In this document: positions 1 through 64,000 of the stretch, one piece after another
How positions within the stretch are numbered: the stretch's first letter is position 1
Layout: every line of letters begins with the position of its first letter
Assembly: GCA_036388415.1 (NCBI GenBank)
Contig: DASVRW010000002.1
Location: 353,396 to 417,395 of the forward strand
Length of the DNA stretch: 64,000 nt
Direction: 5' to 3'
Origin: Candidatus Saccharimonadales bacterium
GTDB lineage: Bacteria > Patescibacteriota > Saccharimonadia > Saccharimonadales > UBA4665
Program-made: the position numbers and the translations under genes
The notes under the pieces: generated by a model
The model's database searches: none
What the model saw: only the letters and a program-made list of their open reading frames with translations
Told to the model about the DNA's origin: nothing

Positions 1-2122
1 GCACTTTATCTCGGTTACGCTTGTGAAGATCATCAAGGTCTTTCAAATCGCTACGATCGGTCGCCTGAAAGCCAAAGCTCGATTCTTTCTGCAGCTTATC
101 AGCACCAATGTTACTGGTCATGATTACGATTGTATTCGTGAAATCAATCCGGCGACCCTTCGCATCAGTCAGATAGCCGTCTTCCAGCATTTGCAACATC
201 ATATTGAAGACATCTGGGTGCGCTTTTTCTATCTCATCGAAGAGTACCAAACTGTACGGTTGGCGGCGGATCTTATCGGTCAGTTGCCCACCCTCGTCGT
301 AACCGACATATCCTGCCGGCGCGCCAACCAGGCGCGAGACGTTATGATGCTCGCCAAATTCACTCATATCAATTTTGACGAGCGCGTTTTCTGAGCCAAA
401 GAATTCTCGAGCCAGCACCCGTGCCATCTCCGTTTTACCAACACCAGTTGGCCCAAGGAATATGAATGATCCGATCGGCCGGTTGGTCGCGCCAATACCT
501 GAACGGTTTCGGCGGATAGCCCGTGACACAGCTTCAACGGCTTCCGATTGGCCAATAACATATTTACTGAGCGTCTTCTCAAGGCCAATTAAGTACTTTG
601 CTTCGGCACGAATAACCTTCTTCGTAGGGACGCCAGTTATACGTGACACAACCTCAGCGACGTCTTCGCTCGAAACCTTGAGGCGCTTTACTTCGGGCGC
701 ATTTTTAGCTAGCTTGGCCAGCTCTTCGTTGATCTGAGAAGCACGAGTTTTTTCGCGGGCTGCTTTTTCGTAATCTTCGCTGTCGACAGCTTCTTCGATA
801 CGCGTGTTGACAAGCTTCAGCTCTTTTTGCAATTTGCGAACTTCCGGCGATGTCTTGCCTTTATCAACGCGCAGGTGTGCAGCCGTCTCATCGAGTAGGT
901 CAATTGCCTTATCCGGCATGAAGCGGTCATTAATGTAGCGCTTGGCAAGTGTTACGGTATCTTCTAGTACCTCATCGCTAATGACGACACCGTGGAAATT
1001 CTCGTAATGCTTACGGAGACCTTTTAATATTGCCAGTGTTTCAGACGGAGTTGTTTCCGGTACTTGCACCGGTTGGAAGCGCCGTTCCAGGGCGGCGTCC
1101 TTTTCGATATGCTTGGTATACTCGCTGGTCGTAGTTGCACCAATTACTTGGATTTTTCCGCGGGCTAGTGCCGGTTTCAAAATGTTACCAGCATCCATGG
1201 CACCTTCGGCGGCGCCGGCACCAACTATCAAGTGCAGCTCATCAATAAAGACAATTGTTTTCTTGTCCTTTTCGAGTTCGCTCATGACTTTTTTCAGCCG
1301 CTCTTCAAATTCACCACGGTACTTTGTACCAGCAATCATTCCCGCTAGATCGAGCATGACAATACGCTTATCGAGCAGGCTGTCTGGCACATCTTCGCTG
1401 ACAATACGCTGCGCTAAGCCTTCGACAATTGCCGTCTTACCGACTCCAGGCTCACCGATGAGCACCGGGTTGTTCTTAGTGCGGCGGTTCAGAATCGTAA
1501 TAACGCGGCGTATCTGCGCTTCCCGGCCGACAACTGGATCAAGCTTATTGTTGCGCGCCTGGGCAGTTATATCAGTTCCATAGTGATCAAGAGCGGTTTT
1601 CTTGCCCTTTTTGGACCGCGTAGAGCCACCATCGGTACCTGCCTCTGACTCTTCGTATTGTTGGCGGTTCAGGAACTGTTCAAGCTCGTTCATAAGACTA
1701 TCGACGTCGATATTCATATCGCGTAGTAGTATGGTTGCTCGGGCGTTTTTTTGGCTGATGATACTGAACAGGATATGTTCCGTACCACAAAATTCTTGGC
1801 TGTAATCCTGAGCAACATCATACGCCATCTTGAGTGTTAGTTTGGCTGTTTCGCTGAGGCCTTTGGCACCCATATTGATGACTAAAGTTTTTGGCGTTAA
1901 ATTCAATGCCATGCGGGCGCGGTCGAGCGTGACTCCAGAACCTTCCAGGATTTTGGCGCCCATACTAGAATCCTGCGCCAGTACACCGAGAAGTAGATGC
2001 TCCGTACCGATGTAGGCACTACCAAAACTACGGGCAATTGCATCAGCGTGCTTCAACGAATTGAGCGCGTTGTTGGTCAAGTGATTTAAAAATTCTCTAA
2101 AATCTGGACTATTTGGCATCAT
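1..2122 (-). CDS. clpC: ATP-dependent Clp protease ATP-binding subunit ClpC (C-terminus runs off left window edge)
   Basis: Absent from the ORF track because no stop lies in the window. Hand translation of the minus strand from ATG 2122 (RBS AAAGGTGG) gives [15 protein letters not shown]... It shows Clp_N repeats, Walker A GEPGVGKT and GPTGVGKT, and a UVR-like linker [20 protein letters not shown]. The frame stays open to position 1. Confidence 0.9.
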
Positions 2123-2238
2123 AGTTTTGTACCACCTTTTCTCATTTCTACATTGTAACGGCTCAGAATGAAAATTTGCTGTGAGGAATCCCACGTCTAT
2201 CTGCATTTTCGCGGTGAGCTATACAGCTATCATACTAA

Positions 2239-2269
2239 AATTAGCACTCTCAAGTCAAGAGTGCTAATT
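2239..2269 (-). terminator. Hairpin directly downstream of nusA stop (12-bp perfect stem AATTAGCACTCT/AGAGTGCTAATT, 7-nt loop)
   Basis: Perfect inverted repeat seen 26 nt after the nusA stop. On the minus strand it is followed by TTTTAGT. Confidence 0.55.
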
Positions 2270-2294
2270 ACGACATAATCTATAGCAGTGAAAT

Positions 2295-3455
2295 CTATTC
2301 GCCGTGTTCTTCGATCGCTTCCAGCAGGCTGTTTTCCAGATCTGATTTGCGCTTCAGCTTTGGAACTTTAGGCAGTTCGGTTGTCTCAACGATACCTTCG
2401 GATACTTCAGCCTGCGGCTTGTCAGCTTCAATATCGATGTCGTAACCAGCAAGTTTGCTAGCAAGACGAACATTTTGGCCGCTTTTACCGATTGCGATGC
2501 TGAGCTGGTCCTCGGGAACAATAACGCGGGCTTTTTTGCGCTCTTCGTCGAGAACTACTCGGCTAACTTTAGTTGGGCTCAGTGCACCGATAATATATTC
2601 AGTTGTGTCTTCGTTCCAGACAACAATATCAATCTTTTCCTGTTCGCCAATTTCGCTCATAACTGCATTAACACGGGTTCCATGGCCACCAACGAAGGTA
2701 CCGACTGGATCGACGCCAGGTACGTTGCTGGATACAGCTATTTTGCTACGGACACCGGCTTCACGGGCAATGCCCTTGATTTCGACGGCACCGCTTTCCA
2801 TTTCAGGCACTTCAGCACGAAACAGCCATTCGACGAACTGCGTGTTGCCGCGCGATACAACTAGCTGTGGACCGCGGAAACCGCGCTCGACATCTTTCAA
2901 GAAGACCTTTAGCCTCTGGCCAGGATAGTAGCGTTCGCCTTGAATCTGTTCTGAACGCGGCATAATTCCCTGGGCTTTGCCAAGATCGATCCGGACGATA
3001 TTCCCTTCAACTCGCGAGACAACTGCATTGATGACAGTGCCGATCTTGTCTTCGAATTCTGCCATGACAATTTCACGCTCCGCTTCGCGCAGACGCTGCA
3101 AGATGACCTGCTTTGCTGTCTGGGCAGCAACACGGCCGAAATTTTCTACTTTTTCATGAATTTCGATAATATCGTCTTTTTTGGCATCCTTTTTAATCAG
3201 CTGAGCATCTTCAATACTGATTTCATAGTCGGGATCACCGACTCGCTCAACGACATCCTTTTGTACGTAGGCGTCAACGTCACCAGTGTTGAGGTTCATA
3301 GTGACACGGACATCCTGTTCGCGGTCGCCATAATCGCGGCGATAGGCAGCGGCCAGGGCTTGCTCAACGACTTCCTGAACAGTTTCTTCCGGCAAGTTTT
3401 TTTCCTCGGCAATTGCTTTGATGGCGACACCTAATTGTTTAAAATCCATGTCCAT
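2295..3455 (-). CDS. nusA: Transcription termination/antitermination factor NusA
   Basis: 386-aa ORF. N-terminus MDMDFKQLGVAIKAIAEEKNLPEE, an S1-like segment and KH segments (IGKSGQNVRLASKLAGYDIDI) are typical of NusA. Confidence 0.9.
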   Translation of the reverse strand: MDMDFKQLGVAIKAIAEEKNLPEETVQEVVEQALAAAYRRDYGDREQDVRVTMNLNTGDVDAYVQKDVVERVGDPDYEISIEDAQLIKKDAKKDDIIEIHEKVENFGRVAAQTAKQVILQRLREAEREIVMAEFEDKIGTVINAVVSRVEGNIVRIDLGKAQGIMPRSEQIQGERYYPGQRLKVFLKDVERGFRGPQLVVSRGNTQFVEWLFRAEVPEMESGAVEIKGIAREAGVRSKIAVSSNVPGVDPVGTFVGGHGTRVNAVMSEIGEQEKIDIVVWNEDTTEYIIGALSPTKVSRVVLDEERKKARVIVPEDQLSIAIGKSGQNVRLASKLAGYDIDIEADKPQAEVSEGIVETTELPKVPKLKRKSDLENSLLEAIEEHGE

Positions 3456-3547
3456 TGGTTTCTCCTTTTGGTTAACGGTATTTTCTTCTTACGGACTTAT
3501 TCATTATCTGAAGTTCTAATAATCTCAAGTCGCAAGAGTTTCTTATG

Positions 3548-3571
3548 AAAAAATCCGACCAGCTGGCCGGA
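3548..3571 (-). terminator. Rho-independent terminator after the 3635-4273 gene
   Basis: Minus strand reads TCCGGCCAGCTGGTCGGA (stem with one G.U pair, AGCT loop) followed by TTTTTT. Confidence 0.6.
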
Positions 3572-3634
3572 TCGAACATCTACAATTATACATACGAATG
3601 ACGGTGACTGTCAATGTCGACCTCGTATTAGCAG

Positions 3635-4273
3635 CTATTCCGGTGTTCCGAAGCCAATACCGCCTTCAATGTTATCCAATCGCCTTAAATAGCTATCACG
3701 ACTGCCTGCTATGTCCTTCTCAGCTTGATGTTCAAACATGGCAGTGGCCGCTACGCTGACAACAAGTCCGCCTATAAACATCGGCAGAAGACCGCCGGTT
3801 GCTTCTGCGCGGTAGACGATGTCTGCCGTAACTCCAGTACAAAACCCACTAATAGGTAAGATTGCAGTCATGAGTGGCCTCTCTCTTGGATCATCGTATG
3901 GTGAAACATGCAGTGTTTGCGGGTCAAGCTGTTCCTTTTCGATAAGAGCATCTCCTTCGATACTAAGGACGGAGATATATTGACCGTTTTCGCTACTATC
4001 AGGATTTCGTATATGTGCCAAATTACTGATTTGCCGACTACTCCACCAGTCGGCCTGCGTTCGATCTCCGATCAAACCAACTGCCATACCGGCCACAATG
4101 CCAACAACCGTCATGGCTTCGGATCTGTCAGCCATTGGCAAAGCTTGGCCAACCGCGCCTGTTAGCAAACCAGTACCGACTGATATACGGCTCAGCACGG
4201 TAGAAGCGGCAAATCTACGCTGTATACTGTCTCTAGCATTTTGGACAGATTTCTCATGAGAAGCACGAAACAT
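3635..4273 (-). CDS. Hypothetical membrane protein
   Basis: 212-aa ORF with several hydrophobic Gly/Ala-rich segments. No recognisable motif. Confidence 0.5.
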   Translation of the reverse strand: MFRASHEKSVQNARDSIQRRFAASTVLSRISVGTGLLTGAVGQALPMADRSEAMTVVGIVAGMAVGLIGDRTQADWWSSRQISNLAHIRNPDSSENGQYISVLSIEGDALIEKEQLDPQTLHVSPYDDPRERPLMTAILPISGFCTGVTADIVYRAEATGGLLPMFIGGLVVSVAATAMFEHQAEKDIAGSRDSYLRRLDNIEGGIGFGTPE

Positions 4274-4393
4274 AGATTTTAATCATACGTTTATTATGAT
4301 TTTTGTCAAGTGTCTACACGACCGTTCATCGGTGATACTATAGAAGTTACGCAGGTTCATCAGCAAATACACGCAGTTCACAGGAGGTTTACC

Positions 4394-7015
4394 ATGAGCG
4401 CATCGGTCACGAGGTTATTTACACAGTTTCAGCCAGAACATTATGACCTGGCACTCGAGCTAGATAGAGCCAATATGAGTTTTCGGGGCCAGATTACCAT
4501 CACGGGCCGAAAAACTGGCCGGCCGAGTAAGCGGCTGACCTTTCACGCCAAAGACCTCAAAATTACTTCGGCAAGCGTATCGGTAACTGATAAAAAAGGG
4601 TTGCGTGATGTAGCTATTGAGCGCATCAATCTGCAGAAATCGTTTCATGAAGTCCGGCTGCACGCATCCGAAATGCTATATCCTGGCAAGTACACCGTGC
4701 AGCTAGATTTTGAAGCGCCAATAACACCTGGTATGACCGGTCTGTATCCTTGTTACTATAAGCTTGAGAACCAGGAATTTGCTTTGCTGGCGACGCAGTT
4801 TGAGAGTCATCATGCCCGCGAAGTTTTCCCCTGTATTGATGAGCCAGAAGCCAAAGCAACGTTTGATTTGACACTGGTGACAGAACCCGGCGTGACGGCA
4901 CTGGGCAATACACCCGTCAAGAGCCAGGTTACGACCGACCCAGCCGCGCAAACCGCATCCGAGGCAGAAAACAATACCGAAGCCAAAATGACGACGACCT
5001 TTGAAACGACGCCGCGTATGAGTAGCTACTTACTGGCATTCGTTGTTGGCGATATGCAGTCGAAATCTGCCAAGACTACAAGCGGCGTAGAAGTGAGTGT
5101 TTGGTCTACCCGGGCGCAGCCGATTGATTCGCTGGACTTCGGACTGGATGCAGCGGTTCGCAGTATAGAATTCTTCGAAGATTACTTTGGCGTAGCCTAT
5201 CCACTGCCGAAGGCGGAGCATGTTGCTCTGCCCGATTTCAGCAGCGGTGCGATGGAAAACTGGGGGCTCATCACCTACCGTGAGCGCGTCCTGCTGGCAT
5301 ACCCCGGTGAATCGTCCCAATCAATCAAAGAAACAATTGCCCTGGTGGTTGCCCACGAGACATCGCACCAATGGTTCGGGAACCTCGTTACAATGAAATG
5401 GTGGAATGACCTCTGGCTCAATGAATCATTTGCCAACATGATGGAGTATCAGGCAGTTGATGCTATGTTCCCTGAGTGGCATGTCTGGGACACCTTCGTA
5501 GCGGCCGAAGGCCTGTCGGCGCTCCGCCGCGATGCTACGCCTGGCGTGCAGGCTGTTCGCGTCGAGGTTAACCATCCTGACGAAATCAGCACACTGTTTG
5601 ATCCATCCATCGTCTACGCCAAGGGCGGCCGACTGCTGTACATGCTAAAAAGTTATATCGGTGATGATAATTTCAGAAAAGGCCTGAGTCAGTACTTCAC
5701 AAAATTTGCCTACAAAAACACTGAGGGCAGCGATCTGTGGAAAGAACTAAGCGATGTCAGTGGTGTCGATGTGGCGGCATTTATGAATCCGTGGCTCGAG
5801 CGCCCCGGCTTCCCCGTTGTAACTGTGTCGCAAAACGGCAAAACGGCATCGATCGGTCAGCGGCATTTTTCCGACAATCCGGACAAAGCCGATAAGGCCC
5901 GTATATGGCCCGTACCGCTGTTTGCAGGTGACGGCACAACACTACAATTGTTAGACTCGCCTTCGATTGAGGTTGAGTTAACAAGTGACGATCCTCTACA
6001 CATCGACAAAGATGCGCGCGGCCATTACATCGTCAACTATAGTCAATTTGCACACCGAGGCGCCCTGGCATCCCGCGTAGCGGCAGGAACATTGTCAAAC
6101 GCTGAACGGCTGATGCTACTCAATGACAATTCCATGTTGTCCCGCGCCGGCTACCGGCCGTTTGGCGATGTACTGAGCCTGCTGGCGGCGTATGGAAATG
6201 AAAGCAATGAATCCGTCTGGGACATTATGTCGCTTATTGTTGGTGAATCGCGGCGCTTCGTTGATGGCAGCGGCCACGCAGAGGAACTCGAAAAGCAGAT
6301 AAAGTCATTTATCCGAGGGCTTATCGCCGAGCAATTCGACCGGCTGGGGTGGGACGAACAATCCGGCGAGTCAGCTGCCGACCAAAAACTACGCGCGCTT
6401 ATTATTGGACTTGGGTCGTATGCTGACGAGCCAGCAATCATCGAACAAGCCAAACAGCGCTTTACTGCCTACCAATCCGATCCGTCAAGCTTGTCGAGTG
6501 AGATACGCGCAATTGTCTTCGGGGTACCGATCAAACTGGGCGACGACACAGCCTTTGAATTTTTACTGCAACTGCACGATAGTACCAGTAACAGCGACCT
6601 CAAAGCCGACATATCCGGCGCACTGACTGCCACTCGCTCTGCAGACAAAGCAAAGCTTTTGCTGGAACGCATCAAAGATCCGAAAATCATTAAGCCCCAA
6701 GACGCTGACCGCTGGCTGGTATACCTAATGCGCAACCGCTATGTACGAGACGTCGGCTGGAATTTTATGGTCGACGAATGGTCGTGGATTGAAGAAACAT
6801 ACAAAAATGATAAATCATACGATTACATGCCCCGCTATGCTGCGGCTGCCTGCAATAGCCATGAATGGGCGGCAAAGTATAAAGACTTCTTTGAGCCAAA
6901 GCTCGACCAAGTCGTACTAAAACGCAACATCCTTATTGGAATTGAAGAAATTAACAACAGAGTCAATTGGCTGGAGCGCGACCTGGCATCTGTAGAAGCG
7001 TTTTTTGGTCAGTAG
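4394..7015 (+). CDS. pepN: M1-family aminopeptidase N
   Basis: GAMEN exopeptidase motif and zinc motif HETSHQWFGNLVT...WLNESFA. I prefer ATG 4394 (RBS AGGAGG 7 nt upstream) over the GTG 4310 of the ORF track. Confidence 0.85.
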   Translation: MSASVTRLFTQFQPEHYDLALELDRANMSFRGQITITGRKTGRPSKRLTFHAKDLKITSASVSVTDKKGLRDVAIERINLQKSFHEVRLHASEMLYPGKYTVQLDFEAPITPGMTGLYPCYYKLENQEFALLATQFESHHAREVFPCIDEPEAKATFDLTLVTEPGVTALGNTPVKSQVTTDPAAQTASEAENNTEAKMTTTFETTPRMSSYLLAFVVGDMQSKSAKTTSGVEVSVWSTRAQPIDSLDFGLDAAVRSIEFFEDYFGVAYPLPKAEHVALPDFSSGAMENWGLITYRERVLLAYPGESSQSIKETIALVVAHETSHQWFGNLVTMKWWNDLWLNESFANMMEYQAVDAMFPEWHVWDTFVAAEGLSALRRDATPGVQAVRVEVNHPDEISTLFDPSIVYAKGGRLLYMLKSYIGDDNFRKGLSQYFTKFAYKNTEGSDLWKELSDVSGVDVAAFMNPWLERPGFPVVTVSQNGKTASIGQRHFSDNPDKADKARIWPVPLFAGDGTTLQLLDSPSIEVELTSDDPLHIDKDARGHYIVNYSQFAHRGALASRVAAGTLSNAERLMLLNDNSMLSRAGYRPFGDVLSLLAAYGNESNESVWDIMSLIVGESRRFVDGSGHAEELEKQIKSFIRGLIAEQFDRLGWDEQSGESAADQKLRALIIGLGSYADEPAIIEQAKQRFTAYQSDPSSLSSEIRAIVFGVPIKLGDDTAFEFLLQLHDSTSNSDLKADISGALTATRSADKAKLLLERIKDPKIIKPQDADRWLVYLMRNRYVRDVGWNFMVDEWSWIEETYKNDKSYDYMPRYAAAACNSHEWAAKYKDFFEPKLDQVVLKRNILIGIEEINNRVNWLERDLASVEAFFGQ

Positions 7016-7050
7016 TAAGCTACCTAAATTTACAAAGCGAGTAACGATCA

Positions 7051-7395
7051 CTAGTCCATTACATCAATAAAGGTATCGACCGTAAACTCTTGGCCACTGA
7101 CTTCGATTGCCGCTAAGACGTATTCGTCGTTCCAGCGTCGTTCACGTACCCATGTTTCTGCAGCCCGCTGCATATGTTGCAGCTTCCTGGCATCAATATA
7201 GTCTAGGCCTGCACCATTTTTATCAGTTGCCCGGTATTTCACCTCGACAAAATAGATTGTGTTATCAAACCGTGCCACGATATCAATCTCGCAGTGCGGC
7301 CGCCGGTAATTCATTTCCAGAACGTCGTAGCCTTCGTCCGCAAGGAATGCGGCAGCGGCTTGCTCTGCCCGGCCGCCTGTCTCAACGCTCGTCAT
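7051..7395 (-). CDS. yraN: YraN-family (UPF0102) endonuclease-like protein
   Basis: GRAEQAAAAFLADEGYDVLEMNYRRPHCEIDIVA...FVEVKYR matches the YraN pattern. ATG 7395 is preferred to the TTG at 7422. Confidence 0.75.
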   Translation of the reverse strand: MTSVETGGRAEQAAAAFLADEGYDVLEMNYRRPHCEIDIVARFDNTIYFVEVKYRATDKNGAGLDYIDARKLQHMQRAAETWVRERRWNDEYVLAAIEVSGQEFTVDTFIDVMD

Positions 7396-7482
7396 TATGC
7401 TGGCAACTTCGAATCGTGGCAATATGCATACATGCGTCAGATTGTACCACGCTCAACAAACACCCACACTACAGTTTCAGGC

Positions 7483-8049
7483 TTAATGATTAAGGAGGGC
7501 TTGTATCGGCTTGAAGGATTTTCGATGCAGCACCGTCACGCCGTGCGTCTGAAGTGCAGCGATGTGTTGTGCCGTGCCATACCCGACGTGTCGTTCAAAC
7601 CCATACAGTGGGTAGTCGACAGCCTGAGTAGCCATATAATCATCACGCGCAACCTTGGCTACAATACTGGCAGCACTGACTTCTGGTATAAGCCCGTCGG
7701 CTTTGACTAAGGTCGTAACGTGTGCGTACTGTGGCAAAAAATTATAATTACCGTCGATAATAATAGCTTCGTACGGGTATTTGATCTGTGCAATTGCCTG
7801 TTCCATTGCTGATTTGACAGCTGCTGTAATACCACTTATGTCAATAGCTTCCGGCCACACCCAGCCGATGCCAACTGATGCTGCATTAGCATGGATCAGC
7901 TTCGCGAGCAGTTCACGCTGGTTTTTGCTGAGTGTTTTGGAGTCTTGTAAGCCAGCGATTGGTATTTCTGGGTCCAGTACGACCGCAGCCGCTACCAGCG
8001 GACCGGCCCAACATCCCCTGCCAACTTCGTCGATGCCGATAATTACCAT
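7483..8049 (-). CDS. rnhB: Ribonuclease HII
   Basis: N-terminal IGIDEVGRGCWAGPLVAAAV and a C-terminal HR.SF motif. Confidence 0.9.
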   Translation of the reverse strand: MVIIGIDEVGRGCWAGPLVAAAVVLDPEIPIAGLQDSKTLSKNQRELLAKLIHANAASVGIGWVWPEAIDISGITAAVKSAMEQAIAQIKYPYEAIIIDGNYNFLPQYAHVTTLVKADGLIPEVSAASIVAKVARDDYMATQAVDYPLYGFERHVGYGTAQHIAALQTHGVTVLHRKSFKPIQALLNH

Positions 8050-8082
8050 AGACTCACTATAGCAAGCGAAAATACTTAAAGA

Positions 8083-8379
8083 CTAATGGCTATCATCGCG
8101 GTCAGCGCCACTATAGCCGCCTAACGGGTCATAAAATTTAGCAAAGACCGGCTCGACCGTCTCACCGATATACATAAAGCGCGGCTTCATAATGCCGTCA
8201 GCGATAACTTCCTCGAAGAACATTTTGTAAGGTCGCACCCAGACCTTGGCGCCGGCAGCGCCACTTAACTGAATGTAAGCGACCAGCTTCTCCTTCGTCT
8301 CACTGTGTTGGGCAACGCTGAGCACTAAATATAAGCCACCTTTGTAATGCTTATAGACGCCGGCTTGTAACTTATGCAT
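8083..8379 (-). CDS. DUF1653 domain protein
   Basis: YKHYKGGLYLVLSVAQHSETKEKLVAY...WVRPYKMFFEEV matches the DUF1653 signature as I remember it. Confidence 0.6.
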   Translation of the reverse strand: MHKLQAGVYKHYKGGLYLVLSVAQHSETKEKLVAYIQLSGAAGAKVWVRPYKMFFEEVIADGIMKPRFMYIGETVEPVFAKFYDPLGGYSGADRDDSH

Positions 8380-8404
8380 AATGATCGCGCCTCAGCGCCT
8401 GGAA

Positions 8405-8827
8405 CTACTTGGTTTCTTCAGCTGGCTCAGCAACAGGCGTTTCTTCGGCGACGGGCAATTCATTGACAGCGCGCTTGTCGAAATCAAGGCCAGTCAAGCG
8501 GGCAGCCTTGCCAGTACGCTCACGCATGTACGTAAGGTAGTTACGGCGGACTTTGCTACGCTTCGTCACTTCAACCTGCACAATAAGCGGGCTGTGTAGT
8601 AAGAAGCTCTTTTCGACACCAACGCCGCTGGCAATCCGACGAACAGTGATGCGGCTGGTGTGCGAACCTTTATTGTCGGTACGAATAACCAATCCCTGGA
8701 AGATCTGAACACGCTCTTTGTTGCCTTCGCGAATCTTCTGGTGCACCTTGACGGTATCACCGCTCTGGACGTCAACGACTGCCGGCTTTTTAAATTGACT
8801 TGCAAATGAGTTAACGATTGATTCCAT
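8405..8827 (-). CDS. rplS: 50S ribosomal protein L19 (with acidic C-terminal tail)
   Basis: GDTVKVHQKIREGNKERVQIFQGLVI...RRIASGVGVEKSF..HSP is a typical L19 core. Confidence 0.9.
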   Translation of the reverse strand: MESIVNSFASQFKKPAVVDVQSGDTVKVHQKIREGNKERVQIFQGLVIRTDNKGSHTSRITVRRIASGVGVEKSFLLHSPLIVQVEVTKRSKVRRNYLTYMRERTGKAARLTGLDFDKRAVNELPVAEETPVAEPAEETK

Positions 8828-8862
8828 GTATGTAACCTTACACTTAGTATTGCTTTTGATTC

Positions 8863-8891
8863 ACTATATCATATCTGTTAGGCGGAGACAA
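8863..8891 (-). promoter_or_regulatory. Candidate sigma70-type promoter for rplS (TTGTCT-N17-TATAGT)
   Basis: Minus-strand hexamers at 8891-8886 and 8868-8863 with a 17-nt spacer. It lies between repeat copy A and the rplS start. Confidence 0.4.
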
Positions 8892-8902
8892 TACTTACGT
8901 AT

Positions 8903-9033
8903 CTAAGTCTCAAAACCTCTCCATGAGCCTCGTCAACCTGTCCGCCCCTAAAATTTTTTATCTTTAGGATAAAACAATTTTGGGGCCGCCCCGCAGGTTG
9001 CCACTCAAGGTAGAGGTTTTAAGGCTCGGGTTT
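8903..9033 (+). repeat. Long-hairpin intergenic repeat, copy A
   Basis: Shares the core CCATGAGCCTCGTCAACCTGTCCGCCCCTAAAATTTT...AATTTTGGGGCCGCCCCGCAGGTTGCCACTCAAGG with copies B and C. Confidence 0.85.
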
Positions 9034-9040
9034 ACCTTAC

Positions 9041-10648
9041 TCAGCCAACAACACGATAGACTTCTTCGAGTGTTGTGTCGCCATTGATGACCTTGAGGAC
9101 GCCGTCCTGCAACATGGTGATCATACCTTCTTCGACAGCCTTTTGCTCAATCATGTCAGTTGTCACTTGTCCAGGCGGCATGCGAAGCAGTTGCTGAACG
9201 CCCGATGTCATCTGCAGTTGCTCACGTATCGGGAACTGGCCGGTATAGCCGTAAGGATTGGCGGGTGACGTACCGGCTTTGTATAGCGTTAGCTGGCTCA
9301 GGTCCGGACGGTCGACACCGGGCGGCAGCGAATCGACGACAGTCTGCAGCTGCGCTCGCAGGCCGTCATCAGGCTGAAAGGCAACTTTGGTAGCGTCGTC
9401 GAGCCGGCGTATCAAGCGCTGGGCCATGATCAGGCGTATCGCCGAAGCAAACAGCGGATTGACACCGACAAAGTCAATCATCCGGGTTAATGCCGCTGCT
9501 GCCGATGAGGCGTGGAAAGTACTGAGGACGAGGTGACCTGTCAGGGCAGCCTGCAGCGCCGTCCGGGCAGTGTCCTGATCGCGGATTTCACCTACCATCA
9601 AGGTGTCCGGATCAAGCCGCAGGACAGCCCGAAGCTTATCGGCAAAGCCGGACGTGTTGTGATCGCCCTGCACCGGTATCTGCACGACGCCTGGAATGTA
9701 ATATTCGACTGGATCTTCTAGAGTTATGATCTTGCGTTCATCGGAGTTAAGCGTCGTTATCAGCGAGTACAAAGTCGTCGTCTTACCGGATCCAGTCGGG
9801 CCCACCACCAGCACCATACCCGTCGGATGGCTGATGATATCGTCGACGACACTGCGCTCACGGACTGACAGCCCGAGGCCGTCCAAATTGAGCATTTCCA
9901 GTTTTAGATTAAACAGGCGCATGACGACGTCCTGTCCGTAAATCGTCGGTACCGTTTCTACGCGAAGATTAACGGTTACTTTTTCGCCAGTTGCCATGGC
10001 ATATTCCTGGTTGATGTGACCGCTCTGCGGGTCGGGTGAAGCTGTCGACATGTTGGCAACAATCGCCATGCTGGACATCAATTGTTTGTATTTGCTAGGA
10101 CTCAGCCGGGCGATGGAATGCAGCACGCCGTCAACCCGAAAGCGGATCCGGACATCATCTTTTTCATTTTCCATGTGAATATCCGAGGCTTTGAGCCGGT
10201 AGGCCTGTTTGACGAGATAGGCTAGAACATCATCTGATAGCACTTGCTCCAAGGTTGCAGATACGCTTTTGATCAGATCGAGGTCTGTCGTCGTACCGAG
10301 CGATACATCTTCGTAGGTAATTTGTTTTGGCGGATTATAAAGCCGTAAGTAATCCCGAAATCCATTTTCAGAGATAATAGCAAAGGTAATGCGCTGACTA
10401 TTGAAATGAGCCTTGATGGCATTCATCGTCTGCTGCGATGTCGTCGTCGTGATACCAAACAGCACGTTTGATTTGTCGGCCTGCAATGGCACGATGCGGT
10501 ATTCACGGATCTGGGGTTCAGTCAGCAAATCTTTGTAAAGTTGCTTATCGGCAATCTTTGACGTATCAACATATGATAGATTAAGTATACGTGCCCGGCG
10601 CTGGGTAGCTAATTCCTCGTCAGATCGTGCGTCTTGGCTCATAACCAT
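9041..10648 (-). CDS. pilB: GspE/PilB-family type IV pilus / type II secretion assembly ATPase
   Basis: Walker A GPTGSGKTTTLYS, LEDPVEY, GEIRD and an N-terminal GspII_E-like region. Confidence 0.8.
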   Translation of the reverse strand: MVMSQDARSDEELATQRRARILNLSYVDTSKIADKQLYKDLLTEPQIREYRIVPLQADKSNVLFGITTTTSQQTMNAIKAHFNSQRITFAIISENGFRDYLRLYNPPKQITYEDVSLGTTTDLDLIKSVSATLEQVLSDDVLAYLVKQAYRLKASDIHMENEKDDVRIRFRVDGVLHSIARLSPSKYKQLMSSMAIVANMSTASPDPQSGHINQEYAMATGEKVTVNLRVETVPTIYGQDVVMRLFNLKLEMLNLDGLGLSVRERSVVDDIISHPTGMVLVVGPTGSGKTTTLYSLITTLNSDERKIITLEDPVEYYIPGVVQIPVQGDHNTSGFADKLRAVLRLDPDTLMVGEIRDQDTARTALQAALTGHLVLSTFHASSAAAALTRMIDFVGVNPLFASAIRLIMAQRLIRRLDDATKVAFQPDDGLRAQLQTVVDSLPPGVDRPDLSQLTLYKAGTSPANPYGYTGQFPIREQLQMTSGVQQLLRMPPGQVTTDMIEQKAVEEGMITMLQDGVLKVINGDTTLEEVYRVVG

Positions 10649-10682
10649 AAGTATAAATTAAAAGCTCGCTGGAGTACATTAA

Positions 10683-11222
10683 ATGGCCGGTAGCCACCAC
10701 CAGAACAATCCGACAAGCCGGAAGATTATCCTCATCGCCCATAATTTACGAAGCTGTCATAATGTCGGCTCGCTGCTTCGAACCGCCGAAGGGCTCGGCG
10801 TCAACGAAGTCATCCTCAGCGGCTACACGCCATATCCGCTGCGTGACGAAAATAATGACGATCGGCTGCCCCACATAGCTCACAAAATTGATAAACAGAT
10901 CCGCAAAACGGCACTTGGTGCTGAAACTATGGTAGCTTGGCGTCACGAAGTGAACATACAGAGCATTATAGATGAACTGCGCGGCGACGGTTGGCAGCTT
11001 GTCGCCGTGGAGCAAGCTGCTGATGCAGTCGACTTACCGGCGTTTATGCCAATGGGCAAAGTAGCGCTGGTCGTTGGACGCGAAGTTGAAGGTATCGAGG
11101 CTGATATACTGACCGCCATGGATAACATTGTCGAAATACCGATGTCCGGCCGCAAGGAATCGTTCAATGTCGTGCAGGCAGCGGCAATGGCATTGTACCA
11201 CTGCCGTTTCACCCGCCTTTGA
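10683..11222 (+). CDS. TrmH/SpoU-family RNA 2'-O-methyltransferase
   Basis: NLRSCHNVGSLLRTAEGLGV ... VVGREVEGI ... IPMSGRKESFNVVQAAAMALY are SpoU methylase motifs. Confidence 0.75.
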   Translation: MAGSHHQNNPTSRKIILIAHNLRSCHNVGSLLRTAEGLGVNEVILSGYTPYPLRDENNDDRLPHIAHKIDKQIRKTALGAETMVAWRHEVNIQSIIDELRGDGWQLVAVEQAADAVDLPAFMPMGKVALVVGREVEGIEADILTAMDNIVEIPMSGRKESFNVVQAAAMALYHCRFTRL

Positions 11223-11308
11223 CGATATTTACAGCCTATAAGCACAAGCTTATTGCTCGTAAACAGCATGCGTGATAGAATTATTGTAGAATACCTAAAA
11301 ACAAATAT

Positions 11309-12199
11309 ATGGCTCTGACAACTCAGCGTAAACCAACCGCCCATCACAAAAAAGCCACCGGCCAGCACCACCGCCGCAGCAAGCACTATCTGAAGGCGTA
11401 TTCGCCGTACCTGCCGCTGCTGCTCGTCGTCCTCATCGGACTAGCTATCAACAGCTTTTGGGCATCACGGACACAGGTCCTCGGTGCTGCGACCACCTTG
11501 TCAGCCAATGAACTATTGCAGGACACCAACATTGAACGTTCACGGCTGCAGCAGCCTGACCTAATCATCAATCCCAAGCTCAATGCCGCTGCCCAGGCCA
11601 AAGCCAATGACATGGTGCAGCGTGATTACTGGTCGCACAATGCGCCGGACGGCACGACGCCGTGGAGTTTTGTCGAGAGCAGTGGCTATGAGTATCAGGC
11701 TGCTGGCGAAAATCTGGCATTTGGATTTATGAACGCTCAGACCATTCTGGCGGGTTGGATGAACAGTCCGGAGCACCGGGCCAATGTCCTAAACAGCAAT
11801 TATGCAGACGTCGGCTTTGGTATTACGACTGCCGAAAACTTCCAAGGACAAGGTCGTACAACCGTCGTCGTGGCTATATATGGCCGACCAATATCAGCAA
11901 ATCTTGGTGTCACGGCTACCGTTAGCGGCACGGAGAGCGCGGCCACAACACAGCCCTACCGCAATGTTTCACGGATTGAGCTACTGACTGGTGGCGTCGC
12001 ACCCTGGAGCTTTGCCCTACTCACGGCCATAACACTGCTGGCGCTGGCTTTCCTGGTATTCCGTCACGCTATCGCCTGGCATCGTATGCTCATCAAAAGC
12101 GAAAACTTCGTACTACACCACAAGACCTTGGATGTTATCGTACTCAGCCTTCTCGTCGGCAGCGTCATACTAACGCGCACAGCTGGTTATATCAACTAG
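11309..12199 (+). CDS. Membrane-anchored CAP/SCP (YkwD-like) domain protein
   Basis: N-terminal TM, then YWSHNAPDG...GENLAFGF...GWMNSPEHRANVLN..YADVGFG, and a C-terminal TM pair. Confidence 0.65.
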   Translation: MALTTQRKPTAHHKKATGQHHRRSKHYLKAYSPYLPLLLVVLIGLAINSFWASRTQVLGAATTLSANELLQDTNIERSRLQQPDLIINPKLNAAAQAKANDMVQRDYWSHNAPDGTTPWSFVESSGYEYQAAGENLAFGFMNAQTILAGWMNSPEHRANVLNSNYADVGFGITTAENFQGQGRTTVVVAIYGRPISANLGVTATVSGTESAATTQPYRNVSRIELLTGGVAPWSFALLTAITLLALAFLVFRHAIAWHRMLIKSENFVLHHKTLDVIVLSLLVGSVILTRTAGYIN

Positions 12200-12213
12200 G
12201 ACAATACCGAAAA

Positions 12214-12345
12214 CTTAGTCTTAAAACCTCAGCTCTAATGTGGCAACCTGTTAGCGTTCTACAAATTATTTCATTCTATTTGATGGAAGATGTCGAGAAC
12301 TAACAGATATGTAAAGCTGATAGGTAGGTTTTGAGATGCAGGTTA
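12214..12345 (-). repeat. Long-hairpin intergenic repeat, decayed copy D
   Basis: Retains GTGGCAACCTG, AAATTATTTCAT and GGTAGGTTTTGAGAT.CAGGT in the same order as copy C. The rest is diverged. Confidence 0.6.
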
Positions 12346-12351
12346 TGTAAC

Positions 12352-15300
12352 CTAGTGGACTTTGACGTTCTCGCGTCCGACGAGTGATTGCAGTCGTTCC
12401 AGTGCCGGCAGTTCTTTGGCCATACCGACAGGCAACTTAATGATTTGCTTTTGATTGTCGGCGCCGAGCACCAGGACTACTTCGGTTGATCCTCGGTGCT
12501 CATCAATGGCTTGTTTGAGCGACATAAGCGTCGCGTTATCATTGGCGCTCAGCAAACGGATATACACTCGTTCAGGAGCTACCGGTGATGGCGGGCCTGA
12601 TTCCTCACCCGAAGTCCGTGTCGGCGCGGCCGCAGCTGCTTTTGCACCAGGGCCTTTCAGCGCGACCAGCTGCTTGCCTTTGAGGGGCTTTGGAATTGCT
12701 TTTTTGCGGCCGCGCGCCTTGTAGGCCTGAGCTTGCTCAAAGGTTATTTCACGGGCATCATCAACTAAAATTTTAAGTTCGTCAGTCAGTTTGCCCTCAC
12801 GGTCCCGGGCATTCACCTTGCCGTGCATCAGGATGATATGATCGCGCTCCCAAATACCAATCGTCTGCTGATAGGTGCTCGGGAATAGAATAACTTCGAT
12901 ATCACCAAACTTGTCCTCAATTTTCACGAACGCCATCTTATCACCCTTTTTGGTGGTAATCTCACGCATGTCGACGACGACGCCGCCAACCGTGACTGAT
13001 TTGCCGTCGTGCGCTGCTTTGAGCTCGGTCAGCGGTACTGTCTGCTCTTCGAGAATATCAGTGTACATATCGAGCGGGTGCTGCGATAAGTACAGTCCGA
13101 GCAGTTCACGCTCCCAAAGTAGCTGTTCGCGGCTGTTGTAGATAGTCGTGGCCGCTTCCAGGTCGAGTTGCGGCTTCAGGTCAATGCCGTCGACTGATTC
13201 GCCAAATAAATCGACCTGGCTGCTGTTTTGAGCTTTCTGGACGCGGTTTGCATAGGCCAGCATCAATTCCAAATTACACATCAGCTTGGAACGGTCGCCG
13301 TAACGATCGAATGCTCCGGCCTTGACAAGGCTTTCCATGGCTTTTTTATTACAGGTTTTGATATTGACGCAGCCGAGAAACTCCTCCAGATCATCAAACT
13401 TGTCGCAGACCTTGCGGGCGCGTAGTATTTCTTCGACAGCTCCGGTACCGACGTTTTTGATTGCCGCCATACCAAACCGAATCGGGGCTAGGCGGTTGTC
13501 CGGATTTTCGGGATCGGGCACAACGGCAAACTCAACGAACGACTCATTAACGTCGGGCGGCAAAACAGCAATTCCCATTTTGTTGCATTCCGATATTTCA
13601 ATCGACAGACGATCGGTATCGTCAAAATCGCTAGTCATTAGCGCCGCCATGAAAGCCGCCGGATAATGCGCCTTGAGGTAGGCTGTTTGATATGAAATCA
13701 TACCGTAGCAAGCGGAGTGCGATTTGTTAAAACAGTAGTCAGCGAAGCCGAGCAGGTCTTTCCAGAACTTTTCTATCACTGGCTTCGGTACGCCGTTGGC
13801 GACGGCACCGTCAATGAATTTGACCTGCATCTTGGCCATAACATCTTTTTTCTTTTTGCCGATTGCCTTACGGAGCGTATCAGCTTCTCCGCCGGTAAAG
13901 CCGCAGACATCACGCGATATACGCATCACCTGCTCCTGGTAGACCAGGACGCCGAATGTTGATCCCAGCGCTCCTTCCATAAGCGGATGGGCGTACACAA
14001 CCGGCTCGAGATTGTTCTTGCGCTTGATGAAGCTATCAGTCAGTCCGGCGCTGAGGGGACCGGGACGATACAAAGCGCCCATGGCGATCACATCGTCAAA
14101 TTCAGTCGCCTTCAGCTCGCGTAAGTAGCGCTTCATGCCACTTGATTCAAACTGGAACACACCGGTGGTATCGCCGCGCCGCAGCAGCTCAAACGTCTTC
14201 TCGTCGTCAAGGGGTAGCGTGTTGATATCTATTTCTTTACCGTACACCTTACGGATAATACGTAGGGCATTATTCATAACTGTTAAGTTAGATAAGCCTA
14301 AAAAGTCCATTTTGAGCAAGCCGAGTTCCTCGATTGGATCTTTGGAATACTGTGTTGATACAACGCCTTTTTGGGCCATTTCAAGTGGCGCAAATTTGAC
14401 GATATCGTCAGGAGCGATCACCACGCCACAAGCATGGACACCATGCGAGCGGATCGTACCTTCAACACGCACCGCCAGATCAAATACCCGATGTGCGACT
14501 TCGTTTGTCTCATATTCTTTCTTAAGATCAGCATCAGCTGCTATAGATTTCTCGAGTGGGATGTGACGGCCCTGCACGGGTGCGGGGACCATCTTTGACC
14601 AGCGATCAGCCTCGGCGTATGGCACCTGCAGCACCCGGGCAACATCGCGGACAGCATTACGGGCAGCCATGGTACCGAACGTGGCAATATTTGATACCCG
14701 CTCAGCGCCGTATTTGTCGGAACAATACTGTATCACCTCATCGCGGCGGGTGTCCTGAATGTCTATGTCGATATCAGGCATACTGATACGGTCAGGATTC
14801 AGAAAACGCTCGAACAAGAGATCGTACAGCAGCGGATCCAGCTCAGTGATGCGCAGCGCATAGGATATGATGGAGCCTGCCGCAGAGCCTCGGCCAGGAC
14901 CAAACACAATCCCCTGGTCTTTGCCCCAATTCATAAAATCGGCAATAATGAGGAAGTAACCATTGAAACCCATCTGTTCTATAACGCTGAGTTCGTACTC
15001 AGCACGCTTCAGCACCGGAGCCGACAACGAGGCTTTAATCTCATCTGTCGACAGGGCCTTGGCGGCTTCATTTGTTAGGCCGTTGTAACGCATTGTTAAG
15101 CCCTGATAGACTGTCTCGTCGAGGTAGCTTTTTTCGGTCATGCCTGCAGGCACGGGAAATTTCGGAATCAATATGCCGCCGAGTTCTATCTCGACATTGC
15201 AGCGGTCAGCAATCGTCCGCGTATTGCGGATAACCTCGGGATGTTCAGGGCCCCATCGCTTGATAAGCTCGTTTGGGTCTTCGACGTGCAGCGGATAATC

Positions 15301-16092
15301 TTTGAGCGACATGCGCTTTTCATCACTCAGAAACGAGCCAGTCCCGACACAGAGTAGAATCTCGTGAGCGTCCTGATCTTCGTGCTTCAAATAGTGGGCG
15401 TCGCAGGTCAGCGCAACCTCTATACCAAGCTCTTTACCCATTTTGAGCACCTGTTTGTTGATGTTGCCTTGTTCGACACTCGGCAGTGGATTATCCGGGT
15501 GTCCATGGTCTTGGATTTCCAGATAATAGCGGTCACCAAAGATGCTTTTGTACCATTTGGCGATTTCGTAAGCTTTTTCAGTCTGACCCTCTTTAAACGC
15601 GTTCCCGACCTCACCACCCATGCAGGCGCTGAGTACGATGAGCCCTTCGTTGTACTTCTCAAGCAGCTCGTGGTCGATACGCGGATGGTAGTAAAATCCC
15701 TGCAAATTGGCTACTGTCGAAAGTTTCATCAGGTTTTGATAACCCTTGTGGTTCATAGCGAGCAAAATCAGGTGAAAACGCTGTTTGTCCTTTTGCGGAT
15801 CCTTGTCGGTATGACGCCTCGAGGCCACATAGGTTTCAAGGCCAATAATCGGATTGATGCCGGTAGCTTTGCCGGTTTTATAGAAGTCAATTGCCCCGGA
15901 TAGCGTTCCGTGATCCGTCATGGCGACAGATGTCATGCCCTGTTCTTTGACATAATCAAATAGCGCCGGCAGCTTCGTGAGACCGTCGAGCAGACTGTAC
16001 TGCGTGTGATTATGTAGATGCACGTAATCACTAGGACTGAGTGGATTGACTGTGTCAGCCGCCATATTGTTACCCTTTATGTTTGTACTCAT
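12352..16092 (-). CDS. dnaE: DNA polymerase III alpha subunit
   Basis: 1246-aa ORF with PHP domain HLHNHTQYSLLDG, a polymerase core and an OB fold (VTVGGVVVDMREITTKKGDKMAFVKIEDKFG). Confidence 0.92.
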   Translation of the reverse strand: MSTNIKGNNMAADTVNPLSPSDYVHLHNHTQYSLLDGLTKLPALFDYVKEQGMTSVAMTDHGTLSGAIDFYKTGKATGINPIIGLETYVASRRHTDKDPQKDKQRFHLILLAMNHKGYQNLMKLSTVANLQGFYYHPRIDHELLEKYNEGLIVLSACMGGEVGNAFKEGQTEKAYEIAKWYKSIFGDRYYLEIQDHGHPDNPLPSVEQGNINKQVLKMGKELGIEVALTCDAHYLKHEDQDAHEILLCVGTGSFLSDEKRMSLKDYPLHVEDPNELIKRWGPEHPEVIRNTRTIADRCNVEIELGGILIPKFPVPAGMTEKSYLDETVYQGLTMRYNGLTNEAAKALSTDEIKASLSAPVLKRAEYELSVIEQMGFNGYFLIIADFMNWGKDQGIVFGPGRGSAAGSIISYALRITELDPLLYDLLFERFLNPDRISMPDIDIDIQDTRRDEVIQYCSDKYGAERVSNIATFGTMAARNAVRDVARVLQVPYAEADRWSKMVPAPVQGRHIPLEKSIAADADLKKEYETNEVAHRVFDLAVRVEGTIRSHGVHACGVVIAPDDIVKFAPLEMAQKGVVSTQYSKDPIEELGLLKMDFLGLSNLTVMNNALRIIRKVYGKEIDINTLPLDDEKTFELLRRGDTTGVFQFESSGMKRYLRELKATEFDDVIAMGALYRPGPLSAGLTDSFIKRKNNLEPVVYAHPLMEGALGSTFGVLVYQEQVMRISRDVCGFTGGEADTLRKAIGKKKKDVMAKMQVKFIDGAVANGVPKPVIEKFWKDLLGFADYCFNKSHSACYGMISYQTAYLKAHYPAAFMAALMTSDFDDTDRLSIEISECNKMGIAVLPPDVNESFVEFAVVPDPENPDNRLAPIRFGMAAIKNVGTGAVEEILRARKVCDKFDDLEEFLGCVNIKTCNKKAMESLVKAGAFDRYGDRSKLMCNLELMLAYANRVQKAQNSSQVDLFGESVDGIDLKPQLDLEAATTIYNSREQLLWERELLGLYLSQHPLDMYTDILEEQTVPLTELKAAHDGKSVTVGGVVVDMREITTKKGDKMAFVKIEDKFGDIEVILFPSTYQQTIGIWERDHIILMHGKVNARDREGKLTDELKILVDDAREITFEQAQAYKARGRKKAIPKPLKGKQLVALKGPGAKAAAAAPTRTSGEESGPPSPVAPERVYIRLLSANDNATLMSLKQAIDEHRGSTEVVLVLGADNQKQIIKLPVGMAKELPALERLQSLVGRENVKVH

Positions 16093-16188
16093 TATAAGAG
16101 CTGGCGCCGATTCAAGCGAGCATACAATTTACAACATGCACATCAAATGGCCCGGCACATAGATAGCAACGGTTCAAAATTGGTAGAA

Positions 16189-16611
16189 CTACTTCTTTTT
16201 CAGATATGTTTTCATGGCTTTGATGGCTTTGGACGCTTCACTGACGGCCGTATCTAGGTCGTGGTCATTAGCGTTTCCATCATGCAAGGCACTGAGGATT
16301 TCACGCGCCTTCTGGCGGGTCCGTGATGCTCTATGTACTATCTCGCCCTCCAGGGCAACTTCGTGTTTTTGTCTAGAAGAATGCTTTTCGTCGTGCTTGA
16401 TTTTGCTTTCGGCCTCACCAAGCAAATGATTGAGTTCTGTATGCAATTGCTTGAGCTGTTTTTCGGCCTTGGCAATGCTGCTATCGCGGACGCTGCGAAT
16501 GCTGCTCCGTGTATCGCTACCGCTTTTTGGAGCGGTCAAAATACCAGCTACGTAGCCGACCGCACCAGCTACAATTGTCCCAAGAGCGATCCGTTTTGCT
16601 TTACCATTCAT
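16189..16611 (-). CDS. YtxH-domain protein
   Basis: N-terminal GAVGYVAGILTAPKSGSDTR followed by helical repeats. Confidence 0.6.
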   Translation of the reverse strand: MNGKAKRIALGTIVAGAVGYVAGILTAPKSGSDTRSSIRSVRDSSIAKAEKQLKQLHTELNHLLGEAESKIKHDEKHSSRQKHEVALEGEIVHRASRTRQKAREILSALHDGNANDHDLDTAVSEASKAIKAMKTYLKKK

Positions 16612-16634
16612 GCTGTACCTGCCTATGCTTAGAC

Positions 16635-16883
16635 TTATTTAGACTTATTGTGGTGCCGGACAATGTTACTGACCATTTTCAATATAGCCAGTGGACCAGA
16701 AGCGTTCTTGAGCATATCACCGGCAGAACTGACTGAATCAACGGCTTTTTCTGCTCGGTCTGCAATCAGCTTGAGTTGTTTCATCAGCTTGACGGCTAAA
16801 ACAATTACCACAATCAATGCGATGAGGAATAGTGTGAGTGTTGCTGAAACGATGATGACCAGTATTTGTGTGGCGGTATCCAT
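16635..16883 (-). CDS. DUF948-like small membrane protein
   Basis: A single N-terminal TM followed by a helical tail. It is adjacent to the YtxH gene, as in Firmicutes. Confidence 0.5.
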   Translation of the reverse strand: MDTATQILVIIVSATLTLFLIALIVVIVLAVKLMKQLKLIADRAEKAVDSVSSAGDMLKNASGPLAILKMVSNIVRHHNKSK

Positions 16884-17003
16884 AAGTATCTCCTGTAATA
16901 TGTCTAGTTAGTCGAAGGTGCCCTTGTGTATAGTTATACCACGCAGAGTCTACTATTGAAGCAAAATAATTTACACAACATCGTTCAGCTATACAGCCAC
17001 AAT

Positions 17004-17897
17004 CTACATCTTCGAACGCAAATATGCCATGATGTCGTCCTGCATATCGGGCCGTTCAAGTGCAAAGTCGATGACCGTCTTAATGTACTCAAGCTTGTTT
17101 CCCGTGTCGTAATAAGTTCCGTTTTGGACTTCGTATCCATAAAACGGATGACCGTCGGCCATCATGGCTTGCATGGCTGGCTGAATTTGTAACTCAATTT
17201 TACCATCATAATTGGCAGCAGCTTTTTCAAGGTATGGAAATATTTCAGGCACCAACAAGTAACTACTGACACTGGCTAAGTCTGACGGCGCATTGTCCTT
17301 GCCTGGTTTTTCGATTATCTGGCTCATCTTAAGAATACCGTCATGTCCATCGACAGATTCGCCCGCGACAATTCCATAACGCTCGTAATCTTCATCCTTC
17401 TCGACACGAATACAGCTAAGTACCGATCCTTGTAGTTCATCGTATAGATTAATGAGCTGCGTGAATCGACTTGGACTGGCCCGGAAAAAGTCATCGGCAT
17501 AAGTATAAATGAACGGTTCATCACCTATGAGGTGCGCCGAATTGAGCAGTGGCGTCGCATTGCCGTATGGACCTTTTTGACGCAAGTAAATAAAATTGGC
17601 CAGGCCGGCAATAGCTTCAATCTCTTCGATATAGTGTTTTTTGCTCTCACCGCCAGCGATTAGGTTTGCCAGCAAATCCTGGCTTGGCATATCAAAGTGG
17701 TCTTCGATAGCCCGCTTGTTGCTGCTACCGACAATGATAATATCTTTGATACCTGCAGCAACTAAATCTTCAACGATATATTGGATAATCGGTTTATCAA
17801 CCAGTGGCAGCATTTCCTTGGGCATAGCCTTAGTCTGCGGCAAGAAGCGAGTACCGAATCCGGCTGCTGCAATGACTGCTTTTGTTACTTTGGCCAT
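17004..17897 (-). CDS. galU: UTP--glucose-1-phosphate uridylyltransferase
   Basis: AVIAAAGFGTRFLPQTKAMPKEMLPLVDKPIIQY is the canonical GalU N-terminus. Confidence 0.88.
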   Translation of the reverse strand: MAKVTKAVIAAAGFGTRFLPQTKAMPKEMLPLVDKPIIQYIVEDLVAAGIKDIIIVGSSNKRAIEDHFDMPSQDLLANLIAGGESKKHYIEEIEAIAGLANFIYLRQKGPYGNATPLLNSAHLIGDEPFIYTYADDFFRASPSRFTQLINLYDELQGSVLSCIRVEKDEDYERYGIVAGESVDGHDGILKMSQIIEKPGKDNAPSDLASVSSYLLVPEIFPYLEKAAANYDGKIELQIQPAMQAMMADGHPFYGYEVQNGTYYDTGNKLEYIKTVIDFALERPDMQDDIMAYLRSKM

Positions 17898-17948
17898 ATC
17901 GTATCTCCTGTTTACCGTTTACGCCTATGCAGTATAGCAACCTCTCTG

Positions 17949-19478
17949 CTATGCATCCATCCCCAGCTGTTTTTTTATGAGTTTTTGGGCAAGAGCTGGG
18001 TTCGCTTTGCCTGTCGAGCGTTTCATAACCTGGCCGACTAAGAAGCCAATCGCCTTCATTTCACCACCACGTACGTCATCAGCTGCTTTGACATTTTCTT
18101 TCAGGACAGCATCAACGATCTCCAGAATCGCAGTCTCATCTGACTCCTGTATGAAGCCTTGCTGCTCGGCAAAAGTGGCAATATCTCCGGGCAATACATC
18201 CGCGGCCAGCAAAACGAGCGTCAGAGCCTTGGCGTTTGTCGAACTTAGCTTACCGCTGCCGACTAAATCGGCAATCTTTCGGTACATTACAGCACGGTCC
18301 ACTCGCACCAGCGATACGTCACGGTTCACCGCCCCAGTCATTTCATCCGAATCATTGTGCGTCTCTGGCTTGCCAGCTTCCCGAACATAGGGAATATCAA
18401 TATTAACCAGCCAGTTGGCAAGCTGTCTGGCATAGGCCTGGTCATCGAGCGATTGTTCAAGGAGCGGTAAATAATTCTCTGCGAAGTACTCCACCTGTGC
18501 GTCGAGCAATGTTTCAATCTGCGCCGTGTTCAGTCCGAGTTCACCAAGACGGCTGCGCCATGCATCTGGCATTGGCGGCATTGCAGCCCGAATCTGCTCA
18601 ATGTATTCGGCAGTCAGCACGATAGGCGGCAGATCGGGATCTGGAAAATAGCGGTAATCATGCGAATCTTCCTTGGACCGCTGGCTAAACGTTACCTGGC
18701 GGGCATCGTCCCAGCCACGCGTCTCCTGATCAATCACCCCACCTTTTTCCAAAACTTCAATCTGGCGGTTCGTTTCATAATCTACCACTTTTTCAACTGC
18801 CCGGAAGCTATTGATGTTTTTGGTTTCCGTCCGCGTGCCCAGCTGGTCGGAGGTACTGACGCTAACATTGACATCAAATCGCATATTTCCATAGTATAAA
18901 TTGGCGTCAGACACATCTGCATACTTCATACGGAGGTATAGTTCGTGAGCGTAGGCTTTGGCCTCAACCGCCGAATGCATATCCGGCTCTGAAACGATTT
19001 CCAGCAGCGGCGTACCGGCGCGGTTCAGGTCGACCAAGCTGTAATCTTTGCCTGCAGGATGCGTACTTTTACCTGCATCAGCCTCGAGATGAGCCCGTGT
19101 TATGCCGATGGTTTTTGGCTTGCCGTCGATGGTAACCGTAATAGAACCGCCCAGAATTATCGGTTCGTCGAACTGGGTAATCTGGTAACCGAGCGGCAAA
19201 TCAGGATAAAAATAATGTTTCCGATCGAATTTACTGAACTTCTGTGGCTCCGAGCCGAGCGCAAATGCCGCCCGGGCAGCGAGATGTACTGCCTCGGCAT
19301 TGAGTACTGGCAGTGCACCAGGCAGGCCGAAGCATAGGTGACTGACGAGCGTATTTGGCGGCGCCTCGCGGGCATCGTTACCGACAGCAGCAAACAGTTT
19401 TGATTTTGTCTTGAGCTGGACATGACACTCAATGCCGATCGTAATTGTATATTTGTCGCGAGTTTCTGATGTAATCAT
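17949..19478 (-). CDS. gatB: Asp/Glu-tRNA amidotransferase subunit B
   Basis: IGIECHVQL..KSKLF, DLNRAGTPLLEIVSEPD and a C-terminal GatB_Yqey tail. Confidence 0.92.
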   Translation of the reverse strand: MITSETRDKYTITIGIECHVQLKTKSKLFAAVGNDAREAPPNTLVSHLCFGLPGALPVLNAEAVHLAARAAFALGSEPQKFSKFDRKHYFYPDLPLGYQITQFDEPIILGGSITVTIDGKPKTIGITRAHLEADAGKSTHPAGKDYSLVDLNRAGTPLLEIVSEPDMHSAVEAKAYAHELYLRMKYADVSDANLYYGNMRFDVNVSVSTSDQLGTRTETKNINSFRAVEKVVDYETNRQIEVLEKGGVIDQETRGWDDARQVTFSQRSKEDSHDYRYFPDPDLPPIVLTAEYIEQIRAAMPPMPDAWRSRLGELGLNTAQIETLLDAQVEYFAENYLPLLEQSLDDQAYARQLANWLVNIDIPYVREAGKPETHNDSDEMTGAVNRDVSLVRVDRAVMYRKIADLVGSGKLSSTNAKALTLVLLAADVLPGDIATFAEQQGFIQESDETAILEIVDAVLKENVKAADDVRGGEMKAIGFLVGQVMKRSTGKANPALAQKLIKKQLGMDA

Positions 19479-19921
19479 TTGAGAGCCCCTAAATCTTTGA
19501 GAGCTTGCCGGATGCCGATGAGTGCATCTTTGACATCTCGCTCAGTCAAATTGTCATATTGCTCATGCACCAGCTTGTTACGTAGCTTGTGCGCATACCA
19601 GACACCATCGTTGTCACTGAGATCGCGTTGCACGGTAACCAAGCGTTCTCCCATCGTTTTGCCTTTGACCCGGCTTTTCTTAAGTGCCTCGTCGAGCAGT
19701 TTATCGGCGTCTATAATAGCCAGCGGCCAGGTCGCCCTGCTGGCGCACTTTTTTTGTATCACTTGCCATTTTTCCGCAAAGTAACCGGTGTTCAGACGGC
19801 TGCCAGTCCGGCGGCGCACCAGCCAACTGGCGCCGAATATCAGCACCAGCAGAATGACGATAGCTATACCGGCCATAATCAAATTGGTTGTGCCAATATC
19901 AATCAGTCCTGATGGATTCAT
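19475..19921 (-). CDS. Small membrane-anchored protein with HEPN-like Rx4H motif, embedded in gatCAB
   Basis: 148-aa ORF with one N-terminal TM and a helical domain ending in WYAHKLRNKLVHE. ATGA start/stop overlaps with both gatA (19918-19921) and gatB (19475-19478). Confidence 0.6.
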   Translation of the reverse strand: MNPSGLIDIGTTNLIMAGIAIVILLVLIFGASWLVRRRTGSRLNTGYFAEKWQVIQKKCASRATWPLAIIDADKLLDEALKKSRVKGKTMGERLVTVQRDLSDNDGVWYAHKLRNKLVHEQYDNLTERDVKDALIGIRQALKDLGALK

Positions 19922-21366
19922 CGTACAAGCTCCTCAGTTTGGCGAGCAAACGCTAGAAGTGACCGGTCTGCACGCTGGGCGGCCATGAGCTGCACGCCCA
20001 CCGGCAAGCCGTCAACCATACCAACCGGTACTGAAATCGCCGGTATCCCGGCCAGGCTTGGGCCGACAGTCATAACGTCTGATAGATACATCTGCAAAGG
20101 ATCATTGCTGTTTTCGCCGATTTTAAATGCCGTCGTCGGCGCCACTGGGCCCAACAAGAAATCAACCTGTTCAAAGGCTATGGCAAATTCGTTGATAATT
20201 TTGGTGCGGACAGTCTGCGCCTTTTTATAGTAGGCGTCGTAATAGCCGCTACTGAGTACATAGGTGCCAATCATAATCCGGCGTTTCGCTTCTTTTCCGA
20301 AACCCGTGCCGCGTGACCCGCGGTAGCTATCCTCGAGCGTCGTCGCATCTGGATAACTATAGCCGAAGCGTTGGCCGTCATAGCGGCTCAAGTTACTGCT
20401 GATTTCAGCTGGCACGATGATGTAATACACTGCCAGCGACAAAGGCAGCGATGGCAGGCTGAGTTCCTGAACGTCGGCACCGGCGGTACGAAGCCGTTGC
20501 AATACGTCATCAATAATCTGGCTGACACCGGGTTGAAGGCTGTCACCCATATATTCGCGGATAACTCCGATTTTCTTGCCAGTAAGATTGATGTCTCCTG
20601 GCAGATCAGCATAGCCGGCAGCATCCCGCTCGATGGTTGTACTATCAAGTTGATCCCTGCCAGCAATAACGTCAAACACGAGAGCGCTGTCAGCGACCGT
20701 TCGTGTCAGTGGACCCATCACATCGGTACTACTGGCCATCGCCACCACACCGGAGCGTGACGTCAGGCCGTATGTCGGCTTGAATCCAACGCATCCACTA
20801 AAGCTGGCTGGCTGGCGGATCGAACCACCCGTGTCGGTACCAAGCGCAAACGGCGCCATGTCGAGCACGACTGCTGCTGCTGAACCGCCGGACGATCCAC
20901 CAGGTACCCGAGCCATGTCATGTGGGTTTTTCGTCGGATAAAAATCGCTGTTTTCAGTCGAACCGCCGTGCGCAAAGGCGTCCATATTAGCCTTGGCAAC
21001 ACATATCGCTCCTTCAGCTTCCAGTCGCTCGATAACGGTCGACTGATACGGCGCCGTGAAGCCACGCAGAATATTGCTGGCGGCTGTTGTCTCGGCCCCA
21101 AAAACCAGATAATTATCTTTGGCAATAAACGGAACGCCAGCCAGACGACCGGCGGGTTTCGAGGCAGCTATGTCTGCATCAATCTGCCGTGCCCGCGTGC
21201 GTGCCCTATCTTCGGTTGTCGCGATGATCGCATTGTACTGCTGGTGCTCAGCAATCGTGCGCAGAGACTGTTCGACCAAGTCAACTGCCCGTAGCTCGCC
21301 CGAGACAACTTTAGCCGCAATCTCCGCTATAGGCAGCCATTGTGAAGCAGTTGTAGCAGCGCTCAT
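19918..21366 (-). CDS. gatA: Asp/Glu-tRNA amidotransferase subunit A
   Basis: Amidase signature GGSSGGSAAAV and GTDTGGSIRQPA. Confidence 0.92.
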   Translation of the reverse strand: MSAATTASQWLPIAEIAAKVVSGELRAVDLVEQSLRTIAEHQQYNAIIATTEDRARTRARQIDADIAASKPAGRLAGVPFIAKDNYLVFGAETTAASNILRGFTAPYQSTVIERLEAEGAICVAKANMDAFAHGGSTENSDFYPTKNPHDMARVPGGSSGGSAAAVVLDMAPFALGTDTGGSIRQPASFSGCVGFKPTYGLTSRSGVVAMASSTDVMGPLTRTVADSALVFDVIAGRDQLDSTTIERDAAGYADLPGDINLTGKKIGVIREYMGDSLQPGVSQIIDDVLQRLRTAGADVQELSLPSLPLSLAVYYIIVPAEISSNLSRYDGQRFGYSYPDATTLEDSYRGSRGTGFGKEAKRRIMIGTYVLSSGYYDAYYKKAQTVRTKIINEFAIAFEQVDFLLGPVAPTTAFKIGENSNDPLQMYLSDVMTVGPSLAGIPAISVPVGMVDGLPVGVQLMAAQRADRSLLAFARQTEELVR

Positions 21367-21659
21367 TATCCGATCATCCTTCGAACTTTAATAAGATCAC
21401 CCTGCACTGTTGGCACATTTTGTAGCAAACTTTTGGGCTCATAGCCATAATCACCGATTTCGTCGGCGCGCGTTACATTCACTAGACCAGTCACCTGGCT
21501 GGTTGGCTGCAGTCCGGCTGTATCTACGGCGTTTAATTGTTCGACATACTGTAAAATTTCATTAAATTCCGACGAAAAAGCCGCAACTTCATCGTCATCA
21601 AGCGAGATCCGGGCAAGTTGCGCCAATTTCAAAATATCATCCCGTGTGAGGTCGGCCAT
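21366..21659 (-). CDS. gatC: Asp/Glu-tRNA amidotransferase subunit C
   Basis: MADLTRDDILKLAQLARISLDDDE is a typical GatC start. ATG 21659 is preferred to the upstream alternative start at 21692. Confidence 0.85.
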   Translation of the reverse strand: MADLTRDDILKLAQLARISLDDDEVAAFSSEFNEILQYVEQLNAVDTAGLQPTSQVTGLVNVTRADEIGDYGYEPKSLLQNVPTVQGDLIKVRRMIG

Positions 21660-21866
21660 ATCCGTCAAGTATAGCACCGCTCGTACGCACAAACCAGTAT
21701 AAGTATGCTTTAAATTACGACCTACTGACTCGATTCAGCCGTCAATTTTTTACTACTTTAGCCCTACTGTCATATTAAAGTTACTATATTATAAACACTA
21801 CTGTGTTTACCTAGTCCGGCTGATCAAATAGTATATTTACATGCACAGAACATTATAATTATCTGG

Positions 21867-23834
21867 CTACATCTTCTGCTTTAAATCGTTAATAATATCG
21901 CGTAGCTCAGCTGCTTGCTCAAACTGCAGGTTGGCAGCGGCCATATCCATTTGACGATTCAGGTCTTTAAGCAGATGCTTGTATTCGTCCTTCGGTATTT
22001 TTTTCAGATCCAGCTTAGCGGTTTTGGCTTGCTCAGGCAGGTCAGGCCGCATACCTTTCTCGACGGCTCGGCCGGCACCGGTTGGCGTGATACCGTGCTC
22101 AGTGTTGTATGCAGCCTGAATATCACGGCGCTTGTTCGTCTCACCGATGGCTCGTTCCATGCTGCCGGTTACGCGGTCGGCGTACATTATGACGCGGCCT
22201 TCGACATGGCGGGCAGCCCGGCCGATAGTCTGGATGAGTGCTTGCTCGCTGCGCAGAAAACCTTCTTTGTCAGCGTCTAATATGGCGACCAAACTAACTT
22301 CAGGCAGATCGAGTCCTTCACGGAGCAGGTTGATGCCAACAACAACGTCATAAATCCCGAGCCGAAGATCACGCAGTATATCCGTTCTATCCAGCGTATC
22401 GACATCACTGTGCAAGTACGTTACTTTGATGTTTATCTCTTTCAGGTATTCAGTCAGGTCTTCGCTCATCCGCTTTGTCAGCGTTGTTATCAGGACGCGC
22501 TGCTGCTTGGCGATGGTCGCTCGGACTTCATTGATCAAATCATCGATCTGGCCGTCAATCGGCCGGACTTCTATAACTGGATCGAGTAGTCCAGTCGGTC
22601 GTATAACCTGCCGGGCAGGCTCCGGACTGCGGCTGAGCTCATAATCCGCCGGTGTCGCCGACACGTAGACAGCTTGATTCACGTGGCGTTCAAACTCGGT
22701 AAAGGTCAATGGCCGGTTGTCGAGGGCGCTCGGCAGCCGAAAGCCGTGCTCGACCAGCACTTCTTTGCGGGCGCGGTCACCGTTGTACATGCCGCGGATT
22801 TGCGGAATGGTCATATGCGATTCGTCTACCAGCAGCAGGTAGTCATCCGGGAAGTAATCCATGAGCGTCGCTGGCTGCTCGCCCGGTTCGCGGTTCGTAA
22901 GATACCGGCTGTAGTTCTCAATGCCTTTGACGAAGCCAGTTTCCTCCAGCATTTCCAGGTCAAAGCGCGTGCGCTGTTCCAGGCGCTGGGCCTCAAGCAG
23001 CTTGTTTTCCATTTTGAACTGTGCCAGCCGCTGATCAAGTTCTGATTCGATACTGCCGAGTGCGACCTTCAATTTGTCGTGCGGAGTCACGTAGTGCGAA
23101 CTCGGGAAAATCTTCAGTTCCGTCAATGTCGCTAGTACTTCGCCGGTCAGCGGTTCGAGCCGAGTAATTTTCTCTATTTCATCGCCGAAGAATTCAATTC
23201 GGTAGGCGACTTCTTCACCAGCTGGAAACACATCAACCACATCGCCTCGTACCCGGAAGGTACCACGGTGAAAGTCAATGTCATTGCGCTGATACTGAAT
23301 ATCCGTCAGCTGGCGCAGCAGCTTATCGCGCACCCGGCGCTCACCGACAGCAACCTTGACGGATAATCCGTCATAATCCTCGACTGATCCAATGCCGTAA
23401 ATACAGCTGACACTGGCAACAATAATAACGTCACGTCGGCTGAGGAGTGCGTCAGTGGCAGCGTGGCGCAGCCGGTCGATCTCCTCATTGATCTGTGAAT
23501 CCTTCTCGATAAAGGTATCGCTGCGGGCTATGTAAGCTTCCGGCTGATAATAATCGAAGTAACTGACGAAATAATGGACAGCGTTGTCCGGGAAGAAGCT
23601 TTTGAATTCGCCGTACAGCTGAGCCGCCAGCGTTTTGTTATGACTGAGAATCAAGGTCGGTTTCTGGACGCTTTGAATAAGATTCGCCATTGAGAATGTC
23701 TTACCGGAGCCGGTTACGCCCAGCAGCGTCTGGTCGCGCAGCCCATCATTGATGCCTTGAACTAGCTGCTTGATAGCGGCCGGCTGATCGCCCTGCGGCG
23801 TATAATCACTATGTAGTCGTAGTTTACTCACCAA
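21867..23834 (-). CDS. uvrB: Excinuclease ABC subunit B
   Basis: GVTGSGKTF Walker A, DESH box and a C-terminal UVR motif (FEQAAELRD). Confidence 0.93.
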
Positions 23835-23950
23835 ATAAGTATACCGTACAATTTGGTTTGCTATTTATGACAACCTGGCCAATACACTAGAATATGCCGA
23901 GGGAAACGAACTACAACTGCGAACGGCGGAGCCGTGCCAGATATTACACT

Positions 23951-24670
23951 TTACTGCGTGACGGCTTCAATGCCAATGAAATGTTTCGAAAAGCTTTTGA
24001 CGACATTATGAAATTTCTCTGCTGTGACTTGGTCAACTTCATAATCACCAGTGGTTGTTGTGGCAAAGCAGGCCGGGCCGTATTGTTTTTTGGTGGCAAG
24101 TCCATACATGTGTTTGCCGACGGTTCGGTGCTCATTGTATGGCATAGCGTCCGTTTCCTGCCAGCGAGGATCATCGATTGGCATACGCATGACGTAGGCG
24201 AGATACTCGCCGCCGCAGTTTTTGCCGGTTGGACCGATGATCTGCTCAGTGTTTGTAGCGGTGATCGTGAGTATGGACTGGTCAGTAGGCGATGAATCAT
24301 GAAACGCATATGAAGCTCCCGAATCGACTTCGCTCAGCGGTATACGGACACCCCACTCTTTGATTACGAGATACTGCCGCTCCAGTGTCGTTATGGAATT
24401 GTCGGTAAATACCGTTCCGTCAGCCGTGACGCACTGCTGCGGTGTTGACTGCACCAGCGTGTTTGTCCGGTCTTGTTTGCAGCCGTCAAACGACGTAACC
24501 CGCTTGGATGGCTGCGCCTGCAACTGCCGCCCGGCTGTGTCGTGCCGGAAAATTTGCAGACCGATAAACCCGACGACTATCAGAACGAGCACCACTACGC
24601 CGGCTGCGAGGTGCATAAAACCATGTTGATTGATAGTAGTGCGTTTCATATTCAGGTACCTACTTTGCAT
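23951..24670 (-). CDS. Hypothetical signal-anchored/secreted protein
   Basis: 239-aa ORF with an N-terminal TM (LAAGVVVLVLIVVGFIGL). No motif recognised. It overlaps the upstream gene by 11 nt. Confidence 0.5.
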   Translation of the reverse strand: MQSRYLNMKRTTINQHGFMHLAAGVVVLVLIVVGFIGLQIFRHDTAGRQLQAQPSKRVTSFDGCKQDRTNTLVQSTPQQCVTADGTVFTDNSITTLERQYLVIKEWGVRIPLSEVDSGASYAFHDSSPTDQSILTITATNTEQIIGPTGKNCGGEYLAYVMRMPIDDPRWQETDAMPYNEHRTVGKHMYGLATKKQYGPACFATTTTGDYEVDQVTAEKFHNVVKSFSKHFIGIEAVTQ

Positions 24671-25229
24671 AAATATCAGCGTACATTTTGCGCTCTTCGT
24701 TGAGGGCCAACGTCAACTGTTTGACGAGCTCATCGGGAGAATCATTGAACAAGACAACAGAACCCGGCTTAACGGGTTGCGCCAGCGCCATGATTGCCTC
24801 TATCTGATTGCTGATGCCGCCAGCTCCCTGCAAAAAACCGATCGGGGTGTTACTCTCCATCGCAATCGTAAATTCGTGGAGTGTTCCTAGCCGGCCGCCA
24901 ATACTAACGACCGCATCACTCGAGGTAATGAGCAGTGAATCGCGCCCGACATAGTGCAAACCGCTATACAAAATAACGTCGTAGGCTTCGGTCGGCAAGC
25001 GATACTTGAGGACATGCTCGACCTTGCTGCCAGCCGGACTGATGCCAAGGCTCATTTTGCCGCCGGCTGCCTTGTAGCCTTCGGCCGCATAATTCGGCAG
25101 TCCAACGGTGGCACCGGTCATGAGAGCGTGTCCGGCGTGAGCGATAGCTGCTCCAGCTGCTCGTGCCAGCTCCTTGCCTTCTTCGACGCTATCGCCTTTG
25201 GCGGCTCCTGATACACAAATTTGATACAT
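24660..25229 (-). CDS. LOG/TIGR00725-like (SLOG superfamily) Rossmann-fold protein
   Basis: ICVSGAAKG...LMTGATVGL..YAAEGYKAAGG.SLGISP...SSDAVVSIGGRLGTLHEF follows the LOG/DprA-like pattern. Confidence 0.65.
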   Translation of the reverse strand: MYQICVSGAAKGDSVEEGKELARAAGAAIAHAGHALMTGATVGLPNYAAEGYKAAGGKMSLGISPAGSKVEHVLKYRLPTEAYDVILYSGLHYVGRDSLLITSSDAVVSIGGRLGTLHEFTIAMESNTPIGFLQGAGGISNQIEAIMALAQPVKPGSVVLFNDSPDELVKQLTLALNEERKMYADIYAK

Positions 25230-25258
25230 ACTAGTTTCTCCTCAAAATTCTTGTTTAA

Positions 25259-26503
25259 TTATGACAGCGCCATCTCTGGAGCCAGCTTACGCTGCAAACC
25301 GCCCAGCACAGCCTCTTCCAGCTTGTGATGACTCAAATACTGCAGCAACAGTTCGGAACGCAGTGACTGTTTGAAATACTGGACGACCCGGTTGTCAAAC
25401 GGCAATTGATTGCAATGACTCAGCAGTGCATCGGTCAGATTGCATGACACCGCATGTGCACCGCTGATCATACCGAGATGCTGGCTGCCTTGCCAGAAAT
25501 GGAGCGACGGTTCGATTTTTGCCAATGCGTCCTCGACGGTCGTCCAGGCAAGCTCCGGGGCGGCAATCATTGGTTCAAAGATATCGGACCGCACCGAGCT
25601 GCCAAAGCGTGCAAAGTACTGATGCAGACTATGCCATGACACTGGTTCGTCGAGCGAAAGCGACGGCAACATCGGTTCACCGTAGACCACTTGCTGCACA
25701 ATTCCGCCGAAATTCGATTGCATTTGATGCAATTTCATAAAGGTTCCTGCTGCTCGGATCTCATTGACGGCATGGAGCACTAGTACTGCCGTGGTCAGTG
25801 TCGATAGCTGCGGTTTGTTGACAGGTAACGGCAGCATGACAACCGAGCCAAGTTCCTTGAAGCTCAGCACGTGATGTTTTTGAACTGCAACCACCGATTC
25901 ACTGAGCGTCTGCCATCTTTTTGATGCGGGATATTCAAGCGTCAGCGGGCGCTGTTCGAAATCGCTGGCAGCCAGCTTGGTGTAGGCGGCCAGAATCCGC
26001 TTAGTCCACTGTGGTGATTCGATCAGCCAGGCGGCCGCATACAGTGACGCAGCTGATTCGTGCTTCAGCATTGATTCAGACGAACGGTAGCCCAGCGCTT
26101 TCATGGTTTTACGCGGCAGATGAGCCCGCAAGATCTTTTTGGCAGCCGTTGATTTCAGTGCAAAGCTCCGAGCTGGTGCAATGTCGTTTTGCAGCACACG
26201 GGCCAGCTGCTGCGTTATGTCTTCACTGGTTTGCGCAATCGAAGCAGCCGAAGATCGTATCGCCTGTTCGAAGCGCTGATCATCGATCCGCAGGCGCTGG
26301 CCAAGTGCGGCGTAGAGCTCAGGTCCGGTTGTGTCGTGGGCATCCAGCTGCAGTTCGTGCAGCTTCCCGCGCAGCGCCTGCTGCAGAGAACTCGATAATC
26401 GTATATCAGCACCGGGATGGCCGGCTAGGATTTCAAGTTGCTTTAAACTTTGCTGAAACAATGGCTCACGGGCGCCCAATAATTCAGATAGAACCCTTGT
26501 CAT
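25259..26503 (-). CDS. Hypothetical protein (414 aa, helical, no recognisable motif)
   Basis: Long ORF co-directional with and tightly spaced to its neighbours. The antisense ORFs over it look like GC-driven artefacts. Confidence 0.55.
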   Translation of the reverse strand: MTRVLSELLGAREPLFQQSLKQLEILAGHPGADIRLSSSLQQALRGKLHELQLDAHDTTGPELYAALGQRLRIDDQRFEQAIRSSAASIAQTSEDITQQLARVLQNDIAPARSFALKSTAAKKILRAHLPRKTMKALGYRSSESMLKHESAASLYAAAWLIESPQWTKRILAAYTKLAASDFEQRPLTLEYPASKRWQTLSESVVAVQKHHVLSFKELGSVVMLPLPVNKPQLSTLTTAVLVLHAVNEIRAAGTFMKLHQMQSNFGGIVQQVVYGEPMLPSLSLDEPVSWHSLHQYFARFGSSVRSDIFEPMIAAPELAWTTVEDALAKIEPSLHFWQGSQHLGMISGAHAVSCNLTDALLSHCNQLPFDNRVVQYFKQSLRSELLLQYLSHHKLEEAVLGGLQRKLAPEMALS

Positions 26504-26554
26504 AGTGTCTCTATATTAGCACAAGCGTCATTCGAGAGATAGCGCTTTACTCAG

Positions 26555-27562
26555 TTAGAATCGTTCTGGCTTGTAGCCTGCAGGTGCGCTGCGCAGCAAG
26601 CTTTCTACTTCTTTTTCAGTCAAAAGACCCGCCTGAGCTCCTATCTTTTGCACGACACTCATCGAGTTGATTGGCGCCCACTGCAATGCGCCTTCGAGCG
26701 TATTGCCTTTGGCAAGTGCCGCGACAAATGTACTTGCGAAGGCGTCACCTGCGCCAGTGCGGTCAACTGGATCGGCCGGGTCTGGATATAGCGGCATTTG
26801 AAAGCGGTTTGCACCGTCACTGGCGTAGGCACCGTGCGGGCCGTCGGTTACAACGACTATCTTAGCGCCCAGTTCGTGTAGCTTATTGATAAGGTCATGG
26901 AGATCTTCGTGATTGCCACCACCTACTGTGACCGCCTCTTCGCGGTTGAGGATCAAAACATCACTGCGGGCGTACAGCCGCTTCAAGCGCTCGGCACCAG
27001 CTTCCATCTGGAATGTTCCCGGTTGGAATGCTAATTTGACATCTGGGTTAGCATCGAGCCAGTCAGAGACTTGGTCATGATACGGTATGGCATGCTCGCT
27101 GATCGAACTAAAATATAGCCACTTTGGAATATCGGTCGGCGCGAATACTGGCCAGTGATAGTCATACTCTTCGTGTTTAATAAGTATTGTGCGCTCGGCT
27201 CCATATCGAAGGACGTAGTGGTAGTTGCTCTTTTTGTCTGGATTGACGCGTACAAAGCGGGTATCGACATTTTCAGCATGGAGCGCCGTGATCATGTCGC
27301 GGCCATCTTGGTCTCCACCGACATTAGTCACAAAACCGCTGCTGACTCCTAGCCGAGCAAACGCGACGGCAGCATTGGCAGCATTGCCGACAGCCGTGAC
27401 GACATCTGCACTATCGAATGGTATTTTGGCACCAAACGGCATTGCCAGCACATTTTGGCCTTTGTCGTCTACGTACGTCCACGCTTGGTCATCGAGCAGC
27501 TTGATAAAGGCATCGGTTACGATATCGCCAATACTCATGACGTCTATTTGGTTTTGACTCAT
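26555..27562 (-). CDS. PfkB-family sugar/sugar-phosphate kinase
   Basis: C-terminal DRTGAGDAFASTFVAAL motif and an N-terminal GD.V.D motif. ATG 27562 has GAGGAG 8 nt upstream. Confidence 0.8.
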   Translation of the reverse strand: MSQNQIDVMSIGDIVTDAFIKLLDDQAWTYVDDKGQNVLAMPFGAKIPFDSADVVTAVGNAANAAVAFARLGVSSGFVTNVGGDQDGRDMITALHAENVDTRFVRVNPDKKSNYHYVLRYGAERTILIKHEEYDYHWPVFAPTDIPKWLYFSSISEHAIPYHDQVSDWLDANPDVKLAFQPGTFQMEAGAERLKRLYARSDVLILNREEAVTVGGGNHEDLHDLINKLHELGAKIVVVTDGPHGAYASDGANRFQMPLYPDPADPVDRTGAGDAFASTFVAALAKGNTLEGALQWAPINSMSVVQKIGAQAGLLTEKEVESLLRSAPAGYKPERF

Positions 27563-27655
27563 CCCACCCACTCCTCGTTCTCATTTATCTAGGTTATGTT
27601 TAACCGTATTGTACATCGATTACTAGGTTTATGGCAATGGATGGCACTCGCGGGA

Positions 27656-28567
27656 TTATATTTGTGCTTTGCCAGTACTATTGAAGCTATCGATCTTGCT
27701 TTCGACGACTTTCTGCACGGCTGCAATCACTTTGGGCATCAGCTTGATGACGGCGTACTCTGTCGGGTCTTCGTCAAGTACTTTCTCAAGTGTCGTGCGA
27801 TACGCATAACGCATGTCGGAATTGATGTTGATCTTGGTGACGCCAATCTTGACAGCATCAACAAAATAGTGGCCCGGGGTGCCGCTGCCACCGTGCAGGC
27901 TTATATTACAGTCGATAGCATCACGGATTTCCTGCAGCAATACAAGATCTAGTTTCTTAGGCACTGGATATTTGCCGTGCAGATTGCCGACTGCGGCCGC
28001 ATAGGTGTCAATGCCGGTTGATTTGACAAAATGGTAAGTGCCTTCCGGCGTGCTAAAAGTTTTTTTAATTTCAGCATAGTCAATGCCTTCAGTATGGATG
28101 TTGGAACTGCCGCCAAAGTAGTGCGGCTCACTCTCGACCAGCGCACCGGTCATTTTGGCGTACTCGACAACTTCGCGGGTTGCTTGGATGATTTCCTCTT
28201 CTGTTGCATCGTGATTGGCCTGCGATATATCAATATGGATAAATTCATAACCGGCATCAATACCGGCCTTGGCATCTTCGACAGTCGGTGAATGATCAAG
28301 ATTGATATATATCTCGACGCCAAGAATGGCTTTGTAGTTATCAACCATATCACGGACGTTTTCGAGGCCGAGTGCCTCGACCTCTCCCTGACTGATTTCG
28401 ACCAGTACTGGCGCATTACGGCTCTTGGCAGCCTGGGCGACAGCCCGCAGCGTTTCCTGGTTGTCCAAATTAAAGGCGCCGAGCGCAAAGTGCTCGTCCC
28501 GTGCCCGCTGCATCGTCGCGCGAGCTTTTTGACAGTTTTCTCTAATTTCTCGAAGTGTTAATGGCAT
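27656..28567 (-). CDS. fba: Class II fructose/ketose-bisphosphate aldolase
   Basis: FALGAFNLDN, NLDHS, IHID and SLHGGSG motifs. Confidence 0.85.
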   Translation of the reverse strand: MPLTLREIRENCQKARATMQRARDEHFALGAFNLDNQETLRAVAQAAKSRNAPVLVEISQGEVEALGLENVRDMVDNYKAILGVEIYINLDHSPTVEDAKAGIDAGYEFIHIDISQANHDATEEEIIQATREVVEYAKMTGALVESEPHYFGGSSNIHTEGIDYAEIKKTFSTPEGTYHFVKSTGIDTYAAAVGNLHGKYPVPKKLDLVLLQEIRDAIDCNISLHGGSGTPGHYFVDAVKIGVTKININSDMRYAYRTTLEKVLDEDPTEYAVIKLMPKVIAAVQKVVESKIDSFNSTGKAQI

Positions 28568-28627
28568 ACGAATATAATACCATGCTTATGCTTGCAGAAA
28601 CTATTACAATCAGTATTCGTACTTGAG

Positions 28628-29599
28628 CTACTTTCGGTCAACCACATGATGGGCGGCCATTGCAATATGCTTAGCGTCGAGTCCAAAGTGTGTCAGCAGC
28701 TCGGACGGCTCACCAGACTCACCGAAGCGGTCTTTCATGCCGATGCGTACCATCGGTGCCGGGCATTCATCAGCTAGCAGTTCGGCGATTGCGCCGCCCA
28801 GACCGCCAGCCATCTGGCCTTCTTCGGCCGTGACGACGCAGCCTGTCTTGCGAACACTCTTCAGTATCGTTTCGGTGTCGAGCGGCTTAATGGTTGGGAC
28901 GTGCACGACTTCAGCTTCTATGCCTTGTTTGTACAGGCTTTCGGCTGCTAGCAGTGCCTGATGCGTCATGGTGCCGCAGGCGATGATCGTGACATCAGCA
29001 CCAGGTGAAAATACATAGGCCTTGCCTATTTCAAACGGTGTTTCAGGTGTTGTGATCACTGCCGATGCTTCACGGGCCAGGCGTAAATAATTAGGCCGGC
29101 CATCTTCCGCCATCGCCAGCGTAGCCTTTTCGGCTTCAACACTATCGCACGGCACGATAACGACCATATTTGGTAGTACGCGCATGATGGCGATGTCTTC
29201 CAACATTTGGTGGGTCGCGCCGTCCGGTCCAACTGAGACGCCAGCGTGAGAGCCGACAACTTTCACCGGGCGATCGTTGAGGCAGATCGTAGTGCGTATC
29301 TGTTCCCAGTTGCGTCCCGGACTAAAGGCAGCATACGAGCTGACGAAAGGTATTTTGCCCATTGCTGCCAGTCCCGCACCGACGGTGACCAGGTTCTGCT
29401 CGGCGACACCGATTTCAACAAAACGTTCCGGAAATTCGGCTTTGAACAGACTCATCTGCGTACTATCAGTCAGATCAGCGCAGGCAGCGACAACCTGGGC
29501 ATTCCGCTTACCTGCCTCAAGCAGTCCGCGTCCAAAGCCTTTGCGAATCGGCTCCTGCTGAAGCGTCCCGTTCATGTCTGCAAGATGCATATCGGCCAT
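28628..29599 (-). CDS. Transketolase, C-terminal (pyrimidine-binding) subunit
   Basis: FVEIGVAEQNLV, GSHAGVSVGPDGATHQ and a transketolase C-terminal domain. Confidence 0.88.
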   Translation of the reverse strand: MADMHLADMNGTLQQEPIRKGFGRGLLEAGKRNAQVVAACADLTDSTQMSLFKAEFPERFVEIGVAEQNLVTVGAGLAAMGKIPFVSSYAAFSPGRNWEQIRTTICLNDRPVKVVGSHAGVSVGPDGATHQMLEDIAIMRVLPNMVVIVPCDSVEAEKATLAMAEDGRPNYLRLAREASAVITTPETPFEIGKAYVFSPGADVTIIACGTMTHQALLAAESLYKQGIEAEVVHVPTIKPLDTETILKSVRKTGCVVTAEEGQMAGGLGGAIAELLADECPAPMVRIGMKDRFGESGEPSELLTHFGLDAKHIAMAAHHVVDRK

Positions 29600-29757
29600 T
29601 ACAATCCCACTCCTCTCAATATACTCAGCATGTGCACGCTGTGTTTTAGTACAAACCCACTCACGAGCAGTCCAACGTAAAATAACAATCCGGCAGCGCC
29701 GTACACAATGATACAGTTCGACAGTTTGTCGCGGTGATCATCATACACGTTATGCAT
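29599..29757 (-). CDS. Candidate 52-aa single-TM micro-protein
   Basis: Hand-found ORF, below the ORF-track cutoff: MHNVYDDHRDKLSNCIIVYGAAGLLFYVGLLVSGFVLKHSVHMLSILRGVGL. Its stop TAA shares its last A with the tkt-C ATG (TAATG). Its ATG overlaps the end of the upstream micro-ORF. Confidence 0.4.
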   Translation of the reverse strand: MHNVYDDHRDKLSNCIIVYGAAGLLFYVGLLVSGFVLKHSVHMLSILRGVGL

Positions 29758-29995
29758 GCTGATTCCGCCATTTAGATATCATGACAATCAACCCAATAGT
29801 TATAAGCAACCATATTAATGAAAATATTATTGCCGTCATATGCGACGGGTTGCCACAGGCGCTCTGGCTGGCCGTTAACGAAGATGTGCATGGTCTAAAG
29901 CTAAGAAATACCTGTAGAAGTAGGTATGCCGCAAACAACCAAACAGCTCCTAACACTGTCGTGGAAATTGCTAATATGGTTTTTTTGTTATTCAT
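29750..29995 (-). CDS. Candidate 81-aa two-TM micro-protein
   Basis: MNNKKTILAISTTVLGAVWLFAAYLLLQ...IIFSLIWLLITIGLIVMI. ATG 29995 is preceded by GGAG and overlaps the tkt-N stop by 8 nt. Confidence 0.45.
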   Translation of the reverse strand: MNNKKTILAISTTVLGAVWLFAAYLLLQVFLSFRPCTSSLTASQSACGNPSHMTAIIFSLIWLLITIGLIVMISKWRNQHA

Positions 29996-30854
29996 GCTCG
30001 CTCCGGATGCGTCCGCCGAGGGTACGGAGTTCTTTGAGTGCTTCGACGGCCTGTTCATGGTTTGGTGGCATGCCGTGCCAGCGGAAATCGTATTCCATAA
30101 AGTCGACGCCCTTGCCTGGGATAGTGTGCGCGATGATCATCACCGGCTTTTCGACAATTGCCCGTCCCATGGCGCAAGCATCAATGACGGCCTCGATGTC
30201 ATTGCCGTTGATTTCGATAACGTGCCAGCCGAACGCTTCCCATTTGCCGCGAAGATCTTCCAGTGGCATGACAGACTCAGTCGGGCCATCGATTTGGATG
30301 TTGTTGCGGTCAATAATACCAATAATATTATGCAGTTTTTCTTTGCCGGCCAGCATAGCCGCTTCCCATATATTGCCTTCGTTCAACTCACCGTCACCCA
30401 TTACGACATAGACCCAGCGGTGCGTGACCTTGTCCATGCGCATGGCAAGAGCGATACCTGCTGCCTGCGACAAGCCGCATCCTAGTGGCCCACTAGTAGT
30501 TTCCATGCCAGGCAGCCGTGTCCGCTCAGGATGACCCTGCAAACGTGAGCCGAGCTTCCGGAGCGTCATGAGTTCTTTTTTATCAAAATAGCCGGCTTCG
30601 GCCATGGTAGCATATCGTACCGGGACGCAGTGGCCGTTGCTCAGTAGCAATATATCGCGTTCGTCCCAATCGGGATGCTTGGGATCGTGTTGCAGTACAT
30701 CAAAATACAAAGCCGTAAATATATCGGCCAGTCCGAGCGGTCCGGCCGAATGCCCACTGCCTGCATGTTCGAGCATACGGATAATATCACTGCGGATATC
30801 TACCGCTTTATGTTCCAGCCAATCAATCGAGTAAGTTTTTTTCATTCTGCTCAT
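29988..30854 (-). CDS. Transketolase, N-terminal (TPP-binding) subunit
   Basis: GSGHSAGPLGLADI, GDGELNEGNIWEA and IIDRN motifs. An alternative start ATG 30845 is possible. Confidence 0.88.
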   Translation of the reverse strand: MSRMKKTYSIDWLEHKAVDIRSDIIRMLEHAGSGHSAGPLGLADIFTALYFDVLQHDPKHPDWDERDILLLSNGHCVPVRYATMAEAGYFDKKELMTLRKLGSRLQGHPERTRLPGMETTSGPLGCGLSQAAGIALAMRMDKVTHRWVYVVMGDGELNEGNIWEAAMLAGKEKLHNIIGIIDRNNIQIDGPTESVMPLEDLRGKWEAFGWHVIEINGNDIEAVIDACAMGRAIVEKPVMIIAHTIPGKGVDFMEYDFRWHGMPPNHEQAVEALKELRTLGGRIRSEHE

Positions 30855-30855
30855 G

Positions 30856-30864
30856 ATTATACCA
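30856..30864 (-). promoter_or_regulatory. Extended -10 element TGGTATAAT abutting the transketolase start
   Basis: Minus strand reads TGGTATAAT-C-ATG. The -10 ends 1 nt before ATG 30854 and 10 nt before ATG 30845. Confidence 0.4.
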
Positions 30865-30889
30865 TTAGGCTGGTCGAATACGCATGCAG

Positions 30890-31020
30890 AACCTAAACCT
30901 CAAAACCTACCCATGAGCCTCGTCAACCTGTCCGCCCCTAAAATTTTTCATCTTCGATGAAATAATTTTGGGGCCGCCCCGCAGGTTGCCACTCAAGGTG
31001 TAGGTTTTGAGGTTTAGGTT
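30890..31020 (+). repeat. Long-hairpin intergenic repeat, copy B (best preserved)
   Basis: The outer 21 nt AACCTAAACCTCAAAACCTAC pair perfectly with GTAGGTTTTGAGGTTTAGGTT. The inner arms pair imperfectly and the apical stem is TCATC/GATGA. Confidence 0.9.
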
Positions 31021-31047
31021 ACAGAATCCTGCCAAACGTGTGTTGGT

Positions 31048-31689
31048 TTAATGAGCAGGCTGAGCAACCAGCTGCGCGAGCAATTCGTAGGCGGCATGCG
31101 CATCCTGGCTGCGCTGAATATAGCCACCGACGTTGAGTACGTCGACCCCGCCCGCAGCCAGTTGACAGATATTCTGGTCGTTGATGCCGCCGTCCCAACC
31201 GATCTCAAGCGTTGGCTTAGCAGCCCGCAGCTGCTGGACTTTGTCGAGTAAACGCAGGTCAGCCGTGCCACCAAAGTAGCCGAGCTTTCCGGAAAATATC
31301 AGTACATGATCTATAATATCGATGGCTGGAAGTATAGTTTCGACGGACGTATCCTGCAGGAGTGCGACGCCGGTTTCTATACCATGCTTATGGAGCGTAT
31401 CGGCAAACGCCACAAAATCTCCTTCAGCCTCCGCATGGACAATGACCATCTGCGGTCCCAGCACGCGGTATAGCTGCGTATGCTCAAATGGATTCTTAAG
31501 CATGACGTGCAGATCAGCCCGCACGCCGCCTGGCCACCAGATCTGATCCAGATCGAGTAGTTTATTTGGCGCCAGCACTCCGTCGGATACATCGATATGA
31601 ATCCGTGGCGCAAAGTCGGCAATGCGCTCAATCTGCGCCCGGTACAAATGGGCGTTTTCGGCTGTAACCGTTGGGCAAATACTGACCAT
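31048..31689 (-). CDS. rpe: Ribulose-phosphate 3-epimerase-family protein (divergent)
   Basis: IHIDVSDG..APN, VHAEA and GWDGGIN are TIM-barrel RPE-like motifs, though diverged from canonical H.DvMDG. Confidence 0.7.
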   Translation of the reverse strand: MVSICPTVTAENAHLYRAQIERIADFAPRIHIDVSDGVLAPNKLLDLDQIWWPGGVRADLHVMLKNPFEHTQLYRVLGPQMVIVHAEAEGDFVAFADTLHKHGIETGVALLQDTSVETILPAIDIIDHVLIFSGKLGYFGGTADLRLLDKVQQLRAAKPTLEIGWDGGINDQNICQLAAGGVDVLNVGGYIQRSQDAHAAYELLAQLVAQPAH

Positions 31690-31690
31690 A

Positions 31691-32164
31691 CTATACTTTG
31701 TCTTTCGTTCGAATCAGGATTATAAGGTATGCCACCACACAGACAGCCATAATCACATAATCAACTGCGTATGACGTTACCCACGCTGGCGGCTGGCTAC
31801 CTGGCTGCGAGTCGCCGACGAAAAAAATTCCAGAATAATTTTTTAATGAGACCAACACGCCATATACGGCCATGAATGCAGCAGATTTTATAATTGCCAC
31901 GAACCATCGGTTGAGTCGAATTGGATACCGCCCGGATAGAATGTAGGCAATGCAGAATGCGATCACTGGTAGTAACCCGCTCAGGATAATTACAGCCGCA
32001 TAACTCCATGAATAACCCGTTGAATTGAAGATATACAGAGCGAGCGTAAATGCCATTCCTACAGCCGCCGACACAGTCATTGCAATGACGAATGCCCGCT
32101 GCAGGCCGGCTGGTACCTGCAAAGCTCCGGCTGAGGCCGCGGTTCGTTGTTTTGGAAATTTCAT
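31691..32164 (-). CDS. Hypothetical 4-TM membrane protein
   Basis: 157-aa hydrophobic ORF. Its stop lies 1 nt from the rpe start. Confidence 0.5.
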   Translation of the reverse strand: MKFPKQRTAASAGALQVPAGLQRAFVIAMTVSAAVGMAFTLALYIFNSTGYSWSYAAVIILSGLLPVIAFCIAYILSGRYPIRLNRWFVAIIKSAAFMAVYGVLVSLKNYSGIFFVGDSQPGSQPPAWVTSYAVDYVIMAVCVVAYLIILIRTKDKV

Positions 32165-32182
32165 ATTTGCTTCCGTTATACC

Positions 32183-32629
32183 CTATCCAAGTTGATCAAG
32201 TTCCTGCAAGCGGCGTTTGAAACGGGTTGCCCCGGCAAACGGCGTGTTGAGCCAAGTTGTCATGATAGCCTGCGCCTTGGCGTCATCGAGACTGCGGGCA
32301 CTAAGGCAGAGCACATTGCTGTCATCATCATTGCGGGCCGACCGGGCTTCAGTCAAGTTCCAGCACAGACTGGCTCGTATACCCTTGAATCTATTGGCAG
32401 CCATGCACATGCCCTGACCACTACCGCAGATGAGGATGCCTTTAGAACTAGCGTCGCCGTCAGCGAGCAGCCCAGTAACCGCCCGGCCAGCAAACTGTGG
32501 AAAGTCATCATTTTGGTCTAGCTGCAGGTCGCCGGCATCGATTACGTCATAGCCGCTGCGCAGCAAAAAATCGTATAATTGCTTTTTGAGATGAAATCCG
32601 TTGTGGTCGGCGCCGATATATATTTTCAT
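32183..32629 (-). CDS. rpiB: Ribose-5-phosphate isomerase B
   Basis: MKIYIGADHNGFHLKKQL...ILICGSGQGMCMAANR. Confidence 0.88.
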   Translation of the reverse strand: MKIYIGADHNGFHLKKQLYDFLLRSGYDVIDAGDLQLDQNDDFPQFAGRAVTGLLADGDASSKGILICGSGQGMCMAANRFKGIRASLCWNLTEARSARNDDDSNVLCLSARSLDDAKAQAIMTTWLNTPFAGATRFKRRLQELDQLG

Positions 32630-32647
32630 TGTGTATTCTATACCAGA

Positions 32648-33682
32648 TTAATCGTGCTTGTGTTCTTCGGCCTTATGCAGCAGTTTACCGGTGTCAGCGA
32701 CAACTTCAACCAGTCGGTTACTGTAACCCCACTCATTGTCGTACCACGCAACCACCTTAAGCATGTTACCGGCGACAACCGCGGTCAGTTTGAGGTCAAC
32801 GATCGCCGAATGACTATTACCAATAAAGTCTTTGCTGACAAGTTCTTCTTCGGTGACGTCTAAAATGCCTTGGAAGAATGGTTCTGTCACGGCTTTTTTG
32901 AATGTTTGATTTACTTCTTCGACGGTAACATTGCGTTTGGTGATGATGACAAAGTCGCTCAGTGATACGACGGGGGTTGGTACGCGGACTGACATCCCGC
33001 CGAATTTGCCTTGCAATGCAGGCAATGCTTGCCCGGCTGCAATCGATGCGCCAGTAGTGGTCGGTACGATGTTTTCGGCAGCATTGCGGCCTTCGCGGAG
33101 ATCTTTGGCAGGAGCATCCTGCAGCACCTGGCTGGCGGTGTAGCTGTGTACGGTGGTCATCATAGCCTTATCGATACCAAATGCACCCTCGATAACAGCC
33201 ATGACTGGTGTAATACAATTGGTCGTGCACGATGCGTTACTGATAATATCATTTGAACTCTCGAGCTTGTCCTCGTTTACGCCCAGTACGATTGTCGTCG
33301 CGCCTTCGCCCTTGGCTGGAGCTGACAATACAACTTTCTTGGCACCGGCGTCGATATGAGCCCGAGCTTTGGCCGGATCGACGAAGAAACCAGTTGATTC
33401 GATAACTACATCAACATCAAGCGATTTCCAGTCCAGCTGGGCTGGGTCACGCTGTGCAAATACCTGCACTTTTTTACCATCGACGATAATGTGCTGCTCA
33501 TCGTGGCTGACATCATGCGAGTAGAGACCGTAATTACTGTCATGCTTGAGCAGATGCGCCAGAGTTCGCGTATCCGTCAGGTCGTTGATGGCAACTATGT
33601 CAATGTCGCTGCGCTCAAAGGCTACCTTAAAAGCATTCCGCCCAATTCGTCCAAATCCGTTAATTGCTACGCGTGTCTTCAT
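32648..33682 (-). CDS. gap: Type I glyceraldehyde-3-phosphate dehydrogenase
   Basis: INGFGRIGR, active-site SNASCTTNC and WYDNEWGYS. Confidence 0.92.
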   Translation of the reverse strand: MKTRVAINGFGRIGRNAFKVAFERSDIDIVAINDLTDTRTLAHLLKHDSNYGLYSHDVSHDEQHIIVDGKKVQVFAQRDPAQLDWKSLDVDVVIESTGFFVDPAKARAHIDAGAKKVVLSAPAKGEGATTIVLGVNEDKLESSNDIISNASCTTNCITPVMAVIEGAFGIDKAMMTTVHSYTASQVLQDAPAKDLREGRNAAENIVPTTTGASIAAGQALPALQGKFGGMSVRVPTPVVSLSDFVIITKRNVTVEEVNQTFKKAVTEPFFQGILDVTEEELVSKDFIGNSHSAIVDLKLTAVVAGNMLKVVAWYDNEWGYSNRLVEVVADTGKLLHKAEEHKHD

Positions 33683-33762
33683 GCAGTACCCTCACTCAAA
33701 GTTATATTGCTTATGCAAGCATTGTAGAAGTTATGCTCGTCTGGTGCAATAGCTTAAGCACA

Positions 33763-33790
33763 TTGACAACGATAATAAATCGTGTATAAT
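33763..33790 (+). promoter_or_regulatory. Consensus sigma70 promoter TTGACA-N16-TATAAT ending 4 nt before ATG 33795
   Basis: Exact hexamers at 33763-33768 and 33785-33790. Confidence 0.5.
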
Positions 33791-33794
33791 AAGT

Positions 33795-34346
33795 ATGATG
33801 ATATGGGATACCCCACCGAATCAACTGCAAGAAGCAGAAATGAATTTCAGAAAAGCACCGCATATGCTGGAACAAACTGAGCTGATTCATAGCAAACTGC
33901 ATGATTTAGGTTTGCCTACCAGCCCTATAGATTATTTCGAAATACCTTCCCGCGCGCATAGTGTAGGCAAACTAGTTGTGCCATTTGTACACTTGTTAGA
34001 CACCGGCGAGATCGACGCTGGGTTACCACCCATTTACGGCGTTACCAGCCAGCCGAACGCACATACCAAACGGTCGTCGGTACTCCGTTCACAAGAAGCC
34101 CATGTCTTTGCTGAAGATTTAGCGCTGCGTCGCGGAATATTCACCCCGTACGCACGCGGCAGTAGCGAAGTGATAGCAACAAAATTGATTCCAAAAGCAT
34201 ATCTTCCACAGTACGTCAGTGACCGAGTCGCACACCTGGGAGCGCTCATTGTTGAAGTTGACGAAACTCGTAACCTGACAAAAAAACAACGCGCATTCGT
34301 GATCAAGGAAATTGGTAGCGCTAAAGGGATGCTCGAAGATAAATAG
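33795..34346 (+). CDS. Hypothetical protein
   Basis: 183-aa ORF with no motif recognised. The start is uncertain (ATG 33795/33798, or internal ATG 33840). Confidence 0.5.
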   Translation: MMIWDTPPNQLQEAEMNFRKAPHMLEQTELIHSKLHDLGLPTSPIDYFEIPSRAHSVGKLVVPFVHLLDTGEIDAGLPPIYGVTSQPNAHTKRSSVLRSQEAHVFAEDLALRRGIFTPYARGSSEVIATKLIPKAYLPQYVSDRVAHLGALIVEVDETRNLTKKQRAFVIKEIGSAKGMLEDK

Positions 34347-34368
34347 ATACAGAATCTATTTAATGCTG

Positions 34369-34986
34369 CTACACGGCCGCTGTACGGTTCCACTCATTGA
34401 CAGCTACCATTCGCAACCGGCACATTTTACCAATCTTAGGTGCAATTGCTTGAGCTCGCTCATCGTCAAAAAATATCCATTCTGCATGCACAGGACCATT
34501 CGGATCTAAAACCGGTGTTTGTGTATTATATAAATCATTTCGAGTTGCCGATGCTACAAATGGATAGCAAAGATCCAGCGACATGACGGGTTTTGCTCCA
34601 GAATAGTCAGGCGGCCGAACCGCAGCCATTGAATAATCAAGCGGGACCTGCGGATCTTGAGCTACTACGTGAAGCGCCTTGACGAGCATAGTACCCGCGA
34701 GCGTTGACGCTATTTCATGAGCAGCAACTTGTGGTTCGACACCAGGCGTATCGAGTGCAACACCTGGCAATATCCAATGATCGTTGGTTTTGTCATACAG
34801 CATACACACCTGGTCTTTGGTCGCTGAAAGTATTAATGCACTCGTAGTCAGCCCCTGCGTCGCACCGTTATCGTAACTCAGTCCTGCATTCAGATATGCA
34901 TTTTCAACATAATTATCAAGTGAAGCACCGGCTTCAGGAAACAGCGTAAAATAGGTTCTTGAACTGTTCAAATGGTTTAGGCTCAT
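34369..34986 (-). CDS. Hypothetical protein, possibly a degenerate Nudix fold
   Basis: ALILSATKDQVCMLYDKTNDHWILPGVALDTPGVEPQVAAHEIASTLAG mimics the Nudix strand-loop-helix, but RE..EE is replaced by HE..ST. Confidence 0.45.
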   Translation of the reverse strand: MSLNHLNSSRTYFTLFPEAGASLDNYVENAYLNAGLSYDNGATQGLTTSALILSATKDQVCMLYDKTNDHWILPGVALDTPGVEPQVAAHEIASTLAGTMLVKALHVVAQDPQVPLDYSMAAVRPPDYSGAKPVMSLDLCYPFVASATRNDLYNTQTPVLDPNGPVHAEWIFFDDERAQAIAPKIGKMCRLRMVAVNEWNRTAAV

Positions 34987-35014
34987 TATAAAGAAAGTCT
35001 ACCACGAACAATGC

Positions 35015-35431
35015 TTATGCTACAAAGATCCCGTGCTTTAAGCCATACGCGAGGCCGGTACCATACATCGGGTGCGGAAACAGCCGCAGTGCTTCCTCGG
35101 GGGTTACCCATTGGTACTCGTCATGTTCGAAGCTGAGCTGCACCGCCGCATCCTGCACCCGTGTCCAAAATAGTAAACGCGTGATATTAGTATCGCGGTA
35201 TATTTCTGAGGCAGCGTAAAACAAATGGACATTGCCAACGGCTACGCTTAGGCCAGCTTCCTCAAAGATCTCACGGCAGACAGCCGCTCGGTACTCTTCG
35301 CCGTCTTCGATACCGCCGCCTGGAAAATCTTGTTCGCCCGGACGGCGCGTGTCAGTCGCGCTGCGCCTGAGCAGCAGTACATTGCCAGCAGCGTCAAATA
35401 CAACTGCTTTTGCGATGAGAGATGTCCGCAT
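35015..35431 (-). CDS. NUDIX hydrolase
   Basis: Canonical Nudix box GGGIEDGEEYRAAVCREIFEEAGL. Confidence 0.8.
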   Translation of the reverse strand: MRTSLIAKAVVFDAAGNVLLLRRSATDTRRPGEQDFPGGGIEDGEEYRAAVCREIFEEAGLSVAVGNVHLFYAASEIYRDTNITRLLFWTRVQDAAVQLSFEHDEYQWVTPEEALRLFPHPMYGTGLAYGLKHGIFVA

Positions 35432-35433
35432 AC

Positions 35434-35967
35434 TTATGCTCCGCTAGCGTAGCGCGCGATTGATTCAGCAATGATCTGCTTGGCAGCTTCTACGTCGCCC
35501 CAGCCTTCGACCTTGGTACTGCCAGGCTTTTTGAGGTCTTTATAGTGGGTGAAGTGCTGCTCAACTTTCGCCTTCCAGCGTTCGCCGAGATCATCAAGTG
35601 TCTGGATGCTGTCGCCAGTATTGCGGTCATCGGCTGGTACGCAAACAATCTTGTGATCAGCTTCACCGTCGTCAATAAAGTTCATCACGCCAATCACTTT
35701 TGCACTAGTATAGACGCCAGTTGGAATCGGCTCGTCGCAGACAACCAAGGTATCGAGTTCATCGCCGTCCTCATCAAGCGTCTGTGGAATGAAGCCGTAG
35801 TTAGTCGGTTTGGCGTATATATTCGGCTCGACGCGGTCCAGCATAAAGCAGGCCCGTTTGCGGTCCCATTCAATCTTTAGAAAGCTACCCTGCGGTATTT
35901 CGATAACCGTATTGACGATGCCGTTTTGATAATCGCCTGTCTCAAGTACTACGTTATAGTCAGCCAT
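35434..35967 (-). CDS. ppa: Family I inorganic pyrophosphatase
   Basis: IEIPQGS..K.E, YGFIPQTLDEDGDELDTLVV and DDGEADHKIV. ATG 35967 has GGAGGA upstream. The longer track ORF to 36120 would overlap the divergent GDPD gene. Confidence 0.88.
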   Translation of the reverse strand: MADYNVVLETGDYQNGIVNTVIEIPQGSFLKIEWDRKRACFMLDRVEPNIYAKPTNYGFIPQTLDEDGDELDTLVVCDEPIPTGVYTSAKVIGVMNFIDDGEADHKIVCVPADDRNTGDSIQTLDDLGERWKAKVEQHFTHYKDLKKPGSTKVEGWGDVEAAKQIIAESIARYASGA

Positions 35968-36029
35968 GGTATATTCCTCCGTTACATTAGCGTCTGTATC
36001 GCTCATATTGTACACTCTAAGATGAATAT

Positions 36030-36743
36030 ATGACAAAAAACAATACCACAAAAATTGTGGGCCACCGTGGAGCAGCCGGTCTCCAACCGGAAAATACGCT
36101 ACCAGGTTTTTTATTAGCAAAAAGATTGGGCGTCGACGCCATCGAACTTGATGTGCGGCTAACCCGTGACAACCAATTCGTCGTCTGTCACAATGATCGT
36201 GTCAGGCTGAGCAACGGAACTCATGGCAGGGTTTCAAAACAAACATACGGTGAACTTACGGTTAGTTTATTGTCAAATGGCCATCGCCTGCTGCTACTGC
36301 AGGAGGTGCTGGCTGCGGTTCCGAACATCCCTATTGTACTTGACCTCAAAATCGATCACGGCATTTCTGAGCTCAGCAGACTTCTCGAAACATACGACAA
36401 CGAGTTTACGTTTGTTACCCACCGCAACCGCGTGGTACGCGAATGTAAACGATTACGACCGGATATACCGGCTTTTGTTGGCCGCCACTACAGTCCAGTC
36501 GGGTTGATGCGAAGCATCCGTATACATGATGCCGATGGTATAAATCTCAATTATATATGGCTCAATCCACTGACATACTACGCCGCACAGAAGCTAGGGC
36601 TGCAGATTCAGGTATACACCGTCAACAACGTCACCGTCGCCCGCCTACTACAGCGGTTTTATCCCGGTATTTGGATTTGTACCGATCGCCCTGACTTGCT
36701 CATAAGGTCTCTGCGCTCCAAACCAATCTATTCGGTTGAATAG
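36030..36743 (+). CDS. Glycerophosphodiester phosphodiesterase family protein
   Basis: IVGHRGAAGLQPENTLPGF...GVDAIELDVRLTRDNQFVVCHND. Confidence 0.8.
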   Translation: MTKNNTTKIVGHRGAAGLQPENTLPGFLLAKRLGVDAIELDVRLTRDNQFVVCHNDRVRLSNGTHGRVSKQTYGELTVSLLSNGHRLLLLQEVLAAVPNIPIVLDLKIDHGISELSRLLETYDNEFTFVTHRNRVVRECKRLRPDIPAFVGRHYSPVGLMRSIRIHDADGINLNYIWLNPLTYYAAQKLGLQIQVYTVNNVTVARLLQRFYPGIWICTDRPDLLIRSLRSKPIYSVE

Positions 36744-36786
36744 CCGGCATTACTAGTGGGCACTGCAGTCTGCTACACTACTATAG

Positions 36787-37527
36787 ATGCGTGCGCGATT
36801 CGTGAAACAAGAATGGGAAAATCAGGCACGAACCATTGCCAGTTTATATTTTAGTCCTGTGCCAGGACAACCTGCCTACCGCTACGAAGCCGGGCAATAT
36901 GCCTCTATTGTCGTTCCCCATTCTGATATAGACAGCCGCGGCGATAGCCGCACAATGACGCTGTCGTCTTCACCAACGCAGGATCTGTTGAAGATATCGC
37001 TGAAAGTTTTCAATGACGATGGTAGTAGCTTCAAGCGTGCCCTGCTTGCGCTACGCCCCGGGGATGAAATCATAATATATGATGCGATGGGTGATTTAAT
37101 CCTACCCCTCGATGCATCTATTCCGTTATTGTTTGTGGCAGGCGGTATCGGTATTGCATCCTACACCGGTATGACGCAGTATCTGCTTGATACTAAAGAC
37201 ACCCGGAATATTACGCTTCTCTACACCGTGGCGCGTCTTGAAGACATTGCACTGCAGTCCGTGTTCGACGCTTATAATGAGCAATCTGGCTTGACAAGGC
37301 GGATAATTACACCCGATGTCAAGCCCGTCATGGACACGACTGCCGGAACAGGCAAGCGGCGATTGGCAAGCAGTGATATCATGCAGCACTATACATCTGA
37401 CACGCAGATCTATTTGTCGGGCGTCGAATCAATGGTGGAACAATTTCACACTGAACTTATACGCGACTATCATGTTCCGCCGCATCAGATCGTCTTTGAT
37501 TATTTTGAAGGCTATAGCGAATTATAA
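36787..37527 (+). CDS. FNR-like FAD/NAD(P)-binding oxidoreductase
   Basis: RTMTLSS (RxYS-type FAD motif) and LLFVAGGIGIASY (NAD(P) motif). Confidence 0.65.
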   Translation: MRARFVKQEWENQARTIASLYFSPVPGQPAYRYEAGQYASIVVPHSDIDSRGDSRTMTLSSSPTQDLLKISLKVFNDDGSSFKRALLALRPGDEIIIYDAMGDLILPLDASIPLLFVAGGIGIASYTGMTQYLLDTKDTRNITLLYTVARLEDIALQSVFDAYNEQSGLTRRIITPDVKPVMDTTAGTGKRRLASSDIMQHYTSDTQIYLSGVESMVEQFHTELIRDYHVPPHQIVFDYFEGYSEL

Positions 37528-37594
37528 AACAGTCCGTCGTTCGGAAATCCGACACGTATACCGTTCAATACGACGCTCATAGGATAATACGCTT

Positions 37595-38572
37595 TTAGTT
37601 CTGCACTGGGTGTGGCTGGGATTCTAGGTATTCGCGGAGTTTGAGCGCTGCCGTGGCGCCTTCACCGGCTGCCGATGCAATTTGCATAGTCGCACCGCTG
37701 CGTATGTCTCCGGCTGCAAACACACCTGGCATCTGCGTCTGCATATGCTGATCAGTCAGAATGAAGCCAATTTCATCGAGCTTGACTTCTGATTTCTGCA
37801 GGAACTGTGAGTTTGGTGACAAGCCGACAAAAACAAATACGCCATCGGTCGGAAACTCTACTGTAGCGCCAGCTTCGTCACTACCCACCACTTTTGTAAC
37901 TTTATTATCTTCACCAGCAATCTCTTCTGTTTTAGTACCGAGATGTACCGTAATTTTGCCGGCGTCAACGTATTGCTGCAAATCTTTCTTCAATACATCG
38001 CTGGCTTTGATAGTCGAGCGAACCAGCAGGTCAATGTGTGATGCAAAGCGAGTTAGAAAAATAGCTTCTTGTACCGCTGAATTACCGCCGCCGACAACGA
38101 CCAAGCGCTTATCCCTATAAAAGGCACCGTCACAGGTAGCACAGTAATGGACGCCGCGCGCATAATATTCCAGTTCGCCGGGTACGTCGATTTTCTTATA
38201 ATCACTACCGGTAGCGATTAGCACCGCTCGCGCACGCATGTCACCGCTGGTTGTTTCTAGACGCTTGTAGGTACCCTCGTTAACGATCCGCGTTACTTCA
38301 CCAAGTTCAATGACAGCACCGAAGCGTTCAGCCTGTTCTTGCAGGTTGGTTGCCAGTTTCAGCCCTTCGATACCCGTTTGGAAGCCAGGATAGTTATCAA
38401 TCATGTCAGTTACAGCAGCCAGCCCACCGATAACCCCACGCTCAAAAAGCAGCGTTTCAATATCTTCGCGCGTGGTATAGATCGCTGCCGTCAAGGCCGC
38501 TGGCCCGGCGCCAATAATAATGACTTCGTGGGTTGGTATTTCAGTTGTCGTTGCACTGGTTGTTTCTGTCAT
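37595..38572 (-). CDS. trxB: Thioredoxin-disulfide reductase
   Basis: IIGAGPAALTAAIY, redox-active CATCDG, GGGNSAVQEA and AAGD. Confidence 0.9.
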   Translation of the reverse strand: MTETTSATTTEIPTHEVIIIGAGPAALTAAIYTTREDIETLLFERGVIGGLAAVTDMIDNYPGFQTGIEGLKLATNLQEQAERFGAVIELGEVTRIVNEGTYKRLETTSGDMRARAVLIATGSDYKKIDVPGELEYYARGVHYCATCDGAFYRDKRLVVVGGGNSAVQEAIFLTRFASHIDLLVRSTIKASDVLKKDLQQYVDAGKITVHLGTKTEEIAGEDNKVTKVVGSDEAGATVEFPTDGVFVFVGLSPNSQFLQKSEVKLDEIGFILTDQHMQTQMPGVFAAGDIRSGATMQIASAAGEGATAALKLREYLESQPHPVQN

Positions 38573-38640
38573 GCTAGTTGTCCTTTGTTGTAGTTGGTCA
38601 AAAAAATACTGTTGTTTCAGTTTACTAGCCGGGATATATC

Positions 38641-38889
38641 TTAAGCGACAGCCGGAGCCAATTTGGCAAGGTTGAATCCGACTATAACCTCGCGGGAGTT
38701 ATCGTCTTTCGTTACAACAGTTACTGGAACTGTCAGCGCACCGCTCAGCTCAAGCGCCTCAGCCTGGCGGTCAGGGTATTGATCAATATTGACTTCCTCG
38801 TATGCGTGTCCCTTTGCAGCGAGCCATTTTTTGACCATGACACAGTAGGCGCAGGTGTTAGTCGTAAAGATTGTAATATTTTTAGCCAT
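38641..38889 (-). CDS. NrdH/glutaredoxin-like small redoxin (CAYC)
   Basis: ITIFTTNTCAYCVMVKKWL ... VPVTVV; 82 aa. Confidence 0.7.
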   Translation of the reverse strand: MAKNITIFTTNTCAYCVMVKKWLAAKGHAYEEVNIDQYPDRQAEALELSGALTVPVTVVTKDDNSREVIVGFNLAKLAPAVA

Positions 38890-38905
38890 AAGAAGTTTCC
38901 TCCAT

Positions 38906-38919
38906 GCACATACATGTGC
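38906..38919. promoter_or_regulatory. 14-bp palindrome GCACATACATGTGC between a TATAAT (minus, 38933-38928) and the redoxin RBS
   Basis: Perfect 6+2+6 inverted repeat at about the predicted +1 of the redoxin-trxB transcript. Confidence 0.3.
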
Positions 38920-39014
38920 TTTTTTGTATTATACCGTACTTCGTACAGTATATATAGCGTTTATGCTATACACAATACGCTACATGTTGTGTTTTTTTCC
39001 AATATTCCCTCGAT

Positions 39015-39371
39015 TTACGCGTCGATTTGTACCAGCTCTATATCGAACACGAGATCAGCATCAGCCGGTATACCTGAGCCGGGAGGAGGCGTCGAGCCGT
39101 ATGCCTGAGCTGCCGGTATCAGCAGACGGCGTACACCGCCGACTTTCATACCTGGGACGCCGTCAGTCCAGCCCTTGATAACTTGATGCAGCCCGAATGA
39201 TATTGGACGACCAAACTCTTTGGAGCTTTGAAAAACAACTCCGGTTGCAGCAACGGCACCGGTGTAGTGAGCCGTGATGGTTGCGCCTGGCTGTACTTCA
39301 TCGCCGGAACCTTCGCGTATATCAATTTTTGTGAGTTCAGCTACGTGATCGATGGGGGTGAAATTATCCAT
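39015..39371 (-). CDS. FKBP-type peptidyl-prolyl cis-trans isomerase (cytoplasmic)
   Basis: HYTG...G..FQSS...P..F.LG..QVIKGW..G..GMKVGG.R.L.IP..AYG. ATG 39371 has AAGGAG upstream. Confidence 0.85.
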   Translation of the reverse strand: MDNFTPIDHVAELTKIDIREGSGDEVQPGATITAHYTGAVAATGVVFQSSKEFGRPISFGLHQVIKGWTDGVPGMKVGGVRRLLIPAAQAYGSTPPPGSGIPADADLVFDIELVQIDA

Positions 39372-39414
39372 GTGTGTCTCCTTAATCAAATTTATATATG
39401 GGCTACAGAACGGA

Positions 39415-39960
39415 TTACTGGGCTACCTTTTGTAGCGTAATATCAAACACCAGGTCAGAATTGGCTGGAATACTTCCGGTTGCCTGCTCACCGTACGCCT
39501 GAGCAGCTGGAATGACCAAACGGCGCTTGCCACCTTCTTTCATACCAATCATGCCGGTTTGCCAGCCTGGTATCACTTCACTGAGCTTCCTCGTAAACGG
39601 CTGGCCTGCATCGAGTGAACTCTCAAAAATAGTACCGTCCTTGGCGAGGGCGCCGGTATAATCAGCAGTGATAGTATTGTCAACGGAAGTGATTTCAGCA
39701 CCCGTTCCTGGCGTGAGGTCCGTTGATTGGATTTCAGTTACTGACGCTACTGGCGTAAATCCGGCAAGTTTCGTACCTTGTAGCTTGCCTGCTTGAGGCT
39801 TCTGATCTGTTACTGCCGTATTAGCCGTCTGTTTCTTTTGATTATTCTCTTGTATGATCTGTGCGATGACAACAACCGTCAGCGCTATCGATGTTACAAA
39901 AAATAATATGGCACCACTGAGCGCAAATGCCCGGTCCCGTACTTCCTTAAAATCAGCCAC
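39415..39960 (-). CDS. FKBP-type peptidyl-prolyl isomerase with N-terminal membrane anchor
   Basis: Same FKBP motifs after one TM (ILFFVTSIALTVVVIAQII). GTG start with AAAGGGGAG upstream. Confidence 0.8.
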   Translation of the reverse strand: MADFKEVRDRAFALSGAILFFVTSIALTVVVIAQIIQENNQKKQTANTAVTDQKPQAGKLQGTKLAGFTPVASVTEIQSTDLTPGTGAEITSVDNTITADYTGALAKDGTIFESSLDAGQPFTRKLSEVIPGWQTGMIGMKEGGKRRLVIPAAQAYGEQATGSIPANSDLVFDITLQKVAQ

Positions 39961-40080
39961 TGTGCTCCCCTTTCTTACATTGTTACTACATCTATCGTTA
40001 CCCTAACTGCAGACAATTCTACCATATCACTCCCCTATCATTCTATGGGCTGACGGTCAGCCGGTCTTCAAACGATCGTT

Positions 40081-41865
40081 TTAGGCTGCGATATCAAACT
40101 CTTTGAGCTTTTTGTCGCGAGCTTTGCCGCTGCTGTACTGCTGTAGTTCAAGTAGTTTTGCATAGACGCCACCTGACTGAGCTAGTTCAGCTGGAGAGCC
40201 GGATTCATCAACCGTACCGCCTTTGATCGTTACAATCTGGTCAACATGCTGTATGGTACTGAGCCGGTGGGCAATGATGATCGTCGTGCGATGTTCCATC
40301 AGCCGCTCCAAGGCTTCCTGTACCAGCAACTCACTTTGGCTATCAAGGCTGCTGGTCGCTTCATCGAGCACCAGGATGGGCGCGTCTTTCAGAATTGCGC
40401 GAGCTATAGCAATGCGCTGTTTCTGACCGCCGCTCAGTCGGAGACCACGCTCACCAATTTCTGTCTTATATCCGTCAGCTAGTTTCTCGATAAATTTATG
40501 GGCATTTGCTGCTTTGGCGGCTGCAATTATTTGATCGTTGCTCGCTTCTGGATTGCCGTACGCGATGTTTTCCTGAATCGTACCACTAAACAGCGCCGGC
40601 TCCTGAAATACGACGGCAACCGACGCCCGCAGGCTGGACTGAGTAACATGTTTGATATCCTGGCCGTCAACCGATACTATGCCGTCATCTGCCGTATACA
40701 GCCCAAGCAAGATACTTGAAATCGTTGTTTTGCCTTCGCCGCTCTGGCCAACCAAAGCGACTTTGCTATTGGGCTGTACCTTGAAACTTACGTTTTGTAG
40801 CACCGGTACACCGTCTTTATAGGCGAAGTTAACCTTATCAAACGTCACGGCAGCCCGGTCGACCTGCAATTGTTTCGCATCATCGCTATCAATCCGCTCG
40901 AGTGGTTCGTCCATAACTTCAAAATAATCCCGGCTATTACTTATAGCGCGCTGCGTCTGATCGACAAGATAGCTGATACTAAACAGCGGTATGCGGATAA
41001 GCTGCATGTATTGTATGAGCAGCACCATAACGGCGATGCTATAGGTACCACGGGCAGTTTCGACGAATATATAGGCATAGAGCGCAAAACTGATTACCGC
41101 CAGCACGCTACGTCGGAATATATCCTGCTTATGCCAGTACTTACTCTGTGGGTTGGTGGTTTTGACAACCCGGCGCATAAGACGGTCGAAGTAGCCCAGC
41201 TCCAGTTCCTCACGGACAAAACTTTTGACAACCTTGATTTGACTGACCCCCTCAGCAAACCGTCCGCTGGCCACATCAAGATCGGTATTGATAGACTTCT
41301 GGTATTCCTGCCAGGTGCTGCTGGAGCGTGCCGTCAGCCAGATAAATACTGGGTAGAGTGAAGCCAGCATCAACGCCACCGGCCAGGCAAAGTACGCCAC
41401 GATCGCCAGTGTGAAAACTGTGCTGAATATAAACTGCAAGAAGTTGTTGCTCAATGTCTGCGTATAGGATGTAATCTGGTCAATACCGCGGCTCATGCGG
41501 TTGATAATCTTGCCGGACAATTCGCGGTCAAAGTAGTGCTGCGGCAGTCCGAGAATATGCGCATAATATTTCTGGCTGAGTAGCCGGCGCTGCTTGGCAG
41601 CCAGTAAATCGCCGAAGTACCCGCCGACATTACTAAAGATAGTCTGGGCGATATCTGTCAGGAATATCAATGCCGCAATGATAGCTACGTACCGGACATT
41701 TGCGTTTTGTACGCCGCCCGCTTCAGTTATCTGATCGATTGCCGCTTTGGTCAATAATGGTGTCAACTGAGAAAGAATAGCAATCAAGATTGTGAAAACT
41801 GAAACAGCAATATAATAGCGCTTCAGCTCGCTAGTAAAGCTAATAATTCGCCATATACTTTTCAT
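40081..41865 (-). CDS. ABC exporter, fused permease/ATPase (MsbA/MdlB-like)
   Basis: Six-TM N-terminal half, Walker A GQSGEGKTT, signature LSGGQKQR and Walker B ILVLDEATS. Confidence 0.88.
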   Translation of the reverse strand: MKSIWRIISFTSELKRYYIAVSVFTILIAILSQLTPLLTKAAIDQITEAGGVQNANVRYVAIIAALIFLTDIAQTIFSNVGGYFGDLLAAKQRRLLSQKYYAHILGLPQHYFDRELSGKIINRMSRGIDQITSYTQTLSNNFLQFIFSTVFTLAIVAYFAWPVALMLASLYPVFIWLTARSSSTWQEYQKSINTDLDVASGRFAEGVSQIKVVKSFVREELELGYFDRLMRRVVKTTNPQSKYWHKQDIFRRSVLAVISFALYAYIFVETARGTYSIAVMVLLIQYMQLIRIPLFSISYLVDQTQRAISNSRDYFEVMDEPLERIDSDDAKQLQVDRAAVTFDKVNFAYKDGVPVLQNVSFKVQPNSKVALVGQSGEGKTTISSILLGLYTADDGIVSVDGQDIKHVTQSSLRASVAVVFQEPALFSGTIQENIAYGNPEASNDQIIAAAKAANAHKFIEKLADGYKTEIGERGLRLSGGQKQRIAIARAILKDAPILVLDEATSSLDSQSELLVQEALERLMEHRTTIIIAHRLSTIQHVDQIVTIKGGTVDESGSPAELAQSGGVYAKLLELQQYSSGKARDKKLKEFDIAA

Positions 41866-41998
41866 CGTTATCTACAGTATAGCGGTGACAGGGTAAGTCA
41901 TGAAACAAAATACTTTGCTTATGGCACAAATTGTTCTATAACTGTATGCATGTCTCCGGGACCGTCCCGTGATGACACGCACCTCAGAGGAGTTACAC

Positions 41999-43084
41999 AT
42001 GTCCACGAAGAGTGACCGCGAGAGCAATGCACTGCTCATCGGCTGTATCGTCGGTATTGCTTCACCGATGCTGTACGCCCCGCTTCTGAAGTGGATCGTA
42101 CCAGGAATGCCCTGGTTCGGTGCAGCAAGTGCAACGACCACCGCGCTCATTCTGTCAGCCGTGACAGGTCTATGGGCTGGGCGTATGCAGTTGAGGGAAT
42201 GGACCGACTTGTTCGGGCGCCGTACCGATATAGCTAGCGATCAGCCTAAACAAGATCGTCAGAGCACGGTGATCGCTTGGCTGTTCGTGATGACGGCGTC
42301 CGCAGCTCTGATCGGACTGGGTCTGATTTGGACTCCAGCAATGCCGTTCGCGGTCCTGCTAACTGTGCTGCTGTTCGTGACCCCGATCCTGTTGGGATTC
42401 CTGCGCGGATCGATCGAGGAAGCCGAGAGGGCTACGATCGAGAAGCATCTGAAGCCTGTCAAGCCAAGCGCTCGTCTCGCCAAGATCATTCCACCGGCTG
42501 AGACGATCAGAGTAGATGTACACAGACATCCTGTGTACATCTCTCCCTACGTTCTGCTCATGCTAGCGGCCTTGGTCGCTGCGCATCTGATCGGACGTGC
42601 CGTCGACAACGTGGTGGTATCCCTTGCAATACTAGGGACCGCTACAGCCTTCACGTCATGGAAGGTCTTGGGCTGGTACCGGACCCGTCTGGTCATCACG
42701 CTCTGGCGATATCTGGAGATCAGCGGAATACTTCGGACGAAGTCGCCTGGCTCTGCTGTCAAGACTTTCACCGATCTCACAGTCTACGTCCCGTTCTGGT
42801 CACATGTCTTGGCTGGAATGCGAATCATCTCCGTTCCGTATGGAGATCTCAGAGTGGAGACACCGGGGCAGGAACAGGGCATAACCCTTGTGAAAGGAGT
42901 ACCGGGAGTAACACCCATCAACCTGATCCTGGTCAGCGAAGCCTTCGCCCCGGCTCAGGTCGAGAAAGTCGATGATGCAGAAGATGACCCGATCGACGAG
43001 CTCGAGCATGATGCCGTCGAACCGGAGGAACCAACTTCAGAGTCCGCACCTGATACATGGCCTTTCCCTCCAACGAAGGAGTAA
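41999..43084 (+). CDS. High-GC membrane protein with bacterial PH-like (DUF304/bPH_2-like) region and acidic tail
   Basis: ATG 41999 is preceded by GAGGAG. Several TMs, then a TM hairpin plus RTRLVITLWRYLEISG...DLRVETPG, resembling membrane-flanked PH domains. Hand-counted GC is 57-60%. Confidence 0.55.
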   Translation: MSTKSDRESNALLIGCIVGIASPMLYAPLLKWIVPGMPWFGAASATTTALILSAVTGLWAGRMQLREWTDLFGRRTDIASDQPKQDRQSTVIAWLFVMTASAALIGLGLIWTPAMPFAVLLTVLLFVTPILLGFLRGSIEEAERATIEKHLKPVKPSARLAKIIPPAETIRVDVHRHPVYISPYVLLMLAALVAAHLIGRAVDNVVVSLAILGTATAFTSWKVLGWYRTRLVITLWRYLEISGILRTKSPGSAVKTFTDLTVYVPFWSHVLAGMRIISVPYGDLRVETPGQEQGITLVKGVPGVTPINLILVSEAFAPAQVEKVDDAEDDPIDELEHDAVEPEEPTSESAPDTWPFPPTKE

Positions 43085-43095
43085 CTACCTACGTG

Positions 43096-43165
43096 GTGCG
43101 AACGGTCCTGGTGGCGAAGATTTTTGAGTCCCTTCGGGATTCTCATCGCCATCAGGACCACGCAC
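43096..43165. other. 70-nt extended imperfect hairpin in the convergent gap before pheT
   Basis: Nested pairings GTGCG/CGCAC, GGTCCTG/CAGGACC, GTGGCGA/TCGCCAT (one G.U pair) and an inner GAGTCC/GGATTC stem. Confidence 0.45.
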
Positions 43166-43185
43166 AACTTTATCCTAGAACCACA

Positions 43186-45786
43186 TTACACTCGTACAGC
43201 GCCAAACCTATCGGCTGCTGCCTGGGCAACGCCATCGAGTAGAACGCTCACTTCTTTATCGGTCATCGTTTTATCAAATGAGGCAATACTTATCCTAAAG
43301 GTAACTTGCTTGTTCTCGGCATCATCTGAGCGCTGATAGATATCAAGCGGTGTTAGCATAAAATTCATCTTAGCGGACGGCTGCCGGGCATGAAGTGACT
43401 GGTATATCACGTCGTGGAGCGGCTGATATTGCTGCCCAGCGGAGACGCGCAGGCTGATGTCCTGTGAAACTTTAGGAAAACGTGACTGAGTAACGTAACG
43501 TGTTCGGCTCTCAGAGCTCAGACTGTCTGTAGCGAGTTCAAATCCAGCACTGTAGCGCGGCAGTTTGAAAGCCTTCTGGACGCTCAGCTTATATTCACCG
43601 ACAATCCCGACAATCTCATCATTTTGAATGAGGACAGCTGAGCGAGAAGCGTCAAACGGCGCTGCCAATTGTTCCAGCAATGTACCGTTCCCATTTGTTA
43701 CTTGGCTAAGCGGTTGGAGCATCAAAGACACTTCGTCGGCTTGAGTTAGCGCCGACAAGTATTTACGTGCTTGGTAATAGGCTGCGCCGCTGTATGATTT
43801 CTGAGCTTTTTTGTCATCGGCTACAAAGACACAGGCTAAGCGGTTGGATTCTTTTGGCAAACTATCTTCATCCGTTTCACCGACGGCGTGTACTTTCCCT
43901 ATTTCAAAAATTGCGAATGCGTCATAGCCGGATTTGATATTGGCATGAACTTTGTCGAGTAAGCTCGGCGTCAGGCTGAGACGGTAATACTGCAGATCAG
44001 GGCTGAGAGCATTGCTGAGTTTGTATGCAAATGCTTTGTTTTGTTCTGATTTATCGATCGTATTGCCGTGAACAAAACTATATGACAGCACCTCATTGGC
44101 ACCGGCTGCCTTGAGTACATTTCTAATATAATATTGTTTTTCAAACGGCATGCATTTGTGGGCTGGCATCAATGCTCGAAGCGGTAGGTCGAGAGGAAGA
44201 CGGTCATACCCATACAGGCGACCTATTTCCTCGACAATATCTTCCGGAATCTCGATGTCAGTACGCCAAAATGGCGCCCGGACAGTTAGGACATTGTCTG
44301 ACAGCTGTACATCGAATTCGACTGCTTGCAGTAAGCCTGCCATGTCTTCACCACTGAGCTGGACGCCTAACCGTTCGGTGACAAATGCGGTCGGTATGGT
44401 CACGTCAGGATACAAAGCTTTGTTTTCCATCACCCTAGACTCAAGATGATTATCATCCACCAGCTCGCCTGCCACGCGGCCGCCAGCAATCTGCTGCAAG
44501 CCCTCGATGATGTGGCCGAGCACCGCTAGGTTCTGCAACGGGCTTTGGCCTTTGTTGAAGCGAGTGACGGCGTCGCTGAATAGCCCATGTGCCATGGAGG
44601 TTCGGCGAATTGAATACATATCGAAGCTAGCGCATTCCAGAATGATATTGCGGGTTGAGGCGTCAACTTCCGTATCAGCGCCGCCCATGACGCCGCCGAG
44701 TCCAATAGCTCTGCCAGCACTAGTAATCAAGATGGCTTCACTGCGTGGTTCAATCGTTTTGCCGTTTAGCAGCTTCAGTGTCTCTCCAGTATTTGGCTGG
44801 CGAATAACGATAGTTGCGTGATCCGCTCCTTCGTCCTGAGCCACGACTTTGTCATAGTCATAGGCATGCAGCGGTTGCCCCGTGAGCAGCATGTGATAAT
44901 TCGTCAAATCAACGACATTGTTGATCGGACGCATGCCGAGGCGAGACAGCTCGACTTGCAGCCACACTGGACTTGGCCCAACTGTAATGCCAGACATCGG
45001 CACAGCTACAAAGCGCGGTACCAGACCCGGCACTTCATTGCGAATGTCGATACGCAGACTACTATCTGCAGATGTATCTACAGGTGCATCAGCAAGGTAC
45101 CAGGCGGGACTGGTGTACTTCTGACCTTGTATGCCAGCAATCTCACGGGCTACGCCGAGAATCCCAAAGCAATCCGGACGATGCGTAAACATTTTATTTT
45201 CCATATCGATAACGACGTCATCCCGCAGGCCGTATTTATCAGCAAACATCGTGCCGGGAGCAACCTCTTCGTCGATTTCGAGTATACCGTCATGATTGTC
45301 CCCCAAGGCAAGTTCCTGAGGACTGGCCAACATGCCGTGGCTGACTTCACCGCGCAGTTCGCGGACTGATAGGACAAATGGATCAGTGTCGTAACTGCTG
45401 GGCACGGTAGATCCTGGCGGCAACCATGCGACTAACATGCCAGCCCGTACATTGGGGGCACCGCATACCACCTGCACATAGCCATTACCGTCTCGCTTGA
45501 CATCGGGTGTATTACTACTGTTGTCAAGGCTTATGTTCGCTCGGGTGTTAAATCCGTCATCAATGGTGCAAATACTGAGGTGGTCAGAGTTTTCGTGCTT
45601 ACGGCAATCAACAATACGAACGATAATGACGTCAGCATATTTTTTGCCGATGGCAACGACCTCTTCGACTGCTGCTAGCTGTGCACCGATTCGCTCTACG
45701 AGCACTTCTACGCCGTCCAGGGCTGGATCACCGGCGCAACCATAACGTTCATTAAATGCTCGGATAGCATTAACACTTATTTTCAT
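43186..45786 (-). CDS. pheT: Phenylalanine--tRNA ligase beta subunit
   Basis: 866 aa with a tRNA-binding OB N-terminus, B3/B4 and B5 regions and a C-terminal FDX-ACB-like end. Confidence 0.92.
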   Translation of the reverse strand: MKISVNAIRAFNERYGCAGDPALDGVEVLVERIGAQLAAVEEVVAIGKKYADVIIVRIVDCRKHENSDHLSICTIDDGFNTRANISLDNSSNTPDVKRDGNGYVQVVCGAPNVRAGMLVAWLPPGSTVPSSYDTDPFVLSVRELRGEVSHGMLASPQELALGDNHDGILEIDEEVAPGTMFADKYGLRDDVVIDMENKMFTHRPDCFGILGVAREIAGIQGQKYTSPAWYLADAPVDTSADSSLRIDIRNEVPGLVPRFVAVPMSGITVGPSPVWLQVELSRLGMRPINNVVDLTNYHMLLTGQPLHAYDYDKVVAQDEGADHATIVIRQPNTGETLKLLNGKTIEPRSEAILITSAGRAIGLGGVMGGADTEVDASTRNIILECASFDMYSIRRTSMAHGLFSDAVTRFNKGQSPLQNLAVLGHIIEGLQQIAGGRVAGELVDDNHLESRVMENKALYPDVTIPTAFVTERLGVQLSGEDMAGLLQAVEFDVQLSDNVLTVRAPFWRTDIEIPEDIVEEIGRLYGYDRLPLDLPLRALMPAHKCMPFEKQYYIRNVLKAAGANEVLSYSFVHGNTIDKSEQNKAFAYKLSNALSPDLQYYRLSLTPSLLDKVHANIKSGYDAFAIFEIGKVHAVGETDEDSLPKESNRLACVFVADDKKAQKSYSGAAYYQARKYLSALTQADEVSLMLQPLSQVTNGNGTLLEQLAAPFDASRSAVLIQNDEIVGIVGEYKLSVQKAFKLPRYSAGFELATDSLSSESRTRYVTQSRFPKVSQDISLRVSAGQQYQPLHDVIYQSLHARQPSAKMNFMLTPLDIYQRSDDAENKQVTFRISIASFDKTMTDKEVSVLLDGVAQAAADRFGAVRV

Positions 45787-46109
45787 GATTTTGGCTCATC
45801 AATTCGCTTAGTAATCGTATCCATCGTACCTAAAAACTCTTTTTCCAGATCGATGCCATAATGATTGGCAATCACAAATAGAGACCATAGACAATCAGCC
45901 AGTTCATGGCCGAGCTTGGCGTCGACGTCACTGATACCGCGCAGATTTTCTTTGGCCATAACCAGCTTCATGAGATCGCCGAAGTCACCGCCGAATCCCA
46001 TAGCGTAATCGCGGATGCGCCAGGCTTCAAGGCCGTTTTTGGCATTTGATTCTTCATATTTCTGTCGAATCTCTTCGGCGCGCCGCATCAAATCTTGTAT
46101 GTCACTCAT
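45783..46109 (-). CDS. MazG-like nucleotide pyrophosphohydrolase-fold protein
   Basis: LGHELADCLWSLFVIANHYGIDLEKEF is the typical MazG second helix pair. ATGA overlaps with pheS (46106-46109) and pheT (45783-45786). Confidence 0.7.
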   Translation of the reverse strand: MSDIQDLMRRAEEIRQKYEESNAKNGLEAWRIRDYAMGFGGDFGDLMKLVMAKENLRGISDVDAKLGHELADCLWSLFVIANHYGIDLEKEFLGTMDTITKRIDEPKS

Positions 46110-47161
46110 GAAAATTGCCTCAAAAAATCTAATTTACCTGATTCAAAATGCCGGACATCCTCGATATTATATTTCATCATGACCAGCCGTTCGATGCCGC
46201 CGCCCCAGGCAAAGCCGGTGTATACAGTCGGGTCGATCCCGGCTTCGCGCAGTACGTTCGGATGAATCATACCGCAGCCGAGCAGCTCGATCCAGCCGGA
46301 CTGGCTGCAGATACTACAGCCTTGCTTGTTGCAGAACGGGCAGCTCATGGCAAATTCAAATGACGGTTCGGTAAATGGGAAATAGAATGGCTGTGTCTTG
46401 ATGTCGAGTTCTTTTTGGTAATAAGCTTGCAGAAAGGTTTTGAGTGTTGCCATCAGATGGCCGACGTGGACGCCTTTGTCGACATAGATGCCTTCGTACT
46501 GATAAAACGTATGCTCATGCCTGGCATCCAGGTCTTCATTGCGAAATACGCGGTCCGGAATCACGACAGCAATCGGCTGACCGCTGCGCAAACCGTCAGC
46601 GTACTCGCGTAGTATACGGTGCTGCATGGTGCTGGTATGAGCCGGCGCGATCAGCCGCTTGCCGTTGCCGTCAGTTTGTTCGGTCATAAATGTGTCGTAG
46701 TCATCGCGAGCCGGATGGCCTTCCGGGAAATTGAGCGCACCGAACATATGATAGTCATCGTCTATTTCCCGCGATTCGGACGCAGTAAATCCCATGCGGT
46801 AAAAGATGTCGAGCATAATCTGACGTTCGCGCATCAGCGGGTGCGCCGAGCCAACTTCACTGCTTAGCAGATGTGGCCGACAATCCGCCGGTACATTCAT
46901 ATCAAACGGCGCAGTGACATCGATCGGTGGCAATGCTTCGGCCTGCTCCTGCTGCGCCGAGACAAGCGCCTGCAGCTCCTGCTTCAGCTGGTTTAATTCT
47001 TTGCCGAACGAACCGCGCTCTTCCGGCGCAAGCGTTGCAATCTCGCCGTACAGTGCTCGAAGCTCAACTGCCTTCAATATATCTTCCTTGACTGCGAGTG
47101 TCTGAAAACGGTCATGTAGCAAAGCGGCTGTTTCAGCGATTTTCAGATTTTGATAGGTCAT
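46106..47161 (-). CDS. pheS: Phenylalanine--tRNA ligase alpha subunit
   Basis: HPARD, FRNE and FYFPFTEPSFE class II motifs. ATG 47161 (MTYQNLKI) is preferred to the upstream alternative start. Confidence 0.92.
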   Translation of the reverse strand: MTYQNLKIAETAALLHDRFQTLAVKEDILKAVELRALYGEIATLAPEERGSFGKELNQLKQELQALVSAQQEQAEALPPIDVTAPFDMNVPADCRPHLLSSEVGSAHPLMRERQIMLDIFYRMGFTASESREIDDDYHMFGALNFPEGHPARDDYDTFMTEQTDGNGKRLIAPAHTSTMQHRILREYADGLRSGQPIAVVIPDRVFRNEDLDARHEHTFYQYEGIYVDKGVHVGHLMATLKTFLQAYYQKELDIKTQPFYFPFTEPSFEFAMSCPFCNKQGCSICSQSGWIELLGCGMIHPNVLREAGIDPTVYTGFAWGGGIERLVMMKYNIEDVRHFESGKLDFLRQFS

Positions 47162-47225
47162 AGGTAGATACAAGTATAGCAGTCCGCGGCCGACCTGGCA
47201 CGCCAAATATGGCCGCAGAACAGAC

Positions 47226-47504
47226 TTACAACATAGTATTTAGATCAGCGTCAAGCGAGCTATCGTCAAGGCCGCTATCGAGCTGGCTGCCCGATTGGTC
47301 TAGGCTCTTGCCTGTCGCCGTCAGATCGGCTTGCGTCTGAATAGTCTCCGGCGCCGTGGTAGCCGCAGGGATTTGACTGGTAGTATCAAGTTTATTCATG
47401 CTGACTACTTTGTAGCCGACGCCCGCGATGACAGCCACCAAAAGCAGTCCGACAAGCACGCCGACAGCCCCAAAACCAGCTTGGTTTATTCTAGAACGGT
47501 TCAT
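47226..47504 (-). CDS. Small signal-anchored protein with Ser/Asp-rich tail
   Basis: 92 aa: basic N-terminus, one TM, then a low-complexity tail. It overlaps the upstream gene by 4 nt. Confidence 0.45.
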   Translation of the reverse strand: MNRSRINQAGFGAVGVLVGLLLVAVIAGVGYKVVSMNKLDTTSQIPAATTAPETIQTQADLTATGKSLDQSGSQLDSGLDDSSLDADLNTML

Positions 47505-48211
47505 TCGGTTGTCTCCTTTGGTTCAACGGTTGTACTGCCGGCTGGCGCTGCAGTCTGTTTGGCCGTCATGAGAGCAACAAGCACTGCCTTGACTGACGTT
47601 CGGTACGATTGCAGAGCGGTCCGAGCGTTTTTAACTGCTTCTTTGACGACTGCGACGGAGGCGGCAGGGTCAGACACCGTGCAGTCTATATCGACACTGA
47701 CTGCCGACAGCGCTTCGACTGCGGCCGTTGCCTGTGATTTTTCGGTTACTGCAGCTGCGGCCAGCGAGTCGTACGATGGCACGGTTAGCTGCTTCTCAGT
47801 TTGATAGTCTTGCAGCTTGGTCAGTGTCGTGTCGTATTTTGCCAAATGATTTTTGGCATTTCGGCTGTAGTTTACGATTTTTTTGTTGAGATTAGCTTCG
47901 CGGGCCTGGCAGGCTTTTTGGCGGACTGCCAAGGTTTTTTCTGATTTCTTTTCTTGTCGGTCAGCTTGAACTTTCTTCTGGGCGCGCTGCCGAAGGTCTT
48001 CGACCTTTCCAGTTGTATTTTGTTTGTCTGCTTCAGTTTCAGTTCCGGATTCAGCCGACGGTTGGCTACTCTCCGAAATTACTGCCATGTCGGCTGTATC
48101 ATCGCCGCCGCTATTCATGCCACGGGCTGATGCCGGTACGACTGCCAGCATACCTGCGGCCAGCACCGACACGAGCGTCATGCCTATTTGAATTTTTATA
48201 CGCATTATCAA
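47501..48211 (-). CDS. Secreted coiled-coil protein (hypothetical)
   Basis: Signal peptide ...AVVPASARG, followed by charged helical repeats. Confidence 0.5.
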   Translation of the reverse strand: MIMRIKIQIGMTLVSVLAAGMLAVVPASARGMNSGGDDTADMAVISESSQPSAESGTETEADKQNTTGKVEDLRQRAQKKVQADRQEKKSEKTLAVRQKACQAREANLNKKIVNYSRNAKNHLAKYDTTLTKLQDYQTEKQLTVPSYDSLAAAAVTEKSQATAAVEALSAVSVDIDCTVSDPAASVAVVKEAVKNARTALQSYRTSVKAVLVALMTAKQTAAPAGSTTVEPKETTE

Positions 48212-48300
48212 ATACCTTTCGTTGTTCTATTATCAATAATTTCAGCTTATTCCAATAAGCTTATGTTTGCAACATCGCCGGGAGAGACTACAATAAGATT

Positions 48301-48798
48301 ATGCCAAGTTTCTCTTTTGACGCAGTATCCGAATATGACAAAGCCGAGATGAATAATGTCTTCGATCAAACCGAACGCGAACTAACAAGCCGCTACGATT
48401 TCAAGGGAACACCAGCTGCTATCGAATGGCTGAACGGCGACAAGACTGGTTTGAAAATTACCGGTGCCGGCGATTGGCAGATTGATACCATACTAGACAT
48501 CGTTCGTAAAAAGCTCGCGGCTCGCGGCCAAAGCCAAAAAATTCTCGATTTATCGAAAGAAGTTGTCGAAAGCAACCTCAAAGCCACCAAAGAAGTTCCA
48601 TTTATAAAAGGCCTGGATCAGGAAAAAGCCAAGAAGGTCTCGGCCCTCATCCGCGAGCACTATCCAAAGGCCAAGCCGCAGATTCAAGGTGACCTAGTCC
48701 GCGTTACCAGCGCTAGCAAAGACGATCTCCAAAACGTTATGCAGCTTTTGCGCTCGCAGGACTTCGACTTTGCCATTAGTTTTACTAATTACCGCTAG
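48301..48798 (+). CDS. yajQ: YajQ-family (UPF0234) nucleotide/c-di-GMP-binding protein
   Basis: MPSFSFDAVSEYDKAEMNNVFDQTERELTSRYDFKG is the canonical YajQ start. Confidence 0.85.
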   Translation: MPSFSFDAVSEYDKAEMNNVFDQTERELTSRYDFKGTPAAIEWLNGDKTGLKITGAGDWQIDTILDIVRKKLAARGQSQKILDLSKEVVESNLKATKEVPFIKGLDQEKAKKVSALIREHYPKAKPQIQGDLVRVTSASKDDLQNVMQLLRSQDFDFAISFTNYR

Positions 48799-48893
48799 CG
48801 GCTTCCTCTTCTCGCGAAATAGCTACAAACACCCAATAATCATCCTACTAGATCTACATAATAACGAGTGCAGTAGCGTATACTGGAAACCAT

Positions 48894-50297
48894 ATGCAAG
48901 ATAGCGAAATTCCTGTCGAAACAGATCTTCCTTCAGATGTTTTGAGCAATGATACTATTGGTCAGCCGACCATGTTCGAAGCAGCCGCAGCTGTACTGGC
49001 TGCAAATGACCGCGGCGGCCTATACACTGTTCCCGGCGCAAAATTATACCCACATCAGTGGTTGTGGGACAGCTGTTTTACGGCTATTGGACTACGTCAT
49101 ATCGATAGTGAACGCGCACAAACCGAAATTCTGAGTCTACTACGCGGCCAATGGTCGAACGGTATGGTACCAAACATCATTTTTAATGACGATAAAAAAT
49201 ACGCTACCGACCGCAACGCCTGGCGCAGCTGGGTCAGTCCCTATTCACCAGACAAGGTTGCGACGAGCGGTATCACCCAGCCACCGATGATCGCAGAAGC
49301 TGTCACACGTATCGGCGAACTGATGACCAGTTCTGAGCGGCAAGCATGGTACAAAGAAGTCTGGCCAGCACTTCTGGCATATCATACTTGGCTATACAAT
49401 GACCGCGACCCGCACAACGAAGGTCTTGTCTTACTTATACATCCTTGGGAGGCCGGTATGGACAATACACCGCCGTGGATGGCGTACCTGCACCAGCATC
49501 AGCTGCCCGGCTGGATTCGGGCACTTGAAAAGCTCAAGCTACTCGGTATTGTCGGTAAATTCCGTAGAGACACTCAGACGATACCAATGGACGAGCGCTT
49601 TGAAACAATCGAAATCCTGGCGCTATTTGACACACAGCGTCGGCTGCGACGCAAAGCATACAATATCGACAAGATCATGGACCATTCGCTTTTCCTCATC
49701 GAGGACCTGGCATTTAACTCAATGTTTGTCCGGGCCAACCAACAGCTTCGTGGCATCGCAAAAGCCTTGGGTCGTCAGGTTCCCACGGATCTAGCGACCC
49801 GGATGACAAAGACTGAAGCCGCACTGGAACAATTATGGGACTCGGACAGTAAGCAATATTATTCAAGGGATTTCATAACTCATAATCTTATGAAAGAGAC
49901 GAGCGTCGCAGCATTACTGCCGCTGTATTCAGGCTGCATATCAGCGGAACGTGCCGAACAACTTGTAAAACTGATTGAAAATGACAATCTATACGGTCCA
50001 GCCTTCCCGTTGCCATCAACGGCTGTTGGATCGAAATGGTTTCAGCCCATGCGGTACTGGCAGGGCCCATCATGGATGAATATTAACTGGATGGTTATCG
50101 ATGGTCTGGAGCGCTATGGCTATCACGATCACGCATCAGCGCTGCGTGACATGTCGCTAGAAATGGTCGGCAAGTCTGGCTTCGCTGAATATTTTGACCC
50201 GATCACCGGCGAACCGCTCGGCACTGATAATTTCAGCTGGACGGCGGCTCTGGCAATTGACTTGCTACACCAGGAATCTACCAAACAAAACGGCTGA
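48894..50297 (+). CDS. Six-hairpin glycoside hydrolase (GH63/MGH1-like)
   Basis: YPHQWLWDSCF, HPWEAGMDN and WQGPSWMNINWM motifs resemble GH63-type glucosyl/mannosylglycerate hydrolases. Confidence 0.6.
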   Translation: MQDSEIPVETDLPSDVLSNDTIGQPTMFEAAAAVLAANDRGGLYTVPGAKLYPHQWLWDSCFTAIGLRHIDSERAQTEILSLLRGQWSNGMVPNIIFNDDKKYATDRNAWRSWVSPYSPDKVATSGITQPPMIAEAVTRIGELMTSSERQAWYKEVWPALLAYHTWLYNDRDPHNEGLVLLIHPWEAGMDNTPPWMAYLHQHQLPGWIRALEKLKLLGIVGKFRRDTQTIPMDERFETIEILALFDTQRRLRRKAYNIDKIMDHSLFLIEDLAFNSMFVRANQQLRGIAKALGRQVPTDLATRMTKTEAALEQLWDSDSKQYYSRDFITHNLMKETSVAALLPLYSGCISAERAEQLVKLIENDNLYGPAFPLPSTAVGSKWFQPMRYWQGPSWMNINWMVIDGLERYGYHDHASALRDMSLEMVGKSGFAEYFDPITGEPLGTDNFSWTAALAIDLLHQESTKQNG

Positions 50298-50308
50298 GCG
50301 CTATTGAG

Positions 50309-50436
50309 CCTGAATCTCGAAACCTACACCTTGAGTGGCAACCTGCGGGGCGGCCCCAAAATTATTTCATCAAAGATGAAAAATTTTAGGGGCGGACAGA
50401 TTGACGAGGCTCATGGGTAGGTTTTGAGATTCAGGT
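50309..50436 (-). repeat. Long-hairpin intergenic repeat, copy C (inverted relative to A/B)
   Basis: Its reverse complement matches copy B across the ~100-nt core with about 3 substitutions. The outer stem is CCTGAATCTCGAAACCTAC/GTAGGTTTTGAGATTCAGG. Confidence 0.9.
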
Positions 50437-50460
50437 GTTTAAAGGTTGAGCACGGCTGGT

Positions 50461-51699
50461 TTAGTCAGCGCGCACCTCGATAAGTTTTGGAGCTTCCTCA
50501 GCTTCTGCGACTGTTTTGTCAGCCAGTTTCTGTACTTTTGTGAGCTTACTCTCAATCGTGCGCGACTTGCGTGATGCATCCTCGATCGTATTCGTTGCTT
50601 GCAACAATTTTTCATGTGTCTTGTCGAGCAGATCGCCGAATTTACCGAACTCACCTTTGATGCCAGTTAGCAGTTCCCAGACTTCGCTGGTTTGTTCGGC
50701 TATGGCCAGTGTGCGGAAACCAAGCTGGTAGCTGCTGAGGATAGCAGCAATCGTCGTCGGACCGGCCACCGTGACACGGTAGGTTGACTGCAGCATTTCA
50801 AACAGTCCTGGCGTACGCAGCACTTCGGCGTACATGCTCTCGATGGGTACATACAGCACGGCAAAATCAGTCGTTTTGGGCGGCACAATATATTTCTCTT
50901 TGATGCTTTTCGCCTCGGCCTTGATACGGCCGATCAAAGCCTTTTGCTCGATAGCTGCTTGCAACAAATCGCCTTTTTCCTCGGCTGCAACTAAGCGCTG
51001 ATAATCTTCGAGCGGGAACTTCGCATCAATCGGTAAATATATAAATCCTTTGCTGTTACTTTTGTCAGGCAGCTTAATACAGAAATCGACGGCGTCACGG
51101 CTGCCATCACGGACTGTAACCTGTTTTTCATAATGGTCTTTGATGAAAACCTGTTCCAATAAATTTTCCAGCTGTACTTCTCCCCAGGTTCCACGTGTCT
51201 TGACGTTGGTCAGCACCCGTTTGAAATCACTGACATCGGTTGCCAGGTTTTGCATTTCACCAAGTCCCTTATGCACTTGCTCCAAGCGGTCGCTTACCAG
51301 CTTGAATGATTCACCAAGCCGCTTTTCCAGTGTGCTTTGCAGTTTTTCATCAACTGTTGCACGCATTTTTTCCAGTTTTTCGGCGTTATCCTTTTGCAGC
51401 GATTCAAGCCGGCCTTCAACAGTCCGGCGGATCTGCTCCAGCTTTTCGTCGTTTTTATCGCGCATTTGTTCCAACCGTTTGTCGAGCGCTTCGCGTGTTT
51501 GATATATACCGTTGCTAACTTCCGTCCGCAAATCTTTACTAGATGCTGCGTATTCTTGACGGCTGCGAGCAAATTCCTGCGCCATCGTCTGAGTCAGATT
51601 ACGGGTAACGGCTCCATCAATCCCGCCAGCGCGGCGCGTCGCCATATAGAGCAATCCAAGCAAATTTATGACACCGAGTACCACCAGAACATATTCCAT
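50461..51699 (-). CDS. rmuC: DNA recombination protein RmuC
   Basis: N-terminal TM, a long coiled coil and a C-terminal RmuC nuclease-like region (IKLPD...YLPIDAKFPLE). Confidence 0.88.
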   Translation of the reverse strand: MEYVLVVLGVINLLGLLYMATRRAGGIDGAVTRNLTQTMAQEFARSRQEYAASSKDLRTEVSNGIYQTREALDKRLEQMRDKNDEKLEQIRRTVEGRLESLQKDNAEKLEKMRATVDEKLQSTLEKRLGESFKLVSDRLEQVHKGLGEMQNLATDVSDFKRVLTNVKTRGTWGEVQLENLLEQVFIKDHYEKQVTVRDGSRDAVDFCIKLPDKSNSKGFIYLPIDAKFPLEDYQRLVAAEEKGDLLQAAIEQKALIGRIKAEAKSIKEKYIVPPKTTDFAVLYVPIESMYAEVLRTPGLFEMLQSTYRVTVAGPTTIAAILSSYQLGFRTLAIAEQTSEVWELLTGIKGEFGKFGDLLDKTHEKLLQATNTIEDASRKSRTIESKLTKVQKLADKTVAEAEEAPKLIEVRAD

Positions 51700-51730
51700 A
51701 TACTATCAGTATACCCTACCCCGTTTATGT

Positions 51731-52459
51731 TTATTCAAGTAGCTGGGTAATCACAAACATAGACACGACGCCAAGTATCGTCAAGCCGATGGTTTTGTAC
51801 GACGAATGTTTACTGTGGGCTTCCGGCAATATTTCGCTTGCACCAATGTATAGCAAAAATCCAGCGAAAAAGCCAAGGTACCAGATAAGTGCCGTATCTG
51901 ACAAATGGAAGAAAAACGTTGATACTGCACCTAGTATCGGAGCTACCGCATCCAAAAACAAAAACTTTATCGCCCGGCGCTTGCCATTTTTGTGGGTCAG
52001 CATTAGCGCCACTGTGTTCAGCCCATCAGAGAAGTCATGTGCCAGCACAGCGATTGCCACAGCAATACCGACAGTAGCGTCAATCTGAAACCCAAGCCCG
52101 ATACCAACTCCATCGAGGAAGCTGTGTCCGCTTAGTGCCAGTGCCGATGCCATGCCAACCTGCGGGTGGTGGTGTTCGCCGTATTCTGTTTCATGCGAAT
52201 GATGAATAAGAATACTCTTTTCGATAATATGAAACGCCAGGAAGCCGACAACCAGCGCAATCATCGGACCTGTAGCCGATATATTCTGCTCTTGCATGGC
52301 GTCGAATATTTCCGGCAGCAGGTCAAAAGCGACGACACCGATAATAACACCGGCCGTATAGCCCAGTAGCCGATGCAGATTATCCTTGTGACGCAGTGCC
52401 GTCAAACCGCCGAGTAAAGTCGAACAGAATGCTGCGACAGCGAGTAGTATGACAATCAT
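51731..52459 (-). CDS. ZIP-family divalent metal transporter
   Basis: His-rich loop HHSHETEYGEHHHP, and HDFSDGLN in a TM helix. Confidence 0.85.
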   Translation of the reverse strand: MIVILLAVAAFCSTLLGGLTALRHKDNLHRLLGYTAGVIIGVVAFDLLPEIFDAMQEQNISATGPMIALVVGFLAFHIIEKSILIHHSHETEYGEHHHPQVGMASALALSGHSFLDGVGIGLGFQIDATVGIAVAIAVLAHDFSDGLNTVALMLTHKNGKRRAIKFLFLDAVAPILGAVSTFFFHLSDTALIWYLGFFAGFLLYIGASEILPEAHSKHSSYKTIGLTILGVVSMFVITQLLE

Positions 52460-52500
52460 TTTAAAACATACCTCATGTTAGCTATTGTCATACAGCAACA

Positions 52501-52527
52501 ATTTAATTGCAAATTTGTTGCAATTAA
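52501..52527. promoter_or_regulatory. Perfect 11-5-11 inverted repeat TTTAATTGCAA-ATTTG-TTGCAATTAAA upstream of the ZIP transporter
   Basis: Seen directly. It overlaps a possible minus-strand promoter TTGCAA-N17-GACAAT, 40-70 nt upstream of ATG 52459. Confidence 0.45.
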
Positions 52528-52545
52528 AGCCTAAAGTGCAACCCA

Positions 52546-52572
52546 CCAAAAAGACCCGGTAAAAACCGGGTC
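52546..52572 (-). terminator. Terminator-like hairpin AGACCCGGT-loop-ACCGGGTCT followed by a T-run on the minus strand
   Basis: 9-bp perfect stem with a 4-nt loop. The minus strand continues TTTTTGG. No upstream minus-strand gene is nearby. Confidence 0.35.
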
Positions 52573-52664
52573 TTGGTTGGAAGCCTCACACTTCCTATAT
52601 TTAGCTTATGCCGATACATGCGTTTTATCAAGTCCTCATAGTACATACACCCGCCTAGTTTTTA

Positions 52665-53513
52665 TTGTCAGAGAAAATCTTTTATTATAAGAGTTGCATG
52701 CAAACAACAAAGCTACGTTTCAAAGACCGCTTCTGGCACAAATTACTCGGTCGCCCCTACCGGCTGCATGTGATTGATCATGGCGGAGATAAACCTGTCA
52801 TAGTCTTATTGCATGGGCTTGGATCATCATCGGCCAACTGGCACGAACTAACACCCTTGCTCAAAGCGTCGTATCGCTGCATCACGATCGATCTGCTCGG
52901 TTTCGGTTCCTCCCCAAAACCGCAATGGGTATCTTACAGTATGGAGGACCATATCCGCTCTATCCAGGCGACACTGAACGCCCTCCATTTACATCAGCCA
53001 TATATACTGCTCGGCCATTCACTAGGGAGCCTTCTCGCAACGCGCTATGCCCGTCATCATGCCAACTATATACGTCGGCTCATACTACTGAGCCCGCCGG
53101 TGTACGCGCCGATTGATACTATTAAAAACAGATCGGCCCGACAGCGTACTTCCATATATCTGCGAGCATATAGATTTCTTCGAACGCATCACCGGGCTAC
53201 CCCAGAAAATATGGCCCGCTTAGGTAATCTCCTGCCGCACGTCAATCCATTTGCCATCACCCGTGATACCTGGACGCCCTTTGTTCGTTCGTTGGAGCAG
53301 TGCATTGAAAACCAAACGCTCATTGCCGATATCAAGGATGTATCTGTGCCAATTGATATTTATTACGGTATTTTTGATGAGGTTGTCGTACCATATAACG
53401 TCAAACAACTCGCCAAGATCCGCGACGTCGAACTGCATCCACTCCGCGTCAACCATGTCGTCGGCAAACGCTATGCTAAATCAGTCGCAACGGCGCTTCT
53501 AAAACAGGCTTAG
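52665..53513 (+). CDS. Alpha/beta-fold hydrolase
   Basis: VLLHGLGSSS and nucleophile elbow GHSLGS. The start is uncertain (TTG 52665 or ATG 52698). Confidence 0.75.
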   Translation: MSEKIFYYKSCMQTTKLRFKDRFWHKLLGRPYRLHVIDHGGDKPVIVLLHGLGSSSANWHELTPLLKASYRCITIDLLGFGSSPKPQWVSYSMEDHIRSIQATLNALHLHQPYILLGHSLGSLLATRYARHHANYIRRLILLSPPVYAPIDTIKNRSARQRTSIYLRAYRFLRTHHRATPENMARLGNLLPHVNPFAITRDTWTPFVRSLEQCIENQTLIADIKDVSVPIDIYYGIFDEVVVPYNVKQLAKIRDVELHPLRVNHVVGKRYAKSVATALLKQA

Positions 53514-53706
53514 TAGCGTAAACAGCTCCGACTACTTATATTGATTGCTGGCATTGCAGCCCGCGGCATTTTTGCTCCCGAACAATACACTGCGTATCGC
53601 AGCACTATGAATAAACGTCACTAATATTACTACGCCTGAGACTTTATTCAGAGAGTCATTAACGTTATAATATGTAGTATTAGCACGTAACGAAAGGGGG
53701 TAATTT

Positions 53707-53772
53707 TTGAAAAATCCTAAATCTAACGGGCAGGAAATCACAATCGACATGAGAGAGGTACTCGCGTCGTAG
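53707..53772 (+). CDS. Candidate 21-aa micro-ORF (MKNPKSNGQEITIDMREVLAS, TTG start)
   Basis: Strong SD AAAGGGGG lies 6 nt upstream of the TTG. TATAAT at 53666-53671 is upstream and an intrinsic terminator lies downstream. Confidence 0.25.
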   Translation: MKNPKSNGQEITIDMREVLAS

Positions 53773-53819
53773 TTTCGTAACCTTAGACGTTTGCCTGCCT
53801 TAAGTAGGTCAAATACCTT

Positions 53820-53860
53820 AGCCGCTTCTCCTCTCGAGGAACAAAGAAGCGGCTTTTGTT
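53820..53860 (+). terminator. Rho-independent terminator (AGCCGCTTCT ... AGAAGCGGCT + TTTGTT)
   Basis: 10-bp perfect stem followed by a T-rich tract on the plus strand. It lies 300 nt past the nearest plus-strand CDS. Confidence 0.55.
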
Positions 53861-53900
53861 ATATCAAGTACATGCTCGATGCAGACAATCTAACGTCTGG

Positions 53901-54491
53901 CTAGCTGCCAAACCCGGTAATTATAGTGCTAAAACGAGTATCAACGGTTGCTGCTACTCGTTTCTGTTCTATCTGTTCTAGAGCCATAAAAGTCGTGCCA
54001 GCGACTAATTCCGCGACATGGGGGTATATCGTCGAAGGATCAAGCTCAAACTGATAAGCACCGACTAGTCCATCGATTGTCGGTGCTGTCTCGTAATATG
54101 CTGTCGCTGCTTCGTTTAGCCGTTCGTAGGCATCAATATAGCCGTCGTGGGTTTTAATAACCTGTAGATCCTTTGCAGATGAAATGTTTGGCTCCGATCT
54201 AAATAATATCCGCGCAACTGAACCCGCAAATAAATAAGCTCGGTTCGTTGTTTCATATGCCGAAGGACTAAACTCACCATTGTTTACAATACATGAGAGC
54301 GTCGTAAGGTATTGCCTTACATCTGAAGGCGTTTGCGGGCCTGTAGGCAGTACGAAATTCGGCGGTGGTCCATCAATATTAATCTGCGCATTCAAACCGT
54401 TCATTAACGGCGTCATGGATTGCTCAGCTAATCTTTCAAGAGTATGAAACGTAATATCGCCGTATGCTTCAGGGTCACTACATTCGAACAT
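53901..54491 (-). CDS. Hypothetical protein
   Basis: 196-aa ORF, 44 nt downstream of and co-directional with the DUF2130 gene. No motif recognised. Confidence 0.5.
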   Translation of the reverse strand: MFECSDPEAYGDITFHTLERLAEQSMTPLMNGLNAQINIDGPPPNFVLPTGPQTPSDVRQYLTTLSCIVNNGEFSPSAYETTNRAYLFAGSVARILFRSEPNISSAKDLQVIKTHDGYIDAYERLNEAATAYYETAPTIDGLVGAYQFELDPSTIYPHVAELVAGTTFMALEQIEQKRVAATVDTRFSTIITGFGS

Positions 54492-54535
54492 TTGAGAAAA
54501 CTATAAACTATATAAATTTCTGTGTCAAGTTTTTA

Positions 54536-55852
54536 TCATAATACGCTTAACTGCGTAACTGTTCGATCTTCGTCTATGACCTCAGTGTCATCGTCTCCGA
54601 TATCGAGCTCGAGTGTTTTGATGGTCGGCAGTGCCCGATTAGTAATACCTTGGAGATCGCCGTACATGCCAATGGTGTTGTCAATAACTGCTCGGATGGC
54701 TTTTTCCTGGCGCGCCCATTTGAGCGCACTCGATCTTTTTTCACGTTCAATTTCATCTTGGAGAACAGTATAATTCTCAATAATCGCTTCGACTCTATGC
54801 CGAAACTCTGGGCCCACCAGGAATTGGTAGAGGGCTTCCATTTTAGCGTCTTTACCGGCATTCATCTTGTTGGCGCTATCGACATGCAGGATAGTAATAC
54901 GCAGTGCCGCAGCAAGACGCGTCGCCAGCTTCGGTGAGACCACCCAGACATTGCCTTCAATATTCTTAAGGTCGCCAATTTCGCTCGGCGTTTCCTGCGA
55001 TACTATTACGCCAATGCTGGCATTCGCACCGCGAATATCGGCTTTGAATTTTGCAATCCAGGCCGGCTGCCACTTACCGTTTTTGGTTTCCCACAGCAAA
55101 ATGCCGCAGGCAGTACCGCCAGGATTTTTGACATGTTGCTTCACGTCAGCACCGCGAACTCCCTTTTTGACTTCTTCAATTTCATCATAAGGGAATTCTT
55201 CCCGCAACCGGTTTTCGAGATCCAGTTCAAGCACCTCACCTTGATTTTGCTGCGAACCTTGGGCGGCTTTGCGCTGAGCGTCTTCAAGCGCTTTTTGTGT
55301 ATCGGCCAGCTTCTTTTCGCTTTCGGCAATCTTGAGGCGGTATTTTTCATCAGATGTGCGGGCTACTTCTTCGCGGATTTTCCCCTCTTCAGCGGCTAAT
55401 TTTTTCTGTGCTTCAAGTTCAGCATTCTCGCGGGCTTTCTTTTCTCCGCGCAGGCTCTGCATCAACTCCCCGAGCTGCGTGCGAAGCTGTTTGTTTGACT
55501 GTTTTTCGCTCTCGGCGTCTTCACGGAGAGACTGTACCAGCATCTCTTGATCGGCCAGAGATTTCTTCTGGGCACTCAACACTTCGCTTTCCAGCTTTTT
55601 GCGGGCCATTTCAAGCTCTGCCTCAGCTTCTTTCTTCAGCAATTCTTTTTCGCCTGCCAGCTGCTTGCGCGTTAGCAGGGTTGCAGCGTCACGTTCACGC
55701 TTTGCTATGGCTTCGACTTCACTACGGACGCGCGCTAGCTCCAGCTCGTGTTTCTTATGCTCGGTTGCACGTACCTGAGCCTCAATCTGTCCCTGCATCG
55801 CAGCGTTGACTTCTATAGTCTCCCCACAAGTTGTACATATGATCGTATTCAT
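54536..55852 (-). CDS. DUF2130-like protein: N-terminal CxxC knuckle, long coiled coil, C-terminal PD-(D/E)xK-like module
   Basis: MNTIICTTCGETIEV, about 200 aa of E/K/A-rich coiled coil, then GEVLELDLENRLREEFPYDEIEEVKKGVRGADV...LWETKN. ATG 55852 has AGAGGGA upstream. Confidence 0.7.
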   Translation of the reverse strand: MNTIICTTCGETIEVNAAMQGQIEAQVRATEHKKHELELARVRSEVEAIAKRERDAATLLTRKQLAGEKELLKKEAEAELEMARKKLESEVLSAQKKSLADQEMLVQSLREDAESEKQSNKQLRTQLGELMQSLRGEKKARENAELEAQKKLAAEEGKIREEVARTSDEKYRLKIAESEKKLADTQKALEDAQRKAAQGSQQNQGEVLELDLENRLREEFPYDEIEEVKKGVRGADVKQHVKNPGGTACGILLWETKNGKWQPAWIAKFKADIRGANASIGVIVSQETPSEIGDLKNIEGNVWVVSPKLATRLAAALRITILHVDSANKMNAGKDAKMEALYQFLVGPEFRHRVEAIIENYTVLQDEIEREKRSSALKWARQEKAIRAVIDNTIGMYGDLQGITNRALPTIKTLELDIGDDDTEVIDEDRTVTQLSVL

Positions 55853-55920
55853 TATTATCCCTCTATACACTCATTATAGCGTGCGGGCAGTCAGACGCGC
55901 GACGTAGTACCTACAACGGA

Positions 55921-56481
55921 CTAGCTAAATATTAGGTCTTCATAGATGTCAGTAAATATCTTATGCTCATAAAAACTAGAATTATAATGGGCTTTTGTAA
56001 TGTTCTGTTTTTGGCGGCCAACGAGGAAAGTAGCTGGCACAAGCAGTAGATCGCCGTCAACTTTTGTCTGCGGATAACCCATAGTGAAAGCCGATTTTAG
56101 CCAATATGGGATATCCAGGATGCTTTTGACGGCTGCTTTGGCGGAACCACTGACACCATACTGATCATAAATCTGACGGTCTGGATCTGCCACAATTGAA
56201 TAGGGCGGCGGCAATTGTTGACGGTCATAAATGTTTTTTTTGATATTTTCAGCGCTTGATTGCACGAAAGCAATTACTTCGCAGCCGCTCTTTTTGAGCA
56301 TTGGATACTCCAATGTCAGGCGGTGAAGCGTTAGATTGCACAGTGGACAGCCGGAGTAGCGCAAGAACACTAGCAACACGAAGCCGTCCTTGTATTCAGT
56401 CAACCTCACCTCATTCCCTAAAACGTCGGTAGTTTTGAAGACTGGTGCTGCATCCCCTGCTCGAATTTCTGGCCGCATCAT
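55921..56481 (-). CDS. AhpC/TSA (peroxiredoxin-like) thioredoxin-fold protein
   Basis: VLLVFLRYSGCPLCNLTLHRL is a CxxC motif in a redoxin context. Confidence 0.7.
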   Translation of the reverse strand: MMRPEIRAGDAAPVFKTTDVLGNEVRLTEYKDGFVLLVFLRYSGCPLCNLTLHRLTLEYPMLKKSGCEVIAFVQSSAENIKKNIYDRQQLPPPYSIVADPDRQIYDQYGVSGSAKAAVKSILDIPYWLKSAFTMGYPQTKVDGDLLLVPATFLVGRQKQNITKAHYNSSFYEHKIFTDIYEDLIFS

Positions 56482-56638
56482 TGTATCTCACTATTTTTTG
56501 TATAGTTTACCCATTTCTATTGTACGCTACTAATCTGAGATGCCACTGGCAATATTAAGAGTCAAGGTTGAGTGGTGGCTCAGCTTACTTCACTCACGTC
56601 ATGGGGCAATAATACCGCGTATACGCTTAACATCACAA

Positions 56639-57052
56639 TTAAAACTTGAGCAAAACATACGGTTTTTGTAACGCCACGACAGCGCGCGCTTTTTTGGGAT
56701 GAGTTTTGATCAGATGTGTGTGCTGATGCGCGACAGAGCGCTGGCCGCTGCCGAAGCCGCGGGCGTAGATGTTATAACCCTGTGCTTCGTATTCACCGAG
56801 AATGTTCATAATATCGAGCTTGGCTTCGTCGCTCAGTTCTTGCAACGATGTAACGTGTTTCCGCGGTATAACGAGCAAGTGGTCGACGACATTGCGCATT
56901 TCCCAGACATCATACGACACCCGATTTGGCATAACATATACATGCTCGGTCATGCGTTCAGAACGACCGATAAGATCATCTTCACAAAATGAGCACACGG
57001 CCGGTTTCGGAAAACTTTTATATTGTTGATGGGTTTTGCGGTAATGAAACAC
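56639..57052 (-). CDS. HIT-family nucleotide hydrolase/transferase
   Basis: Histidine triad HQHTHLI near the C-terminus, and an N-terminal C..C. Confidence 0.7.
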   Translation of the reverse strand: MFHYRKTHQQYKSFPKPAVCSFCEDDLIGRSERMTEHVYVMPNRVSYDVWEMRNVVDHLLVIPRKHVTSLQELSDEAKLDIMNILGEYEAQGYNIYARGFGSGQRSVAHQHTHLIKTHPKKARAVVALQKPYVLLKF

Positions 57053-57230
57053 TAATATGTAGTATCACACATCAAACATGAGCATGAAACTCATAAATTA
57101 ATTTTACTGCGGGTATTAGCTTTAATCATTTCATCGCTACTAGTTACCTGCGAAAGATTATCTGTGAAAGATATTACTTCGTGTATATGTGGATGGAAGT
57201 AAAGTAATACAGAACAGTAAGGAGGTAACG

Positions 57231-58148
57231 ATGGCAGACGACAATCAGAGCAAACCACAAGATCAATTCACGATGCAGGATCCGACCAAGCAGTATCCTA
57301 AACCAGATTATCCGGAGCAGCCCCAGGATGCACCTGGCCTCGCCGGTGAGATGACTCCTAGGCCCGACCACGGCGAAAACACTTATCAAGGCTTTGGCAG
57401 ACTAAAGGGCCGCCGGGCAATCGTAACAGGCGGAGACAGCGGTATCGGCAGAGCGGTGGCCATTGCCTATGCCCGCGAAGGCGCAGACGTGCTCATAGCA
57501 TACTTACCTGAAGAGGAAGCTGACGCTCGTGAAGTCATCGAGCAAATTGAAAAAGCCGGACGTAAGGCCGTTGGCTACGCTGCGGATCTCAGTATCGAAG
57601 CAAACTGCCGGGAACTTATCGACAAGGCCGTACAGGAACTCGGCGGCATCGATATCTTGGTCAATAATGCCGGCAAGCAAGTTGCTGTCGAACAGCTGAG
57701 CGATATATCGACGGAACAGCTGACCAAGACGTATGCTACCAACGTCTTTGCAATGTTCTGGCTCTGCAAGGCTGCCCTGCCGCATTTGCCGGCCGGGGCA
57801 ACTATCATTAATACCACTTCAATCCAGGCATACCAGCCCTCGCCAACATTGCTTGATTACGCGTCGACCAAAGCCGCTATCGCTAACTTTACGCATGGAT
57901 TCGCGCAGCAAGTCATCAGTAAAGGCATTCGTGTGAACGGTGTGGCGCCAGGACCAATCTGGACGCCTCTGCAGCCAAGCGGTGGCCAGCCCCAGGACAA
58001 AATCCCGAGCTTTGGTGAGCAGGCACCGATTGGCCGGGCTGGTCAACCAGCCGAGCTAGCACCGATCTACGTCTTCCTGGCCAGCCAAGAGTCTAGCTAC
58101 ATTACCGGGGAAATTATGGGCGTAACAGGTGGTCAGCACTTACCATAA
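57231..58148 (+). CDS. SDR-family oxidoreductase (YhxC/YdaD general-stress type)
   Basis: [14 protein letters not shown] and S...Y..TK motifs. ATG 57231 has AAGGAGG upstream. Confidence 0.85.
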
Positions 58149-58156
58149 CCCGCTCG

Positions 58157-59005
58157 TTACGGTCGTCGCATCCGCTTGCGGTAGGGACCAAGCAATTGTC
58201 CGACGACAGCTCGGTATATAGCTGGTACGATTCGGTAGCTCAACCATGAACTATAGACATACCACTGCGTAAATATAACCGGCTTATTGCGCTGTGTACC
58301 GCGCAGGATTTTGCGAACTGCTTTGTCGGGCTGGATCATGTAGGCACTTTTCTGAAGCAATTTTTTAGCTTCGGCTTTGTCCGTTTTGCTGTATATGCCA
58401 GTATCATAGATTGGCGTATCGACTAAGCCGGGCGTAACGGCGCTGACTTTGACACCTAGGCTTTTACCTTCTAGGCGCAGCGCCTCAGACAAGCCAGTTA
58501 TGGCAAACTTTGATGCGCTGTACACCCCCATTAGTGGCAGCGGAAATAGCCCAGCACCCGATGAGAAATTAATGATATGCCCTGATTTTTGCTTCGACAT
58601 AATGCGGTAAGCGTAGAAGCTACAGTACGACGTCCCCAGTACGTTGGTTGTCAGTATTTTCTGTACATCTTCTATGGCATGGTCGCGGATTTCACCGCCC
58701 ATGATGATACCAGCAGAGTTGAAGGCATAATCCAGCCGGCCATGACGCTGCATAATTGCCGCGAAGAAACGTTCGCAGTCCTCAGGCTTGCCGATATCAA
58801 TCGGGGTGTAGCTGACAGCTGCACCTGACGCAGCCAGCTCAGCTACCAGACTCTCAGCCGGGACAGGATTGCGGGCACCGATAATCACGGTTGCACCCTG
58901 TGCGGAGAGTTGCCGGACGAGCTCAGCGCCCATGCCGGACGAACCGCCGGTAACTGAAACGATTTTGTCCTTGAAAAATGTATTCATAGCTATAGTGTAG
59001 TCCAA
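58157..59005 (-). CDS. SDR-family oxidoreductase
   Basis: VTGGSSGMG, NSAG and YSASK motifs. Confidence 0.8.
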   Translation of the reverse strand: MDYTIAMNTFFKDKIVSVTGGSSGMGAELVRQLSAQGATVIIGARNPVPAESLVAELAASGAAVSYTPIDIGKPEDCERFFAAIMQRHGRLDYAFNSAGIIMGGEIRDHAIEDVQKILTTNVLGTSYCSFYAYRIMSKQKSGHIINFSSGAGLFPLPLMGVYSASKFAITGLSEALRLEGKSLGVKVSAVTPGLVDTPIYDTGIYSKTDKAEAKKLLQKSAYMIQPDKAVRKILRGTQRNKPVIFTQWYVYSSWLSYRIVPAIYRAVVGQLLGPYRKRMRRP

Positions 59006-59045
59006 CTATCGACAGTTATATAGTCGTCGTTACGGGCGCCGCCTA

Positions 59046-59300
59046 TTAGGCTGCGAGTCCGAGTTCCTGCTTGAACTTTGCCTGGTTGAAGCCGGTCATT
59101 TTGACCTGAGTGCCATCATCTTTATCGATAACCGTGAACGGTACACTAATCATACCGTCGTTGATTGACATAAACTCGATCATCGCTTCACCGTCTTCGT
59201 CAGTGATCTTGGACGTGTAGGCAATGTCTTGTTTGTCGAGCCAGCCTTTCAGCATGTGACACTCTGCGCAGTTAGCGGTCGAAAAAATTGTTATATTCAT
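59046..59300 (-). CDS. NrdH/glutaredoxin-like small redoxin (CAEC), paralogue of 38641-38889
   Basis: ITIFSTANCAECHMLKGWL ... VPFTVIDKDD ... GFNQAKF aligns by eye with the other redoxin. Confidence 0.7.
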   Translation of the reverse strand: MNITIFSTANCAECHMLKGWLDKQDIAYTSKITDEDGEAMIEFMSINDGMISVPFTVIDKDDGTQVKMTGFNQAKFKQELGLAA

Positions 59301-59317
59301 GTGGTTCTCCTTATTTA

Positions 59318-61042
59318 TTAACTTCCGAATGTAAACACGTTCAGTTCGATACCGGCTGGGACTTCCAGCTCAAGCATACCGTCTTTATCAAATTTTGGAT
59401 ATGATATGAGGCGATACAAACGATTTTCGCCGATTTCTACCTGGCTGCCACGGACATCTTTGCCAGCGTTATTGCTGGCATCAACTGGCTTTCCATCGAG
59501 TGTCAGCTTGATCGATTGCTTACTTGCCGATCCTGCAACCAGATAGACGTCTTTCCCAGCAACTCGAAATTGCAGTTTGCTCGGCGCACCAGCTGTACCA
59601 CGGGCTATGATTTTTTCTGACTGGACTTCCCAGGCGCCGCTGAGCGACCAGTAATTTTGTTTGAGGGGACCATCGGCTGCAAACGTGCTGTTTGCGCCTG
59701 CCGCGCCGAGCGCTGGCTTGCCGCCAAAGTTACTGCTGCGCTTACTGCCTAGGTAGGTTTCGGGTGTTTCCATCGTGCTGGATGGCACTTTTTCGCTGCC
59801 GCTGGTAAACATCTTGGTTGGCAGCTTGGCGCCAGCTTCTTCGAGCAGTACCCGGATAGCTTGCTCGGTCTGCATGTACTGGCCTTCGCCGTAGTGAACA
59901 CGGCGGACTTTGCCGTTACTATCGATCAGATAGTTAGATGGCCAGTACTGGTTTTCGTATGCTCCCCAGGTAGCAAAGTCATTATCGAGTGCTACTGGAT
60001 AGGTAATCCCGGCTTCGCGGACGGCTTTTTGAACGTTTGCCGGCACGCGCTCAAAGGCGAACTCTGGTGCATGGGCCCCGATCACGACCAGCCCGCTGTC
60101 TTTGTAGGTCTCATACCAACCTTGAATGTTCGGTGTCGCACGAATACAGTTGATGCAGCTGTAAGTCCAGAAATCCAGTAGTACGACTTTGTTTTCAGCC
60201 TGCAGCTTCTTGAGCGTCAGCGGCTGGCTGTTGATCCAATCCTGCAAACCAACTAGTTCCGGTGCGTCGTACGGCGTGACATTCAGGACTTTACTCTTAT
60301 CAATCTTTGCGCCGCTCTGCGGTATTAGCTTGGCGCTCAGTGCATCAAATTTGAATGGTGTGTGCTCTGATACGTAAGTCTGTACTTTTACAGCTGACCC
60401 GGTAAACACCAGTAGTCCAACGAGAATAAATATGATTGCAAGCGTGCGCTGGAAGATACCCTTTGGGTTACTGGCAAATTTGATGCGTCCAATAAACTGC
60501 TGGCCATAATATCCAATGATAAGGAGGATTAAGCTCAAACCAACAACGTAAGCAGCAATATAGGTCATCGCGACACCGAAGTTAGCCGGTAGTACGGTTG
60601 CTAGTATATAGCCGTAGAACGGACTACAGCTGGAGAATACCGGGCCGAGTGCTGCACCAGTAATTATAGGTCCGATGAGTGAACTTTTTGATTTAAATCC
60701 TTTACCGAGAAGCTGTTGAGCTTTGTGCTCCAGTCCAATTTTGTTGACGATCCGGGCGTAGACAGCTGGGAATAAGGCTAATAGCCCAAGGACGATAATG
60801 ATAGATCCTGAGAAGTAGTTGATGTACTCCGGCGGAATGTTGACGAATAAGGTCGTAACCTTCAAAAGTAAGGTAAAGATAATCAATGAGATCGCCAGCG
60901 AGACAGCTATGACAATCGGACGTTTTTTATCCTTAGCTCCACCCGAGACCGATCCGCCGATAATAATCGGCAGCAGCGGCAATACACAGGGCGCAAGCAC
61001 AGTGAGTACGCCAGCGACGAAAGCTCCAAGGAGTAACAACAT
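59318..61042 (-). CDS. dipZ: DipZ-like protein: CcdA/DsbD membrane domain + TlpA-like thioredoxin domain + C-terminal beta domain
   Basis: TM domain with LAPCVLPLLP, then LLDFWTYSCINCIR (CxxC) and a roughly 150-aa C-terminal extension. Confidence 0.8.
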   Translation of the reverse strand: MLLLLGAFVAGVLTVLAPCVLPLLPIIIGGSVSGGAKDKKRPIVIAVSLAISLIIFTLLLKVTTLFVNIPPEYINYFSGSIIIVLGLLALFPAVYARIVNKIGLEHKAQQLLGKGFKSKSSLIGPIITGAALGPVFSSCSPFYGYILATVLPANFGVAMTYIAAYVVGLSLILLIIGYYGQQFIGRIKFASNPKGIFQRTLAIIFILVGLLVFTGSAVKVQTYVSEHTPFKFDALSAKLIPQSGAKIDKSKVLNVTPYDAPELVGLQDWINSQPLTLKKLQAENKVVLLDFWTYSCINCIRATPNIQGWYETYKDSGLVVIGAHAPEFAFERVPANVQKAVREAGITYPVALDNDFATWGAYENQYWPSNYLIDSNGKVRRVHYGEGQYMQTEQAIRVLLEEAGAKLPTKMFTSGSEKVPSSTMETPETYLGSKRSSNFGGKPALGAAGANSTFAADGPLKQNYWSLSGAWEVQSEKIIARGTAGAPSKLQFRVAGKDVYLVAGSASKQSIKLTLDGKPVDASNNAGKDVRGSQVEIGENRLYRLISYPKFDKDGMLELEVPAGIELNVFTFGS

Positions 61043-61190
61043 GTTGATTACCTATATCCAATTTCTGAGGTTAATGTCGGGTTAATAGTTGTGTGAGACT
61101 TGTTTTTTATTTCAATTAGAAATGGGAGGCTTCCCCACCCCGCTGCATATGGTGATGCGCTGGGTGAAGAAGCCGAATCCGAGACTGCTA

Positions 61191-61826
61191 CTAGCTAGCC
61201 ATCAACACGTTGTCAATAACGTGTGTGACGCCGTTGCTTGAGATAACATCGGCAGTTTCAATAGTAACTGCGTTGCCCTTAGCATCTTTGATTTTCAGTT
61301 CGTTGTTTTCCATGACAGGAGTCAATATGCCACCCTGTACGGATGTTAAGGTTTCACCCTTTGAAGCCATAGCTGTCAAGTCAGCACTGGTATATGTACC
61401 AGATACGACGTGGTAGGTAAGAATGCTGGTAAGCATTTCCTTGTTCTCTGGCTTCAGGAGCGTATCTACTGTTCCAGCAGGAAGCTTATCGAATGCACCG
61501 TTGTTTGGAGCGAAGACGGTGAATGGACCTGGCCCCTTCAGTGTGTCGACGAGTCCGGCAGCTTTAACGGCTGCAACGACAGTTGTAACGTTTTTGGCGT
61601 TGACTGCGTTATCGACGATGTCTTTAGTACGTACCATCTTAGCACCACCGACGAGTACGCCATCGCTCTCAGCACTGGCTGTGTTGGCGTTTTGGCCTGT
61701 TGTCATTGATGCGTTCGATGAACCATCTGTTTTGTTATTACCCATGCTATAACCGATACCGCCACCGACGAGTAAACCGACGACGAGGGTTACGATTGCT
61801 ATTCCTGTTTTATTTCCTGAGTCCAT
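61191..61826 (-). CDS. Membrane-anchored fasciclin (FAS1) domain protein
   Basis: FTVFAPNNGAFDKLPAGTVDTLL...LTYHVVSG...VTHVIDNVL. Confidence 0.85.
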   Translation of the reverse strand: MDSGNKTGIAIVTLVVGLLVGGGIGYSMGNNKTDGSSNASMTTGQNANTASAESDGVLVGGAKMVRTKDIVDNAVNAKNVTTVVAAVKAAGLVDTLKGPGPFTVFAPNNGAFDKLPAGTVDTLLKPENKEMLTSILTYHVVSGTYTSADLTAMASKGETLTSVQGGILTPVMENNELKIKDAKGNAVTIETADVISSNGVTHVIDNVLMAS

Positions 61827-61926
61827 ATGACCCTCCTTCTTTAGTTACCGTTTAGTTCACTTTACAAAGTAAACCTTTTACTATACTATTATGTGGTGCC
61901 CCCAAAGTCAAGTAAAATAGAAGAGT

Positions 61927-62367
61927 ATGGATATTAGCAACATTACTACCTACCAATCAGGTGTCGCCCAGTCATCAGCTTATCGTAATCTACATAAGCT
62001 CTTTTCGAAGTTTCTGAAAGACTATGACCTCACCTGCATGCAATGGTTCGTACTTGGTACTATATATGACAGCGGGCCTGGTGGTATTCAATTGTCCAAA
62101 TTAGCCACCAAGCTGCAAACCGGCCTGCCCTTTATAACGAATATCATTAATCTTCTTGAATCGAAAAGTATGGTCGTGCGCCGCGAAAGCGAGACAGACA
62201 GCCGTGCTAAATTCGTATCAATAGCACCCGACTACCGTAAAGAATGCCAGCAAATTGAAATCGACCTCCGTACCAAACTACGCTCGTCAATTTATGCTGA
62301 TATTACTCCTGATGACCTTATCATATACATCAAAGTGCTGTATCAGCTGAGCGCTATTCAAAAATAG
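61927..62367 (+). CDS. MarR-family transcriptional regulator
   Basis: 146 aa with a winged-HTH pattern (LTCMQWFVLGTIY...QLSKLA..L......ITNIINLLESKSMVVR). Confidence 0.75.
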   Translation: MDISNITTYQSGVAQSSAYRNLHKLFSKFLKDYDLTCMQWFVLGTIYDSGPGGIQLSKLATKLQTGLPFITNIINLLESKSMVVRRESETDSRAKFVSIAPDYRKECQQIEIDLRTKLRSSIYADITPDDLIIYIKVLYQLSAIQK

Positions 62368-62385
62368 GCTATTGTTTCCGTTTGA

Positions 62386-63522
62386 TCAGCCGATAAAGTC
62401 TGTTTGTTCAGATGGTCGCTCGGTGCGCTGTTCCTGGTGTATCACATAGGTGATAAGTAGCAATATTGCCAGGTTGAACGCGAATCCAGGCAAAGCGTCA
62501 AATTCGATACGTGAAAATACGAAGAATTCAGTCAAAAACAAATTTATAAGTGTCGCACGGCGAAAATATTCGAAGGCTTTCAATCTCGATTTCTTCAGGT
62601 AGAATGCACCGTAGACGATAACGGCTGCGGCAACGAGGGACGATACGAACTGTCCAATCAACAAACCGACCCCGTACGTCACCTTGCCGGAGAAAACCTG
62701 TGCAATGTCATCCAGGTTTATAAATGCGTTGGCCGCAACCGCAATCACGAAAATAGCAGCTTCAGCGATGAAGAAAATACGTACAAGTAATCGAGTATTA
62801 CGCTTCCGCCAAAAGGTAACGTACATCGCATCCAGCTTGGCTAGTACTCTCCGCAACATACGCGGCTGTGTTTCTGGCACCAGATCAATGCTTTCGAGCA
62901 GCTGCTGCAAATGCGTCGTGATAACACTGCGCCGATTCGCATGAGCTAGCAGCGTATGCGCTCGCTTTTTTTCAAGTGGGTCCATATCGTGCAGAATAGC
63001 TTCCTCCAGCTGTGCCATCGCATTCAGCTGGTATTCGCGCGAGGTAAGCTTTTGCTTTCGTCCAAGAAAGTTAAAGGTCAAATACAAAATAATGAATATT
63101 GCATAAATAATGCCGACTGCCGGACGGTAAAAGTAGTTATTGTCGCTGGTAATGAACTTACCGATTTCATCGATAAAGATTCCAAATCCAATTCCTCCCA
63201 GCAGCGCCGATAGCCGCTGCACGCGCAGACCCAGAAACGCCAAGCTGATTGTAATGCTTGCCAGCATAAATAGGCCGCCGAACAACATATGGCCAATATG
63301 CAGTCCGTTGCCGCCGATCTGCGGATAATTGGCCACTGCCAGGAAAAACCTGGTCAGCAGCAGACTGCCGATGGCGGAAATAAGGAAAATATCAAGCTGT
63401 TCGCGCGCTCGAACGTTCCGGTAAAAGAGTTGTTGTTTCATGAAGGTAATACTAGTATAACGCACCATGACAAGTGCTACGGTTTTGAGACGTATTGATT
63501 GCCGCGTATATAAAACCGCCAT
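62386..63522 (-). CDS. Hypothetical polytopic membrane protein
   Basis: 378-aa hydrophobic ORF. The true start is probably internal (for example ATG 63441), because the track start overlaps mpg by 46 nt. Confidence 0.5.
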   Translation of the reverse strand: MAVLYTRQSIRLKTVALVMVRYTSITFMKQQLFYRNVRAREQLDIFLISAIGSLLLTRFFLAVANYPQIGGNGLHIGHMLFGGLFMLASITISLAFLGLRVQRLSALLGGIGFGIFIDEIGKFITSDNNYFYRPAVGIIYAIFIILYLTFNFLGRKQKLTSREYQLNAMAQLEEAILHDMDPLEKKRAHTLLAHANRRSVITTHLQQLLESIDLVPETQPRMLRRVLAKLDAMYVTFWRKRNTRLLVRIFFIAEAAIFVIAVAANAFINLDDIAQVFSGKVTYGVGLLIGQFVSSLVAAAVIVYGAFYLKKSRLKAFEYFRRATLINLFLTEFFVFSRIEFDALPGFAFNLAILLLITYVIHQEQRTERPSEQTDFIG

Positions 63523-64000
63523 GGCACGTCCTGAGCCTGTTTGATACCAATCCGGGTCGTCTGTACAATGCGGTCAGGCGACACGGGGTCTTGCACCTCA
63601 AGCTGCAGCGGAGTAGTGCGTAGGTCATGCCCGTTCAGGGCTTTATCGATCCGCATCGCCTGACACAGTTTGGCCGGGCCATTTGTCATGTCCAGTCCGG
63701 TTCTGCCCCGCCGGTTTTGTGCTAATATATCTATCCCCTCTATTGGTTCAACGGCACGTATTAGCACGGCCGCCCCCTGCCCTACAGCTCCTGTCACGAC
63801 ATTGCAGCAATAATGCATGCCGTACGTAAAGTAGACATACAAATGCCCCGGCGGGCCGAACATAATCGCAGTTCGTGGTGTCACCCCGCGGTAGCTATGG
63901 CTGGCGGCATCGGTTTGGTTGTAGGCTTCAGTTTCGACGATACGGCTCACGACCTTTTTACCATTCAGCTCGCGTATCAGAATACAGCCGAGTAGACGCC
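63477..64000 (-). CDS. mpg: DNA-3-methyladenine glycosylase (Mpg/AAG family), N-terminus off the right window edge
   Basis: RIVETEAY...D.ASH...G.T.R...MFGPPGHLYVYFTYGMH.C.NVV. The frame stays open upstream of the track start (..RLLGCILIRELNGKKVVSRIVE) to position 64000. Confidence 0.85.
   Translation of the reverse strand, partial: RLLGCILIRELNGKKVVSRIVETEAYNQTDAASHSYRGVTPRTAIMFGPPGHLYVYFTYGMHYCCNVVTGAVGQGAAVLIRAVEPIEGIDILAQNRRGRTGLDMTNGPAKLCQAMRIDKALNGHDLRTTPLQLEVQDPVSPDRIVQTTRIGIKQAQDVPWRFYIRGNQYVSKP

Follow-up and report, generated by a model that had tools for sequence, protein, structure and literature searches.

What kind of element is the ~130-nt hairpin repeat at positions 30890-31020 of the window, by which we mean the whole 64,000-nt stretch of Candidatus Saccharimonadales DNA that was analysed? 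The first-pass annotation had offered three options, namely a REP- or BOX-like repeat, a RAYT-type substrate or a structured RNA. The repeat is a bacterial interspersed hairpin repeat of a well-known kind, and what is notable about it is its host and its spread across genera. Genomes of CPR/Patescibacteria are very small and densely packed with genes, mobile DNA is thought to be scarce in them, and none of the literature searched describes REP-, REPIN- or MITE-like repeats for Saccharibacteria/CPR.

The host is represented by a metagenome-assembled genome (MAG) of Candidatus Saccharimonadales in a single 1.1-Mb contig (1,098,306 bp in JGI; 1,105,205 bp in ENA). The window carries housekeeping genes (nusA, rnhB, rplS, a PilB-like ATPase gene, dnaE, gatCAB, uvrB, pheST and others) together with a glycolysis/pentose-phosphate operon. 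Four copies of the repeat lie in it, at the positions and on the strands that the first-pass annotation reported (Table 1). Host intergenic gaps usually measure 20-150 nt; four longer ones (213, 152, 193 and 163 nt) hold the elements, which make up most of these unusually long gaps. Copy A is situated upstream of a promoter-like site (8891-8863, -) for rplS (8405..8827, -), while 36 nt separate copy B from the start of a split transketolase N-terminal gene (29988..30854, -). Copy C is 11 nt from the glycosidase gene (48894..50297, +) and 24 nt from RmuC (50461..51699, -), and the neighbours of copy D are the CAP-domain gene at 11309..12199 (+) and dnaE at 12352..16092 (-). All copies, including those on the foreign contigs described below, are intergenic and lie 4-27 nt past a stop codon wherever the neighbouring genes are known. 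Their orientation relative to the upstream gene is mixed, being reversed in A, B and the copy of contig L012 and forward in that of contig L019. No gene is called over the copies; the longest ORF crossing the element has at most 38 codons and the longest internal ORF ~29-37 codons, and since the latter is so short a protein-database search with the translated frames was dropped.

Table 1. Positions in the window of the four copies of the repeat and of the structural parts of copy B.
Feature	Position	Strand	Remarks
Copy A	8903..9033	+	7 nt past the stop of a PilB/T2SSE-like gene (9041..10648, -)
Copy B, flagged copy	30890..31020	+	27 nt past the stop of an rpe-like gene (31048..31689, -)
Copy C	50309..50436	-	Occupies the gap between the convergent stops of MGH1-like glycosidase and RmuC genes
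Copy D, divergent subfamily member	12214..12345	-	Between the convergent stops of a CAP-domain gene and dnaE
Outer stem of B, left arm AACCTAAACCTCAAAACCTACCC	30890..30912	+	Resembles a terminal inverted repeat
Outer stem of B, right arm GGTGTAGGTTTTGAGGTTTAGGTT	30997..31020	+	
Conserved asymmetric core, left half GTCAACCTGTCCGCCCC	30922..30938	+	Kept in copy E as GTCGACCGGTCCGCCCC
Conserved asymmetric core, right half GGGGCCGCCCCGCAGGTTGCCAC	30970..30992	+	Holds the GC-rich mini-palindrome GGGG-CCG-CCCC
A/T-rich apical stem and loop TTTTTCATC-TTC-GATGAAATAATTTT	30944..30969	+	Most variable part; length change in L019

Copies A, B and C all match a 38-nt core pattern, none with more than one mismatch, against a chance expectation of 0. 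Over 128 nt the complementarity of B and C is 95%, with 8 differences in the whole element and 2 in the ~100-nt core, where about three had been counted before. Copy A shares 83-86% identity with B and C, and copy D 60-63% with the other copies; the latter is detected by the family profile at E 5e-28 and scores 95 bits with the covariance model. Across copies the element length ranges from 128 to 143 nt.

Every copy forms one end-to-end hairpin, with z-scores from -3.3 to -10.9, in agreement with the first description of the repeat. The fold of B has -71.2 kcal/mol (z -10.9), and as single-stranded DNA, under DNA parameters, B takes the same fold with z -11.5; the z-scores of A, C and D are -7.3, -10.6 and -3.3. 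The outer 21 nt of B pair perfectly, as had been claimed. The outer stem extends over 21-25 bp and contains an invariant CTCAAAACCT/AGGTTTT core, of which the left-arm part is identical in seven copies, while left-arm positions beyond it change in step with the right arm. The mini-palindrome GGGG-CCG-CCCC is present on the right arm only, the left arm having GTCCGCCCC instead, and an unpaired GCCAC bulge occurs in 8/8 copies. Common to all eight copies are only the hairpin and a GGT(T/C)GCCAC segment with this unpaired GCCAC; the GTAG of B and C is not conserved across copies. Copy D was initially regarded as decayed. It retains the hairpin through many paired changes, together with the outer stem CTCAAAACCT.../...AGGTTTT and the CAGGTTGCCAC motif, and is without the GC-rich part; a relative whose DnaE is 85% identical has no element at that site, so that D is not just a decayed copy. 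A K-turn for the internal loop was rejected by eye because tandem G.A pairs are missing, and a reading as DNA uptake sequence was rejected on length and density.

The paired substitutions were assessed in an alignment of seven copies (A3: four from the window and three foreign). RNAalifold recovers 49 pairs in one unbranched hairpin, with standard pairing in 91.8% of the cells. Both sides have changed in 9/49 pairs, compared with 3.5 +/- 1.4 in shuffles; 0/500 shuffles reached nine, and slid controls, in which the partner was moved by 1-3 columns, gave 1-4 such pairs. In the outer stem, the pair at columns 12/141 occurs as A-T, C-G and G-C, and the three compensatory examples named in the first-pass annotation are all present in the sequence. 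The mismatch cells in the + orientation comprise 23 G.U and 11 A.C, with 12 of the G.U cells stemming from two U.G pairs inherited by six copies each. With these two pairs set aside, G.U and A.C are balanced at variable positions (11 vs 11), which indicates that neither RNA strand is favoured. The paired substitutions are thus genuine and leave undecided which molecule folds, RNA or DNA. Palindromes can also acquire paired changes by hairpin-templated repair, without any selection. Such quasi-palindrome correction would give the same pattern. The "signature of selection on structure" seen at first is overstated: the paired changes exceed the controls, and they do not tell RNA from DNA. This calls for a general caution, that paired substitutions in a palindromic repeat alone are no evidence of an RNA gene.

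Beyond the window, a pattern scan (CTCAAAACCTN{60,90}CAGGTTGCCAC) of 185,579 GTDB representative genomes gave five matches, all of them chance hits in unrelated taxa. The scan of JGI metagenome contigs gave 16, of which three are genuine (L012, L019 and L022, the first two from one JGI sample), and the same scan of viral contigs gave none; the host genome and the source contig were not part of the collections scanned by pattern. A BLAST search of B against phages and plasmids likewise produced no match. The foreign copies (L012/L033, L019, L022) have 74-84% identity to those of the window. The organism of L012 belongs to the Saccharimonadales and its ValRS is only 73% identical to that of the host, and L019 and the host share a glutaredoxin-like gene with 60% amino-acid identity. 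The L012 copy lies 12 nt past the TsaD stop in a gap of ~490 nt, and the L019 copy 4 nt past a stop. Copy A is as distant from B and C as the foreign copies are, and element similarity therefore does not track host divergence. The contig that carries the L022 copy (L022:1-2238) has nearly no long ORFs; at 180-249 (-), ~70 nt from the element, ARAGORN calls a tRNA-like sequence with a two-base anticodon, which Rfam does not confirm as a tRNA.

A further, divergent copy (E) was recovered with covariance model R1 at L032:12624-12752 (-), corresponding to L033:3552-3680 (-), with 45 bits and z -4.5. It is GC-rich (60%) and lies between the convergent stops of the ValRS and HAD-hydrolase genes. Its outer and apical stems differ from the main type. 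The core reads GTCGACCGGTCCGCCCC ... GGGGCCGCCCCGCCGGTCGCCAC, compared with GTCAACCTGTCCGCCCC ... GGGGCCGCCCCGCAGGTTGCCAC in the main type, and has two base pairs changed on both sides (AACCTG/CAGGTT to GACCGG/CCGGTC). Eight copies are thus known, four in the window and four elsewhere on Saccharimonadales-like contigs, three of these at 74-84% identity and one divergent. Model R1 with filters off detected no further copy in the window, and neither the 17 kb flanking it nor 22.5 kb of host sequence surrounding valS yielded one; nhmmer and an unfiltered covariance model applied to the window and the relatives returned, beyond E, only weak short hairpins. The genome-wide family that four copies in 64 kb had seemed to imply is consequently an extrapolation, as only four copies were found in the ~104 kb sampled (~9% of the 1.1-Mb genome). 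The family may be small, or it may be collapsed in short-read assemblies. A short-read contig of the same strain (L002, Logan SRR10953937) stops at 11456, 49 nt into copy C, and this break inside a copy suggests that such repeats are probably under-represented in MAGs. No Rfam family was matched at the gathering score in the 64-kb window or the three foreign loci, and in E-value mode one chance-level match appeared (SNORD43, 12.8 bits, E 8.3).

An unrelated 135-nt single hairpin (the F element) was noticed at L039:7633-7767; its outer stem of 25 bp (CTCAAGATGTCCCGTTTTGGTACCC...) pairs perfectly, and the fold has -77.5 kcal/mol and z -8.0. It lies between a SpoU-methylase stop and the start of a CAP gene in a relative whose DnaE is 85% identical to that of the host. 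Its architecture and type of site are as in the flagged family, its sequence is different, and it hints at a recurrence of such hairpin elements in the clade.

Orthologous gene junctions were compared among relatives. The site of copy C (glycosidase-RmuC) is empty in L024 and L027 (77% protein identity), and the sites of A and D (PilB-rplS and dnaE-CAP) are empty in L038, L039 and L040, whose DnaE identities are 87, 85 and 81%. At the D site of L039 the coding ends are recognisable on both sides of a 71-nt gap that lacks the element. Conversely, L012/L033 carry a copy at the TsaD-valS junction, where the host, L034 and L032 have none. L032 is a second assembly whose ValRS is identical to that of L033 and whose flanks are ~97% identical, so that the same site is filled in one assembly and empty in the other. 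Both strains of the L012 organism carry copy E; the host, with a 19-nt gap there, and L034 lack it. No copy is shared at the same site with the nearest relatives examined. The L033/L032 junction is rearranged, the empty allele having 28 private nt that align weakly to the flank and the first element bases, and the difference could equally well stem from an insertion, a deletion or a replacement. Reading these 28 nt as a remnant of the element is possible, not compelling.

The first-pass annotation saw no obvious target-site duplication, and none of 2-9 nt is present at any fixed offset in seven copies, where only chance dinucleotide matches occur, or visible in the filled and empty alleles of L033 and L032. 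It also saw no transposase; none was found among the window ORFs or elsewhere in ~104 kb of host genome, the flanks and the ValRS region included, or beside the foreign copies. The called genes of L036, L037, L030, L019 and L032 include no Y1 (PF01797) transposase. A 166-aa ORF just upstream of the L019 copy was considered as a transposase and rejected, as it encodes a membrane protein without Pfam match. No parent insertion sequence or partial end match was found in the window, 40 kb more of the host and ~200 kb of relatives (~300 kb in all).

We consider it probable, with room for other readings, that the family is short non-autonomous mobile DNA whose unit is one ~130-nt imperfect palindrome, at home in soil and desert Saccharimonadales (TM7, CPR). 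The copies are dispersed over unrelated intergenic sites in both orientations, and those of different lineages are as similar as those within one genome. On the best reading its behaviour is that of small selfish mobile DNA of the REPIN/MITE type, unlike that of a conserved RNA gene. It would be copied in trans by an enzyme encoded elsewhere, which probably reads a folded single strand, with the asymmetric core (GTCNACC.../...GGTNGCCAC) and its GGGGCCGCCCC mini-hairpin as the likely recognition features. HUH/Y1 transposases act in this manner, on REP/REPIN sequences and IS200/IS605 ends as folded single strands. Such an enzyme would explain the missing duplication, the requirement of a hairpin rather than fixed termini, and the equal treatment of both RNA strands. 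The conserved asymmetric internal loop combined with variable ends is likewise unlike the pattern of end-binding DDE transposases and like that of enzymes reading folded single strands. A compact genome would tolerate insertions only between a stop codon and the next promoter, and tolerance restricted to places behind genes would leave the copies where they are now, shortly past the gene ends. Purifying selection, acting on a compact genome, is the simplest explanation for this rule of position behind a stop and ahead of a promoter; a target preference for 3' ends may also account for it. On read-through, the ~60-bp RNA hairpin would probably form a 3'-end barrier or an RNase III substrate, as a side effect and not as the purpose of the family.

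Among known systems, REPINs are extragenic hairpins with frequent compensatory changes and an asymmetric excised unit, for which no target duplication is reported (PMC3116915). They consist of two inverted REP palindromes and a spacer, ~70-110 nt in total, with the most conserved 16-mers at the ends, and are mobilised by RAYT/TnpA-REP in Pseudomonas, E. coli and others (PMC3116915, PMC3337134, PMC8266576). The family described here resembles them as an extragenic non-autonomous unit forming one long hairpin (as single-stranded DNA or RNA), with compensatory changes, no target duplication, an asymmetric unit and a small GC-rich palindrome inside. Against a REPIN-type reading stand the absence of a doublet of two REP palindromes, the restriction of the GC-rich mini-hairpin to one arm and the position of the conserved core in mid-arm; the host also differs, being a CPR bacterium whose 1.1-Mb genome apparently holds few copies, and no RAYT gene was found in ~104 kb of it. 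REPIN systems run to tens or hundreds of copies per genome and have a single-copy RAYT (a Y1 HUH transposase, PF01797) with repeats on either side, whereas four copies were seen here in the ~104 kb sampled. Because the structural definition with two inverted REP palindromes, each a small hairpin bearing a conserved 5' GTAG-type tetranucleotide, fails and a RAYT was not found, we do not file the family as REPIN. Of the three options first offered, a REP-like or RAYT-type substrate nevertheless fits best, with the RAYT itself not found in the regions examined.

Correia elements generate a TA target duplication, carry an IHF site and are defined as a family by their ends. The present repeat is unlike them, since no duplication and no sequence similarity were found and its termini co-vary. 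It is like Correia/NEMIS elements in its size (~100-160 bp) and long inverted termini; these elements of Neisseria are dispersed near genes and co-transcribed, and their RNA hairpin is cut by RNase III (PMC10969869). ERIC/IRU and YPAL elements are ~127-nt imperfect palindromes in transcribed intergenic regions, often at gene 3' ends, and affect mRNA decay (PMC10969869). The likeness to our repeat comprises the imperfect palindrome, the length of ~130 nt and the position behind genes, and does not extend to the sequence. ERIC copies are often found at the same sites across species, unlike those of the flagged family, whose sites are not shared between relatives. With the IS200/IS605-derived PATEs the repeat has in common the lack of a terminal duplication and the dependence on hairpins; PATEs differ in carrying two separate small subterminal hairpins, one at the left and one at the right end, in place of one end-to-end hairpin, and they insert 3' of a fixed tetra- or pentanucleotide; no tnpA or tnpB was seen. 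A TTAC-like tetranucleotide near the ends of A, B, D and the L012 copy is reminiscent of the IS608 target; its offset is not fixed and it may be part of the element end (AGGTTAC). In behaviour the repeat is therefore closest to REPINs, and in size and likely transcript effects to Correia and ERIC elements.

The main rival is a role in cis at the 3' ends of transcripts, for which the hairpin would be selected as a bidirectional terminator without U-tract, as protection from 3' exonucleases or as an RNase III site. We judge this unlikely. All copies with known neighbours follow closely behind a stop codon, and in long gaps they hug it, as seen in copy A (7 nt from the stop vs 75 from the start) and in the copy 12 nt from the stop within the ~490-nt gap of L012; C, D and E occupy gaps between convergent genes. 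The RNA hairpins are very stable, and Correia and ERIC elements affect transcripts in this way (PMC10969869). In positions 1-20000 of the window terminator-like sites are not enriched over a shuffled control (24 vs 19.5 +/- 5.7 expected); by this count, canonical intrinsic terminators may be rare in the host genome. The repeat itself is no canonical terminator, as was recognised at the outset: no T-run follows the hairpin on either strand of copies A-D, and the scan of 1-20000 lists neither A nor D. What speaks against a selected 3'-end role is the distribution: every relative examined lacks the element at the corresponding gene junctions, and it is dispensable between the near-identical strains L033 and L032. 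Furthermore, its orientation to the upstream gene is not fixed, G.U does not exceed A.C on either strand at variable positions, and a terminator needs neither 130 nt at 83-93% inter-copy identity nor a conserved asymmetric internal loop.

The presence/absence polymorphism is also compatible with a classical MITE. Such elements arise by deletion from insertion sequences, keep their terminal inverted repeats and are mobilised by a DDE transposase binding to the ends of the duplex. Its size, within the ~300 bp of a MITE, the inverted termini of 21-25 bp with their invariant CTCAAAACCT/AGGTTTT core, the dispersed intergenic copies and the observation that D shares mainly the termini with other copies all agree with such an origin. 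We regard it as improbable all the same, because seven copies reveal no 2-9 bp target-site duplication at a consistent offset and because ~300 kb of Saccharimonadales DNA contains neither a partner element nor partial end matches. The outermost positions vary with compensation, and copy E retains the internal core with entirely different termini, the opposite of the pattern left by an end-binding transposase.

A multi-copy trans-acting small RNA gene or another stand-alone structured RNA, which the stable fold with covariation and the absence of a known family to assign might suggest, is very improbable, given that a promoter-terminator pair of its own was not seen, a near-perfect 60-bp duplex leaves hardly any single-stranded seed, no strand is preferred, and the copies are missing at the same sites of relatives, one site even being polymorphic between near-identical strains.

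Returning to the non-autonomous mobile repeat, a bolder extension can be formulated, to which we assign a low probability. Saccharimonadales may possess their own class of ~130-nt single-hairpin replicators, comprising the main family, its divergent E-type relatives and the F element, which would be recognised by a conserved asymmetric internal loop instead of their ends and moved without target duplication by an enzyme outside the known RAYT and IS transposases. They would be exchanged between genera, perhaps via the natural competence of these epibionts, and at the RNA level the hairpins would have been co-opted to mark most 3' ends in a lineage lacking canonical terminators.

As a hairpin repeat polymorphic between strains and crossing genera, the element would give a handle on gene flow among uncultivated Saccharibacteria and would serve as a strain marker. 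It would also be a likely cause of contig breaks in short-read Saccharibacteria assemblies, and might modulate the 3' ends of mRNAs from ribosomal and central-metabolism operons.

Some observations concern the neighbouring genes. An extended -10 box TGGTATAAT is located at 30856-30864 (-). It precedes the first ATG of the transketolase N-terminal gene by 1 nt, and there is another ATG 9 nt downstream of the first. Translation may start at this second ATG, on a transcript with hardly any leader, in which case copy B would lie just upstream of the promoter. The interval from the PilB-like gene to rplS contains a WhiB-family gene in two relatives (L038:18423-18910, L039:10018-10499); the host is without it, and element A sits in the gap instead (window 8828-9040). 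Finally, a conserved 108-aa ORF lies between pheS and pheT (window 45783-46109, -), overlapping each by 4 nt; it is kept in all relatives examined and shows a faint MazG match in some of them.
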